From assembly GCA_973895155.1 (NCBI GenBank), contig OZ316892.1, positions 17,040,357-17,104,356 of the forward strand: DNA of 64,000 bases, written 5' to 3'. Source of the DNA: Marsupella aquatica. Lineage: Eukaryota > Plantae > Marchantiophyta. Below, piece by piece: positions 1 through 64,000 of this stretch. The notes under the pieces are model-generated. The model saw only the letters and a program-made list of their open reading frames with translations, had not been told where the DNA came from and searched no databases. The position numbers and the translations under genes were made by a program. Positions within the stretch are counted from its first letter, which is position 1, and every line of letters begins with the position of its first letter.

Positions 1-3000
1 ATGACCGCCATAAATTGCACAGAATTCTAAACACAGGGGAACTTGTACCTCTTCGTCTCGCTCTAGTGATCCATGACCCTGGCAAGGACGTCATAGAAGT
101 GTTAAACTCAGAAATACGTAGATCAGAAGAAGTCAGACAGCCACCATTGCTAATGATACTTCACGACCCACTGCTTGAGTTAACCATCACGGAAGGCACC
201 AAGCCAAACCATCTTCCAGTGAGCTAACGGCATATAACATACAAGGCAAGATGTTCATACAAAAACTGTAGGTATGTGAGTGCAGTGCTGTGACAGAACT
301 AATTGACCGTTTGTAATTTAATGAATCTTGGGATCTTGGGATCAATGATATTACCTCTTCCACATCCTCATTGTCAAACATGCCATAGCGATAAACTTCT
401 CTAGTTATGCTGCCTGCCATTGTCGATATGTCATAATCTTTATCACGGAAGTCGTCCTCGTCACTATCCACAGGACGTTCCTGAACAGCGGTTGGACGCC
501 TGAAGAGACCCATATCGGGACGAGAGCCCACCAGAAATATGGTCAATCAAACAGGAGATAAATTTCACGATTAAAAACAATACCGGGCTTTGATTTGACT
601 GTTAATGGAGAATGAAAAATGCTGCATATGTTCAATAGTACACCTTCCTCCAGATCACACAGCATTTATATTTTCTTGAAAGGTATACTAGCCTCCGGAT
701 GACAAAACATTAATCGATACTCGGCAGATGAATTCGAATTTCATTTCATGTCAAACGTACTTACCCGCATGTCCACTGGAAAACATTCTCCAATCTATTG
801 CGATTCTCAAGAACCGTTGTCTGCCACTCACTCCATCTGGGGTCGGCCTGAAGATGATTCCAAGATGCAATGATGACTCTAATCAGAAAGGAATGATAAG
901 TAAATCTCCAAGAGCTACAGAATTCTTTACTGTGCCATGACAGCCAAGACCTACAGAGTTGAACGAGGTGTGTTTCTTAAATCCACAAACCTGAAGGTGG
1001 GTTTGAATCAAAGGATTGCTCGAATGAACAAATTTGTTCGCAATCCTCGTTAAGTGCCCCATGTTTCCTATTCTTGGAGGACTCTTGTTGGTAGCCGCCC
1101 TTGGCTACAAATACAACCAAGCCGTCATAAACTGTCAGAATCGTAGCCAACATAAAGCGCAAGGACATCATCCCGAACAAACTCTTAGCCACCACCATCA
1201 TCAAAAACTCTGCGTCTGTGAAGCACACTGCTCATAGTCGGCTTTTAGGCAACTCCAGCGATGCACATTATCTTTGACCGTGTCCGCAAACAAAAGAAAA
1301 GGACCAGCCTACCAAGACTCAACTTTTTGTAAAAAAAATGGTTTTTTACTTTTTACCGCTTCGAATGCCCTATGGGTGGACTCAGAGCTTGTGTCCAAGC
1401 ATAAAAGTTGGGATTTATATACAGTTACTAGAATGAATCCTAAAGTCCAGAAGTCATAGATTATGTCTCGACGACGTGAAACTATTGCCACCACCAACAA
1501 AAATCTGCTCAAGAAGCTCATGAAGACAATAGTTGCCACCTTCCTAATCAAATAAGAAACACATTCTAAAACCACGTCGAAAAGGTAAGTTTATGAACCT
1601 CTGGACGAGTGTCAGGTGCATAAGGGTTGTCATCTGCAGCAAGAATTCTTGTAATGAAATCACAGTCTTTAAAAAGGTGATCAATGAGAGCTGGGCTGTT
1701 GCTCTCTAGACAAGAGCTAATGATACTTTCCACGTGATGATGTAACATATTGTTGAACGGGTAACTGCATCCACAGACCAACATAAACATATAATGTTCG
1801 TCCGTTATGAAGACTTGAAAGGGAAACAATAATGAGTGGAATCAGGCGATAAATGGCTCAAGAGCAAGAGAAGCCAGGCGAATCCAATCACGACCGAGAG
1901 GTTTATTAAGAGCATTGCTGACTTTTGAAACATTATAGTTCTGTGATCAGCATGTTTGAAAACAAACAAGATTGATGCTTACTTGAAGAAGAGGTTCAGT
2001 ATGATTTGAATCGCCCCTAAACGGACAAGTTCCTGTCTTGCCCCCTCGCTGTTTGTTCTCAAGAGGACAGCGATGAACTCCACAATCTGGCAAATGCACA
2101 AATGGCACGAAAGATTATCATTTTCCAGGCTGCAAATTCAACAGCTCAAGTCGAGCAACAAACAAAACATCCACCAAGAACTAAGACACATTGAAAGTGG
2201 TTACTGTCTAAAGTGAGTCATACAATTTCAGCAATTGACCACAGGGCGGATAGACCTTAGACATCGCAGAATGCTATAAATTATGCCATCATCTAGAAAT
2301 TCTACGATATTATAGAAGAAGACTCCCCAAACAGTAGCCATGACAGCCTTAAGATTCTGAGACGTCCCTATGAAATAAAACATTTGGCTTCATTCTGACA
2401 GCATACATAATGTTTTCCTTGCTTGGATTTGTAAAGTTGAGAACTGTTTACTTATGTACCTTCAGTCGATGAATGCCTACAGGCGGCCTCAATTGGCCAT
2501 AGGTAGTTGGTAAAACTTTCTCATCCGTAGATACATCTAAAATTTTAAGCAAATCACCTGCAGCAACCAACGACAGAAACCCCTCCTTTGTATATCATTC
2601 CAGATGCCTGAATTCAATATTAAGCTTTAAAAAGAGTTTTGAGAGATTGTCTAGTACTCTATCGTGAACCATCTCTTGGGAAAAGATAATCCGTGATCGT
2701 CTATTTCAGTCCGAACAACTTTATTTTTGAGATACTTTCTTAACTGCAAATTCAAGATTCGTTGAACAGTAAGAAGATCTGTCTATAGCGATCCCAGAAA
2801 ACTTGATCATATACCACCATTTCTTACCAAGCCTTTGTAACATGCCCTCCACTGTCTCCGGATTAGCAGTGGGCACAGGCTCTGTAGGATGCTGGGCACG
2901 CGCTGCAGCTACTGTGGCTGCTCTCTTTGGATCCAACAGCGAAATACACACTGACAGCGAATGAATCAGAGTAGACTTTGAGCTTGGATCCTCCAGGACA

Positions 3001-6000
3001 TGATTAAATAATCTCGCAACAAACCTGCCATAACCAATCGAGGATCGACAGAAAATGTAAGAAAAACCCAAGAGATGCAAGCTTATTTGAGAGCTGCACT
3101 AAAACATAAGCGGGGTTTTCCTACGACAGCATTATGAATTCTAAGACATTGAATAAACCTTCTTTCAGAGTGAGTGAAGGTGCAAACTTTGGACTGGCAA
3201 GCTTGGAGGCAAGAGCTGAAGGAGCAATGCGAGTAACTGCTGCTAAAGTCTCTGCAGCATTGGCATGTACTTCAGAAGAGTGCTGCATATACAAACCCTT
3301 CGTAAGTAATAAACCATCCTCGGCTATGAGAGCCGATAGCCAGTACAACCTCACCGAGAAATCATATCTGCACTAACAACTGACAACTGACAACTGACAA
3401 AATTTGCAGATCAAGGGCGGTCCGTATCTTCAACGTTAGAGCGCAGTTTTCTACGAAGCATCGTCGAGGGTTACAACAGTAAGACTGAACTACTTTCCAG
3501 ACGGAGGGACAAAAGGAGTACCGGTGGACTAAGCTTGTCAACCAGCGTCTCAAGGAGATCAGTGTCTGCCAGCCATTGTAGGGCATCTGCATGAAATGCA
3601 TATATATGCTCATCGGCTCCTACAAGCCTCACCAAAACCTGCAACACCAGCAGAGCTCGAATGAAGATCACTACCCTGTCTTCACAAGCTCACGGCGCAT
3701 TCACTGCACTACTCAATTAACCTTTTTTCCTTAGCACAAAGGACGGCAACAGTGATTAGGATTCAACCACCCTCATCGGATTCCCATGCACCGACTACAC
3801 CATACTACTAAAATCACCTTGCTTTCATCACACCGGAGGTATTTCAGCACGAACCACAGGTTGTGGCTGCAGTTCATACTTCGACACAGTTGAAGCCCAA
3901 CATAATACACCTAGCAATTCAGGACTCGTGCGGGCGACATAACTAACCTACCATCTTCTTAACGTCTAAAGCTTCATTCATTCAGGGCGATGCATATATT
4001 TAGGAACACTTTACTTATATTTAGGACCAAGTGCATCAGCAAAATAAAAGATAACAGATGCGAAAAGTAACGAACCTCCATAATTGATGTGATTCCAATA
4101 AGATCCACCAATTTTTTTAGAATCTCCTGATGAGCCTGCCAGATTCGACGAGATACACGGAAATCAGACTTCACTTAAAAGACTGGACAGCAAGCTTGAT
4201 CGAGGACACAAAACACCATGAAGAAAAGCTTGCAGGCACATGCTTTCAAATCTAACCATCAAATCAGGTTTAAAAACTTACCCGTAGGTAGCGCATGACT
4301 AAAACTGTCTTCCTAAGGAGTAAGCAAATGACGACCTGACAAGAAAGCAACCATTTCAACGCCAATTCGGTCACGGAGAATATTGTACAATCTCAAAGTA
4401 GAGCATTAAAACAGCAGTAAATCGCACAAACTAATCATAACAAAGTAAGTACATGCACTATGACCACCCATAATAAGCTAAATTTCAATAATCAGGAAAG
4501 TTGTTCAACACGACCATCACGGTACGGATAACACTCGAAGACATTACAATGTATGTGTAATCCATTACCAAACGATGCCCCGTTACTTGTACAGTTTTAA
4601 AGAGTCTTGTAAAAAAACCAACGGTGACCCTCTGACCTTTGAAAAAACAGGGCAACTCTCTCAAGTACAAACACATACCTTACTAAAGTACCCAGCCAGT
4701 AAAGTCCCATGAGGCCGGCTAGGATCCAAAAAGGAGAAGAGCATGTTCATAAGCTGAGACAAATACAATAGGTCAATCAACCTGGCAGAAGTGAATACCA
4801 AGCATGAATGCCCAGATACCGAATCAACAAGTGCTTCAGCAAATTGCAAGATGACGGTTAGAACACACATAAGATCCAATCAGGTAAGATTAACAATCCT
4901 GCGGATCATAGATGGCCATATTGAAACCCGTAACGGGTGGAAAACGGGATCCTGGTGAGGTGCTATGATAAGCCCGTGTCTCAAAGCCAAAAAAGATCAA
5001 TTTTCCTAACAATAAAGCTCCTCAACTACAATATCAGAACCAGCGTATATACCTCTTCGTCTTCGCCAAGGGTCTTAAAAATAACATCAATCTCGCAAGT
5101 GAAAACTTCACAAGCGATGAAAGGAAATCTGCATGCAAATTTTTACACATCAAGCTCACGTATGGTACTGGACGCAATCGGTTAAGAGTTCAGGTGTTAA
5201 GAGTTAAGAGTTCAGAGTTCAGGTTCACAGTTCATTGCAGATGCGCAACATCATTTCAATAGCCCTTCAGCATCCAGGTTCAAGGACAGAATGGCAAGTA
5301 CAACAAGATGATCGGGCTCTTTGAAAGTATGGGGTCTACATGTGCTCTTCAAGCAGGCCCTTGTTCCATGAAGTAGCTATCACTTACTTAAATGCCCGCT
5401 TATCCTCAGCTCCCTCAGGTGGCTCTTCTATGACATATCGAAGCATCTGCTGCACTTGTGCCTTGCCACGAAGACTGAAGACAATCGACGAAGCAAGTGG
5501 TGGTTTAGTTCTCGAGTCATACCAAAGTTCTTTACTCAAATGAGATTCAAAAGTCTTCAGAAAGCAGTGGATTACTTAAATCATGCTTGCCTTGTAAAGT
5601 AAAAAGAGTCATGACATCATTCCCTCTCCTCACCATCACACTCCCCATGGAAAGACTACGAAGCATCTGAGGAATCACAATAACGGCACCCCGGGGAACT
5701 CACAAGTTGATGAGGCGGCTGTTGAGAGCCTTGCATTCCTGAATAATCTCATCCTCATCGAGAAGCTCCTCGAGGGTGTAGACTTCTTTGTCAAGAACTG
5801 ACTCAACCTGCAAACAAGGAAGTATATCATCAGTACAAATAATCGCAAGACCAATCTGTTCTGCTAGTTCACCAAACCATCGGCATCGAGAAAGTAACGT
5901 TCTCTGACAGCATCTTATCATTCGGGAAATAAAGGGACGTCAATATGCCACCGGCCCCATTCATCTAACAAAGGATTTCAAAAATGCCACTCTGACCATA

Positions 6001-7053
6001 TTGACGTGCACGCAGTACTTGATACCTACAACCACAGGTAAGCTATAGGAGATGGTGAGGATAATAGAGACAGAGAGGCAAACTCGCAGAGAATTGCTGC
6101 ATTCACTGAAACCTTGACTGAATAGAAGACCGAAAGAAGGATGTCCATTCACTTCGATTCTCTAACGTTGGCAATGATGATCTTTATCCAAGGCTGGCCA
6201 GAGCGTCTTGCGGGTTGATGTGTGACTGAGATCTTGAAAACAATTCAGAAAATAACCAAACTTGACTCAAATCTAAAAAGTAAATCGTCGTAAGCCCGAT
6301 ATGAGCTTTATAGCGAAGTGGAAATCGACCCGACTATCGCTCAGGAGAGTAGTAACCCAGTCAGAAATAAGCTCCTAGTTGGATCTGGGGACATAGCTAT
6401 CTGTCAATGATCGACCGACTAAATGTACCGAAAGAAATACAATGCATCAAAGCAAGCCATGCCCAGGCCGCACTTCAACGAAACAAACTCTTCAAACGCG
6501 GGAAATTCCCTTGAGCACAGGTGCGCACGATGGGAGATAATAATTACATATAGCAGTCTATTGCAGGTGCTAAGAGAAGGACAGTAAATACAGCTTAGCA
6601 GTCATACGAAGAGAACTACTCGAGAAGGCCTTTCTTAGAGGTAGTAATTACAGTTCAGAGCTGAACCCTACGTCGTATCCAAGGACAGCAAAATATTACC
6701 ATGCCAGGGCTGCTGAAATAACGATTGAAGAATGCCATTTGTGACACAAATAAACTAGGAGTCTAATGGCTGATCGCCCGAGCCGAAATCACTGCAATCT
6801 TCTTGTTGACAGTGCAATGGCGTTCCACCCAACCAACATGCGAACTCTGGATAGTAAACGAGACGGACACAGGTGCTACGAGATATTACAATGCGTACGA
6901 AGTAGGCCGAGTCGCGAAGGAACAAAAAGGCGAAAAACTGACAAACTGAACGGTTGTCTGAAAAACCAGACAATAGATCCAGATAATTAGAGGTGAAAAA
7001 AAAATGAGACTTACAGGAGAGGTAGTAGATAGTCCAGCCACGCGCCAAAACAT
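1..7053 (-). CDS. SIT4 phosphatase-associated (SAPS) domain protein / PP6 regulatory subunit; at least 17 coding exons, 3' end beyond window start
   Basis: Exons with GT-AG borders give the plant SAPS sequence: 7053-7015 MFWRVAGLSTTSP; 5807-5704 VESVLDKEVYTLEELLDEDEIIQECKALNSRLIN; ~5474-5388; ~5128-5053 FPFIACEVFTCEID; ~4754-4679 HGTLLAGYFSK; ~4336-4282; ~4135-4076 LVDLIGITSIME; ~3638-3522; ~3282-3188 SSEVHANAAETL; ~3024-2828; ~2557-2460; ~2086-1983; ~1764-1599 YPFNNMLHHHVE; ~1099-990 RIGNMGHLTRIAN; ~850-765; ~499-351; 78-49 GHGSLERDEE. Confidence 0.93.
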
Positions 7054-10000
7054 TTTCTTCCAAAACCGTGCAATGTCGGAGAGACTTCCAAGTCTAAGCA
7101 GGAATACCAAGAGCTTGATGGTGACAGATACAAAGACAGGGAATAGAAAGATTTCCTGCCGCTTTCCTCGCCACAGAAGCCGAACAGAGGTAAAATCCTA
7201 GATCTGAACTGGAACTTCCGCTGCTCAAAGCCAGAAGCACTCGAATTATCTTCTGCCAGAAAACACGTAGAAGCCAGAAACAAGGTCCTAATATCAGGGC
7301 GAAAGTCGGACGTTGGCCTCAACAATTCCAGCGATTTCAATCAGACTTTTTCTTCCTCCCTGTTATCCTAATGGCCTCCTGCCTGCCCTCCACCAGGTCC
7401 CTCCCCAGCAATCGTCTTAGCCTCACACTCATCCCCTTACGTAGCCGAAAGTTATCGCTTCCCCTACCTATGCTCGACCGAAGTACCTCCCTCGTGAGAA
7501 GCAGCACTCCTAAGCAAATTCCAAATTTCCAGTCTGCCGACTTCTCCAACCTGTGACCTGGCCTCACGTCGTCTGTGTGAGAGAAATGACCCAGTTGACC
7601 CGACTCTACCGATCGCAACCTTCCCACATAGCCATGAAATCGTTCTCCGTCCGCAAACCCTAAAATGAACCACACTCTCGTGTCAGCTGAGGCGCAATTG
7701 GCATCCGATCGACGTCCTCGCTTCTCAATGGCTGTCTATCGCGATCGCCCGCTCGCAAGACCAGAGATTACTCGCAACCACACCCTCCGCCTCAATTGAT
7801 CGCCAGCCAGCCAATTGACTGCCCCCGCGTTCTGCTCACTAGCTGGCTGGCTGGCTGGCCTGCAAGAGAAGCAGAAGAGAAGAGGTGGCAGACAGAAAGC
7901 GAGACAGAAACGAGGCAAACATACGACGGAATCACGACAACGAGCGCAAGGGAAACGCCTGTGATGCACACGGACTCGACTGGCGCACGATGCAGCAAAA
8001 TCAGCCTTTCGAGTGTAACGAAATGCGAGCGAGGAGTGCAGATTCCGATGGCGCAACAGCGAGCGAACAACAATATGGATGTAACAAAAAGCACGGGATC
8101 ACGGGACCGACGATACGATCGCTTGGGTGAACCAGCCAGCCAGCATTGGCGCTTACGGTACGATGGGCGACACCGTGGAGACGGGAGAAAGGTAGGCACT
8201 AGGCCAGGTACCCAGAGGGTGAGATGGGGGTGGGGGACGAAGGAAGGCTAGGGTCTCCTGGAGCGAGTAAGGGAGAATACCCCTGCCAGACCTACGGTAC
8301 TGAATGGCGGCAGAAGCACCGTCCCTAACCAGCAAGACACCAGAGCAACCTCTCTAGCATCTGTGTCCCTCGTTCACTGGCGTAGCCTGGTCTAGACTTT
8401 TCCCATCCCGTGGCCGGGCCCCGCGGTGTGTGCTGTCGGTCTCTCCACCGGGCTGGTCGGTCAGCCTGTCCCTTGCTGGGCATCTCCTCTAAACTCGTAG
8501 TACACTACGGTAGTACTGTAGTCGTCTTCTTGCTATCCGATACATACATTGCCAGATGGAGTACAATGACTTAGCACGTCTTTTATCTTTCTCGAAAAAG
8601 GCAACTTTACTGAAAACGAGGGAGACTTATTACATAGTCTGGCCAAGGCTGGTGGTTGGTGGTGGAGATCAAGGCCCCAAAACCTAGCTCCTACCAAACA
8701 CTGCCGGCAAAGACTTGTATTCCGAACCTTGGCTCTGCAGACTGGGTTTTGGCTTGCGGGCTTTAGCAATGGAGGTGCTTTCAGGACTAATTGGGCCTCT
8801 CAAAGCTTCATGTTATGGTTCATGGAATTAGCCATGAAGAAGTGACAATAACTTTTTTCCTGGGATTACGAAAAATAATGTTTTGGGAATGAGGGTAGCT
8901 CTACCGTGACTTACGGTCATGCCAATATGATGATTCTTTACAGAAAAATGTTATGGATTACTAATCTGGTAGTCTCTAACCATAAGCCACTGGTTAAGCT
9001 ACATCAAATTCTGAGGTTAGAGACCTCCTGATAGAGAGTCACTCTTGGTAAGGTTTTTTGGTCACGAACCGAGAAGAGTTTTCTAGATTGCAGACCTGAT
9101 CGTTGTGAAACATTTTATAGATTTTATTAATCAATTTACTAATTGTCAATGGACGTTCACTGTAATTTGCACAAAAAATCTTGTTTTCGTTTATTGTGAG
9201 GGGGCAGAAGGGAGGCCCGCCCCACAAAAAAGGCGTGCGAACAGGCATAAGACGCCGGGCAGGAGAAAACCCAAATTTCATTTCATCAAACTAGGATCAA
9301 AGAAGCTTGTTGCAATTTTGGAAACAATCTGCAGAACCGAAACATTTCCTCGCGACTTGGGCCATGTAGGCATCAGAAAATTGCTTAGCCAGCTCAAGTG
9401 TACCAATGAAAGAAATAGTTGAAATTCGCAACCACATGAAGTCACTGTGGGCCACGACAGAGCTGTATCTGGTGGCACTCGTGGTGTTCTGTTGCTGTCT
9501 TTTACTCGACCTGACCTAGAAAGCTTACAGAATCTTCTTCTTTTACACTATAATATACAATCTCGGAATTTTACTTCATCGTCTTTTTACCAAACATACT
9601 TTTTGGAGTGAACTCATTATGGCTATTGGATTAGTTTCCCAGCCATGAGATCTGGTGAAAAGCATACAGACGAGCAAATCCTAGCTTGGGGCATCCATCC
9701 ACCCTACACCCACGACCTCACATCCATAAAAATATTCAAATCTGAAGGTCATTTGACATTGACAGTTGAGTTGACATGTGGCTATCATTGGGGGGGGGGG
9801 GGGGGGGGGGGGCGGCGCTGAAATGAAAATCTAAGTAGGCCTGCATTACATTCAAAAATTTTAATAATGCAAAAGAATTTAAAGTCCAATGAAAGTAGAA
9901 CACTAATGTTATTTTGCTACTCTCTCTCTATGAATAAATTTTCCAAGTTACATTGACCCTAAATCCTAATTCTCTTTTCCAACCACATCATTGACCAACT

Positions 10001-10610
10001 ACACATTGGCCCCAAGCATAAAATGGCCACATTCAATGATAAATTGATCACACTGATAAAATGGCCGCAATGACAATTGTGCAACGCACCAATGGGCTTG
10101 TGGAATATAGATTAATATAGTAATTACCTAGCTTTCTGTCTCCTTAAACCACCAATCGCTGTATAAAATACTCCGGGTGACCCGGAATAGTCACTCCCAA
10201 AACGCGATTGCGGTGTCTGCGGATGAGCGTCCTTCCACAGCCCTCCGATCGGGAGCCCGATCATTTTCGTCCGTTCGTCAAATGAGCCAATCTATGGCTC
10301 AAAATGCAGGTCTCTCCGAGATCTACGTCTCAGGAAAAACCAGATCTTGAAAGAGTGAAAAATGAGTGAGAAAAATGAAAAAAAACTATCCAAGCAATCT
10401 GATTGGTGGAGGCCCAAAAATTTGAATTTTGAATTTTCGGGCAGGTCGGGGCAGGGACAGGTGGCCCGAAGTACTATCGGGCGACCGGGTGAAGAAACCT
10501 GTGCGGGCATCCGCCCATAGCAGGTCAAACAAGAGCCTCGCTTGGGCCGGTTAGGATTGCTATCTTTCGGATGACTTTATGTATAGTTGATAGTAACTAT
10601 ATTTTGAAGA

Positions 10611-10683
10611 GTCCTCTTGGTTCACTGGTTAGTGCTTCTGCCTCCCAAGCAGCAGGTTCGAGGTTCAAATCCGTCTGTGGAAG
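10611..10683 (+). tRNA. tRNA-Gly(CCC)-derived sequence (pseudo-tRNA or SINE-like head) inside the Kolobok left arm
   Basis: A-box-like TGGTTCACTGG, anticodon arm CTGC-CTCCCAA-GCAG, B box GGTTCAAATCC. The acceptor stem pairs poorly. A more degenerate homologue lies in copy 2 at ~30193-30265. Confidence 0.55.
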
Positions 10684-10999
10684 ATGTGCATGTTTTGCAT
10701 CTGAAATTGCTCTCCCCTCTCCCTATTGGGGGTGCCAAAAGAGATAAAAACAGCCGCCACCTCAAGGTCTTCCTAGGGTTTCAGGTAGGTGTACGTACCA
10801 GGCAGTGGGGAGCAGGGGCATGAGGGCAAAAGGGGCAATGTGGGTACACAATGCCTCATTTGCACATTGACTTCCCAAGGTACTTTTTCTTTTCTCTTGT
10901 CTTTCCCTTTGTATTTGCCCATTCATTTATTTTTGTCAATTTATTTTTTGTTTTACCGGGTTTGGCTTGGCATCCGGGTCTGTTGTAGAGGTTAGGGGT

Positions 11000-13288
11000 A
11001 TTCTCTTGGAGGAGGACATTGCTGAGCAATATGCTTCGGATGCGGAAGATGAAGAATTATATCGCGAGGATGATCCAGATACTCTTGTGGCTTTAGGAGC
11101 AAACATCAATGTGGATGAGGGAGACTTCCAAGTATGAATCCTCTCCTTCCACCACTCTAGTATGCAAAGTTCATTTTTTATAATTATAAACAAAAGAGAA
11201 AATATTTGACCACCAAGTTTGTGGGTTTCTTGTACCAGGAGCCATCCATTGTCCCTGACTCTCAACCTACAGGAGCGGCTCCAACCGTTGACCCTTTGCC
11301 TTCGCTAGTTCTTGACTCTCAGCCTACAGGACCTCCGGACACACTACCGACTCGTAGAGCAGCACCTCATCTTCCAACTACAGTTGCATTTTTTGATCGC
11401 AACCTGGTGGCTACTTTTGTCATATACATGGATGTTTGAGGACTCCGAGAGTTGAGCGAGTGACCGAGTTGCATCAACTTTGGTCAATTCACATTGGATA
11501 TGGGGAGGGTGGTCATGGTTGGACTTATATTACAGGCGAGAATGAGCCTGGGAGGTCATCTCCTATGATTACCCCCCAGTTGTATCATTCCACCCTTTGT
11601 GCAGGCCTCACCTATACCTCTTTGGCTGTTGTTGTAGCACACATTGGCTTACATGTTCCTACTGTAGCTCATTGGCACGACTTTCAAAGTGGTCGTGGAC
11701 GTCCTCGGGGTGGATGGATAGCAGCTGTAAAACAACAATGGAATGAAAACAAAAGTCATATGTGGCAGCAGCTAAAGGATGACATTGAGCAACGCCGAGC
11801 AACTAACACTGGTAAGTAATTGACTGTTATAGATCCTACTTGATTTTTTTGGGTACTCAAGGGTTATGCTCTTCTTACCAATTTTTTGGTTTGATTTGGT
11901 TCTCATAGTTTGTATATATGCTTTGAAATGACAGACCCTGGATTAGTGGTGTACTTGGATACTCGATGGGATTCTTCGAGGAGCGATTATCATGGTACCA
12001 CCTCTCTCCTCAATGTTGAAGATAATAGGGTAATTGAGATGGTTACAATTACCAGGAGAGAAGAGAGAAATGCTTGGCACATGGAGGACAAGGGTACTCA
12101 AAGGGCACTGGATAATTTGAGAGAGGCAGGGATCTCTATCACTGAGGTCATCCATGACGACAAGGCCACTATTGATAACATTGTGGAGAACATGGGAATT
12201 AGGAACCAGAAAGACTTGTGGCATAAAGCCAAAAACCTTATCAAGAAGTTCGTGGACAAGATGGTGAGTGCCACCTACACTTTGACCATTGACATTGATA
12301 CAGCTGCATCCCGTTCTGAGTTGCAAGCAGTTACAGCTAAGAAGTTGCAGGACTGGTTGAAGGCTAGGGGTGTGAGAGGGTACTTTGCCCTTAGGAAGGA
12401 AGCACTGGTCCATAAAGTTGGGGACATGTGTGGGTTGCCACCTAGAGAACTAATACATATTCCAACACGTGGCCTCAAGTACCCAGAGCTGTCTCAACAC
12501 AACATTGCCACAAAGTTGAAGACATGGTTCTATGTATGTTGTCGGCGATGTAAGAGCAGGTATGCATAATATTGGATAAGGTGTGAATTTTGGGGTTTTA
12601 CATTTGTAGGTGTACTAAGTGTGGGATGGGTTTACATATTATTTCACAAGACTAAGTAATTGGAATGTCCATTATGCAGTGGGGGAGATGCTGCATCCTT
12701 GGCCTTTGAGTTGGGTAACTGTGGTGATCATTGGGCCGGCGATCACAGATTATGTGCGAGACTATCTGATCAACCATGTCAGCATCTTGAGGAGCCTGGG
12801 GCCATCCAGCTTGACCGTTACTATGAGAATGGTAAACCTTGTGTTGACCTATGTAATTCTGTTGTGAAATATGACTTGGTTAGGTAAGCAAGATTGCCTG
12901 TTATACATGACTTATTATTTGACTTTTTTTTGTACATGTAGGTGGCGAGACTCATAAGGCCATGCAAAAGTTTCTGAAAAAATATATTACTCCCGAGAAG
13001 ATGAGGTTTTATACCATGGCCCGGGAGAATTTCATGTCAGAGACTTACCATTCCATGATGGGCAAATATGCGACAAAGCGCATTCATTTCTCAGCCAGTC
13101 ACGAGGCCCGTTTGTGTTGTGCTGCCATGGATTGGAACAAGAATATCAGAAGGCATGTCTGGAAGGTATATGCTCGCACACCCGTGAACACTGCTGTCAG
13201 GGAGCGCCCTCCTCGAACACGAGTATTGGTGGACCGGACCACTAGTTGGAAGGACGCAACCAGTGAACGCATTTATGGAGTATCATGA
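11000..13288 (+). pseudogene. Kolobok-type DDE transposase, spliced, 5'-truncated and frameshifted
   Basis: Exons ~11000-11132, 11239-11811, ~11936-12560, ~12680-12831, ~12942-13288. Motifs VYLDTRWDS..HGT, MEDKG..RAL..L, VIHDD, DLWHKAKNL and SETYHSMMGKYATKRIHFS..HEARL..AAMDWN match the Kolobok transposase pattern. SAP-like segment ELQAVTAKKLQDWLKARGVRGY..LRKEALV. Confidence 0.8.
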
Positions 13289-14658
13289 CCAAGAGGTAAA
13301 AAACCACTCAATAAATATGACTGGAACAAGGAAATGTAAAGATAGAGCGTGTGTGCATGCATGACAATTCTAATTGTATTGAGTTTTTGTTGTAGGATGA
13401 TTTCATGACATCTTGTGGAGGACTCCACCCAAGTACTGTGTCCAGAAAAAGTCAGCGTACATATGGAGTGAGACCTCCATATATGACCTCGGCTAACATA
13501 TCTCATGTGAGTTCAGAATTGTTCATGATTTTTATCATTTGAAAACTTAGTTTGGAATGGATCTTGTAAGTTAGGATATCTCTTATGTTACCTCTATGCT
13601 AATTTATTCCATACCAATGTTGCTGTTTATACCAGGATTTACATGAGAAGGGCCGAGACCTGGCACCCTTAGTGTTCCAGACTTTTTTCCAGTGGTTAGC
13701 ATCCTGAGTTTGGAGGGATACAATGTTACTATGTTGACTGCTATGTCAAGTTTTTGAACTTTTATTATGTCAAGTTTTTGCACTTTTATAAAATGACTTG
13801 TATGTCATGTTCTTGTCTATCATGGCCAAACAACCTTATATGGTTAGGGGTCTTTACTTGATTTGTGGTTTGCCTCGGGGGGGGGGGGGCGCTTTGAAGT
13901 CCTATGAAGTAGACTGAGTTTATAACTTGGCGACCACTAAATAAAAAAGTGGCAAAAGAACCCCTAAATTGGGGAATGTAATTGGTTTTCTTTGCCTATT
14001 TTTGTGGAAAATGTGACATTGGGAGACTCTTCGTGGCCAAGCAAACAATTGGAGTTGTTTCACTTTTTTGTATGATATGTTACCACTAAAACTATACAGT
14101 GTACATATTTCGCCACCGTCTGAAAGGAGAGAAAAGAACATTGAAATAAACTAAAGCAAAAATGCAAAATGACTCAAAGAGTGAGGTATGCCAATAAGGA
14201 TAAGTTTGATACATAACAACCAGCACAAGCTTATGCCAGATTTATTTGTGAAGACCCTTTATATCTATACTGAAGTGTGACATGGACTCCCAAAGGGAAT
14301 TCAGCACCTCTGCCATGCATCAACCAGTACTAGTTATACTCTTCCGTAAGGTTGGCAATGACTATGAAGTGCATTTTGTGCTATAAAATGTACTCCCAAG
14401 AGGAATTGAACCTCTTCCGCTGCCAGCCAGCAGGAGTTGTTTAGTATGAGTTATACTCTTCCATGTTGTTTAGTATGAGTTATACTCTTCCATAAGGTTG
14501 GCAATACTATGAATGGCATTTTGTGCTATAAAATGTACTCCCAAGAGGAATTGAACCTCTTCCGCTGCCAGCCAACAGGAGTTGTTCTGCAAGAACATTT
14601 ATTAGTACTGTTGCACATTGCAAGGAGAACATCAACTTTGGCAGCATAATGTCTGTAA

Positions 14659-15057
14659 CTAGTTAGGGAGGAATCCTACAAATTTCTCCCCTTCATCATG
14701 CCAAGTTTCTTTCACACAAGTTTTGACTGCTTCAGGAAACTTAGTTCTATCTGCAAAGCCTGCCACATAGGCCAAGTGAGTGTACACCTGCAATCGTTTT
14801 CTTCTCATGGCAGTCTCTGCATAAGTGTATGCAGCACACATGATGAATTGTTCTACCGCAACTGCTGGATTGAGATCAGAATGACATTGTCTAACCACAC
14901 TACAAAACTCTGGAAAATCTGATTGGACCTCTTGCAATGTGACAGTCCGAACTATGGGTGGAGAACCCTCAACATGATTTGGATCCTGCCAGGACAAATA
15001 GTAAACTCCATCTACATATTCAGTCAACATGACTTTCAACTTTGTAACTGGTGCCAT
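14659..15057 (-). CDS. KolX-like accessory protein (P2RX7 C-terminal-like domain), 132 aa
   Basis: C-terminal RRKRLQVYTHLAYVAGFADRTKFPEAVKTCVKETWHDEGEKFVGF resembles the KolX pattern R...Y......G...R...P.CV...+R..+...G.Y.GF. Convergent to the transposase and intact in both copies. Confidence 0.7.
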   Translation of the reverse strand: MAPVTKLKVMLTEYVDGVYYLSWQDPNHVEGSPPIVRTVTLQEVQSDFPEFCSVVRQCHSDLNPAVAVEQFIMCAAYTYAETAMRRKRLQVYTHLAYVAGFADRTKFPEAVKTCVKETWHDEGEKFVGFLPN

Positions 15058-15499
15058 CTTCCTGCCATGGGAAATTAGAGTGAGAACATATTCAATATCC
15101 CCAAAGCTTCACAATTCTACGAATGTTCCACATTCAGGATGGTATACTAAATGTCAGCAAAATTGAGGCCTCTGCCACGATCCGCTTTGGCAGCCGAAGA
15201 GCATGGAGCTCACAGCACACAGTAGCGACTTCGAAACCAGCAGCAATGAGCAGAAATTGTGCATCTTGGCAAAATGCAGCTCTAGCTATGGCAGTGGAGC
15301 AACAGCGAGTAGAAAAGCAACAATGATGAGCACAAATGGAGCACAGATTGAGAACCTGAAAGAAATTGAGTAACAACAAGGTATGCAGCCAAGCAGCAGC
15401 TAGCGAGCACAAAAAAGAGCACAAATCGAGCACCCTGGAAAATGAAACCTGGAAATTGGCCGAGCAGCGGACGATGAGAGCGGCTTCAATCAGAGCAGC

Positions 15500-15840
15500 A
15501 GCAGAGCAGATGTCAATCACGAGCAACAGCTGAGCAAATGCCGATCATGAGTAGCAGCCGAGCAGCAGCAAGCACCGGGGGTCAACAAGATTAGGCCGAG
15601 CAGCACCCGAGGTGAGCAAGAACTGAGCGGCAGCAGGAGCTCAGCAACAGCTCATAGCAGCACCCTATGGAGCTCAGCAGCAGCTCGCAGCAGCACCCTA
15701 TGGAGCTCAGCAGCAGCTCATAACACCCTATCAAGCTCAGCAGCAGCGCGCAATAGCACCCAGTCGAGCAGGAGCTCGCAGCAGCACCATATTCAAGCTC
15801 ACAGCAGCTGATAAGCAGCAGCCAATAACGCAGCAGCTGT
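15500..15840. repeat. GCA-rich ~33-bp minisatellite in the Kolobok right arm
   Basis: Repeated GAGCTCAGCAGCAGCTCGCAGCAGCACCCTATG-like units. Confidence 0.7.
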
Positions 15841-17869
15841 GAGAGATTTCAGATTCGGAGGTAGACGACAACGAGGTGTGAGGAGCAGAGCAACAGCATC
15901 CGAGCTCCAGCTATGGCAGCTGCTCGCAACTTGGATTGGAGAGGGAGGCACAAAGCGACTCCTAGTGGTCACCAATGACTTTCGAGCTTGAGGTGGAGTT
16001 CCAAAACGATCAATGCAAATCAAAGAGCTAGGACAAACGATGGAGCGCAGCAGCGAGGTCGAGGAGCATTCAAAAATCCGAGCTATGGGCAGCAGCAAGT
16101 TGCGAGTCCTCGGAGGAGGCTGGCAATGGCAGCTCCCCGGGCAGCTCGTGGTCATGGAGGATCGGAGGCACTAGTGCAGCACAAAGCACTGCACACGAAG
16201 CGCTACTGGGAGGCGGAGGCGCACAAGGGCAACGAAGCGCTGGTGGGAGACGAAGGCGCAGAAGGGCAGCAGTAGGCGCTGCTGGGAGGCGGAGGCACTG
16301 TTGGGAGGTGCCTAGGGTTAGTGGGGAGGTGGGATTGGGAGCCAGGCGGGCGGGCCCTGCAGCGGCCGGGGTACGGGAGCGGTGGCAGGGACTCTGGCAT
16401 GGCTCGGGCAGAATGGGAAGCCGCTCGGGCAGGGATCAGGGTCCCTTTAGACCCCGAGTTGTGGTTTAAATGTTTTCCTGTCATATAATTTCTCAGTGGT
16501 CAAGTTGTCTCATAACCTGCAATTTGAGTATGGAGCGCTCTTGCACACCCAAGATGTGGAGCCAGCAGCAGAGCTTAACCCTTGCCAAACTATCAAGCAG
16601 CTCGTCATGTATCATTGCTGGTTGCAAAATACATATTTTATGATATCTAAACTTGGACCGAGACTAACTTCTTGGGGAGCAAACTCCTTTGGTCATCTTG
16701 CATATGAAGAGAGTAACCTGAAATTGCAGAGATCAATCATGAGGTCAAAAGCTTGCAAAATGAGAGCCACTCTTCCACCTGGCTTGGCAAGGTCTAGCAT
16801 ATTAATAATGATGTCATAAATATCACAACTAACAAATGATGGTCCCTTTTTCATTTAGCAAGCCATTAATTTTGATAGGTCTTGCCAATTTAATGTAATA
16901 TTGGAGGGTCTCGAAACATTGCAAACAGAAGGTTGAAAATGATGTTCAGAAAATGAGGTAGAAAAAGGAATATTGTTGAACCCTAGGGAAAACAACAGGA
17001 TTATGTGAGCCTTCTTCAAGGTTGAAAGGTCCCATGCATCTTGAATGCACTCTCCACCATACCTCAAGAGGCACAATGACCACCTTTTCTGAGGATTGGG
17101 GGTGGGAAGAAATCGTTTTGTTGGTTGTGTGTGTGTGTGTGTTGGGGGGAAGGGGGAGGCAATGGAGCTTTTGGGGAAGGATGGCTAAGAAAAGTAATCC
17201 TTGGACCCCATGTTCATCCAAGGAATGTGTGTGTGAAGTAAAATCAATTTTCAGCAAGGCGGTAACCAATGGTTTAGAGTCTCCTGGTGGTCTTGGTGTG
17301 TGCTCGTACAAAAGAGAACGCTCAAAAAATAGAGAAGATTGATCTGGTTGAGATATATGATCTCTTTGTTTTATCAAAGAGAAGGTTGAATATATGGAGA
17401 AATTGAGTTTTTTGACGATTTTTGTTTACACATTGGAGAAATCACGTTTTTACCATTCTTGATTGATCATATGTGAGTTACATTGAGCATTACCACCACA
17501 AGAAAAACTGGAGGACAACACTCAGTTGTTGGCAAAAGACATTTGTCATTTCGGTGGGAAGAATGCTTGAAACAGACAAGCCATCACTTCACATGAAGGT
17601 TTTGTAGTTGTTTTGATTTAAGAAGTTATGGTGTGACTGGAGGGAGACCATTGATTGTTTCTTCAACATAAAGGTTGCATTTGGTGTCAACTTGTGTTCA
17701 GAGTGAGCTTCAGTAGAAGCTTGGAGGGATGCAAACAATTCAAGCCGGGAAGCAAGCATTATGGACAAGCGATGACAATGTAATCGAATAAATCAATTTA
17801 CAACAACTAAGTTTGTGACGGTGATGAGATTGTGACATCTCTTGATCGAGAAAGGGTCTCCAATGAACC

Positions 17870-18720
17870 TCAGATTTGACAAATTTTGTCAAGTTCCAAA
17901 TGAGTTTTTGAATTTCTCTGCCTTTCCAATGAGTGTGACAATAAGGAATTTTGGTCATGAGTTCATGAATTCTTTTAGCTTTCCAACGTTGAGTCTGACA
18001 TTGACCAACGCTGGTCCACAAACTGCAAGCAGAGCTAGACAGTGTGATCGGGAAGGATAGATTCATGACTGAGGTATACATTTTGAAGTTGCCTTACCTT
18101 CAGGCAGTCGTGAAAGAGTCTCTCCAGCTACATCCACCAGCTCCGCTCGACATTCCTCACTGCAGCACTGAGCATAGCAAGCTAATCGGCTATGACATCT
18201 TGGTGGGGACCACGGCACTTGTGAACATTTGGGCCATCAACCGCAACCCGAAGCAATGGCCCAACCCTCTGCGATTCGATCCCAAGCGTTTAACAAATTT
18301 GGATAACAGCATTTTTGGCAGCGCATATAATCTCCTGCCCTTTTTGTCATGCAGACGGGGCTGTCCAAGCATGCTCCTGGGTCTCACCATGGTTGTCAGA
18401 TTTTGTCACGGTACTAAAGAGATCATGAGGTTTTCAATCTCTCTAGCTTTCTAATGTGTGACTTTGGGAATACTCGTCAAGAATTAGAGAGATCATGAGT
18501 ATCTTAATTTCTCTAGCTTTCCAATGAACTTAACATTGATAGATTTTGTCAAGTACTAAGGAGATGATGAGTTTTCTTATTTTACTCTAACTTTCCAATG
18601 AGTGTGACATTGAAAGATTTTATCAAGATAATATTAAAGAGGTCATGAGTTTCTTGATCCTGAGCTTTCCAATGAATCAAACATTGACAGATTTCATGAA
18701 GCACTAAGGAGATTGATTAT
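17870..18720. repeat. Degenerate ~70-bp minisatellite interrupted by a P450 fragment
   Basis: Units like AGATTTTGTCAAG..GAGATCATGAG..TTTCTCTAGCTTTCCAATGAGTGTGACATTGA at ~17870-18005 and ~18397-18720. Confidence 0.7.
18010..18396 (+). pseudogene. Cytochrome P450 C-terminal fragment, degenerate
   Basis: LPYLQAVVKESLQLHPPAPLDIPH (ExxR broken), VNIWAINRNPKQWPNPLRFDPKRL (PERF broken), LLPFLSCRRGCPS (haem motif FGxGRRxCPG broken). No N-terminal half. Confidence 0.85.
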
Positions 18721-20360
18721 TTAGTTCTACAATGTGAAGCCAAAAGGGTTCTTACTATGTACATTTATTTTGATTGCTTTATTTTCCAAACTTGCAAATA
18801 ATTAAAAATACAAGCATTTTGATGTTAAACACTAATATATCATTGACGAATATTAGAATGATAACTTTTTTTTACTAAATGACATCCAAGGTTCCTTTGT
18901 AACTGTCTGGTTTTTTTACGCTTAATACGTATGGCAGAGCGCCCCAAAAATTACATTTATTTTGCCACAAACATGAATGTGCGCTTTGGTTCATGTCAAA
19001 AATAAGATCTGTCTTGTTTGTGGCTAGTTGTGTTTATGTGACACAACATAGTGGCAAGGAATTTGCAAGGGACCTCTCATGGGGGTCAATATATTTTGAT
19101 GTGGCTGAAATTGGGGATTTTTTTGGGTCCTGTTTTAGGAGGTGATGAAAATGAAGGCCAAGCATAACCTAGAGGGGTACATGGACAAGCTAAGAAAAAT
19201 CAAATTACACAGTACAAACGAGACTCTAGAATAAGGGCAGTGGTCTAGGGTGAAGCCTCCAGGCATAAACGAAAGTCAGGTAAGGCAAAAATGACCATCA
19301 TTGGGGTGGGAAATGAAATGAGCTATACTTTTGTTCTCACCAATATGGATTGTCCCTGGACAGGCATTAGATAAGTTTAGAATAGTGTTAGTGATTGATT
19401 GTCATGTTTACAGTCATTGTCAGCTTTGTGCATCACATCCTGTTGCGCATACACAGTGCTTCATCAACTGATTGATGCATCTGGATATTTCTAGTAGTAC
19501 ATTGATGTTTGTAGTTGACTTTCCATTATTTTTTATGCAATCGGACCATCATCTCCAAATACAAGGAAGCACTGGCCGGAACACCTGGGCCCCTACACGG
19601 CATGCCCATCAGTGTCACACACTGCATTGCTAATTTTCCATTACACGAAAAATGTTCAATGTCGGGTATGGTGGCCACGTGTTCATCTATGCAAAGCTAC
19701 AAAGCTGTGTTGTGGATTGAATGAATGGAAAGCTTGCTCATCAGTACAAAGTCTTGCAATTGGAATGAAGACATGACAGCCCTTGCTCATCTTTTAAGAG
19801 GATAACTGAGACTAAACCCACTAGGCAAGACCTACACAGACAGATCAAGGAGAGATAATTCAGTCCAAAACCATCCTTCTCCTCTCAGCAAACAGTCGCA
19901 AGAGATAAATTAGTCATATATGAAATTCGCCACTTTGTCGGAATCTGCAACCACGAGAGAAGTGCGAGTGACTTTTCGCCAACCATACCCGGAAAGTGGT
20001 TCGACAAGCCCTTGAGAATTGTCGCCCTTTCTTCGACGAAGAAGAATCGAGAACGAGCTGAACCGTTTGTCGGGCGGCGAGCGTTTTGCCTCAAATTAGA
20101 GCTCTCTAACAATTAGTTCCAACTGCACAGAATGGACTTCCTGAAAGCTTTACCTGTCCATTTACTCCGGTCCAGTGTTGGGCCAGTAGTACTGTGTGCT
20201 GCAATGCCTCCGGAATTTGTGTCGACAGGCAATCTCTCAAGTATTGTTACCCGCAATGCCTCCCGACTTTCATCAGGAACCGCTTGGATATACAAGCGGT
20301 ATCATCGTCCTTCACCAATTAACTGCAATGCTTTGACTCCATCCCATAAATTCCAAAGAC

Positions 20361-20538
20361 AAGGGCTGAAGCGATGGCACCATTCCAGAGAACCACTGCT
20401 AGATCAATGTTGAAGCCTAGGGCCCACTCACTTCAATCCGCCCATCAATCCCAAAGATAAGGGTTGAAGCGATGGCATCATTCCAGAGGACCACTGCTAG
20501 ATCGATGTCGAAGCCTAGGGCCCACTCACTTGAATCCG
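20361..20538. repeat. Direct repeat, two ~80-bp copies
   Basis: AAGGG(C/T)TGAAGCGATGGCA(C/T)CATTCCAGAG...GAAGCCTAGGGCCCACTCACTT at ~20361 and ~20459. Confidence 0.85.
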
Positions 20539-21294
20539 GCACAACAAAGTATCCTGTAAATCTCAGAATTCCAAATTTCCAGTCTCCAACCTGTGACTTG
20601 CGCCGCCTCACGTCGTATGTGCAGCAACTACAACTCACGATAGAACTCCCCGTTACAAAGAGTTCACATTAGGGGAACTTAGGGGCACTTTACAAGACAT
20701 CGGGGGCTGTTCGCTTCCTTTTCTACCAAAGCTGAGCCAGCAGCAGTTTCACATGCTAAAAACAGTATATCGGGGCTAATAGAGAATTTAGAAAACTTTT
20801 ATTGCCCCCAACATCTTGTAAAGGGAACTCATCTTGTAAAGGGAACTCTGGCCAGTGTAACTAGAATCATTGACTAGAAGACAAACTTGGGACCCACTCC
20901 ACCTGAATCTTTGGCTAATGCTGGCTAATCTTTGGCTAATGCTGGTTCCTGTGGGTCCGCATTTATTGAAAACTGCCCATAATAGGAATGGACCAAGCGG
21001 CCGGATGAAGGGACCTCCAACGGAGGTGGTCTAAAATTCTGGACAAAAAAGAGCTCCACGTAGGCAAAAGTTGGGCCCCACTGAAGTCCATGTAGGATCG
21101 GCAGAATCAATGAGCAAAACTGCCCCCGACGTTTTCTAAAGTGAACTCCAGCACTATCTCCCCAATGGATGGCCCGGATTGGATCTTGGATGTCAGAAAA
21201 GTGAAGGAACTGCCCCCGACGTCTTGTAAAGCCACCCTTACTCTACTGGATCTTCGTTGCCAGCGATATGATTGAACTCTACTATAAGTGATTC

Positions 21295-21530
21295 TTCTCA
21301 AAGTCATTAATGTAATCTTAAAGAGATTTGTGCCGAACTTTATTTCAAATATATTTGTAATCTCTACTGTTCCCATATTCTCGGGTCCTTGTAGCGTGCA
21401 AGGAGCAGTAACACTCTCAAAGTCATTAGTGTAATCTTAAAGAGATTTGTGCCGAACTTTATTTCAAATATATTTGCAATCTCTACTGTTCCCATATTCT
21501 CGGGTCCTTGTAGCGTGCAAGGAGCAGTAA
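21295..21530. repeat. Tandem duplication, two ~120-bp units
   Basis: CTCAAAGTCATTA.TGTAATCTTAAAGAGATTTGTGCCGAAC...GCAAGGAGCAGTAA occurs twice in tandem. Confidence 0.9.
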
Positions 21531-22091
21531 AACATTCCTTGCATGAGCAAAAGATTTACTCCCATGACCCCTAATTTTTTTATATCCAAATGTCTTGCTA
21601 CCAAGAACCTGGTTGAGAACATACATTTTTAGGACTAGTCTCTTTGCTAGCCAACTCGCTAGCCATCTGGAATCATAAAAAAACACAAAATATATAAAAG
21701 GCAGCAAAAGATATAAAAGGCAAAAGAAATTTAAAACCACTACACTAGTGTCTCGCTGACAAAACTCTCCTCGCTAACAAAATTACTCTTTGCTCGCATT
21801 ATACAATACCTCCATATTCTCCCAAGTAAGGTTGTTGATTGACTGAATCCAAATCAACTGTTACTGAGCGTGTTCAGTGACATTGATACGGCATGCTACC
21901 TCCATCCCAAGGTGAATGAGAAACACCAACCATCCTAGCATTTCAAAGAAAATACATGCATCTAGTATTATTATCCTTATACCACATGCTCATACCATAT
22001 TCCCATGCAGCGGTAATACCATACATATGCTCATACCATATTCCCACTCCGTAGTAATAGAAGTACTACTATCTTCCTCTAAGACAAGGCC

Positions 22092-22440
22092 CAGGCCTTG
22101 TGTTTGAGATAGGGCTTCAAATTGAGTCACCAACTCATTTGTCTTGTAAGATTAAAGACAAGATGACATGCTCGAAAACAACAATCCAATTTCTTTCATT
22201 ACAAGGCCTTGTGTTTGAGATAGGGCTTCAAATTGAGTCACCAACTCATTTGTCTTGTAAGATTAAAGACAAGATGACATGCTCGAAAACAACAATCCAA
22301 TTTCTTTCATTACAAGGCCTTGTGTTTGAGATAGGGCTTCAAATTGAGTCACCAACTCATTTGTCTTGTAAGATTAAAGACAAGATGACATGCTCGAAAA
22401 CAACAATCCAATTTCTTTCATTACAAGGCCCTGTCTTTGA
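22092..22440. repeat. Near-perfect tandem repeat, 108-bp unit, just over three copies
   Basis: AGGCCTTGTGTTTGAGATAGGGCTTCAAATTGAGTCACC...TTTCTTTCATTACA repeated; this explains the 36-aa periodic ORF 22100-22447. Confidence 0.95.
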
Positions 22441-22504
22441 ACACTAGGCCCGGGAGTTCTATTACATAAAGCTGTGTACTCGAGAAGACACAATTTTTGG
22501 AGGT

Positions 22505-22753
22505 ACGCCCTGTTTTTGGAAAGATATACTTGATGGACCCCTAAATTGAAATGTCATACTTGAAAGACCCCATGAGACCCCATGAGCTTTTGGGTACATT
22601 GATTTGACATCTACAATCACACATGGGTCCGCCCTCTTTTTGGAAAGATATACTTGATGGACCCCTAAATTGAAATGTCGTACTTGAAAGACCCCATGAG
22701 ACCCCATGAGCTTTTGGGTACATTGATTTGACATCTACAATCACACATGGGTC
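22505..22753. repeat. Tandem duplication, two ~120-bp units
   Basis: TTTTTGGAAAGATATACTTGATGGACCCCTAAATTGAAATGTC...CTACAATCACACATGGGTCC occurs twice. Confidence 0.9.
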
Positions 22754-23760
22754 CATCGAGAAACACTTTGCATTTTGGGGGTCCCTCAAGTATCTCTCCG
22801 CCTGTTTTGTCATTTTCAAACAGAAGGTCTTGCTTTCAGGAGAAGATTTAGTAGTAGTAATAAAGGTTGAGTGAGGATACCACAGGGTACTTCACAATTC
22901 TATACAATCCACTCTACAACCAGGTACAATTCACAATCGTAAAGTCAGTTAAAGTCAATCAGTACAAAGCTGCAAGGTACACTCTGAACGTACGATACTC
23001 ACCTAGAAGGAATAGTACAGAGTACAAAAATTACTAATCACAAGTACAACATTGATCAGCAAGAGGGAATGGAATCAAGACAAGCCAAACTTTGGATTTG
23101 AACCTCTTGATTACAAAATCCAGTGAATTTGATAAAAAGATTCTCTTAAGAATAATCTGATAGATTATTAAATCAAGTTTCAGAATGTATAGAAGCTCGA
23201 TACAAATCTTCAAACTCTTAAGAATCTCCAAACTTACCTACGGTAGTGGTGTGATGTCACCAATTAGCCATGAATCTACGAAGAACAGTTGAAAACAAAT
23301 CTCAGGAAGCAAATGACTAAAGTAAAGGATCAGACTGGACAAAAGAATAGATATGAACAAGAGGCCCATGCCTAGTCATTGACATCCGGACACAGTTCCG
23401 TGCATGTAAGCATTGGGCCAATAACCAATTTACCGATTAAGCTTTGGTTTGACAGGTTCGTAAGTCCTAAAGTTGTTCACTGTCCTAGCCTAAATATCCA
23501 TACCTTTCATGTCACTGGGCCAGAAGTCAATCACATCAGGATAAAGGCGATGCCTTTCGAGAAAATGAGATCAAAATAGAGCAAAATACTAACTCAAAAC
23601 GATCCCAGATGAAAAAGTGATCCTATGTTGAACTTATTCCATCCTCACTCTAGAAGATTTCCATTTGTTTCCACAATCATGCGATACAATTGCACACGCA
23701 TGGTCTGGTCTCCTGCCCCTGGAACAAAAGTCAGCCCCTGTTTATGCAGCACCAGTCTCC

Positions 23761-26700
23761 TCATCCCTCCCAGCCTTGTCTGCCCTACAACTCATACTTT
23801 ATCGTCCTAGCAACACCTTTAGTGGGTTGCATTTGCTGCGTAAAACCATGTTGAGGACCAAAATGCCCTTATTTGTTTAGGGTTTTCACTTTCTGCAAGG
23901 TCAGTAGAATGAGATATTGATTCTCCCTCATCGTTTTGACAGCTCCAGAAGCTCTGTCAGGCCCTGCAAAGGCCTGACCCAGTAAATTTTGCAAAATCAG
24001 AGGTATGTCCCTGTGAGACCATGGTCTGGAGCTCATATTGTGCAGGAAAGCAAAGCACCCAAATGTCTAACCAGATCATCTATCCTGCTAAGCCGTAGTG
24101 CTCTATTTCTTTTTGCCGGTAGTTCTAAATGGCTACTCGTGGGGAGAGTAGACCATCTCCTCATCGGAAGCTATAGTGGTAATCTATTCACAAACAAGCA
24201 CGAGTATATTCTGGAACACATTTGAACTAACACGAGCAAGCGTTCAATAAATGAGAGAAGATGACAAAAAAGGGGTGTTTCTGACTCGCCTGTTCAAGTA
24301 TGAGTCGCCCAAGATCATACCCCTGTTCAAAAGCCATTTGAATGACCTGTAACATTTACAGCATTCGATCTCAATGAGTCACTGTAGGTCTCTTGTGTTC
24401 TACCTCACACCTTTCCATAGCAGAGAAAAAACGGGCACACCTCTTAGAGTGGCTAAGCTTGCATTAGATGTACCGAGGATTATCACTGTGAAGGAGAATA
24501 CTATTCAGTGCTACACTTCTATGACAAAAACTCCTTGGACGCCAACCAATGAGCAGCAGAATCAATATCTACTGCATTCACTCGTCCATGAAAGCCAGAG
24601 AAGCTTGACGTTTCCTTGTTTATATTGATGTCAGTTTAATTTGAACTATAAGTTTCAGAGTAGCAGGGATGTCTCACTCAGCCTACCTGCTTCACAAAAT
24701 CATCAATAGGGTCCATTTCGCCTTCGTCACCGTCACTTGGCCCTAGCTGCTCACACGGGGACAAAACTTTGCATAAATCCAGAGTTGCTCTGGATGGCTT
24801 ACATACTATTTCTGTACAAACTCAACAGGATTTTCATGTTATGATTATTGATCATGTTGATTTAATCCTTAATTACTACAGTGGTCAACAACGTACCTGA
24901 GCCAGAGTTGCATAGACTAGTCGAACCCATAGAGATCTGATTCTGCTTTCCTGCAAGATATGGAAAGGATTTTCACTAGGCACGCCTGCTCTCTCAATGC
25001 TCAAGGCAGTAAAAAGCGCACAACACACACACAGGTCAAGAATGATTGGGGCCAGACCGATCACTGATTTGACCTGGAAAAATAGAAGCAGCCGCAGGAG
25101 GCTAAACGTGTTGTCCACTTAGCAGTCATCGGTAAAATAAAAATTCATAGAACGTCCCTGTAAGAGATCTTATTCCTTTGGTATACTGAATCCTAAACCC
25201 TGAATTCGCTATATAAAGTCGATCCAGGCGATAAACCCCTCGCAATGAAGAATGGAACAAGATAAGATGAACTGATGATCCAGTCTATCAAATCAACTCT
25301 CACCAACGAGACTTACGAGAGGACTCTGAAAAATGCGCACTTTACGCAACACTACTACAACAACCAAGCGACCACAATAGCAACGACAAGGTGAAGCACG
25401 AGCTCTGCGAACAGACCTCACTGAGTATGGGATCACGAGACCACCTCTGATTCCGGATAGCAAAGGCACCCGTCAAAGAGCCATCTTGAAGAACCAGCTG
25501 GAGTTGAAGTTCCTTTAGGCCGAATCCCAAGTCATGAGCTTCCATACAAGCCTGAACAAAGTCTTCCGCTGCCACCTGCACTACAGTCATTTCATACACA
25601 ACTCAGATTACTCCAAGTCATTTAATTGAAAGTATAATTGTAAAGAGACATTCAATTGACCTCTAGTTCAACGGCGGTCATTTATCGTTCTGCGTCGATG
25701 AAAAAACCGTAGTGATGCTATGCCGAGACCTTAATTTCTCTTATCTGAACTTTGAGCGAGGAACATTCTTACGATATTGATATAGGACAGCAATCCAGTA
25801 GACACGGGGCTGAAAGGATGGCCAGGGAACTAACAAGAAATGCACTACCTATGAGTAAGGATCTTCGCACCGAATGCTCATCATGGACTCATTTTTAAAT
25901 AGGAAGTCGCCCCAATCCTTAGGCCCGTACAAAAAATTGGAGGTATTTCGATTCAAGAAAAACTGCTCACTAGTTCACTTCAATTCTTAAGCAAAAGTCA
26001 GGTAGCAAGGTTCATGTCCATTATTTTGGCCCATGGTTAGGTGACAGAAACCCAGAGAGATCGTGTAAGAGAGGATGCAGTCAAATCTACAATTAGACTT
26101 GTCGTCTCCTCACAATTTCTATCGAAAAAAGGATCCTCAGCTGTGACGTCTGTAACGAAATACAGACCAAAAGCTTCAATGTATGCATCCCAACAAGTAT
26201 TATGAAGGTTGCCCATCCTAATATCAAATGCTAGATCTTTGTTATTTGGAAAGTCCACTGAACTGGAAAATTCTTTTAGTTGTGTATATCTGAGGAGTAT
26301 TGTACTAGTCCTCAGATACTTTCCAGGATCTTAGCTGGTCGAAGGTGGCATACTTCACTGTCACAAAGTGATGTTTATCAAGACTACTCAGTGTCCTTTG
26401 TTGCTAAAGACGCAATGCTACGTTCAAATCCCCTGAAGAAGTCATGGTATTTCAGAATTGCATCCTTACCCTATGGAAGATGTGAAAATTTTCACTACAC
26501 TGAAGATGCGTGCTTTTCAAGGACTATCCAGTTTGCTATGCCGACCAAAGACGGCTACCATAGTTCTGGAGGTCGAAATGTTAGTAGATTTGAAAATTGA
26601 GATACCTATGAACTTTGAGATAAGAGCTGAAACCTCAAATGGAAAGAGTTTGCAGTTATAGACTTAGGCCTGTCAAATGTTTTTCGGTTCTTCTATTGTC

Positions 26701-28094
26701 TACCAAATGATTTGCATGACCACGTACCTTCATGTAATTCTCCTCTTGCCCTACTTCGGGATCAGCAGCGGTGGCTGGCACGTGACACTTATGCCATAAA
26801 ATGCATGGTTTAAAGCTGTTTCACCTTGGTGAGCTGACTGTCTTATAATTGATGGTGTGCTGAGTTGGAGCAATCAAGGTGTGGAAGAACATGCGTCCCC
26901 TATATGCTGTTCTTAATATTCTCTGACGGTTATGGACTGAGTCGTAGAGGAGAGGTATTCGTGAAGATTTCATTGAAGAGAGCTATTAGTGAGAATTCGT
27001 GGGATTTTAGGGAAAATCCAATTCAGCGAACTCTCAGGAAAACACGAATGCATTCAAAGAGGTCTCAGGGGAATTTGATCCGAATCAGCAGCTATCATTG
27101 AATGTTAGCTACGGGGGTTAGAATTTGCAAACTCATTTATTGCGAATCGGAATAAATTACGACTAGATTGATTTACTGTTGAGAGTCAGAGTATGAGCGA
27201 GAGAGAAGAAAGTAATCTTCATCTTCTTTGTGATGCAGAAGTACTAGGCATAATGAAGAAAACCTGAAATGGTTCACCCAGGCCTTCGATGCGAGCCTGA
27301 ATAAAAGCTTGCTGCAGCCTGTACGCCAGCCTGTGTGCGCGCTCATTTTGCTCCACCAGGTACGGAGGAACTTGCTCGATTCTTTGAATGTCCACATCCA
27401 CAGTTCCTCCACTTGCTCCTATCCCCGGCGCAGCAGTAACAGCATTGTCCCAGGGTTCAGGAGGGTCTGACCTCCTCCGTCTGGCTCCTGCTTCTCGTAC
27501 ATCCTTGAGCTCAGTTGGATAGCTGTAACCAGCAGCAGTAGCAGAAGAACCCACCTGTAGCTGTGAATTGCCCAGAGCTGAGGATAAAACTCTGACGGCA
27601 GAAGAGATTTCACTGAGAGTGGAAGAAAGAAGTTCCAAAGATCGAGACAGAGCGTCAAGCGTTGCTCTCAAGTCCTCTTGTTGACGATCCTTTTCAAGCT
27701 GCAACGCAGCCACATTGTTGATTGGAGATGATGAGGACGCAGAATTGGAGTCTGGAGCTCCGCCGGAGGGAGATGATGGGCCAGAAGAAACAGCCGCGGA
27801 ATTCAAATTCGGATCATTATCAATTGTGGGGTCACCTGCAAAATTTGCAGGGCCTTCTTCTTCAGGATATTCCTTGCTGTTTTGGAAGGGATCCTCACTG
27901 TCCGACGGCTGTGGATCACCGCCAGAGGGAGACACTCGAGGCTGGTAGCGGATCTGCAAGACCGTCTTGCTCGAGTGGAATGGGAGCCGGAGTTGACTGT
28001 GGGACAAACCAATGGAGGGTGATGGTTGACAGAAGCTCCGAAGGGCAAGGCAGGAGGTGTGAGAAGGAAGAATTGCGGTTGCGAGGAGAGCCAT
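23761..28094 (-). CDS. Uncharacterised, probably chloroplast-targeted protein; about 6 exons
   Basis: Exon 28094-~27264 begins with a Ser-rich transit-peptide-like N-terminus (MALLATAILPSHTSCLALRSF...). Further exons: ~25574-25417 VAAEDFVQACMEAHDLGFGLKELQLQL; ~24951-24896 ESRIRSLWVRLVYATLAQ; ~24746-24687 LGPSDGDEGEMDPIDDFVKQ; 24346-24290 VIQMAFEQGYDLGRLILEQ (GC donor); 23784-23761 GRQGWEG*. The last exon is tentative. Confidence 0.75.
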
Positions 28095-31080
28095 TTTCTT
28101 CCTCCGTGTCTATCTCCACCCTTTTCCTTTCCACTCCAACTACAAACTTGTTCCTATTTCGCAAAAAAAATTGTATTACTATTTTGCCACTCCTTCGATT
28201 CTTTCTCTACGAGCCATCTCTAATTCTCTATAGCCTACCCATCCGTTCCTCCTCCTTCAATTCTGACCTCCGTTCTCAACCCCCAACCCCCGGGTTACTT
28301 TCCTACGTCTTTCCAGAATTCAATCAAGCTCTCATGTTTCGTACTGAACCCAAATCGCTCGTCAGAATGACTGACTTTCCAATTTAGCTAAAGCCTCCTT
28401 TTTTTTCCTAACTCTCTCCGCCCAAAAATCCTGCTCGCTCTGTGTCCTACTTGCCTCTGTCTGGAGTTCACTAATTTCACACTCGAATGTCCAAAATGTC
28501 TCTCAAGTGCCCCCGCTCTCGTTGTCGAATTGTAAAGTACCGTATTCCGAAAACTCACTAAGAGCCCTCGCTCTCTCACTCGCTCTCACTCCGCCATCTC
28601 TCACCTAAATTTTGTAGATCTGCTAATACTTATGAGCCCATCACTCCCGCATTCTCCATCTTTAAGAAAGTCTGTCAGCGCAACCCTGGGCCCACGAGAG
28701 TGAGGGTGTGAAGCGGAGCTCGGTCCAGCTTCGCCCAACTGACCATGTAGGACAGCAGATGGCCAGATGCTGAACCCAGCGACTGTAGCTGATGAGGTCA
28801 AGTACCTTCTCTTCTGGCTGGGATCTTCTGTTGTTGTGCAATTGAATACTGGTGGCAACATGGCAGTCTTGCTTCCTGTCAGGTGTCTCTCGGCCATCCA
28901 CACCCATTCACAGTCATGAGTTTATCCCAATAAAATGATAAAATACTCGCTGTATAGCTGATATGCAATCCAAAAGGCGATGGCTGCTAAGTTCTGACTC
29001 TCTCACAGACCACTTGTACTTTGTGGCCCTTTTCGCAGTAAAGTTGGCTGTCGTTGGATCCCTTTCCACCGACATCCATTTCACCTCCCGCAGGAACCAG
29101 AGCCTACAGAGCCCACAGGCACAATGCGGAGTATCTCAGTGGGCGGGTCCAAACGAGCCTAAATTTTTTTTTTAAATTGCCTTGAAACCAAATGCTAACG
29201 CAGATGCAGCTCCCTAGGATAGCCCACAAGGGGTCATACCCGGGACCCAAACTGCAGTAGGAGGGAGGGAGAGAGAGAGGGGGTTGAACCAGAGTCCCAA
29301 AATGGGCTAGCCAGCGCTGACCAGAAACCCGGACTTGCACCACATAGTACACACATACACACTCCACAACCCTTCCATATCACCATATTAGAATATTGGA
29401 TGGGGGGCTCTGATTCATTTCTTACCCCCGAGATTTATGGATGATCAGATGTTTACTAAATGCGTCTGTAGCTAGAGTGAAGCTGGCTAATAGCAGATAG
29501 AAATACACCCTCGCGACTTCAGCCAAAGTCATAAGAAAGATGGAATCTACCAAATTTCATTCATAGAAAAAATGCTCATCGAGACTCCACGCGGACAGTG
29601 CATAATGTGTGTCCACTAGTTAGAACATCTCCACCAGTAGCGACTGCAGTAACACTAACGCCAAATAGGGTGAAAAGGGGCCCTCCTTGGTTGACTTAAT
29701 CTTTGTGGTAGGTAACTTCTTTTATTTTTCTTAAACCACTAATCACTGTATTAAATACTCCGGGTGACCCGGAGTAGTCACTCCCAAAACGCGATTGTGG
29801 TGTCCGCGGACGAGCGCACTTCCGCAGCCCTCCGATCGGGAGCCCGATCATTTTCGTCCGTTCGTCAAATGAGCCAATCTATGGCTCAAAATGCAGGTCT
29901 CTCCTAGATCTACGTCTCAAGAAAAACCAGATCTTGAAAGTGAAAATGAGTGAGAAAAATGAAAAAAAACTATCCAAGCAATGTGATTGGTGGAGGCCCA
30001 AAAATTTGAAATTCGAATTTTTGGGCAGGTCGGGCAGGGACAGGTGGCCCGGAGTACTATCGGGCGACCGGGGGAAGAAACCTGTGCGGGCATCCGCCCA
30101 TAGCAGGTCCAACAAGAGCCTCGCCTGGGCCGGTTAGGATTGCTATCTTTCGGATGTCTTTATCCATAGTTGATAGTAACTATGCTCTGAAGAGTCCTCT
30201 TGATTCACTGGTTAGTGCTTCTGCCTCCCAAGCAGCAGGTTTGAAGTTCAAATCCTGGTGTGGAAACCGTGCATGTTTTGCAACTGTGATTGCTCTCCCT
30301 ATTGGGGGTGCCAAAATAGAGCCAAAACAGATAAAACAGCCGCCACCTCAAGGTCTTCCTACGGTTTCAGGTAGGTGTACGTACCAGGCAGTGGGGAGGA
30401 GGGGCATGAGGGCAAAAGGGGCAATGTGGGTACACAATGTCTCATTTGCAAATTGACTTCCCAAGGTACTTTTTCTTTTCTCTTCTCTTTCCCTTTGGAT
30501 TTGCCCATTCATTTATTTTTGTCAATTTATTTTTTGTTTTACCGGGTTTGGCTTGGCATCCGGTCTCTGTTGTCGTTAGGGGTATTTTCTTAGAGGTTAG
30601 GGTTAGGGTTTGGGTTTAGGGTAGGGTTCTATGAGCACCGGGGGTCAGCCCCCAGATCTTCCAGATGGGAGGCGGAAACGTCGCCCAAGGGGAGGGGGTC
30701 CACCTAGACAGCGTTATCCGAGTGATGATATAGATTACAAGAAGAGACGGAGACCGGATGCCAAGCCAGAAATCCGGGTCCCACTTCAACGGTGGGATGA
30801 GTGGGAGGACCTCCGAGGCTTGCTTGGACCAGACACAACACACTCTACCGTTGTGACATGGCTGCTCGATCGAGTGCGACCTGTGGTTCAAGAGCTTCGG
30901 GCATGGCGAGAAGCGGAGGCAGCTCAAATTCCGCCTGAGGCAGTACCATCGCCCACCGCCCAGCAGGATCCAGGTCAGCCTTCACGACCATATCAGGTGC
31001 GGACACTCTCTCAATTACTCATTTATAGTTATTAGTTCCATGTACTCATAGTTTTGACATATATATAGCTTATCTAACTT

Positions 31081-31290
31081 ATATAACTTATCTAATATAA
31101 TACCCTAAACCAAACCATGAAATTAGGGTACACCTTATAACCTATATTTAGGGCACACATATATAACTTATCTAATATAATACCCTAAACTAAACCATGA
31201 AATTAGGGTACACCTTATAACCTATATTTAGGGCACACATATATAACTTATCTAATATAATACCCTAAACCAAACCATAAAATTAGGGTC
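31081..31290. repeat. 80-bp tandem repeat (~2.6 copies) with telomere-like motifs, in a Kolobok intron
   Basis: ATATAACTTATCTAATATAATACCCTAAAC...TTAGGGTACACC...TTAGGGCACACAT repeated. A telomere-like TTAGGG/TTTAGGG run also lies at ~30597-30627, just before the ATG. Confidence 0.85.
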
Positions 31291-32180
31291 ACTACAATTA
31301 GGTTACACAGATTATAACCCATAAGATTATCATACGTAATGCCAAACACTATTCTAAACTATGATTTTATTTATTGGGTCATGTTTAGGGTTTGGATTAC
31401 CATAGAACTGTGTCATGACACTTCCCAGAATAAAAATGTATTATTTTCAAAAGTTCTTGTATCATCTATGATTCCAATAACATTGTCCAGGATGCTACGG
31501 AGTCACATGTGTTGGATGATATTCTCTTGGAGGAGGACATTGCTAAGCAAACACGATTTCGGACCGAACGAGAACTATTTCCTCTAAACGAGAAGTATAT
31601 TTTTATTTTCCACCGAATCTCGCGAAATCGGCAGTTTTTTTCATCAAGAACGCATTTTTGGGGAAATAATGTAATTCGTATCGGAGTTCGGATTGAAACA
31701 GCAAATTTAATAATGATCAAAACCAATGAAATTCATGCTAACAAACATTCATATTATCAAGGAACAATTAGATCTTAAAAACTTTCTCCTCGACCTCATA
31801 TTCACGCTCTCCAAAGATATATGAAAGGTCTTATCTATAAATCCATATCCACGTTTTGAGCCAAGTGCGATAACTGTATCGGACTCCGGATTTGAGCCAC
31901 GAAAACTTCGACCCAATCTCAGGTTTCTCAGTTTTTGGATATTTACCAAAAATATTTTACATCACAGTCGATAAGAATTACTGCACGGTTCGTCAAATTT
32001 ACCTTGCAGTTACCTCCGCAATTGACCAGTTACCTCCGCAAGTGACCATAGTCAACATGCCATTCTTTCAACAGCAATGCGCAGTCCGATAAAATTATCG
32101 GGAAAACTACGGGCGACAAAAATACTAGTCGACAATACTAAGATCCTTCGGTTCATCGGTTAAATTTCAAAATTCCTATC

Positions 32181-32383
32181 CATATGAAGAAAACTCTTCG
32201 CAATACCAACATCAGATAAATTTAGCGCTTCAATTTCAAAATTGCAACTTCCATATGAAGGAACCACTTTTGCAATACCAACATCAGATAAATTTATCGC
32301 TTCAATTTCAAATTGCAACTTCCATATGAAGGAACCACTTTTGCAATACCAACATCAAATAAATTTATCGCTTCAATTTCAAA
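32181..32383. repeat. ~72-bp tandem repeat x3, each unit carrying a variant of the GATAAATTTATCG palindrome
   Basis: CATATGAAG(G/A)AA...GCAATACCAACATCA(G/A)ATAAATTTA(T/G)CGCTTCAATTTCAAAA three times, upstream of the transposase. Confidence 0.85.
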
Positions 32384-32518
32384 ACTATATAATTTTGCCA
32401 CGATGCACGTGTGAGAATGAAATTGGAAATCCAAGAAATATACCCTTTTCTGCTATTTTGTCGTTTAGGGTGACAGCCAATCAAAAGTGGACACGTGGGC
32501 CAACCCCTCAACAGACAC

Positions 32519-32529
32519 TATAAAAGGGC
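32519..32529 (+). promoter_or_regulatory. Putative TATA box of the nested transposase gene
   Basis: CTATAAAAGGG lies 110-150 bp upstream of the in-frame ATGs and is preceded by a G-box (CACGTG) at ~32492. Confidence 0.4.
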
Positions 32530-32639
32530 CACCGCCGATAAGTTTTTGGCGTCATTATCGAGAGTAGAGTTTTGGGAGTTGTGTTCTTGGAGCAACATTC
32601 TGTCCGTTGAGCCTTTCGTTTTCCCTGATTGTGGGAGGA

Positions 32640-35600
32640 ATGCAAAGCCCCATAGTGTCTCCGATAGCCATGTCTCAATCAGACACAGATTCACCTTCCA
32701 GTTCAGTTGAATCATCTCCTAATCTTGTCGCTCGCTGTTTGCCAAGTCGCATACTTAAAGCTCTACCTCTCTCACAGCAAATAGTGCCCAAAATCTCTGA
32801 CTCAGATTCTGATGCAAGTTCTGGTCCTGAGCCTAGTGCTTACTATGTGTCGCCTAGTAAACCTGAGAAGCGTCATCTCTTGAGCGTTCCATCGCCAAGA
32901 AATGAGAAACTTTCAATCCCAGGTTTAGGTCCGAGACGTCGCTTCAGGCCATCCATCCCGGGTTATGGAGAGGGTATCCGGCGACCGATACGCGTATCGC
33001 AGTCGACATTCAAATCGCCACATTCAACACAAGTTCAACGACGGATCTTTAAGTCTCCGGGTGAGGATCGGGACACAAAAATACAAAGACCGATATGGCG
33101 ATCGGTCTTTGCATTGCCTGGACTGGATATGCGAGCAAGCGAGGGAATCAGACTGCGAAGTCCAGACTCGGCCCTTTCTCGAATGGTCCGTGGGAATCAT
33201 GGTGAACAAGTGCTCAATTTTCCAGCAGCTCGCGGAGTCATTGGGACTGCACGTGCGAATCCAGAATCTCCAATTTCTCAAGGGCGGACTGTCATTGGTT
33301 CCAGGCTCCAAGTATCGAGGAGAGGTCTTAGTGGCGTTCGGGTTATGTATAGAGAGCCACGGAGTCCAATTGTGTTTTCAGATGAGTTGAGTGCATCGGA
33401 GGACGAAGATGAGGAAGGAGATAGAGAATCCGATATAATAGCACAAGTTGTGTTTGAATGTTTAGAAGGAGCTGTCGAAGAGAATAGCTATAGTCGTCTA
33501 TTCAGTGCCCCTCTAAATGCGTCAAGGAGATCTATAGAGGATGGTAGCTCAGCAGAGAGTGATGCATCTATTCGCGAGGCACCTGAAGGACCCAAAAATG
33601 CCAATGTTATGAACGGATTTCAGGTTGTAGAGAAGTCAAATGAGCCTAGTAAAAAAGATAGGGACCGAATTACTAGGAAAGACAATGTGATAAATGACAA
33701 ATTGAATAGAAACAAAATGAGAGAAATTCATAAGTATTCGTGTTGTGATAATTACTGTCTGCGGAATTTGGGTCTGCTAGCCGTGACGAAACAACGCACT
33801 TATTACTATGGGCTATCCTACCCAGAGAAGAATGTCCTTCTGAGAGGATGTGTGAAGGGTGGGCATGCTGGTGCAAGTGGTTACTTAGTTAGCGGTAGAT
33901 CCTTTTGTCGAAGTGGTTTTAAGAAATTATTTTCATTGGGAAATAATCGTCTCCAAAAAATCTCGCAGAACATGTTTTCTCGGATACAGATCGGTACAGT
34001 TTGTCGAGAAAAATCACCCGCACATCTTGGTCTCGTCCAATGGCTGGATGATTTTTTTCCACAAATGTCGAGAGTCTCCCCAACAAGGATATCTTTCATT
34101 TACCTGACAATTGGATAAAAACAGAAGTTTTTGATGCCTTCCAGTCCGAAACTCTAATGCGCCAAGAACAAGGCATGACATATTCGTGGTTTGTTCGCAT
34201 TTGGAACAAGGAGTTTCCTCGCGTGCGCATCCCCAAAAGGAGCCATTTCTCCACCTGCACCCCGTGTATTGAATTCAAAGCACTCCGTGACAAGGCAACA
34301 CTCGAAGCAGAAAAGAGTAAGTTTCTAAACCTGTGTGTTACTCTCGATAATTTTATCGGGTTGAGTATTCATGTGCTTCTTCTTTGGCCATGTGAGTGAA
34401 TATATCGTTTGAACAGTTTGAATACTGAACCTGATAAATTTATCGCTGTCACAGTTTTTCATTACGGTCTTGTGTTTGAATACTGAACCCGATAAATTTA
34501 TCGTTGTCAGGGTTTATCATTACGGTCTCGTGTTTGAATACTGAACCCGATAAATTTATCGCTGTCAGGGTTCAACATTGCGATTATCATGTTTTGTCCT
34601 AAACATTTTTATTATTGTAGGAAAATTCTCAACATTGCTAAACGAGCATCGGAAGGCACAAGCAGTCGAGAGGGAGAAGTTAGCAAAGCACCGGAGCAAA
34701 TGTTACAAGAGTCCGGAGAAATATTTGGGCATTCGTATTGATGGAATGGATCAAAAGAAGACAGAATTACCTCATTTCATTCGGTGTCCGAAGAATATGG
34801 ATGAAAAGTATTTCATCCCCGTACACGTAGTGGGTTGTTTGATCTTCAACAAACAATTAAGTTCAAATGTTTTTTTGAACTATCCAAATATTCACAATGA
34901 TAGCAACCTGACCATCCACGTTATCCAGCATATTCTGAATACCTGGGAAGGTCTGCTCCCTCCAGTGCTTTACCTCCAGCTTGATAACATAACTCGGGAA
35001 AACAAGAATAAATATCTTATGGCATATTTGAATATGTTGGTGGAGATAGGTGTTTTCCAGAAAATAAAGGTTGGTTTCCTATTGGTGGGGCACACCCATG
35101 ATCAAATTGATCAAATGTTTAGCAAGTTTTCTTCAAAATTGAACAAGCGGAAAGCTTTCCGGTTGGACACTCTTTCAGCAATCATAGAGGTATCCTACAA
35201 TCCTACGGCAAAGATATTTTTCGTCGACGAGGTTGCCGATTTCAAGAAATTTGTGTCAGACAAGGATCAAGCAAATGACAAGGATATGGATGGTCAGGTT
35301 CTACGTACTCTCCACGGCATAAGTGCTCAAAAACAATTTTGGATTACTAGAGTACTCGAAGATGGAAGTGCTCGGTCCGTATTCCATGCCAAACATCTTT
35401 CAACGACAATCGATTGGGGGGAGACGGTGGATTTTGTTCGGTACATTCCATCATCTGGAATGTGGGTCGCACCACAAATGGCATTGAAATCGGCCATGGG
35501 AGCGACAGGAGACAATGAAGAGCAAGAGAATGATGCTGAGGAACAAGATGAGCGGGCGACTCAAAGTTATTTGTCAACTCTTCAAAAATATCGAAGAGCA

Positions 35601-36230
35601 ATTGAAGATGGATTCAATTACTTTGACGACGCAGATCGTCTATGGTGGGGTCGTTTTTTTGACAAACAAAAAGAAGTGATTCAGCACCACCTGAAACCTG
35701 CACAATGGAGTTTTGATTGGAGTTGGCCCAAGGTAAACGTACAGAGAGAACTTCCGAGTAATCCTACGGAAGCAGCAATGGAACCTAGCTTGGTTGATAA
35801 AGTAGCGGGTGTGAGGACAGTCATGTATTCCGGAAGTCGAAGAAAAGTCACGGAAATTGGAGACTTCAAGGATCTAGAGGTGAATACTAAATTTGCAATG
35901 ATATGTGTAGCAGCCCATCAGGATCCCAAGGGAAGACCATTCTGGATGGCAAAAGTGACTGAGATTCTCACAAGAATTAACGACATCCCGGAGCGGATTA
36001 AAATCACTTGGTATGCAATGGATTTGGAGGAAGAGTCTGCAATTGAAGGCAGATATTATCCGGAGAAAGAGGCTTCGTCTAGCAAAGTACTGGAGGATGA
36101 ATTGTCCCTATCAGAAACTGCCGTTTATGCGTATAACTTTGCGTTATTGGCAAATAGTACTCTCCCTATACAAACAAGATGAATCATTCAAAATGCAATG
36201 GAGACTGTAGTCGTTGATAGTCGAAGCTAG
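32640..36230 (+). pseudogene. Sola-like DDD/E transposase (DUF7869-like), one intron, one frameshift, probable late premature stop
   Basis: Long disordered N-terminus, then Cys motifs (CCDNYCL, FCRSGF, FSTCTPC) and a catalytic core IDGMDQ...DSNLTI...LYLQLDNITRENKN...GFLLVGHTHDQIDQMFS. GT-AG intron 34317-34620 joins in frame. A -1 frameshift lies at the T7 run 34052-34058. The TGA at 36180-36182 is probably CGA>TGA, since the frame stays open to 36230. Confidence 0.8.
34414..34572. repeat. 58-bp tandem repeat x3 in the transposase intron, each unit with the 14-bp palindrome
   Basis: GTTTGAATACTGAACC(C/T)GATAAATTTATCG(C/T)TGTCA repeated with a 58-bp period. Confidence 0.9.
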
Positions 36231-36557
36231 TTTCAGGTTTAAGTTATAATGGTTATCGTTCCCATGAATATGTACAGTGGTTATCGTTCTGGGACTATGT
36301 ACTCCGCAGCTATAATGATATCTTTTTTTTAAATAATTGCAATGACAAACCAATTAGAGAATACAATGTTGTCCGATAAGATTATCGACAACTCCATTCC
36401 CCCAGCAAGAACACCGTGACAGTCCGATATATGCAAAGTCCGATAAATTTATCGCATTAATAAATGTGACAAAGGTTCTTCCTCATGGAATACAGAAGTC
36501 GATAAATTTATCGACAACTTCATTGGTGATTGACACTATCCTAACGAGCACACGCAA

Positions 36558-39500
36558 CTAATCTAATAACATGTTGTTGAGATCATCCTCATTTGGTGTT
36601 CTGGGAGGCTCTTCCTCAGTTTCTTCTTGTTCCTCTTCGGTCTCCTTCATGACCTCAACTACGTAAGTCGATGTCCCGAGTACACCCAATTGGCCTGCAA
36701 TTGGTGGTTGAATCTCATGACCTTCAACGCCGTGCCCTTCAATCTGGGATTCTTCATATAAATTCCAGTTTGACTCCAGAATCATGATCCGGGATTTTAC
36801 AAAACCAATCTGCGTAGAACTCTTATCAACAGCACAACCCTGGCGAGAATTGAGGAGCGTAGCAGCTAATGTCGATCCGGTTCCACAACAAAGATCAATA
36901 ACCCAATCCTCTTTCTCAGAGAAATGGGAAACAAACCAAGCCCCTAAACCAACAGGCTTCTGATATGGGTTCACAACAAATCCCAACGGATCAACGGACT
37001 TCTTGGTTACACATGGAACCTTGATGATATTGACGCGAGACTCATCCACTTGGAAATTGTACATGTTCATGTTCCGAATGCCTTCCTCGCTATAGAAACC
37101 TATCGACCAGTTCTCAAAACCCCATGCCAATCGAGCTCCAGCGGGACGCTCATGAATGTTAGTCTTCTCCCAGATTCTCGCCTCGACCCCACAGTTGCAT
37201 ACACTCTCCAGTGCAGACATCACCATATGCGTTTGTTGTAGTGAATGGATCACAACAAACCTCCACTGCTTAACGGTCGTCATCTTTGAGAAACTTGTCA
37301 ACATGTCTAAAATGTCCTTTTCTGTGAAGGCCACTTCATCAAACTCCAAACCAAGAGCATTAAAACCATACGGAATATCCGCAACCGCAAGGGTGTAAGC
37401 CCTTGGCTGAACAAAAGAATCCAAAATTCGAACATCACCAACATGGAGATAGTAGGGAAAAGAATCCCCGTCTGCATTTTTCCATGTTTGTTCAAACGCT
37501 TCTGCTGTGCCCTCGCCTAAGGACCTCAGCCGATTGTACTTATCGATTGCAGCAAGCACAAAATTCTTAAACACATAAGGGATTTCAGCTGAGGGAACAA
37601 TAACCTCCCCCACAGAATTATAAGTGACAGCCGGAACCACTTTGCTTTTCCTTTTTGAATTAATCTTCAGCTGTAAGAATGTCAGACACATCTACAGTTA
37701 GAATAGCGTGAGATGAATGCTAAAGCCAATAAAAATCTCGCGATGGAGCACGCTAGCCAATAGATGGAATCGCTTAGAAACCAACAAAGGAATGCTAAAG
37801 CCAATAAAAATCTCGCGATGGAGCACGCTAGCTGATAGATGCAATCGCTTAGAAACCAACAAAGGAATGCTAAAGCCGATAAAAATCTCGCGATAGAGCA
37901 TGCTGTGAGAGGAATGCTTACCGCGTCACTCAATTTCTCCGCCCATATGCCAAGGACCGAGATATCTGTTTCATTGGGAAACATTTCTCTGCATGTTGCC
38001 CAATCTGGCTGACCAGATATCTGCAAAAATAGTTTCTTCACCTTGGCAAGCTTTTTCAACTTCTCACCTTCCTTGTGCATTTGATCCAAAGTGATCACCT
38101 TCCCGATAACCCTATTCAAGAGACGCTTGACATGCTCCTTATTTGACAGTCCTTGGAGACCTCGAAATGAATTTAAGTTGAGGTCACCAGCAAGTTTATT
38201 CATTTTAATCTCCCTTACCGTCAAAGGTTTTACCTTTCCCTTTGCGTTCGTCGTTGCCACAATTTTTTTGGGTTGTCCTAAGACAATACCTTTCTCCCAC
38301 ATCTGGAAAATCTGCTCCTGAAGATCCCAAATTTCACCTGTTCGGAAAGCAATTTGGAAAGCCGGATCATGTTTGGCCATGGAGTCACGAACTCCTGGCG
38401 TGTACTCCATCATGCATTCTTGACAACATGCTTCGCGGATATCTTTAGTCGAGCCCACACCCATTTCAAGGAAAATATTGTGACAAGCGCGAACTTGGTC
38501 AATTTTAGTCATGTTCTTTCGATACTCCTGGTCATAGTTATGCTGGAAGCCTAACTTTCGGACCTCGGATCTCGTAAGCCCAGCATAAACCCAAGCTTCC
38601 AGCTCACCATATATTTGCTTCCCGTACATTTTAAACAACTCGGACTTTGCCCGAGCACCATGATTCCCTCCAATAATTCTATACTTCCATACCCTTGACT
38701 TCAGGATGTCCCAATCTGCGGTTGTGGGACAATCCTTCGGATCCACACACAGCACGAACGGGGCACTAAAGTTGGTGGGGTTTTTCATGAGAAGTATCTT
38801 GATATTTTCCACATGCAATCTATCCACTGGTCTAATCAAAGTTGTCAAATCCCCCTCCTCATCAAATATGAGATTGTCGACACGCAGAAGCACAGTTGTC
38901 CTTTGCACCCTTCGTTGCATCAGAAGACTGAGCTCTGCCTTGATCGCGTCCGTCTCATACATCAAAAGAGCCGTCTCCTCCTCCTGATCAACCTACAAAA
39001 GCGTTGCAAATTCAATTAAGGAAAGAAACTGCGAGATTTTTATCGGAGTTCGCATTTGTTCAACATAACTCCACAATCCGCAATTCAGGAAATAAACAGC
39101 GATATTTTTATCGGATTTCGTGTTTGTTAAACAGTACAACGATGTAGTACTTACCAATGGCACCGCAGGAACCGCGACTGGAACTGATGGAATTGACGGA
39201 GCTCTATCTACTTCTGCAGCCACCGTCTCAATCCAGCCAGTCCTCTTCCTCTTTGTGCTAAGTCCAGAACCAGATGGCCCGGATCCCTCGGATCCTTTAC
39301 TTTTGCTTGGTTTAACGGATGGTCCTCGATGGTTGCCCCGGCCTCTCCCACTACCGCCAGTTTCCTGGCTCTTCTTCCCACCGTCAGAGGTTCCCGCGGC
39401 ATCTCCCCTGCCGCTACCTCTCCCTTTTCCTTTTCCACTTCCCGAAACCCGACCAGAAGTTGTAGGTTCGTCCACGTCAATATGTGTAGAGGATTGCAAT

Positions 39501-40123
39501 GGTTCTTTTCGCCCCGATATTTTATCGGCATTAGAACCACCGCTGCCACTTGAACCTGGTTTCTTGAAAACAATTTTGCGGATAGGTTTGAACTCTTCAC
39601 CCACAAGTCTCTTGTACTCTGCGTTCACCCTTGGAAGCATGATGGCATCACAATCTTGCACATACTGGCCGATCCAAGCCGAACCCATAACATTCATCTC
39701 TCTTGCTGCCCGAACATCGGCAACAAGGGGATCTTCTGGATAACTGTCCATCGATTTCTCATCAAAGTTATCGAGAGTAACAATGAGAGATGTGAAACCC
39801 TTGCGCCCACACATTGTCAAGAAACTAAGGCCCTCTGTCAACACTTTTCCCTCCCCGTGGCCAACCATGAACTCGACGACGGCAACAGCAATGACAGGGC
39901 CATACGAAACATTAACCTTCGCCGATTTTTGCAACTGAACCCAAAGGATTGGGGTAGCACAGTCTTCGAAACCCGTGGACTGTAATCTGGCGTCATGGAA
40001 GTACCATGACTTCTTGATACACTTGACCTCTTCACAAATATCTTCACTTGTCCAAATTGCATTGGTGAGGCTTGTCATGAGACTTTCTGCCTCAGCAGAT
40101 CCACTCTTTCCACTAGCAGCCAT
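36558..40123 (-). CDS. ParB/Srx-like domain fused to a beta-class N4-cytosine/N6-adenine DNA methyltransferase; 3 exons, ~1050 aa
   Basis: Exons 40123-39155, 38992-37922 and 37670-36558 are joined by phase-0 GT-AG introns (GTAAGT/TTGTAG; GTAAGC/TTACAG) with no stops. Exon 2: IRPVDRLHVENIK..PFVLCVDP..YRIIGGNHGARA..HN (ParB/Srx-like). Exon 3: HVGDV..LAVADIPYG (motif IV) ... YQKPVGL..WFVSHFS....WVIDLCCGTGST..A.....RQGCAVD (motifs X, I, II), the motif order of the N6_N4_Mtase family. Confidence 0.88.
37714..37905. repeat. 75-bp tandem repeat (~2.6 copies) forming most of intron 2 of the ParB-MTase gene
   Basis: GAATGCTAAAGCC(A/G)ATAAAAATCTCGCGAT(G/A)GAGCA repeated; each unit has a degenerate palindrome C(G/A)ATAAAAATCTCG. 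Confidence 0.85.
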
Positions 40124-40343
40124 GGAAAAGTCTGCAAATAAACAAATTCCAATGCAAAGAGCGATAAAATTATCGCCGCCAATCTCACAGCACATGTGGA
40201 CACGACATCTCATCACACAAGGACAAAGAGACCGATAAAATTATCGCAAAAGTGAGCCTTCTTTAAATTGACGGCCGAGTGTACAGGTCGAAGAATCAGC
40301 TACGGAACCCTAAATCCAAAACCTTAACCCCTAAACCTAAACC

Positions 40344-40583
40344 CTAATCATAGTTGAACCTCGCCAGAGCGAAGCGTTCGATCCGCTTCTTGGGCCATTG
40401 GGGAATATGAGTGACGCGATGATCATAAGCCCACAGCCAATGGAAATTAACTTCACCAGTCTCAGGATTCACTACTGCTACTGAATACCGGTGTGACGGA
40501 ATGTCACAACAAGCATTTGTGCAGCATGGACAGATCTCACCATTGGCAAGGACGTTCGTCCACAGGCAACTTACATAGATCAA
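40344..40583 (-). CDS. Small Cys/His-rich cargo ORF; start uncertain, possibly a frameshifted or spliced continuation of the upstream ORF
   Basis: CLW...ICPCCTNACCDIPSH...HWLW; overlaps the stop of ORF 40580-41056 and ends at a telomere-like CCCTAAA tract. Confidence 0.35.
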   Translation of the reverse strand: MIYVSCLWTNVLANGEICPCCTNACCDIPSHRYSVAVVNPETGEVNFHWLWAYDHRVTHIPQWPKKRIERFALARFNYD

Positions 40584-41056
40584 GTTAAAGAGCCCACAGA
40601 CCGGTTGGGGGGGAGTTGACGAATCTTGTATGAATATAGTTTCCCACTAGTGTCAATAAAAAACTCGGTGGCAAGAGGATTGTCCAGCTCGTCAATCACA
40701 TCCTGAATCTCATCGAATGCTCTACGTCTGTTGTCGGCATAGAATTCTGGCTCATAAGCAGGATTGCCCTTCACAACATGACAGCAGTGGAGTATAAAAC
40801 GTCTTACTGCACCGGTTTTCAGAAAGAGTAGGATAACTCTTCTAGAAAATCCAACATATCTATCCCACCGAATATAAATTTCTCCCCCTACCTGATCTAC
40901 GTAGAAGTGAAATGCGTTATGGTAAAACGGTTTTACTACCAGCCTGCATATCTTTAAAATTAGTGACTCATCCAGCCTCCTTAGCTGGTCCAGCATGGCT
41001 CCATTCCCCCATTCTGGAGGATCCGGGAAGGGTACAAAAATGCGTCGCTCGAGCAT
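40580..41056 (-). CDS. Hypothetical transposon cargo protein, 158 aa
   Basis: ATG in GCCATG context just after a CAG acceptor; globular-looking composition; same strand as the other cargo genes. Confidence 0.55.
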   Translation of the reverse strand: MLERRIFVPFPDPPEWGNGAMLDQLRRLDESLILKICRLVVKPFYHNAFHFYVDQVGGEIYIRWDRYVGFSRRVILLFLKTGAVRRFILHCCHVVKGNPAYEPEFYADNRRRAFDEIQDVIDELDNPLATEFFIDTSGKLYSYKIRQLPPNRSVGSLT

Positions 41057-41348
41057 GGCCTGATCACCGAATAGAAATCAGGAATAAATTTTGGAGAACA
41101 TACTAATTACAATTCTACAAGTTTCATCCAACTTTATAGTACCTTGTATAACGGGCTGTGAAGCCAATGCACTTGTCAGCTAATCGTCCGAAGAGGCGCA
41201 AAAAAATACACTCTGGACCACACAACCCGAAGTCAGGGGAGGCAGAGTCAATTATATTCAAAGTGTTTCTTTACAAGCACCCAAAATCGACTAGAGGAAT
41301 GAGGAGTGCGATAAATTTATCGGATGTTCGCTGCAATGCCTCATCCAC

Positions 41349-41897
41349 TCAGACTCGTCCATGCCATGCAAGAATTGTCCGCTTCCCGCTTTCTCCAAGA
41401 TTTATCCAAACTCTACGAAACTGATCTAACTGCTCATACGAAAAGCACCCAAGCATATCTATGGGAGGGAGAAAATGAGTTTCCTCTCGGAAGACCCTAG
41501 CAATATGTAGGTTTGAGAGAAGGTCAGCATTAGGAATGCTTGCGAGCATTTTGTTTATGTCATTGATCTCACGGACTGCATATTTCAATAGCGCCCAAAA
41601 TCGTGTACCAACAACAAGATGGTTCCATTTCTTCGAGGTGGCTCCAAGACAAATGATTGTTCTCATTCGAGTCAGTCGTTCTTCTGGTAAAAGTTTTAGG
41701 TCAAGCCCAAGGTGTTCATCTTGTGTGCAAGACAAGGCTAGGAGGGGCCAAATGTGAGATTCAACGAGTTCATCGGGAAGTCCATTCAACAAACTTCCGC
41801 ATTCCACACCGGGCACTTTTCCTCGAATATATTTCCTACACTCGTGGGCTAAAACGGATCCCATCTTTGCAACGATTAGATTCTCCGATGTAGCCAT
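41349..41897 (-). CDS. F-box-like cargo protein, 182 aa
   Basis: LLNGLPDELVESHIWPLL....ICLGATSKKWNHLV matches the F-box pattern LPDEL...I...L......V.K.W..LV, with an insertion. Confidence 0.65.
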   Translation of the reverse strand: MATSENLIVAKMGSVLAHECRKYIRGKVPGVECGSLLNGLPDELVESHIWPLLALSCTQDEHLGLDLKLLPEERLTRMRTIICLGATSKKWNHLVVGTRFWALLKYAVREINDINKMLASIPNADLLSNLHIARVFREETHFLPPIDMLGCFSYEQLDQFRRVWINLGESGKRTILAWHGRV

Positions 41898-42091
41898 GAA
41901 GCAGAGCTACCAAAACCACCAATAACAATACCTTCAATCACCAGGTGTAACCGAACACATCCACAGTACCAACCTTGCACGACAGTTTAACGATTAGGAC
42001 TCGTGACGTATTATATTCGCTACGCAAGGGTAGGACTTGTTTATTTAAATATGTCCTTCCAAGATGCGCCTCAATGAAAAGGTCGAAACAC

Positions 42092-42421
42092 TCATCGTGA
42101 AAGGTTCACCCAAGGGTCTTCGTTCCAAATCTTACAACAAAAGTGAGCCTGTTTGTGGTACTTGTTGTCAAGACGACGACAACAATAGTTACAAGAAAAC
42201 TCCAAAGAATGTAAACACGCCGTTAACATCAACCTCGAACGAATTGGAACTCCTACATCATTCATTCCGCAGAATTCAATGCGGAGAGGATTCTGCCTAT
42301 CTCCAGGATCAGTACCACCCATCCACAATGCTCCTATACCGATGGGGAGAACTTTGAGTCGCACAAGTCTCTTGTACAACCGGCGTGCACGTTTGACATG
42401 ATTTTCAAGGAAGACAGCCAT
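42092..42421 (-). CDS. Small Cys/His-rich cargo protein, 109 aa
   Basis: ATG-initiated ORF containing ACLHSLEFSCNYCCRR...HKQAHFCCKIW, a possible zinc-binding module. Confidence 0.45.
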   Translation of the reverse strand: MAVFLENHVKRARRLYKRLVRLKVLPIGIGALWMGGTDPGDRQNPLRIEFCGMNDVGVPIRSRLMLTACLHSLEFSCNYCCRRLDNKYHKQAHFCCKIWNEDPWVNLSR

Positions 42422-45400
42422 TTGTCACAATACCTATTGTCCACGGAGTGCAATCGACCTTCCGTTGTGCCTCCTAAACCCGGCAACACTGCGACATCAG
42501 AGATGAAGATGAGTCTCCAAACAAAACAAAGGAAAATGATTCTCACAGGAGGATGCGATAAGTTTATCGCACTCCGCATTCGAATTGAAAATATGACTTC
42601 CTCAGACACCTAAGCCCTGAATTCAATCTTTCACAAAAATGACAACTCCGATAAATTTATCGGATTCTCAATTACTCCTCTTTCCATGAAAGGAATGGAG
42701 ACTCCGATAAATTTATCGGAATGAAGGCAACACCTCTCTAAACACACTGGATCAAATGATTGCAACAGAGGAATGCAAAATGCGATAAATTTATCACAGT
42801 CCGCTCGGATCTAGACATTTTACACTAAATGACTAGTTAGTCTTACATGGAGAACTTGAACAGGAATGGCTGTTCCGATAAATTTATCGGGTTTTCGGTA
42901 GAAAGAGTTCAATCGCTTGGGAGGAATGTAAGACTTGATGGGAGTTTGGTATTCGCTCTCAGTCAGGAGATATTTGCTCTAGCGAAAGCAAACGTTTTAT
43001 GGGCAGCCCGCTCCTCTTTATATAGGAGACGCTCTAAACCATGGTTAATTTCCCCTTAACCATGGTTAAGTTTCCCTTTTACCTGGGTTAGTGCGTGGTC
43101 GTTCCTGGATTACGCGGTTCGGACCAAGTTACTCGCAGTTCGGACTTTTTCACTGACGGAATGTAAAACCCGATGCACGTATCGCTCCCTGCATTCCCAT
43201 GGCGATGCAATGGAGGAAAGTGGCATTTCGGAGAGTTTTTGCCAATTTTATCGGTCATTGCATTGCCTTAGAAAAAAAACGGGATCGGGCTAAACGAGAA
43301 CTCCGACACACTTCTCGGTCGGTCTGAAATCGTGTTAGCAATATGCTTTGGATGCGGAAGATGAAGAATTATATCGCGAAGATGATCCAGATACTCTTGT
43401 GGCTTTAGGAGCAAACATCAATGTGGATGAGGGAGACTTCCAAGTATAAATCCTCTCCTTCCACCACTCTAGTATGCAAAGTTCATTTTTTTATAATTAT
43501 AAACAAAAGAGAAAATGTTTGACCACCAAGTTTGTGGGTTTCTTGTACCAGGAGCCATCCATTGCCCCCGACTCTCAACCTACAGGAGCGGCTCCAACCG
43601 TTGCCCTTTGCCTTCTCTAGTTCCTGACTCTCAGCCTACAAGACCTCCGGACACACAACCGACTCGTAGAGTAGCACCTCGTCTTCCAACTACAGTTGCA
43701 TTTTTTGATCGCAACCTGGTGGCTACTTTTGTCATATACATGGATGTTTGAGGACTCCGAGAGTTGAGCGAGTGACCGAGTTGCATCAACTTTGGTCAAT
43801 TCACATTGGATGTGGGGAGGTTGGTCATGGTTGGACTTATATTACAGGCGAGAATGAGCCTGGGAGGTCTTCTCCTATGATTACCCCCCAGTTGTATCAT
43901 TCCACCCTTTGTGCAGGCCTCACCTATACCTCTTTGGCTGTTGTTGTAGCATACATCGGCTTACATGTTCCTACTGCAGCTCATTGGCACAACTTTCAAA
44001 GTGGTCGTGGACGTCCTCGGGGTGGATGGATAGCAGCTGTAAAACAACAATGGAATGAAAACAAAAGTCATATGTGGCAGCAGCTAAAGGATGACATTAA
44101 GCAGAGCCGAGCAACTAATACTGGTAAGTAATTGATCGTTATAGATCCTACTTGATTTTTTTGGGTACTCAAGGGTTATGCTCTTCTTACCAATTTTTTG
44201 GTTTGATCTGGTTCTCATAGTTTGTATATATGCTTTGTAATGACAGACCCTGGATTAGTGGTGTACTTGGATACTCGATGGGATTCTTCGAGGAGCGGTT
44301 ATCATGGTACCACCTCTCTCCTCAATGTTGAAGATAATAGGGTAATTGAGATGGTTACAATTACCAGGAGAGAATAGAGAAATGCTTGGCACATGGAGGA
44401 CAAGGGTACTCAAAGGGCACTAGATAATTTGAGAGAGGCAGGGATCTTTATCACTGAGGTCATCCATGACGACAAGGCCACTATTGATAACATTGTGGAG
44501 AACATGGGAATGCGGAACCAGAAAGACTTGTGGCATAAGGCCAAAAACCTTATCAAGAAGTTTGTGGAGAAGATGGTGAGTGCCACCTACACTGTGACCA
44601 TTGACATTGATACAGCTGCATCTCGTTCTGAGTTGCAACCAGTTACGGCTAAGAAGTTGCAAGACTGGTTGAAGGCTAGGGGTGTGAGAGGGTACTCTGC
44701 CCTTAGGAAGGAGGCACTTGTCCATAAAGTTGGGGACATGCGTGGGTTGCCACCTGGAGAATTGATACATATTGCAACACGTGGCCTCAAGTACCCAGAG
44801 CTGTCTCAACACAACATTGCCACAAAGTTGAAGACATGGTTCTACGTATGTTGTCGGCGATGTAAGAGCAGGTATGCATAATATTGGATAGGGTGTGAAT
44901 TTTGAGGTTTTACATTTGTAGGTGTACTAAGTGTGGGATGGGTAACTTACATATTATTTCACAAGACTAAGTAATTGGAATGTCCATTATGCAGTGGGGG
45001 AGATGCTGCATCCTTGGCCTTTGAGTTGGGTAACTGTGGTGATCATTGGGCCGGCGATCACAGATTATGTGCGAGACTATCTGATTGACCATGTCAGCAT
45101 CTTGAGGAGCCGGGGGCCATCCAGCTTGACCGTTACTATGAGAATGGTAAAATTTGTGTTGACTTATGTAATTCTGTTGTGAAATATGACTTGGTTAGGT
45201 AAGCAAGATTGCATGTTATGCATGACTTATTATTGACTTTTTTTTGTACATGTAGGTGGCGAGACTCATAAGGCCATGCAAAAGTTTCTGAAAAAATACA
45301 TTACTCCCGAGAAGATGAGGTTTTATACCATGGCCCGGGAGAATTTCATGTCAGAGACTTACCATTCCATGATGGGCAAATATGCGACAAAGCGCATTCA

Positions 45401-46768
45401 TTTCTCAGCCAGTCACGAGGCCCGTTTGTGTTGTGCTACCATGGATTGGAACGAGAATATCAGAAGGCATGTCTGGAATGTGGATATGCTCGCACACCCG
45501 TGAACATTGCTATCAGGGAGCGCCCTCCTCGAACAAGAGTATTGGTGGACCGGACCACTAGTTGGAAGGACGCTACAAGTGAGCGCATTTATGGAGTGTC
45601 ATGTCCATGAGGTAAAGAATATTGACTAAATTTGACTGGTACAAGGAAATGTAAGGATATAGCGCTTGTTCATGATAATTCTAATATATTGTACTGAGTT
45701 TTTGTTGTAGGATGATTTCATGACATCCTATGGAGATAGTACCACCCAAGTATTGTGTCCAGATAAAGTCAGTGTACATATGGAGCGAGACCTCCATATA
45801 AGACCTCGGCTAACATATCTCATGTGAGTGAAGAATTGTTCAGGATTTTTTTGCATTCGAAAACCTAGTTTGGAATGGATCTTGTAATTTAGGGTATCTC
45901 TTATGTTACCTCTATGCTAATTTATTCCATACCAATGTTGCAGGGGATAATTTCCATGAGAAGGGCCGAGACCTGGCACCCATAGTGTTCCAACCATTTT
46001 CCAGTGTTTACCATCCTCAGACTGGAGGGATACAATGTTACTATGTTGACTGCTATGTCAAGTTTTTGTACTTATATAAAATGACTTGTATGTCATGTTT
46101 TTGTCTATCATGGCCAAACAACCTTATATGGTTAGGAGTCTTTACTTGATTTGTGGTTTGCTTGGGGGGGGTTTGTGCTTTGAAGTCCTATGAATTAGAC
46201 TCAGTTTATAACTTGGCCACCACTAAATAAAAAGCGAACACAAGAACCCCTAAATTGTGGAATATAATTGGTTTTCTTTGCCTAGTTTTGTGGAAAATGT
46301 GACATTGGGAGACTCTTCATGGCCAAACAAACAATTGGAGTTGTTTCCCTTTTTTGTATGAGATGTTACCACTAAAACTATAGAGTGTATGTATTTCAAC
46401 ACCTTTTGAAAGGGGAGAAAAGAACATTGAAATAAACTGAAGCAAAAATGCAGAATGACTCGCAGAGTGAAGTATGTCAATAAGGTGAAGACCCTGTAAA
46501 TCTATACTCAAGTGTGACATGGACTATACTCAAGTGTGACATGGACTCCCAAAGGGAATTTGGCACCTCTATCATGCATCAACCAGTATCAGTTATACTC
46601 TTCCATAAGGTTGGCAATGACTATGAACGGCATTTTGTGCTATAGAATGTACTCCCAAGAGGAATTGAACCTCTTACGCTGCCTGCCAGCAGGACTTGTT
46701 CTGCAAGAACATTTATTAGTAGTGTAGCAAATTGCAAGGAGAACATCAACTTTGGCACCATAATGTCT

Positions 46769-47173
46769 CTAACTAATTAGGGAGAGGAATCCTACAAATT
46801 CCTCCCTTTCATCATGCCAAGTTTCTTTCACACAAGTTTTGACTGCTTCAGGAAACTTAGTTCTATCGGCAAAGCCTGCCACATAGGCCAAGTGAGTGTA
46901 AACCTGAAATTGTTTTCTTCTCATGACGGTCTCTGCATAAGTGTATGCAGCACACAAGATGAATTGTTCTACCGCAATTGCTGGATTGAGATCAGAATGA
47001 CATTGTCTAACTACGTTGCAAAAGTCTGGAAAATCTGTTTGGACCTCTTGCAATGTGACAGTCCGAACAGTGGGCGGAGAACCCTCAACATGATTTGGAT
47101 CCTGCCAAGACAATTTGTAAACTCCATCTGCATGTTCAGTCAACATGACTTTCAACTTTCTAACTGGTGCCAT
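46769..47173 (-). CDS. KolX-like accessory protein of copy 2, 134 aa
   Basis: Intact paralogue of 14659-15057 with mostly conservative substitutions. Confidence 0.7.
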   Translation of the reverse strand: MAPVRKLKVMLTEHADGVYKLSWQDPNHVEGSPPTVRTVTLQEVQTDFPDFCNVVRQCHSDLNPAIAVEQFILCAAYTYAETVMRRKQFQVYTHLAYVAGFADRTKFPEAVKTCVKETWHDEREEFVGFLSLIS

Positions 47174-47629
47174 CTTCTTGCCGTGAGAAATTAGAGTGAG
47201 AAATTCAATATCCCCAAAGCTTCAGAATTTTACCAAATGTACCACATTCACGATTGTATATTGAATGCCAACAAAATTGAAGCCTCTGCCACGAAAAGCT
47301 TTGCTTGGCCAAACGAGAATCGATCTGAAATAATAACAAACCAGCAACAAGGAGCAATAGCAAGTTCTTGCTGCAACAGGAACAAGCAGCATCGAGCAAT
47401 CACCGAACCAGGTAGCTCCAGCAATGGCAGCAGCTATGTACGGCAACCGAGCAGCAGCGAGCACCAAACAGGGCCAAAATTGTGCACTATGGCAAAACGG
47501 AGCTTTTGCTATGGCAACGGAGGAGAAGTGAGCTCACAGCCATGAGTAGCGACTTCAAAACCAGCCGCAGCGAGCAGAAATAGAGGGCCCTAGCAAAATG
47601 AAGCTCTAGCTGTGGCAGTGGAGCAGCAG

Positions 47630-48600
47630 CGAAGTAGCAGCCGAGCAGCAGCAACAACCAAGAAGCAGCCTACTAGCAGCAACAGTCGAGCAACAACAGG
47701 AGTAGGCCGAGCAGCAGCCTTGATTGAAGCTTCCGGTCCTTCAACAACCGAGCTGAGCAGGAGCTGAGCAGCAGCCGAGCAGCAGCAACAACCAAGAAGC
47801 AGCCGACCAGCAGCAACAGTCGAGCAACAACAGGAGTAGGCCGAGCAGCAGCCTTGATTGAAGCTTTCGGTCCTTCAACAACCGAGCTGAGCAGGAGCTG
47901 AGCAACAGCCGATGCCTCTCCTCCAAGAAAAGTATGTCCTCCGACCGGCAGCTCATGAACCTATGGCAGCCTTCAATCGAACAAAAACCGGTCCTTCCTC
48001 CCAGCAGCACCCTATGAAGATCAGATCAAGCTATTCGAGCTTGTAGCAGCCAATGTTGCAGCAACTACCAGCAGCTGATGTTGCAGCAACTCGCAACAGC
48101 ACCCTGTCAAGAGCAAATCAAGCTATTCAAGCTTGCAGCAGCTGATGTTGCAGCAACTCGCAGCAGCACCCTGTCGAGAGCAAATCAAGCTATTCAAGCT
48201 TGCAGCAGCTGATGTTGCAGGAGCCGATGTTGGAGCAGCCAATAATGCATCAGGTATGAGCAATTTCAGATTTGGAGGGAGACAGCAACGAGGTGTGAGC
48301 AAGTTCAAGCAATGAGTTGAAGCAACAAATCAATTCAGCAGCAAGATCAAACACCAAATCGATTCAGCAGCAATAGCAAGCAGTGGCAGCCGAGGGCGCA
48401 ACGAGCAGAGGCAGCCGAGGGCGCAGCAAGCAGAGGCAGTCAGTGGCTGGCTGTGGCAGCCATATGCTCGAAGGGAGGAGGCCACACATTCAGCTGGGAG
48501 GCAGCAACGAGCCTCAGTAGCAATAGCCTCAACAGCAGCGACTTGAAGAAGCAGCGACTTGAAGAAGCAGCGACTTGAAGAAGCAGCGAGTTTCATGAAG
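47630..48600. repeat. GCA-rich tandem repeats in the right arm of Kolobok copy 2
   Basis: ~133-bp duplication at 47637-47910, ~63-bp units at 48023-48230, and 15-bp GCAGCGACTTGAAGA x3 at 48536-48590. Confidence 0.75.
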
Positions 48601-49381
48601 CAGCTTCAGCAACAAATCGATTCAGTGGCAACAACAACTAGGGGCAGCCGATGCGCAACGAGCATGGGTACACTGTGGCTGGCTATGGCAGCCAAAAGCT
48701 CAAAGGGAGGAGTGCGAGCATGGGCAAGGCGGACAGGGCTATGGCAGCCAAAAGCTTGGAGGGAGGAGTGCGAGAGGAGGCCAGCAGCTCGCAGGAGGCC
48801 AGCAGCTCGTAGGGGTAGCTTTTCGCACTCTAGGGCTGGTGGGAGGGAAGGGGGAGTGGCCCTACTAACCCCGGTTAGTCCCTCGGGTTTGAACGACACT
48901 TTGACCCAACGGGCAAAGTGGCACGAGCGGGGGGCAGGGCTCGGGGTCCTTATATACCCCGAGTTGTGGTTTAATGTCCTTGATGATTTTTTCCTTTGTA
49001 TTTTTCAGGGCATTTTGGGAGCATAACGCCCGGTCAAGGTCTGGATCACATCTTTACAAATATTCTCCTCTACTGAAACTTAGAAAAGATGAAAATCTCT
49101 CAGGCCTTAAAGTAGTAAGGTTGTGCTTCCAGATCATTCTGGGCAATACTGGCCCCTCAAAATGCGAGTTGAAGCTCTCCTTTTGGGGGCATTATATCCC
49201 ATAATGCCCTATGAACAAGACTTTGCCTTACACAAAAAACCCACTCAATTCTACTTACCTATCTCCTTCTGAATGGGGCTTTACAAGAGCCCAGGCCAAT
49301 CCAACTTCTATTGAGAGGATTTCGAGAGGATATCAAACCGTATTTTAAAAAGTGGATCAAGGGCTAATAAATGGTGATAAC

Positions 49382-49716
49382 TGTTAGGTATTGCTCTTAG
49401 TCTTGTGAGCTAATCACAATTAGGCTAACTCAGGTTAGGACTTAGCTAAGGTTAGCGATAGTGTTGTTGTGTATATTGCCAGGGCTGGTGCCAACCCCTG
49501 GTGGAACTAAGGCTCATTGTTACGGAGCTAGTTGAGAGATAGGGAGAGCTTGCGCTGTGAATGCTTGGTATGGCCGGTCGGCCTAGAAAGCAGTAAAGCT
49601 CTTGTGTGTTCCTGTGGTAGCCTCATGTGGAGGTGAACCACGTATCTCTCTGTGTCGACTCTTGTGCGTTGGATGGTTCATGGGCTTGCCGTTGCAAATG
49701 TCGTCTATGCTCATCA
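49382..49716 (+). mobile_element. Solo LTR of the adjacent copia family, opposite orientation
   Basis: TGTTAG...CTCATCA, reverse-complement-similar to the LTRs at 51190 and 57784. Perfect 5-bp TSD ATAAC at 49377-49381 and 49717-49721. Confidence 0.92.
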
Positions 49717-51189
49717 ATAACATGTGTCACAAAATCAAGAATCATAATATGGAGAGATGACATCTTGTTGACTAAACCAGGGAAAGTAAAGCCTGGATGG
49801 ACTGAGGGGTTTGCTGTGAAGTCCCCATTGATTTCCAAAGTTGGGATGGACTGACTCAAAACATCCAAATCTGCCCGGGTAACACTCTTTATAGTTTTGA
49901 GTCATATGTGACTTGTAAGCAGGTTTCCATTAATATGTGTGATGGCAAGTCGCGGCTCATGCAAACTACTTCGGGTGTCCTTCACAAAAGTGAAAACATC
50001 CTCTCTTAAAGTGATAAGTTGGTGCTCATGCCCAAGTATTGAGGGTGTTCTTCATATAAGTGAAGTGTCTGTTGGTAGTTAGTTTGTAATATTTGACCAT
50101 CGTTTCACTCATCAGCAATGGAGCAAATGGTTTCAGAAAAAAAAATAGAATTTTCTCAGGTAATAGATTGAACATAAGAGAACATGCTGGGAAATTTTGA
50201 GTTGAAACATAGATCCAAAAGTTGTCCAAATAAATGCACAAGATTGTTGAAAACTAGCATTTTGGAGTTGATTGAGACACCTAGAAAAACTACTTGGGGA
50301 GTCCTTGGAAAGATAGCCCAACAATGTGTATTTTGGTTGTAAAGTGAAGTAGTATGTATCACAGTCCATGGGGATGGGCAAAACAAACCCTATCCATCAG
50401 GGCTTAACTTTCCTAAACCAAGTGGGATGCCAGACCTTTGATGCTGCTATATCGAGAAGCCGCCTTCCAGTATTTTGTCTTATCCAGATTTTTGTTTTGT
50501 ATTTTTATTTCAATGTGCCTTAACAAGGTGCTTCATTCATATTATTTAGAATTTGGCACCCCTTCAAAGTTTTAGCTATCCTAGAGAATTTCTTTCTACT
50601 AATTTTAGATTTTAAGTGCATCCAATCCCTTTAGCCAGTTTAAATATTTCTACCACTTGAGAGCCCGCTTGAGAATCTTATCATGCGTGAGAGAAAGAAA
50701 TCATTTTGAATAATGTGGACACCTCTTGTTTTCTATGCAAACAAAAAACAGGGATAATGGTAGACTGTGATTCTAAGTGCCAACAGAAAACAGAGAGGGG
50801 GCAAATATGAATGGAAAATAGTAAGGAAACGTTCCTTCTTTCTTTGCAATGTCAGTTTCGGTCATCACCTCTATTTAGATTCAAAGGAAGGGACTCGTAA
50901 TCAGGGTATTTGGGCCAAACTCTCATCCAACTATGCAAACTAGATGCGATTTAGGAAAACTTGAAAACACCTAGGTTGGGCTCAACAAATTTAAGGATTT
51001 AGTCAAGTAGCCACTATGGCGACTGTCCATTGGATGAGCTTAGGAGGGTGGCATGTTAGGAATTGACTCGAGTTCCCAACTTCTCATTAATTTGGCCTTA
51101 CTAGGTTTAGTTACCCTTGGTTACATTAGGATAAGATCTTAGATTAGGCCCACACATCTTGGCCCCCTTTGGGGGGTATAGGTTGGAGG

Positions 51190-54100
51190 TGTTGAGCATA
51201 GATGACATTTGTAACTTATGTTAAGCCCATGAACCATCCAATGCACAATAGTCGATACAGAGAGATACGTGGTTCACCTCCACATGAGGCTACGTCCACG
51301 GGAACACACAAGAGCTTTACTGCACTCTAGGCCGACTGGCCATACCAAGCATCCACAGCACAAGCTCTCCCTATCTCTCAACTAGCTCCGTAACAATGAG
51401 CCTAAGTTCCACCAGGGACTGGCATCAGCCCTGGCTATATGCACAACAGCACTACCGCTAACATTAGCTAAGTCCTAACCCGAGTTAGACTAATTGTGGT
51501 TAGCTCATGAGTCACAAGACTAGAACAATATCTAACAAACTCCCCCTTGACTCTTGTCTTGGGGACTAGACTAAATGCTACCATATGGATTCTTCAGCGG
51601 GAAGTTCTAGACAATCACCAAACCAGGTCTCCCCCTAAAAACCACAAAGGTTAACTAAGGGTTAACTAGAACTAAGCCGTAGCCTAACAAGAATGAGCAA
51701 TCCATATACAAATAATCACACATTGCTAAATAACTCTACTTGCACTACAACTGCAAAACTTGCAAAGTAGCACGGTGTCTTGAGAAACTCTCCAAAGGAA
51801 TCACTTTGGTAAAGTCATCAGCGGGATTGAGCTTTCCATCAATCTTGACTAGCTCAAAAGTTTTATCAGACACTGCTTGCCTGATAAAATGGTACCTGAT
51901 ATCAATGTGCTTCACCCTGCTATCCATCACCTGGTTAGCAGCCAAGTGAAGAGCACCCTGACTATCACAGTTTAGAATCATTTTTCCATGCTCTAAACCC
52001 ATCTTCGCGATCAACTTATCCAACCAAATTGCTTCCTTTGCTGCTTCTGCTGCTGCAACATACTCTGCTTCTGTAGTAGATTGAGAAATGCACTTCTGCA
52101 AGGTAGATTTCTAACTAATATATCCTCCTCCAAGAGTGTATACAAACCCAGTTGGAGACCTCCTTGTATCCAGACAGCCTCCATAGTCAGAATCTACATA
52201 GCCAACTAACGTTCTATCTGATCTGTTATCAAATAGTAATCCATAGTCCTATGTTCCCTTCAGATACCTGAGAATCCACTTCACAGCTTCCCAATGTACC
52301 TTCCCTGGATTTGACATGAATCTGCTAACCTTGCCCATGGCTAGGGCTAAGTCAGGCCTAGTACAAGTCATCAAATACATTAGACTGCCTACTGCCTTCT
52401 CATAAGGAATCTTAGCCATCAGACCTTTCTCCACAGCATCCATAGGAGAGAAGGCCGATGATAACTTGAAATGTGAAGCTAAAGGAACACTCACTGACTT
52501 ACAGTTTTCCATGTTGAATCGTGCAAGTACTTTCCTTTCATATTGGCCTTGACTCAAGCACAACTGTCCAGTATCAGAGTTCCTAAAAATCTCCATCCCT
52601 AAGATCCTCTTGGCCTTACCAAGATCCTTCATCTTGAATTCAGCACTCAATTTCGCCTTGAGACTGTCAACCTCAGATTGATCTTTAACCACAATAAGCA
52701 TGTCATCCACATAGATCACCAGAATGATGAAACCAAATACATCATTCTTGACTAATTTTGTATACACACAAGGATCATACACCATCCTTGTAAAACCTTG
52801 AGCAAGCATGAAAACATCAAACCGCTTGTTCCATTATCTGGGAGACTGCTTCAATCCATACAAGGACTTGAGCAATCTACAAACTAAGTTCTCTTGGCCC
52901 TTCTTCATAAAGCCTAGTGGCTGTCTCATGAAGATCAACTTTTCCAAGTTGCCATAGAGAAAAACAGTAACAATATCCATCTGATCCATCACCAGACCAA
53001 AAAACACAACAAGCTGACACAAGATCCGAATTGTGGAATACTTAGCCACCGGTGAAAAGACCTCATTGTAGTCCACTCCTTTCTCCTGAGTGAACCCCTT
53101 GGCAACAAGCCTTGCCTTGTAGATCTTATCTCCACCCTCTGAAGGACTGTCCTTCAACTTGTAAATCCACTTGCTGTCCACCACTTGCTGACCTTTTGGA
53201 AGCTCCACCAACTCCCATGTCTTGTTGTCACTCAAAGATTGCAACTCCCTCTGCATTGTTGCATTTCACTCATGCTTCTGCTCTGAAGCACAAGCCTCAT
53301 TGTACGAAGAAGGCTCTCCTTCTTCCAAGATCAAAGCCATGTCATCATCATCAGTTGCAATGTCAATATCATCTAGCTTAGATGAGTCTGCCCATTGACC
53401 ATACCTGGTAGGAGCTCTAGTAGAACGACTGGAAGTTCTTCTAGTAGATGACTCAAGTTGATCTGCTGCTGCTAGTCAAATTTGAGGTATCCCAGCAATA
53501 ATCTACTCCTCTTGTTCCATCACAGGAACCAGCTCCAAGCCCAGAGCTTCTCCATCTCTCCTGTCATGAATTGCATCATGACTAGTCTCCCCGTCAACCC
53601 GGTCTGGGATGGGAGATTTCCCCTTGTCAGTATGGAAGTCTTGAGAACTCTCCCCCTCCTTTGATGATCTGGACTCATTAAAGGACACATCTCTACTGAT
53701 AATTAGTTTACAGGTTACTGGATCCCATAACCTATAACCCTTCACACCTTTCTGATAGCCAAGGAAAATACACTTCTTTGACTTGGACTCCAGCTTGGAT
53801 CGAAGTTAGGAAGGTGTAAGCACATAAGCATCACATCCAAAAATCCTCAGATGTGAGTAATCTGCTGGACGCCCGTACCTCATTTCAAATGGCGTCTTGA
53901 ATCCAATAGAACTGGATGGAGAAAAATTTACCAAATAAGCTACAGTGTTGACAGCTTCAGCCCAAAACTCATGTGGTAAGCATGATTGACTCAACATACT
54001 CCTCGAGCGGTCCAATAGTGTTCGGTTGAGTCTCTCAGAAACACCATTCTGCTGAGGAGTATAACTTGTTGTGAGATGGCGGGTAATCCCCTACTCCTTA

Positions 54101-57100
54101 CAATATGTTCCAAATTCCCCGGAACTATATTCACCGCCGTTATCCGATCGAAGATATCTCACCTTATTATCAGTCTGATTCTCTACTTGGGCTTTCCACT
54201 CCTTAAAAGTGGCAAAAACATCAGACTTATTGTGTAGAAAGTATATCCACACATACCTTGAGTAATTGTCAATGAACGTGACATAGTATAACCGTCTAGA
54301 ATGTGAGGGAGTAGGGGCTGGACCCCACACATCACTATGTACATACTCAAGTACCTCCTTGCTGATGTGAGTTCCAACTCCAAAGGGTTTCCTGTGCTGC
54401 TTCCCTAGCACACAGTGCTCACAAAATTCCAATTTACAAGATAGCAAATTAGAAAGTAATTCTTTCTTCTGAAGAATAGCCAAACCTTTTTCACTCATGT
54501 GGCCCAAACGGAAGTGCCACAGCCGGGCCGTCTCCTCATGAGATAAGGTTACATTGGCTTCATCACAAACTACACTGCCCTCCAAAACGTATAGATTGCT
54601 ATGACTGTCTCTTTCCCTTCAATACAACTTTAGTACCAGTTGAAACCTAAAGGACACCATTAGCAGAGCTCCACTGATGGCCATTTGCTTCTAAAACTCC
54701 AAGTGAAATGAGATTTTTCATCATGCCGGGAATATGTCTCACATTCCTCAACTTTCTCACAGCACCATCAAACATCTGAAATCTTACAGATCCAAGTCCA
54801 ACAACTTGATATGGGATTCCATTTCCCATCAACACTGACCCGTTGGAAACCATGTAAGAACTGAAAAAATCTCTCCTAGAGCAAATGTGAAAAGTACATG
54901 CATTATCTAGAATCCAGTCATCACTACCTGGATTTGACACTACGTTGAGAGCATAACCTTGACATCACAATATGTCATCATCATCGAGTAAATCTACCTC
55001 ATGCGAGCTTGATGCCGTGTTAGCAGAGACAATAGGGACCTTTACTCGACAATCCCTTTTCATGTGGCCAGACTTGCCACAATTCCAACATGCAAGAGGC
55101 TTTCTCTCTTGCGATTTCCCTCTGGATTTAGATCTCCCCCGTGATGTAGATCTAAACCTGTTCTGCCCATTCGTGCGCTGCGCTGCTCTTCCCCTATTCA
55201 CATTGAGCGCAGTGCCAGAAGAAGATGTTGTCTGTGATTGACCCAGCTTCTTCTGAGCATCATCAGACAGTAATGAGCTCACCACCTCATTAAACAAAAT
55301 GGACTTCAAATCTCTATACAAGAGCACCTGTTTCAAGCCTTGATATGACGGCGGTAAGGAGCTTAGCAGAAGCAAGGCCTTATCCTCATCTTCAACTCCT
55401 TTTCCCAAGCTTGACAGATCCAACGCTAGACTGTCAAATTCATCCAGGTGATCCTACATCTTGCTCCCTTCCTTGAGCCTGAGGCTCATCAAGAGAGACT
55501 TCTTGTACAGCCGATCTGACGCATCTTCCCGGTAGTACTTATCTCTTAGAGCCTTGAACAGTGACGCGCAATCCGCATAATCATCCAGCTCCTTGATGAT
55601 GTGCAGCTTGAGATATAGCATCACTGCATTGACAACAATCACCTGCTCTTGTCTCCACTGCCTCATTGAAATCTCCTCCTCTCCATCATACTGCTCTCGC
55701 GATGAAAGCAGATGAGCTAAGCCCATGGCCCGAAGGACACCCTTCACTTGCTTCTCCCACAACAAGTAATTAGTACGACCATCGTACTTCTCCATCTCAA
55801 ACTTCACTCCTCCAAATCTAGCCATCTCCCTCTTCTTTCCCACTACCGATAGCTCTGGTAGTAACACAGCTTCCTCCACTGCACGCCGCACTGGTGATCG
55901 TACCAGTGTCACTAGTTCTTCCTCAAACGGTAGCAGCTCCTCCTCAGACCCACCGTCTGATCATCGCGATCCTGAAGCTCCACCGACGCCAATTCTTCCA
56001 GTATCCTCCGAGTCACTCACATGAAACAATCACAAAAAATGTCTTTTTTTGAAACTTCTCATAAAACTCAAAACTCAACACCGCCGCGTAGCCCACAAAG
56101 CTAGGAGTCCAATACTGAAAGCCAAAATCAAAATCAAAATTCGACGGAAAAGTTATTCAAATTTTGGTCAGGGTGGGTAAAACCTTGGGAAACTCCTCTA
56201 TTTTGACCACCTCGGAGAATAACCAAAATACCAAGTACAACCCGTCATCGGAATCGCGGTGTGATCGGTGCATCACGTTGCTAACTCCAGTGGCAACGTC
56301 CTCGCCAAAAAAGAACCAAAAAAGTTACTGTTCGGCAGACGGAATCTTTGTTGGACGGCCAAAAAACAACTCTCTATTTTTGGGAGACTGTTCCCCCTGT
56401 CTGAGCGGTTAAAACGGAGGGCGGCAGGTCCCGACACTAGGTTAAACAAGAGGGAGGAAAAAATTGCTATTAAAAATGCCCTAAAAGGGGGTGCAAAGTC
56501 CCTAAATCCTATAAATACATGTATAAAAAAGGCGCATCCGCGTCGCCTAGACGCGAGGCGGGCCAAGGACTATACACAAATCGGGCCATATGTTTACAAG
56601 GCGTATGGCAGGCAAAGTAACTTGGCGGCTGCGTATGGCTGGAAAAAAAAATCGGGCGTGGAGGGCAAGTCGACCCCCTGCTGTCGGCAGGGCACGCCGC
56701 TTCGCGAAGGCAGGGCCAGCCCAAAGGAGCAAAGAGCCCCGGTGAGCGCACGGAGGGGGGGGGGGCAGGGCCGGCGAGGCTCGTAAATTGGGAGGGAGGC
56801 TCCGGCAGCTCTCAAGGGTTGCAAAGGATAGGGGAGGGGCAGCCGGTCGGGGTGTCACAGGCAGCGCAAGAGCACACAAAACGCCGGCCGGCGCTGCGCA
56901 GCTTGCCGCTGCGCTTGAAATAACGGGGGGGTGGCGTATACTAGTACACAGGGCCGGGGAGAAACGGGGTGTGGGGGGGACACGGATACAAAGCTGGTAT
57001 GGGGCCGGCCCTGTGTGTATACACACAGAGGGTATACACATAAGGGGTTAAGTAACGCCTATTAAAGTCCAAAAAAGACCTTAATGGAAAATGGCCAATT

Positions 57101-58127
57101 ACACACCTTAACAACTGCCGTTTCCAACAAGAAAACTGAACGCAGCCGACGGGTATAGTTGCCGAATTGCACCGGCACAGTCTGCAGCTCCAGCAGAGTA
57201 AAAAAAATTAAAAAAATTGTCGCGTCGTCTTCACTCTGCGTCAAGTACCAATCCCGGGCTCAAAATAACCGCCTCACCGCGATCAACCTGTTGAGCCGTG
57301 GCACTTCACATTTCTTCCACCGAGTCGGACGTCACGAAGAGAAACCCGGTTCAGACGAGAACAAGCTCCATAGCTTGTGAAAAAACTTGAATGTCTCCTT
57401 CACTCGTCATGTCGCACTTGGTAACAACTTGGCAGCAATCCAACTACCAAAACGACCAGCTCGCTTCAACCTAAGCTATAATGTGCGATCCCTCCCGCAC
57501 CGGATAGCTCACACCGTTGAAAAAGGTGAACTCTGGTCTGTCCCCCGAAAACCTGTCGAATATGAATAAAACCTGAATGACGCAAACTTCAATTCCTCCG
57601 CCACACGGATACCAATCAACGAGTTCTAACCACCGTTAGAAAGCCCTCTCACTAACCTATCCGCTTAGCCACACACATTTGAGTTTCATGCAATGAAACT
57701 CTGAATGTACCATCGACAATGAACGCTGGAAAAACCTATCACAAAAAAACCTCGTCACCTCCCAGGCATGCTCTGATACCACTTGTTGAGCATAGATGAC
57801 ATTCGTAACGGCAAGCCCATGAACCATCGAACGCACAATAGTCAACACAGAGAGATACGTGGTTCACCTCCACATGAGACTACATCCACGGGAACACACA
57901 AGAGCTTTACTGCACTCTAGGCCGACCGGCCATACCAAGCATCCACAGCACAAGCTCTCCCTATCTCTCAACTAGCTCTGTAACAATGAGCCTAAGTTCC
58001 ACTAGGGTCTGGCATCAGCCCCAGCTATATGCACAACAACACTACCGCTAACATTAGCTAAGTCCTAACCCGAGTTAGACTAACTGTGGTTAGCTCATGA
58101 GTCACAAGACTAGAGCAATATCTAACA
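51190..58127 (-). mobile_element. Full-length degenerate Ty1/copia LTR retrotransposon
   Basis: LTRs at 57784-58127 and 51190-51537 (TG...CA). tRNA-iMet PBS TGGTATCAGAGC on the minus strand at 57770-57781. PPT AAGGGGGAG next to 51538. TSD GGAGG/GGAAG (1 mismatch). Confidence 0.95.
51745..55825 (-). pseudogene. Copia gag-pol with multiple in-frame stops
   Basis: MARFGGVKFEMEKYDGRTNYLLW (gag); CWNCGKSGHMKRDC zinc knuckle; WILDNACTFH protease; LWHFRLGHMS and VHSDVWGP..LRSDNGGEY integrase; KARLVAKGF, LYGLKQSPR, YVDDMLI RT; STTEAEYVA..KHIDIRYHFIR RNase H. Confidence 0.95.
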
Positions 58128-59096
58128 GGAAGGAGAGCGCATTCTCTCCTTCATTCTTCACATGTACTTTTCATGAGCTATGGATCTTTCAGGAGTTTCT
58201 CCATTGTGGTGTCTTGTTGGTGTAGGGGTGAATTGAGTGCTCTCATGTTCCACATTGTTGTCTAGTCTGGAGCTGACAGTTTCTTACATGACAATCTCTC
58301 CCACGCCCATGGTTTAAATTTGGCAAGCAAATGTTTGCTTAGATCAGGACAAGGTGATAAGTAAAAATAACAATTTTTGAAATTGTGGCCAGTGTAAAGC
58401 ATCCAACTTTAAACATCTCCTGGAGACAGGTGGTGATTAGTGTACACTCATTGTATCAGGGTAATGAACCTGCTCCCCCACTCCTCAGGATTGCTGGTGA
58501 GTAAGGGTGCACTCATCTCTACTTTTGGCAATTTTCTGCACAATTTTGACCGCCCCTAGGAAAATTGCACTTCAATTTCTTAGGCTCCAAATGTAGCTAT
58601 GTCAGCATTTTCCATTACAAACAGGGACAGTATGTTTGCCACAATATACAAACATGACCATGTGTTTGACGCGTGGCCAGCAAAACGGCTAGACTCAGAA
58701 ATTGTAAAAATGCCCTAACAACAAACCAAAACTTTAATAAAATATCCACACGAATAAGCTGTCAAAATTTTGAGATCAAAGTGGGATCAGATGTTGATGA
58801 TTAGCGGTGACAAGGTCACATTGAACAAGGTGCACATTGAACTGATGATACTTCAAGTTTGTGAGGTGTCCTTTTCAAGTTTTCATGGTGTTGATTTTAT
58901 GATACTTGGATACATCACCATACTAAGGGCCAACTTGCATGTGGGCGACTAGCCATTGGCCCTTAGAACTCCCAGAACTGAAGGGAAAAGCAGATCTTAC
59001 TTTTCCACAATATTGAGCTTTTTGGCAAAAATGTTTTCCATTATGAATAAGGTAGTCCATGACTTTTTCTGGCAACCTTAACTACTAAGTTATATA

Positions 59097-59250
59097 GTGT
59101 TGGTGGGGATGGGTGCTACGCTGCTCGACCGAGTGGCGGTGGAGAAGGGTGCAATAGTGGCTGCCAGGGCGTTAGTGACTCAGAACACTCGTGTGCCAGC
59201 TGGGCAGATTTGGGCCGGCAGTCCAGCTAATTTATGAGGAATCTCACAGT
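59097..59250 (+). pseudogene. Gamma carbonic anhydrase (hexapeptide-repeat) gene fragment
   Basis: VLVGMGATLLDRVAVEKGAIVAARALVTQNTRVPAGQIWAGSPA, then a frameshift into FMRNLT; matches the C-terminal part of plant mitochondrial gamma-CA. Confidence 0.8.
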
Positions 59251-59251
59251 T

Positions 59252-62200
59252 GATATATATATCATATATATATCAAACTGCCAAAGAGCAGGAGGCGCAG
59301 AACCGGGAGACAGGAACCCACAGGCCAAAAAACCCAATCAAGGGAAAACAAGAAAAAAGGCCAAAAGGCCAAAGAGCAAAAACAAAAAAGACCAGGCACA
59401 AGCCCAACCCAAGGAGAACAAAGGACACATAAACCTAAAGGCTACCCAACGGCACAGTGAAGGGCCTGATAAAGCTCCGTCGTGAACTGCATAGGGGGGT
59501 CAAGCAATGGAATCCGACTAGATGCCCGGACTCCAACCGCCTCGCCTCTACAAAGGATAGTGAAGGCCTGTGCACGCTGAAGCGCAATGGACACCCTCTG
59601 TCTAAAAAAGGATGTGATAACAGAGACTGGTGGATAAGGCCGCCGCTCGATATAATGAACCGCACAGGAGCGCAAGAACTGGTCAAAAGTCGGGTGCAGC
59701 GCTCCAAAGACCTCCACGGCAAACGGGTAGAAAAGGTCCCCTGGGTAACGCATAGCATAAGCCTCCTTCTTGAGGCGAGCAGCCCTCATGGCAGCATGAC
59801 CTGGGATGTGGGCAGCGGACGCCAAATTGGCTCCACTAGTGGGGTCAGCAACAACCACATCCCCAAGGGCACGAACACCAGCGCGAGAGAAAACCAAATC
59901 GGCCCGACGCCTGTACGGTACTCCATCCCGGGGTGGTAACACATGTCGTTGCTCCATCATAACATGATACCCGGAATCACGAGCGATGGCGGCTACCACA
60001 TCCCGGATGTCATCGTGTGTCGCCGTCCGCTCACTACCATGACCACATCGTAGGATATGGATTCCCCCCTATCCAAGGGCGCTCCACAAACACATGTGGG
60101 TTGCCCAAGGAGGCATGGGTGGGGAAGACCAAGACAGAGGTGCATGGAAGTGGGGAAGACAAAAGAACTCATACGAAAGGGGGCCCACAATGGGCTCACA
60201 GATAACCAAGCCCCCGAACCAACGCCCAAACCGGATAAAAGACGCGCTCGAACCAAGTCAGAGGGTGCATCGGAAAGCATGCTAGAAAGGGTGAATCGGT
60301 GCATGCGATCAGAGATCACCTGTTGAACTCGGTCGGGACTGTCCAAAATAACTCCCTCAAAAGCAGGGACCACGCTCTGCACATCCTCCGGTAATAAGGA
60401 CCGGGCATGACGAAGCTGGATCTGAAAAGGGAGAGCTCCGTTCTCCACTCCCATGACCGAGTCAGAGAGGATAGGCCGAAGGTCCACAATGAAACGTGAC
60501 GCCAAGGCGGGGGCCACCTGCGCCCAGCTGCCAAGAAACGCACAAGGAGCAGCAACCACAGCCGAGGACACCCCCAAACCACCTCCCGATGGGGGCAGAG
60601 ACGCCTGCCTAGCCGCAAAAGAACCATCCTCTCCATCAAGGGCTCCAGGACCGATGAGGTGACCAAAGACCCGCATCACGGTGGTGTCAAAGGAAGAGAG
60701 CAAGGACAAAAACGTTGGGGTGGGGGGGACCGTCCGCAGAAGGTAAGATGGTCGGCGAACAAAACACAAAACCAGAATCAAGAAGGCAATCTGGACATCC
60801 CCCAAAGCCACCAGCTGGTCAAGGTGCGCAACATCCTGGTCCAAGGCAGACTGTAGAAACTCCTGCTCAAAGGCCGTCCCCCCAAACGGCACCCCAAGGA
60901 CCCGAATGCCATCATGTCTAATGGGGATATCAAGAGGGGGGAGAATGAGTCCGGGAGAGGAAGACGGGACCAGACCCCACACTTCCTAGGCTGTACTGAC
61001 AAACCAATAATGGCAAGCTGCTGAACAAAATGGATATAGGCCTCTCCAAGAAGCAAGGCAGGAGCAACGATGTGAGTGTCGTCAGCAACAGAGGGGAACA
61101 GGCTACCTGGAAAAGCACCGGAAGATGCCCGGATGGCCCGAAGATGAGCCAAGGCAAACAACGTACCACCAAGGGGATCCCCCTGTCGGGTGCCGGACTC
61201 TGACATAATGGTGGAGTATGTCCCAGGCGCCAGATGGTCAGAGTAGACCAAGGGGGCAGGGGTCCCATAAAAAGCCCGAGCAAAAGGGATGAGAGATGCA
61301 ATGTCCCCCCCAGCATCCCGAAGCTCCTCGAAAATCACACGACGGGAGACAGAGTTGAAGGCATTGGCAACATCCACTTGAATGACCCCCCAATCAGGGT
61401 GGAGGTCCAAAATGGCACGCAAGCCATGTACCACGCTCTCACAACCGCCCGGGGTGGCCACGCCGAACTGGTGGGGGAAGAAGTGTGAAGCAAACGGTGC
61501 CCTCATCTGTAAACAAATGTAGCGGCTAACCAGACGATACAGGACCTCCCCAATGGCCAGGGGTCAAACACCACCCGTCTCCTTGGCCAAAGCCATGAGC
61601 CGACACGCCCCCAAGAGCCGAGCGACAACAGGCGGAATGCGGCCACCTGCAACATGAGCACACACCTGGAACAACTCCTGGAAACCCGACGCCGAGTCAT
61701 CAGGGGAGAAGCAGTCCCTGAGGTGCTCGAACCTCATCCCAGAGATGCCCCCAGCGGAAAGACGGGGCAAATGAAGGAAGACAGAGGAAAAAATCTCGTG
61801 AGAAAGGGAGAACTCAACCTCCGGAGAGAAGCTCCCAATGAAACCTGGAACCGCGCAAGAAGCCGAGGGATGAAGGGACCAAAGGGCCGCAACCGTCTCG
61901 ACCGAAGGAGGAGAGGGGGAAAGGGGAACCAAGGAACGTGCGGCCCGAGAAAACTCCCCCTCCTGTCCCAACAAAAGGCAACGGCGAAGGCGGCGCTGGA
62001 CAGGAGGGACCAGAGGTTCCTCCTCAAACTCAGAGGCCCTAGAGGCCAACGCAAGAAGCCGGTGATAGAACTCCTCCTAAAGCAAAATCCAGTCCCCCGA
62101 CAAAAACCGTTGCAACCTGGCAATGGTCTCCCTATGCCCGGCCGGGCCCCCACGAGGAGGGAGGGTCAACACCCAATGAGGAAGCAAGAGGAGTAGGGAC

Positions 62201-63305
62201 CAGGCACCAACATCAGTGGGGTCACGCGCCAGCCGGTCAAAAGGAAGACGAAAGGCCTGCCGAAGCAGGGGCCGCAAGGGCACAGGAATCCGGGTATACA
62301 ATCGAGGATGCCGAAAACCGGGGTAAAGAGCCGCAAGGACATCCAGGTGGGCTAGCCAATCCCAGGAAGAAGGGGGGGCCAGACGGGGGAGGGGGAAGGG
62401 GGGCAGGGGGAAGCATAGAGGAGGAGGAAGCACGAAGAGCGGGACATGAGCGACAATGGCGAGTCAGACCAGATGGTTGGTACCAACTGTGACAAGCATC
62501 ACACTGGACACGGGAATCAGAAGGAGAAGTGGGGGGGAAGAGGGGCGGATCCGGCGAGCCGAACGAGGGGTGGAAGATGGAGAAGCCATAGGGACAAGAG
62601 AGGTAGGCGGTGAACTGGGATAGGAGAGGGGTTCCATGGGAAAAAGCTGGGAAAAAGCTGAGATAAAGGGTGGGGGCAAAGGAAACGAAAATAAATGAAC
62701 GGAACAATGAGAAAAGAGTACAAGAACAACACCGGAAAGCTCGAGCAAAACAAAAACATAAACGAAGGAACAAGGGATGGATGTCCAAGGCAAAGAACCT
62801 CAACCCGGTAGTGGCAAGCCGTGAAGAACACAGAAACCTGGTAACCCGAAGGAACGCCTCCAATGACTGAACGAAAAAACCCCGCAGGCACGGCGCAGAG
62901 TGCGAACGGGTACCGCCTATGGTGGGGGCCCAGCCCCACCAACCAAACCAGGTCTGGGGCCGCCAAGCACAAATCCGCCAAGGAAAACCGGGCCGCCAAG
63001 AAACCCAACCCAACTGGGGCCGCCAAGAAACCAAAACACAACCCGGGGGGGGGGGGGGAGGGGGCAACCTTCCCAGGTCAAGGGCCGTCAAACCCGGGCG
63101 CAGGGCTACTCGTCCTGGGCCCAGGGCCACCCTTCCCGGGCGCAGGGCTGAGCCGGGAGCGTCAGCCCAGGCTGACGACCTCCGCTCCAGGGGGCCGGGG
63201 GACCCTCATTATTACCCCCACGCCTCCACCTCCGCACCGCCGCTCCGCACCTCCGCTGCTGCTCCTGCCCTCCGCTGCTGCACCTCCGCACCTCCGCACC
63301 TCCAC
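59252..63305 (-). mobile_element. CRE-like non-LTR retrotransposon with restriction-like endonuclease, frameshifted; 5' end approximate
   Basis: ORF remnants ~62637-59442: N-terminal CDACHSW..LTRHCRSC finger; RT motifs HQFGVATPGGCE, VDVANAFNSVSR, GTRQGDPLG, SVADDTHI; C-terminal CVCG, RADLVF..LGDVVV, FYPFAVEVFG endonuclease. 3' end abuts TA-microsatellite units at 59252-59274. Confidence 0.88.
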
Positions 63306-64000
63306 GATATCTATTCTTCTTTCCAGCACATTTCTTCTCCTTCTTTGTGTGCCTGATCGTTCTCCACATTTTCGCTGCTGTTGTGTATGTTTGATAGGCT
63401 AAACGTCTCGCGCACATGAGCAGACACATCAACCAAAAACATCAACCAAAAACGTTGAGGAGAAGTCATTCCTCGTCAAATCGGCTGACAATTATGCATC
63501 TCTCGGAGCCTGCTGAGGAGAATGCTAAGAGTATGTTTTGCGGATGTTGAGGGTGATAAGGAGTACAGGAAGAAGCTAGCTCAGCAAAGTGATGATTATG
63601 ATTCTCATCTTGGGATTGTACGGGAAACTCGGCCTCCCTCTTTGGCGGAGTCAGCTGCCGCTGCCAAAGGGGGTCAGTGAGTGAAACCTCTTCGCTTCCC
63701 TTATCCAATTTGAATTGTTTGTTGCATTGCTGTGCAGTCGGGAGAAAAAATTGTGCTTTTGACAAAAAGCTTGTTCCTGAGGCGAGAAGAGGGCATTTCA
63801 GAGAATTGGCTTTCTGCTAATGGACAGGTATCGCAAGCAGGAGAGGTTAGGTTTTTTATCCGACTCGCTCCTGCTGTAATATCTGGATAAGAATCTTCTA
63901 TAATGGGCATGGCAACCTTGAGCATCATCATCAGCATCCCGTAATGAGCATATGAAAGATTTGTGACTCCGGTGCAGAATCATGCAGTTTCATCTCACAA

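Follow-up and report, generated by a model that had tools for sequence, protein, structure and literature searches.

In two algal genome papers, accessory proteins of the ParB-methylase kind are proposed to bind the transposon that encodes them and to mark it; VANDAL is named in one of these papers as the sole proven self-modifying element. Sola1-1_Ec32 from the brown alga Ectocarpus (PMC12477816) is described as a Sola1-type element of 21.5 kb, with a 282-bp TIR, AACCG termini and a 4-bp TSD biased to an A end. On its opposite strand, a gene encodes a 1,104-aa protein with ParB-like and N4C/N6A methyltransferase parts, for which self-binding and self-modification have already been put forward; the main text on this element does not mention palindromes. 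In the red-algal Plavaka PAG2/PAG3 system (bioRxiv 10.1101/2025.02.11.637652), a ParB-like accessory domain is likewise found near inverted-repeat arrays, and binding and modification of the self transposon are proposed, with an N6A methylase within the cassette. These elements belong to a different superfamily; in them a 2OG oxygenase is the fusion partner of ParB, SET that of the methylase, which has a gene to itself, and the repeats form tandem arrays that adjoin PAG3.

Other systems share some features with the element described below. The Arabidopsis VANDAL/VANC and Spm/TnpA systems (PMC5735166, bioRxiv 10.64898/2026.08.24.746577) also have short family-specific motifs in introns, intergenic DNA and termini, multiplied in tandem and diverging with the family. 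These motifs, however, measure 8-10 bp and are not described as palindromes in the cited text, the protein carries no writer enzyme, and its effect, a loss of 5mC, has been demonstrated experimentally. In bacterial ParB/parS and Noc/NBS (PMC7383237, PMC7053999), too, a helical region comes after the N-terminal fold, and palindromic sites of 14-16 bp occur in many copies. Finally, MpDN4MT1 and the bdelloid N4CMT (bioRxiv 10.1101/2021.02.12.428880, PMC8885841) are eukaryotic beta-class amino-methyltransferases of bacterial origin; they are 4mC-making host genes with an SPPY motif, and the term ParB is absent from the cited text on both.

The window, that is the whole stretch of 64,000 nt that was analysed, contains at 31550..43336 a land-plant element of 11,787 bp (~11.8 kb). 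It resembles Sola1-1_Ec32, with which it was compared by description, in exceeding 10 kb, in its 4-bp TSD, in its termini (AACAC) and in its opposite-strand accessory gene, but its TIRs measure 25 bp. The original prediction knew of no description of this combination in a plant Sola-like element; the Ectocarpus fusion, with its self-marking hypothesis, shows it already described in a brown-algal Sola1 and rules out the label "categorically new".

The element is as cleanly bounded as originally claimed. The left TIR (31550..31574, plus strand) is identical at 23 of 25 positions to the right one (43312..43336, minus strand), and both are flanked by an AGCA TSD (31546..31549, no strand assigned, and 43337-43340). 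This combination of a 4-bp TSD with TIRs is that of Sola1 elements. An unoccupied site, with a lone AGCA at 11025-11028, is found within the window in another copy of the host repeat, where the similarity on the left side extends over merely ~30 bp because another insert of 956 bp sits upstream. The joint 31545>43337 was recovered in three of four sequencing runs (X1, X2 and X4). Run X4 also yielded the joint 32545>42540 of an internally deleted derivative that retains both palindrome-rich ends. Read depth over the element exceeds that of its flanks and numerous variant contigs map to it, which suggests many copies, contig depth not being equivalent to copy number.

The Sola-type transposase gene (32641..36182, plus strand) comprises exon 1 (~32641-34316, its start being uncertain), an intron (34317-34620) and exon 2 (34621-36182), with splice sites inferred from sequence. 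The product matches Pfam DUF7869 (E 2.4e-48), and DGMDQ, LQLDN and GHTHDQIDQMF, which we take to be marks of Sola1 transposases, are kept across 24 aligned proteins. One correction concerns the window copy, whose reading frame is broken by a frameshift in a run of T at 34051, so that it does not encode the intact transposase of an autonomous copy. The open form, with one additional T at this position, makes up most of the depth in X1 as well as in X2, though not in X4. In run X5, depth on the transposase core is far above that on the accessory gene; such depth is no basis for ranking genes. Four small minus-strand cargo ORFs (40344-40646, 40580-41077, 41349-41906 and 42092-42424; span 40344..42424) complete the coding content. 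The F-box-like Pfam match of ORF 41349-41906 is weak (E 0.064), and the Cys-rich ORF 42092-42424 has a 27% match in the related locus L005 (E 6e-5).

The accessory gene, convergent to the transposase, is intact as expected, with three open minus-strand exons predicted to encode 1,050 aa; its junctions are GT-AG and in phase 0, in a splicing model based on the sequence and its homologues. Exon 1 (39155..40123) encodes a ~185-aa domain and a G/S/K-rich linker. This domain, with neither a Pfam family nor a named Atlas match, is 27-32% identical to counterparts in the related loci L001, L002 and L005. After intron 1 (38993..39154), exon 2 (37922..38992) encodes a ParB-like N-terminal domain (residues ~31-158) and a helical DNA-binding-like region. 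Intron 2 (37671..37921) is followed by exon 3 (36558..37670), encoding a beta-class amino-methyltransferase (DIPY ... NPYQKP ... DLCCGTGS) with an acidic tail.

The retained structure model of the ParB exon has a pLDDT of 86, a single-sequence fold (pLDDT 34) having been discarded. Its top Foldseek matches are ParB 6SDK and Noc (E 1.4e-5), and it superimposes on ParB 7BM8 with a Z of 10.8 and an rmsd of 2.2 A over 98 aa, KorB scoring Z 9.1 and sulfiredoxins Z ≤8.0 in comparison with the same model. The modelled N-terminal part thus has the ParB/sulfiredoxin fold, which supports the ParB-like assignment. Phage ParB-like proteins also resemble the model, a likeness insufficient for naming a donor. 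Model and profile both extend into the DNA-binding (HTH) region of ParB: structural alignments run to residue ~315 with an rmsd of ~9 A, a weak profile match covers 6SDK 152-192 (E 0.089), and P0155 has an HTH_ParB match (E 0.05).

In ParB, R104 of the GERRxR patch is required for CTP hydrolysis and spreading (PMC7053999). The sequence here is GNHGAR, and the R104-equivalent, in a register set by motif rather than by residue-level superposition, is G, T, S or C, with R in none of the 32 rows having a residue (34 rows in total). The arginine for CTP-dependent spreading appears to have been replaced, and this apparent loss argues against the original idea that the protein spreads over the element; CTP-driven sliding is doubtful. 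No ParA-type partner was found among the ten element ORFs scanned with Pfam. We do not class the fusion protein among the CTPase clamps of the ParB type. It also differs from bacterial ParB in its fused methyltransferase and in the unrelated sequence of its sites.

As for the methyltransferase, motif IV (DIPY) precedes motif I (DLCCGTGS), the beta-class order. The Pfam N6_N4_Mtase match of the window copy is under cut-off (E 7.8e-5), and a family profile matches M.RsrI (1.5e-17), DpnA (4.9e-17), CcrM (5.5e-16) and also M.MboIIA, in agreement with the predicted class. Of 150 matches, motif IV was located in 59, and in 55 of these its first residue is D; the SPPY of 4mC enzymes is absent here and occurs only in P0111. 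All four loci examined retain the motif IV residues D, P and Y along with the motif I GxG, as do distant members, eight of which have DPPY. The family profile scores better with 6mA enzymes; the DIPY domain would lean noticeably to 6mA over 4mC, and we predict that it is probably active.

The original prediction counted ~25 copies of a palindrome in non-coding DNA. We find 24 copies of CGATAAATTTATCG at ≤3 mismatches in the 11,787 bp of the element (8 perfect, 16 at ≤1 and 21 at ≤2), all of them off the modelled exons; these exons account for 54% of its length, and transposase exon 1 contains two looser matches to the arms only. The remaining 52,213 bp of the window hold none up to ≤2 mismatches and four at ≤3. 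In 300 dinucleotide shuffles the mean was 0.05 (maximum 1) at ≤2 and 0.72 (maximum 4) at ≤3, which rules out a chance origin. Six copies stand 5' of the transposase (31868, 32087, 32214, 32286, 32357 and 32536; 31868..32549), three of them in a 71-bp tandem repeat, and four in the transposase intron (34345..34561), three inside a 58-bp tandem repeat. Three more lie between the two convergent stop codons (36374..36513), one (37877) in accessory-gene intron 2 together with a 75-bp tandem repeat, and two (39032 and 39100) in intron 1. The others are found directly upstream of the accessory-gene ATG (40162 and 40233; 40162..40246), amid the cargo ORFs (41309) and close to the right end (five copies, 42556..42889). 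Every non-coding stretch of the element therefore holds at least one palindrome, and the TIR does not contain a full one. Thirteen of the 24 are separated from both ends by over 2 kb; they occupy each of the three introns as well as intergenic DNA. As with VANC targets, a family-specific motif in non-coding DNA is multiplied by tandem repeats; the domain assignments of the element and its protein are other than those of a VANC protein on a Mutator-like element.

Five related loci were obtained from an alignment of 132 candidate metagenome stretches. A single-exon metagenome scan returned no relatives. Longer relatives of the methyltransferase exon were absent from one search and present in a representative search; viral contigs contained no relatives of the ParB exon or the transposase, and prokaryotic genome contigs none of the transposase, so that these contigs supplied no Sola element without the methyltransferase as a control. 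Four of the five loci have a non-coding palindrome of their own, the fifth being 1,086 bp long and mostly exon. At ≤2 mismatches, a GCGAGAC type is found in L001 (8 sites), L003 (7) and L005 (3), and a CCGATCC type in L002 (20). Cross-matches among the three palindrome types are nil, and all three share a CGA-N8-TCG frame; 41 of 46 such sites are off matched coding DNA. ParB exons are 80-84% identical within a palindrome type as against 49-66% between types. Palindrome type thus tracks ParB clade, as had been predicted for subfamilies, over the three types known and with the transposase co-inherited, so that ParB and transposase are not separable as readers. Among the methyltransferase matches of at least 600 aa, 11 of 13 have the ParB part, including fusion proteins in Chara, Ginkgo, Adiantum and Riccia. 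In Riccia, the fusion R1sor_010796 and the DUF7869 protein R1sor_010795 bear consecutive locus tags; the two genes are probably neighbours, which extends the linkage seen in the window. In all 12 pairs compared, dN is 0.15-0.47 with synonymous sites saturated: the ParB-methyltransferase, including its methyltransferase domain, is under purifying selection.

With palindromes masked, CpG o/e is 0.81 in the element; it is 0.77-0.86 in four of the five relatives (0.57 in L004) and 0.37-0.40 in the host repeat, a contrast that concerns a few neighbouring repeats of one window. Between the window copy and the majority sequence of X1, 22 of 4,218 bases differ. C-to-T changes affect 2.1% of CG and 1.9% of CHG sites as against 0.24% of CHH sites (p 1.6e-4); two of these changes adjoin palindromes. 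These figures come from the complete difference list, an earlier set of 36 differences being a selected subset. To judge from this pattern, the window copy has been CG/CHG-methylated after it arose. The deamination contradicts a lasting 5mC protection of every copy, and the protective mark first envisaged cannot be retained in the form of a durable shield.

We propose, with about an even chance of being right, that in this Sola-type land-plant family the ParB-methyltransferase binds in dimeric form to the 14-16-bp palindromes of its family and methylates the DNA around them, which would keep promoters and introns usable. The ParB part is quite probably the reader: ParB and Noc bind palindromes of similar size with two-fold symmetry, and four residues switch their specificity (PMC7383237). 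The accessory dimer would dock on the palindromes of its family, and the fused enzyme would methylate nearby DNA, probably on adenine, so that the promoters and introns of the element stay usable in cells making the protein. With many fixed sites, at least one per non-coding stretch, the element would be covered even if no sliding is driven by CTP. Any protection would act in trans and for a limited time, and idle copies such as the frameshifted one of the window would be 5mC-methylated like other repeats. We infer that the effect favours expression or transposition. We put forward more tentatively, as a possibility, that Sola transposons of plants use a diversifying, bacterial-style code in which every family has a CGA-N8-TCG variant recognised by its own ParB domain, and that the enzyme writes N6-methyladenine over the element as a private self mark opposing host 5mC silencing.

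The palindromes could instead be read by the transposase, for end pairing or sequence-specific regulation, the ParB-methyltransferase being recruited or acting independently of them. Eleven of the 24 sites are indeed within 1 kb of an end, the deleted derivative keeps both palindrome-rich ends, and co-inheritance confounds the co-variation of ParB and palindrome; moreover, transposases and Spm TnpA are described as binding clustered family-specific motifs and activating cognate copies (bioRxiv 10.64898/2026.08.24.746577). This reading is nevertheless unlikely, as the 13 internal sites include both accessory introns and the region upstream of the accessory ATG, the TIR lacks a full palindrome, the fixed two-fold geometry fits a ParB/Noc-type dimer, and red-algal inverted-repeat arrays are reported beside ParB-domain genes on the unrelated Plavaka elements. 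A neutral origin of the palindromes through slippage of tandem repeats, with the gene as passive cargo, is barely credible: several sites do fall within the 58-, 71- and 75-bp repeats, but sites recur amid unrelated flanks in each non-coding stretch, and the CGA-N8-TCG frame retained across families with saturated synonymous sites largely refutes it.

Other readings concern what binding achieves. The fusion protein could read the palindromes and yet restrain the element, as a self-encoded repressor or copy-number brake for which KorB repression and Dam control of IS10 are models. Each of the two presumed promoters is flanked by sites (31868-32536 for one, 40162 and 40233 for the other), KorB is among the structural matches, and the window copy shows no 5mC protection. 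We regard such a brake as rather improbable, given the high CpG of the lineage and its relatives in comparison with neighbouring repeats, and a layout resembling that reported for VANC targets, in introns, intergenic and terminal DNA and tandem repeats (PMC5735166). It is more improbable still that the methyltransferase half is catalytically silent, binding alone serving to exclude nucleosomes or host methylases or to scaffold an 11.8-kb transpososome. DIPY and DLCCGTGS are non-canonical (compared with DPPY), the Pfam score of the window copy is under cut-off, and methyltransferase domains borne by DIRS1 are considered inactive (PMC4738411), but the conservation of the catalytic residues and the purifying selection on the domain speak against it.

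Returning to the proposal of a self-reading ParB-methyltransferase, what is new is the land-plant lineage, the probable neighbour genes of Riccia and the presence of own palindromes in four of five related loci, spread, in the window element, through all non-coding DNA. An open gene of a land-plant lineage is now at hand, together with a defined site of 14-16 bp and three pairs of protein and site provided by nature, and the three type-specific palindromes in a fixed frame make a comparison of cognate and non-cognate binding feasible. If the proposal is true, targeted methylation would gain compact, orthogonal tools in these protein-site pairs. Transposons would then write their own non-5mC mark, and some of the 6mA or 4mC of plants would be transposon-made. 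If each ParB domain does read its own variant and the enzyme writes the mark, plants would have a natural set of orthogonal targeted DNA methylases, and transposons would own an epigenetic read-write system extending from charophytes to ferns and Ginkgo.

The element at 31550-43336 is real and well bounded. Its 25-bp terminal inverted repeats match at 23 positions, AGCA stands at both flanks, and a single AGCA at 11025-11028, in the second copy of the host repeat within the window, marks the empty site, in agreement with the boundaries originally described; an identical empty joint, a contig junction skipping the element, was found in three of the four public sequencing runs compared. Other joints in these runs, 32545>42540 and 33067>34304, correspond to internally deleted derivatives, the former retaining only the palindrome-rich ends. 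Immediately to the left of the element, the host repeat holds an additional 956-bp insert (30564-31519) with an 80-bp tandem repeat, which is skipped by one contig of run X4. Short telomere-like TTTAGGG/CCCTAAA runs are located at 30595-30630 and, within the element, at 40313-40350. A Copia-type retroelement (49381-58127; RVT_2, rve and gag), whose CpG o/e falls as low as 0.19, is bounded by direct repeats of 340 bp (51190 and 57784), a third copy at 49381 being inverted.

The predicted transposase gene is present on the plus strand, with a DUF7869 match (E 2.4e-48) and conserved acidic motifs, which together we take to be marks of a Sola1 transposase; its reading frame is shifted at 34051, so that the window copy is non-autonomous. 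In its 4-bp target site duplication and its AAC termini the element is consistent with the Sola1 entry of Ectocarpus, and named transposase relatives come from Riccia, Ceratopteris and Adiantum. Four small cargo ORFs occupy 40344-42424 on the minus strand, one of them F-box-like (weak match) and one Cys-rich, the latter with a 27% match in the related metagenome locus L005, there upstream of the fusion gene.

The convergent accessory gene, on the minus strand, appears intact as anticipated: three open exons (40123-39155, 38992-37922 and 37670-36558) with GT-AG phase-0 junctions are predicted to encode 1,050 aa. This splice model is supported by matching exon limits in loci L001-L003, by the homologous protein P0161, which continues in a single frame past the ParB part and into the beginning of the MTase exon, and by the joint presence of both parts in 11 of 13 long MTase matches. 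Named fusion relatives are found in Chara, Riccia, Adiantum and Ginkgo. Along with the CHG deamination of the window copy (see below), the named relatives of both genes suggest a land-plant host, probably a seed-free one. The Chara protein GBG86584 is a 1,825-aa model holding a tandem pair of ParB-MTase units. From its motif order, DIPY then DLCCGTGS, exon 3 is a beta-class amino-methyltransferase domain, in line with the earlier assignment. The strongest matches to the family profile are M.RsrI, DpnA and CcrM (E 1.5e-17 to 5.5e-16), the 4mC enzymes PvuII and N4CMT scoring lower (about 1e-6). D is the first residue of motif IV in 55 of the 59 matches where it was found, versus SPPY in eukaryotic 4mC writers according to the accessible parts of two reports (bioRxiv 10.1101/2021.02.12.428880; PMC8885841). 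Because of these scores and this D-type motif, the predicted mark is more likely 6mA than 4mC.

Exon 2, modelled from 34 sequences (pLDDT 86), has the expected ParB-like fold: ParB and Noc are its top structural matches, Caulobacter ParB aligning over 98 residues at an rmsd of 2.2 A; its alignments appear to reach, weakly, into the ParB DNA-binding region. The proposal that the protein spreads from its palindromes as ParB does from parS fared less well. Exon 2 reads GNHGAR instead of GERRxR, and the R104-equivalent, in a register set by motif, is never R, so that CTP-driven spreading seems doubtful. The ParB CTPase clamp was rejected as a class for the fusion protein, one defining motif being different. 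In the ESM Atlas, the ParB exon (37922-38992, minus strand) ranks fungal DUF3723 clusters at the top (0.95, 170 shared features). DUF3723 belongs to the accessory genes of Starship elements and is possibly ParB-like; our literature search found no paper naming DUF3723 and ParB jointly.

The palindrome CGATAAATTTATCG occurs in the element in 8, 16, 21 and 24 copies at 0, 1, 2 and 3 mismatches, compared with 0, 0, 0 and 4 in the remaining 52 kb of the window and a mean of 0.05 matches at two mismatches in shuffled sequence. Since the flanking base is symmetric and mostly C or G, the palindromic site measures 14-16 bp. About 25 element-restricted copies in non-coding DNA had been claimed, and all 24 indeed lie outside modelled exons: six 5' of the transposase, four in its intron, three between the stop codons, three in introns 1 and 2 of the accessory gene, two ahead of its ATG, one between small ORFs and five close to the right end.

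The ParB exon was recovered in five metagenome loci (L001-L005, 49-61% identity), and the window's palindrome at up to two mismatches in none of them. Four carry a palindrome of their own, GCGAGAC-NN-GTCTCGC in L001, L003 and L005 and CCGAT-N6-ATCGG in L002; none was seen in L004, which is short and for the most part exon. All types share a CGA-N8-TCG frame, counted 24 times in the element and 12, 22, 8 and 4 times in the four loci (41 of these 46 sites outside matched coding DNA), compared with at most 4 for other spacer lengths and 9 in the rest of the window (52 kb). The three palindrome types track the ParB tree, built without L005, which is too short; the motif thus changes with ParB sequence across subfamilies, as the original prediction had envisaged. 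Residue 210 of exon 2 is P in the window and L002, whose sites begin with CGAT, and H in L001 and L003 (CGAG), and is a candidate determinant of palindrome specificity from four loci only. The convergent transposase tail is visible in L003 (169 aa) and L002 (21 aa, contig end), and the locus tags of a Riccia sorocarpa fusion (about 25% identity) and of a DUF7869 gene in that species are consecutive, which makes the two probable neighbours.

CpG o/e reaches 0.87 in the element (0.81 with palindromes masked) and 0.77-0.86 in four of the five related loci, against 0.37-0.40 in the host repeat. The two host-repeat copies differ from each other at about 5% of columns, too little to account for this gap, and the Sola lineage therefore seems to have replicated via less-methylated copies. 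The window copy shows 22 private differences in 4,218 bp, with C-to-T at CG and CHG enriched eightfold; it has been methylated like other repeats. The suggested protection from silencing fits the CpG-rich lineage but not this copy; protection, if any, is transient.

We give about even chances to a reading in which the fusion protein, as a dimer, would bind the palindromes of its own family and methylate DNA close by, the marked cognate copies then being easier to express or mobilise in fusion-producing cells. The transposase may instead be the palindrome reader, which we consider unlikely; 11 of the 24 palindromes lie within 1 kb of an element end and 13 more than 2 kb inside. That the fusion protein acts as a brake on the element seems rather improbable, and a silent methyltransferase half more improbable still, its exon being, like exon 2, under purifying selection. 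Tandem repeats of 58, 71 and 75 bp multiplied several palindromes; that these are neutral repeats is nonetheless hardly credible. A more specific form of the preferred, fusion-based reading, held only tentatively, is that each family's ParB reads its own CGA-N8-TCG variant and the fused enzyme writes a 6mA self mark opposing 5mC silencing. Targeting would be alike in VANC, the anti-silencing protein of Arabidopsis VANDAL elements, whereas the protein of the present element would add a bacterial writer.

No description of the combination in a plant Sola-like element had been known to the original note; in a brown alga it is already on record, the accessible part of one report presenting the same ParB-MTase fusion in Ectocarpus Sola1-1_Ec32 and proposing self-marking (PMC12477816). 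Likewise from accessible parts, inverted-repeat arrays adjoin ParB accessory genes in Bostrychia (bioRxiv 10.1101/2025.02.11.637652), and ParB-HTH/MTase fusions of chlorophytes and chytrids as well as phage ParB-terminase loci are described (PMC4738411). Our literature search returned no description of a land-plant fusion or of family-specific palindromes; Iyer 2011, the original Sola paper, Repbase, figures and preprint supplements may hold more. New here is the land-plant occurrence of a kind so far covered in few sentences. The family-specific site code is the added value, and with it the self-marking idea becomes directly testable.

Follow-up and report, generated by a model that had tools for sequence, protein, structure and literature searches.

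A transposon of the liverwort Marsupella aquatica carries a ParB-methyltransferase fusion gene and 22 copies of a composite DNA site

The window analysed here, a stretch of 64,000 nucleotides of contig OZ316892.1 of the liverwort Marsupella aquatica, holds a cut-and-paste DNA transposon that carries an intact, likely spliced accessory gene for a ParB-like protein fused to a DNA methyltransferase (MTase), together with 22 copies of a composite DNA site. We propose, with a probability of about one half, that a ParB-type dimer of this protein binds the palindrome in each site and methylates an adenine outside it. An earlier interpretation of the same DNA from its letters (the sequence-only reading) had described the gene and missed the composite site; its observations are confirmed and its interpretation is partly supported.

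That the gene lies inside a cut-and-paste transposon with terminal inverted repeats (TIRs), as had been supposed, is proven by an empty-site copy within the window. The element, of 11,787 bp (31550..43336), is inserted in copy B of an older repeat, and self-blastn found copy A (10143-11012 and 11025-14441) to run through the insertion point with a single AGCA, the 4-bp target-site duplication (TSD) present on both sides of the element (31546..31549 and 43337..43340, both forward strand). The left TIR (31550..31574, forward strand) matches the right TIR (43312..43336, reverse strand) at 23 of 25 bases, and a DDE-type transposase gene (32568..36182, forward strand; Pfam DUF7869, PF25273, E=2.4e-48) joins TIRs, TSD and empty site in marking the element as cut-and-paste. 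This gene has a likely intron at about 34317-34620, judged from frames and splice sites. The sequence-only reading had set an intact MTase gene against a transposase with lesions; the former stands, but of the latter one lesion is visible, at a run of T near 34,055 where the frame shifts, and this may be an assembly error. Transposase and MTase genes are convergent, with a matching convergent 3' end in the related loci L002 and L003. Four short accessory ORFs lie on the reverse strand (40344-40646, 40580-41077, 41349-41906 and 42092-42424, spanning 40344..42424), one with a weak F-box-like Pfam match (E=0.064) and the other three with no match in Pfam. The DUF7869 transposase may resemble that of Sola1; no description of DUF7869 was found in the published literature. 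The element shares a 4-bp TSD (here AGCA) with Sola2, whose TSDs are described as AT-rich, and assignment of the transposase to Sola2 was rejected on inspection because its motifs GMDQ, LQLDN and GHTHDQID are not those of the Sola2 transposase alignment as published in the available part of PMC3627910.

The ParB-MTase gene runs on the reverse strand in three exons (40123-39155, 38992-37922 and 37670-36558) of 323, 357 and 370 aa, which join into a frame of 1050 codons with no internal stop. Both introns (38993..39154, 162 nt, and 37671..37921, 251 nt; reverse strand) are GT-AG and in phase 0; intron 1 contains two palindrome sites and has an alternative in-frame acceptor 9 nt downstream of the assigned one, and in intron 2 degenerate sites are carried by a 75-bp tandem unit. 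The splice junctions are placed by homologs only. Exon 1 of loci L001, L002 and L005 is open as far as a phase-0 GT donor, exons 2 and 3 follow in matching order with introns at corresponding places in L001, L002 and L003, and at the second junction one homolog (P0168) is continuous in frame across the exon 2/exon 3 boundary, while in the other full-length close homologs similarity ends at the same donor. The exon layout recurs in four metagenome loci, and the ParB-like part and the MTase stand together in the single-ORF proteins P0021, P0048 and P0050. Exon 1 (39155..40123, reverse strand) encodes a conserved N-terminal domain of about 185 aa, 27-32% identical to those of L001, L002 and L005, followed by a low-complexity linker without conservation; Pfam, PHROG and protein searches with this exon gave no match, and Atlas matches (0.91) were set aside as leads only on account of low shared counts. 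The three-exon frame of about 1050 aa had already been read from the letters, and GGNH, DIPY, DLCCGTGST, the G/S/K/R-rich linker and the acidic tail were likewise found where they had been placed.

The fold predicted for exon 2 is that of a complete ParB/Noc unit, composed of a ParB/Srx nucleotide-binding-type domain (38516..38902, reverse strand; exon residues 31-159, with GGNHGAR and an invariant H151-N152) and a ParB/Noc-type helical DNA-binding domain with a predicted helix-turn-helix (38042..38521, reverse strand; residues 158-317). The AF2 model has a pLDDT of 85 (34 when folded without an alignment), and all 11 Foldseek matches at E<=0.001 are Noc or ParB. VIA, applied as a re-scoring of Foldseek's own matches, gave a Z of 10.6 for the ParB/Srx domain against C. 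crescentus ParB (rmsd 2.2, 98 residues), of 6.2, middling when taken alone, for residues 158-317 against the DNA-binding domain of Spo0J in its parS complex (rmsd 4.0, 100 residues), and of 8.6-9.5 for the whole unit against Noc, KorB and ParB (188-200 residues). The ParB/Srx fold that the sequence-only reading expected is thus predicted, and its 'helical region' is present but is better described as the predicted ParB helix-turn-helix domain, so that exon 2 would encode the whole ParB/Noc unit and not the ParB N-domain alone. ParB and Noc act as two-fold dimers on palindromes through their helical DNA-binding domain (PMC7383237). For exon 2 a self-dimer is predicted with a score of 0.47 against 0.00 for the best control, at least 52% of contacts agreeing between runs and pLDDT being at least 69; the mark that it passes is reached by 21 of 30 solved homodimers and by none of 23 monomers, and the pass may stem from likeness to solved ParB dimers. 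The phosphate-motif site, mapped by eye, reads GGNHGAR in the window and GG[NG]H[TSC]R in distant relatives, and at the place of the phosphate-binding arginine of GxxR (R103/R104 in C. crescentus) no arginine was found. By eye, from a consensus, we map the place with this G-x-x-R spacing to G201/R204 and an invariant Asn to N136, as features in common with the bacterial proteins. Sliding driven by CTP, as in bacterial ParB, is doubtful for this protein, because the GxxR arginine appears on this mapping to be replaced, by Gly here and by Thr, Ser or Cys in relatives.

Exon 3 (36558..37670, reverse strand), 56-58% identical to L001-L003, encodes a connector, the MTase core and an acidic tail. 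The core (36771..37469, reverse strand) is a beta-class, permuted amino-methyltransferase with N6-adenine enzymes as its nearest kin. Motif IV (DIPY, residue 98 of the exon, 37379-37368) stands before SAM motif I (DLCCGTG, residue 259, 36896-36876), and YQKP is present. Among 16 relatives, W167, D98/P100/Y101, QKP and D259/G263/G265 show either no change or conservation of at least 90%. The N6_N4_Mtase domain predicted earlier was recovered, PF01555 matching at E=7.6e-5 with 23.2 bits, under its gathering cut-off of 26.7, with 30.5 bits in P0004 (68% identical) and up to 65.7 in other relatives. In a search of the PDB with the family profile, through which alone these structures were matched, solved N6A enzymes scored 1e-20 to 8e-15 and N4C enzymes about 7e-7. 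DIPY, with the first proline of DPPY replaced, had been called atypical; it proves instead to be the commonest form among 109 aligned relatives (31, against 18 with DPPY and one with SPPY), and it is found in a phage enzyme annotated as adenine-specific, DLPY and DVPY also occurring among phage enzymes. The parallel drawn with the 4mC enzymes of rotifers and Marchantia is weak given the structure matches and the SPPY/TSPPY of those enzymes; the window copy has Asp where N4C-type motif IV begins with serine. The probable product would be 6mA, with 4mC less likely.

All eight comparisons of the ParB-MTase gene indicate purifying selection, the outcome that the sequence-only reading had anticipated; across the metagenome loci synonymous sites are saturated (pS 0.76-0.83), and dN in exons 2-3 is 0.35-0.48. 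Relatives are present in the charophyte Chara and, among land plants, in a liverwort, a fern and Ginkgo, and the family is therefore old and not a recent transfer from phage. The label 'prokaryote or phage type' holds as deep ancestry only, as no close relative was found in scans of viral and prokaryote genomes by word pattern, a search of limited reach. An initial metagenome scan of the same kind and reach gave no relatives, and a search for longer exon-3 relatives gave none; a profile search did find relatives. The MTase tree, a quick version with a midpoint root and 65 rows of full domain coverage, of which six are phage (best matches) and from which Marchantia DN4MT1 and rotifer N4CMT were left out, named no donor. 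No description of a ParB-MTase transposon family was found in the published literature, whose supplements may list members.

The composite site, AAT-N8-CGAK-N6-MTCG with the core consensus CGATAAATTTATCG, is present in 22 exact copies between 31868 and 43195, all in the element and none elsewhere in the window (0.03 expected). Introns, UTRs and intergenic DNA hold 19 of them, and the remaining three fall within the transposase ORF, where its 5' part is of low complexity. The palindrome CGA-N8-TCG occurs 24 times in the window element (shuffle mean 2.35), 12 times in L001 (1.2), 22 in L002 (1.3), 8 in L003 (0.8) and 4 in L005 (0.6), and is absent from the 1,086 bp of L004, which are mostly exon; outside the element the bare palindrome is slightly enriched in the window (9, against a shuffle mean of 3.4 and maximum of 8). 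Of 148 flanks, 61 have GAAT at spacer 8, against 8 occurrences at all other spacers combined, and the spacers themselves are free to vary in the window (21 of 22 distinct, mean identity 0.40). Relatives keep the outer AAT and its spacing with an altered core, in which GACnnGTC is common to L001 and L003, sisters in the MTase tree (96), the window element and L002 having other cores; this co-variation of core and protein is based on three groups of kin. Three single matches to the window site in viral contigs were taken as chance, there being no related genes in them, and the symmetric pattern had no match in viral contigs.

On the reading that we prefer, the predicted ParB/Noc-type dimer would bind the 14-bp palindromes that recur along the element encoding it, the fused beta-class MTase would methylate the adenine of (G)AAT, 8 bases outside each palindrome, and the mark would probably keep the element expressed or shielded from host silencing. 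We infer all four parts, namely the protein as binder, its catalytic activity, 6mA at the outer AAT and the anti-silencing effect. Since the palindrome core is not the same in every family, a family would mark its own kin alone. Points against this reading are the Pfam score below the cut-off, the replaced first proline of DPPY, the three composite sites inside the transposase ORF, the slight enrichment of the bare palindrome outside the element, the negative tests of transposon DAM enzymes in E. coli and a description of streptophytes as without abundant 6mA (bioRxiv 10.64898/2026.05.21.726589). The sequence-only reading had seen the element as a vehicle that could deliver methylation into the host genome; the repeated composite site suggests self-targeting instead.

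The binder could also be the transposase or a short accessory protein, with a bipartite DNA-binding domain; the ParB-MTase would then be cargo, conserved but acting at other places or with no sequence preference. Transposases alone can bind motifs and activate their own elements and kin (bioRxiv 2026.08.24.746577), and composite sites are also found near both ends of the element, no more than 320 bp from the left one and 150 bp from the right one; against this, published transposase peaks are at TIRs (bioRxiv 2026.08.24.746577), the TIRs here have no composite site, and the sites cluster at the MTase-gene introns and 5' region in all four relatives of sufficient length. We regard this explanation as unlikely. 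It is rather improbable that the protein binds the sites with an MTase that is inactive, or that only dimerises or reads by base flipping, and works by occupancy as do VANC or TnpA. The second residue of D-x-P-Y is indeed variable, the MTases of DIRS elements have been judged likely inactive (PMC4738411), and transposon DAM enzymes showed no methylation in heterologous tests in E. coli (bioRxiv 10.64898/2026.05.21.726589); yet the catalytic Asp and Tyr and the glycines of the SAM motif are kept at deep divergence, and DIPY, DLPY and DVPY are all carried by phage enzymes.

Much the same low standing is given to an enzyme of the rotifer N4CMT or Marchantia DN4MT1 kind that serves the transposon, placing 4mC at both CpGs of the palindrome and so blocking host 5mC. 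All five elements keep the two CG dinucleotides; with the sites masked, the element has a CpG observed/expected ratio of 0.79, where the older host repeat has 0.37-0.40; and repeated switches of specificity are known for the N6_N4 domain (PMC8885841). But a young insertion alone may explain the high CpG, the catalytic domain would act poorly on a palindrome that the same protein occupies, the motif begins with Asp (SPPY in one of 109 relatives), and the N4C structure matches are some 13 orders of magnitude weaker than those of N6A enzymes. Last, a recent prokaryotic origin, as a decaying passenger or as contamination, with repeats due to local duplication only, would fit the stop in the L001 copy, the frameshift in exon 2 of the L003 copy and the composite sites that lie in tandem units; it is largely refuted, and very improbable, in view of the conserved introns, the uniform purifying selection, the TSD-flanked insertion into a genomic repeat and an AAT spacing that is fixed, with free spacers, across five diverged elements.

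Self-marking by the ParB-MTase, if true, would give plant 6mA, a disputed mark, a sequence-specific case with a named enzyme, a defined target base and precise coordinates, a claim checkable against existing nanopore or SMRT data. It would also set writer-based transposon self-recognition alongside demethylation of the VANC type, show a site-specific binder of ParB/Noc type at work in a eukaryotic nucleus, a use for which no account was found in the literature, and make the natural variants of the palindrome core a ready set of addressable methyltransferases. More tentatively, and with the odds somewhat against it, the family may have taken over a whole bacterial address system in the style of parS/ParB, in which the ParB dimer would read a family-specific 14-bp palindrome and the tethered MTase write 6mA at a fixed distance, so that every family would have a self-mark of its own, in streptophyte genomes believed to be without a DNA 6mA writer; DUF3723, a cargo of fungal Starships, may then be a methylase-free cousin of the ParB module, although no link between DUF3723 and ParB was found in the published literature.

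By analogy, the layout of the composite sites is that of VANC-type self-recognition systems, family-specific, tandem-expanded motifs being enriched in non-coding DNA. VANDAL elements of Arabidopsis, too, are DNA transposons with an accessory protein (VANC) and short family-specific motifs that have built up in non-coding DNA, both in introns and in intergenic and terminal stretches, often as tandem repeats, but they are Mutator-like, with non-palindromic motifs of 8-9 bp, and VANC removes 5mC (PMC5735166), whereas in the window element the accessory protein has a predicted ParB fold and an MTase domain of its own, the palindrome is 14 bp long with an AAT outside it, and the transposase is of the DUF7869 type. 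DIRS and LTR retrotransposons that carry DAM likewise bear a prokaryote-derived adenine MTase proposed to favour expression of the element; they differ in that their Dam domain is truncated and of NPP type, DAM-LTRs have been reported to be missing from streptophytes, and the available text of that study makes no mention of ParB, N6_N4 or Sola (bioRxiv 10.64898/2026.05.21.726589). The element described here is by contrast cut-and-paste and combines a complete beta-class domain with a predicted module for site-specific DNA binding. Bacterial ParB, Noc and KorB with their parS or NBS sites share the two-domain fold, the self-dimer (predicted here) and multiple palindromic sites (PMC7383237, PMC8367383); the window gene has an MTase in place of the C-terminal dimer domain, is without ParA, and is eukaryotic and spliced. 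M1.HpyAVI, 8URK, M.RsrI, CcrM and M.MboIIA have the same permuted order, D-x-P-Y, W-x-K, QKP and D-x-x-x-G-x-G, but stand alone, as restriction-modification or orphan enzymes, with no ParB module attached. Rotifer N4CMT and Marchantia DN4MT1 are also prokaryote-derived beta-class amino-MTases with introns in a eukaryote; they are SPPY/TSPPY host genes that make 4mC, the rotifer enzyme with a chromodomain fusion and a weak structure match (7e-7), and are not described as transposon-borne in the available accounts (PMC8885841, bioRxiv 2021.02.12.428880). Links of ParB-type parts to N6A MTases are known from phage loci and eukaryotic clades (Iyer et al. 2016, PMC4738411), among them a second chlorophyte-type Dam family with an N-terminal ParB-type HTH, which belongs to group 2 (EcoKI/TaqI-like) and to chlorophytes and chytrids; the clades described in the available part of that source include no permuted MTase with both ParB domains on a TIR element of land plants or charophytes. 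Mariner elements of algal viruses also place an MTase on a TIR transposon, although these are viral, paired with an endonuclease and of other MTase families (PMC3627910).

The ParB-like/methyltransferase gene (ParB-MTase) is carried by a TIR transposon of 11,787 bp (31550-43336), whose TIRs match at 23/25 bases and whose TSD is 4 bp (AGCA). The element interrupts copy B of an older repeat, degraded but with remnants of transposase-like ORFs, which is present twice in the window (copy A, 10143-15312; copy B, 29730-30596 and 43337-47637), and self-comparison shows copy A to be unbroken at the point where copy B is split. The element also encodes a DUF7869 transposase (E=2.4e-48), whose gene converges on the methyltransferase gene; a matching convergent transposase end in L002 and L003, two metagenome loci with relatives of the gene, shows that this linkage is conserved. 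The ParB-MTase frame is intact, as the sequence-only reading had it, but the lesions it saw in the transposase come down to one frameshift, near 34,055. This transposase may resemble that of Sola1. Four short accessory ORFs lie upstream of the methyltransferase gene, with a weak F-box-like match (E=0.064) at 41349-41906. By inspection, the transposase motifs misfit the published Sola2 alignment in supplement S10 of PMC3627910.

ParB-MTase lies on the minus strand in three exons (40123-39155, 38992-37922 and 37670-36558), which translate to 323, 357 and 370 residues and are separated by GT...AG, phase-0 introns of 162 and 251 nt. Joined in silico, as had been proposed for the three ORFs, they give a predicted frame of 1050 codons without an internal stop. 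Homologous sequences lend support to the junctions: protein P0168 reads through the exon 2-exon 3 junction in frame, and the remaining full-length close homologs lose their match at the same exon-2 donor as the window gene. For intron 1 there is an additional in-frame splice acceptor, 9 nt farther downstream (38984-38992). A metagenome scan reduced 132 candidate stretches to five loci, of which L001 and L002 have the complete set of exons in the same order, L003 exons 2-3, L005 exons 1-2 and L004 a piece of exon 2; in L001, L002 and L005 exon 1 stays open up to a GT donor of phase 0. Synonymous sites are saturated in 8/8 exon comparisons (pS 0.76-0.83) while dN comes to 0.35-0.48 in exons 2-3 and 0.67-0.73 in the exon-1 domain, which indicates long purifying selection on the gene. 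In P0012 (Chara braunii GBG86584.1), two ParB-MTase units stand in tandem within a single annotated protein; they are probably neighbouring copies fused by the gene caller.

The element also carries a repeated palindrome, CGATAAATTTATCG, with 21 matches in the window at up to two mismatches, every one within the element; its counterparts are CGAGACnnGTCTCG in L001 and L003, CGATCCAAACATCG in L002 and CGAGACGGGTATCG in L005. The pattern CGA-N8-TCG occurs 24 times in the element against a shuffle mean of 2.35, with corresponding values of 12 and 1.2 in L001, 22 and 1.3 in L002, 8 and 0.8 in L003, 4 and 0.6 in L005, and 9 and 3.4 in the window outside the element; L004 has 0. Among the 148 flanks of 74 sites, GAAT stands exactly 8 bases outside the palindrome in 61 (8 for all other spacings together) and NAAT in 89, the outer word often being two-sided in L001 (8/18) and L003 (6/8) and one-sided in the window (12/23) and L002 (12/21). 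The resulting composite site, AAT-N8-CGAK-N6-MTCG, is matched exactly 22 times in the window, always within the element, against 0.03 expected, and 20, 20, 10 and 4 times in L001, L002, L003 and L005; five phage loci have no match. Spacers of the window sites are distinct in 21/22 cases, with a mean identity of 40%. Because spacing is fixed, spacers are free and the families are synonymously saturated, the pattern points to selection for a candidate two-part protein-binding site, beyond local duplication alone. Three composite sites (32986-33115) fall within the transposase ORF, in a repeated stretch of its low-complexity 5' region, which may be non-coding or may encode sites in frame.

Exon 2, modelled with AlphaFold2 from a 36-sequence alignment (pLDDT 85), is predicted to have the ParB/Srx fold that had been expected: the 11 Foldseek matches at E<=0.001 are without exception Noc or ParB, and most named viral-library matches are ParB-like proteins. 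Residues 31-159 resemble the N-domain of ParB (Z 10.6, rmsd 2.2, 98 residues), and residues 158-317, described earlier simply as a helical region, match the Spo0J DNA-binding domain of the parS complex (Z 6.2, rmsd 4.0, 100 residues). The predicted self-dimer scores 0.47 against 0.00 for the best control (runs agreeing in at least 52% of contacts, pLDDT 69 or more), on a mark passed by 21/30 solved homodimers and 0/23 monomers, though resemblance to ParB dimers already solved may account for the score. Compared by eye with the ParB consensus, N152 would correspond to ParB N136, N274-x-x-R277 (G-H/N-W-R in relatives) to G201-x-x-R204, and CTP-binding R104 would be replaced by glycine; on this mapping predicted DNA binding is better supported than CTP-driven sliding. 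In a language-model comparison, exon 2 (37922-38992) looks most like DUF3723 proteins of ascomycetes (score 0.95, 170 features shared). According to bioRxiv 2021.12.13.472469, Starship giant transposons carry DUF3723 as a conserved cargo gene. With DUF3723, a second class of mobile elements in eukaryotes may be using a ParB-like module; our literature search found no paper naming both DUF3723 and ParB.

Exon 3 falls under the Pfam cut-off for N6_N4_Mtase (7.6e-5), close relatives being above it. Among 1.84 billion representatives searched, 246 matched at E<=0.001 (the best 150 of 246 listed). Against solved structures, a 47-sequence profile bears out the methyltransferase domain, its best matches being beta-class N6-adenine enzymes (M1.HpyAVI 1e-20, 8URK 1.4e-17, RsrI 1.5e-17, CcrM 2.7e-16, MboIIA 8e-15); N4-cytosine enzymes follow at about 7e-7. 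DIPY, previously thought atypical, is not: among 109 aligned relatives motif IV is DIPY in 31, DPPY in 18 and SPPY in 1, and six phage enzymes have DIPY (1), DLPY (1), DVPY (1), DPPY (2) or no match (1). That the domain is inactive seems unlikely to us. N6_N4 specificity has switched repeatedly (PMC8885841); despite this, the structure matches and the motif IV census make adenine the likelier target, and 4mC at the palindrome CpGs seems about as unlikely as an inactive domain.

In the mechanism we favour, the two helix-turn-helix domains of a ParB-type dimer would hold the palindrome, as those of ParB and Noc dimers do (PMC7383237), the tethered methyltransferase would reach out by about one turn to the conserved adenine of the outer word, and the variable palindrome core would supply family specificity. 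The sisters L001 and L003 have one core in common, in a comparison of only three groups of kin. The composite sites could instead be bound by the transposase, which is encoded by the same element; the TIRs are without a composite site, and we consider this improbable, if the most credible of the alternatives. Least credible by far, given the long purifying selection on the gene, is that ParB-MTase is a decaying passenger. Exon 2 does have a stop in the L001 copy and a frameshift in the L003 copy, as expected of dead transposon copies. For the favoured mechanism, self-activation or anti-silencing would be the likeliest purpose by analogy, since placement of the sites in introns, UTRs and intergenic DNA is like that of the targets of VANC, the anti-silencing protein of Arabidopsis VANDAL transposons (PMC5735166). 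Self-marking of this kind would make a sharp, cheaply testable prediction.

Among 30 related proteins, those named by organism belong to Chara braunii (4), Ginkgo biloba, Adiantum nelumboides and Riccia sorocarpa, the others being assembly or metagenome proteins, and some relatives carry database labels as N4/N6 methylase-domain proteins. These relatives, and the Copia and P450 fragments near the element, suggest a plant as host of the window. Pattern scans of viral contigs and prokaryote genomes found no exon-2 relatives, and a quick tree sets 59 family rows apart from 6 phage rows (SH-aLRT 98) and points to no donor. The gene is of prokaryotic origin but old, and the prokaryote or phage type first assigned holds as deep ancestry only; phage and plasmid matches are restricted to the methyltransferase domain, at 22-35% identity. 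Transposon-borne methyltransferases also occur in DIRS and LTR elements (bioRxiv 2026.05.21.726589) and viral Mariners (PMC3627910), and motif-guided self-recognition is already known from VANC. We found no account of a eukaryotic TIR element with a ParB-MTase or of the composite site, which is new here, although subscription papers and supplements could hold one of either.

The element, with its sites masked, shows weaker CpG depletion (0.79) than the older repeat does (0.37-0.40), which the youth of the element could by itself explain. The two older-repeat copies, of which B was the insertion target, are 80-92% identical by segment, and 44/99 transitions between them fall at CG or CHG. Elsewhere in the window are a cytochrome P450 exon or fragment (18005-18454; PF00067, 1e-30) and, on the minus strand at about 51190-58127, a broken Copia-type LTR retrotransposon with fragments of gag, integrase and RT, direct repeats of 348 bp (94%) and a further copy of the repeat, inverted, at 49381-49717.
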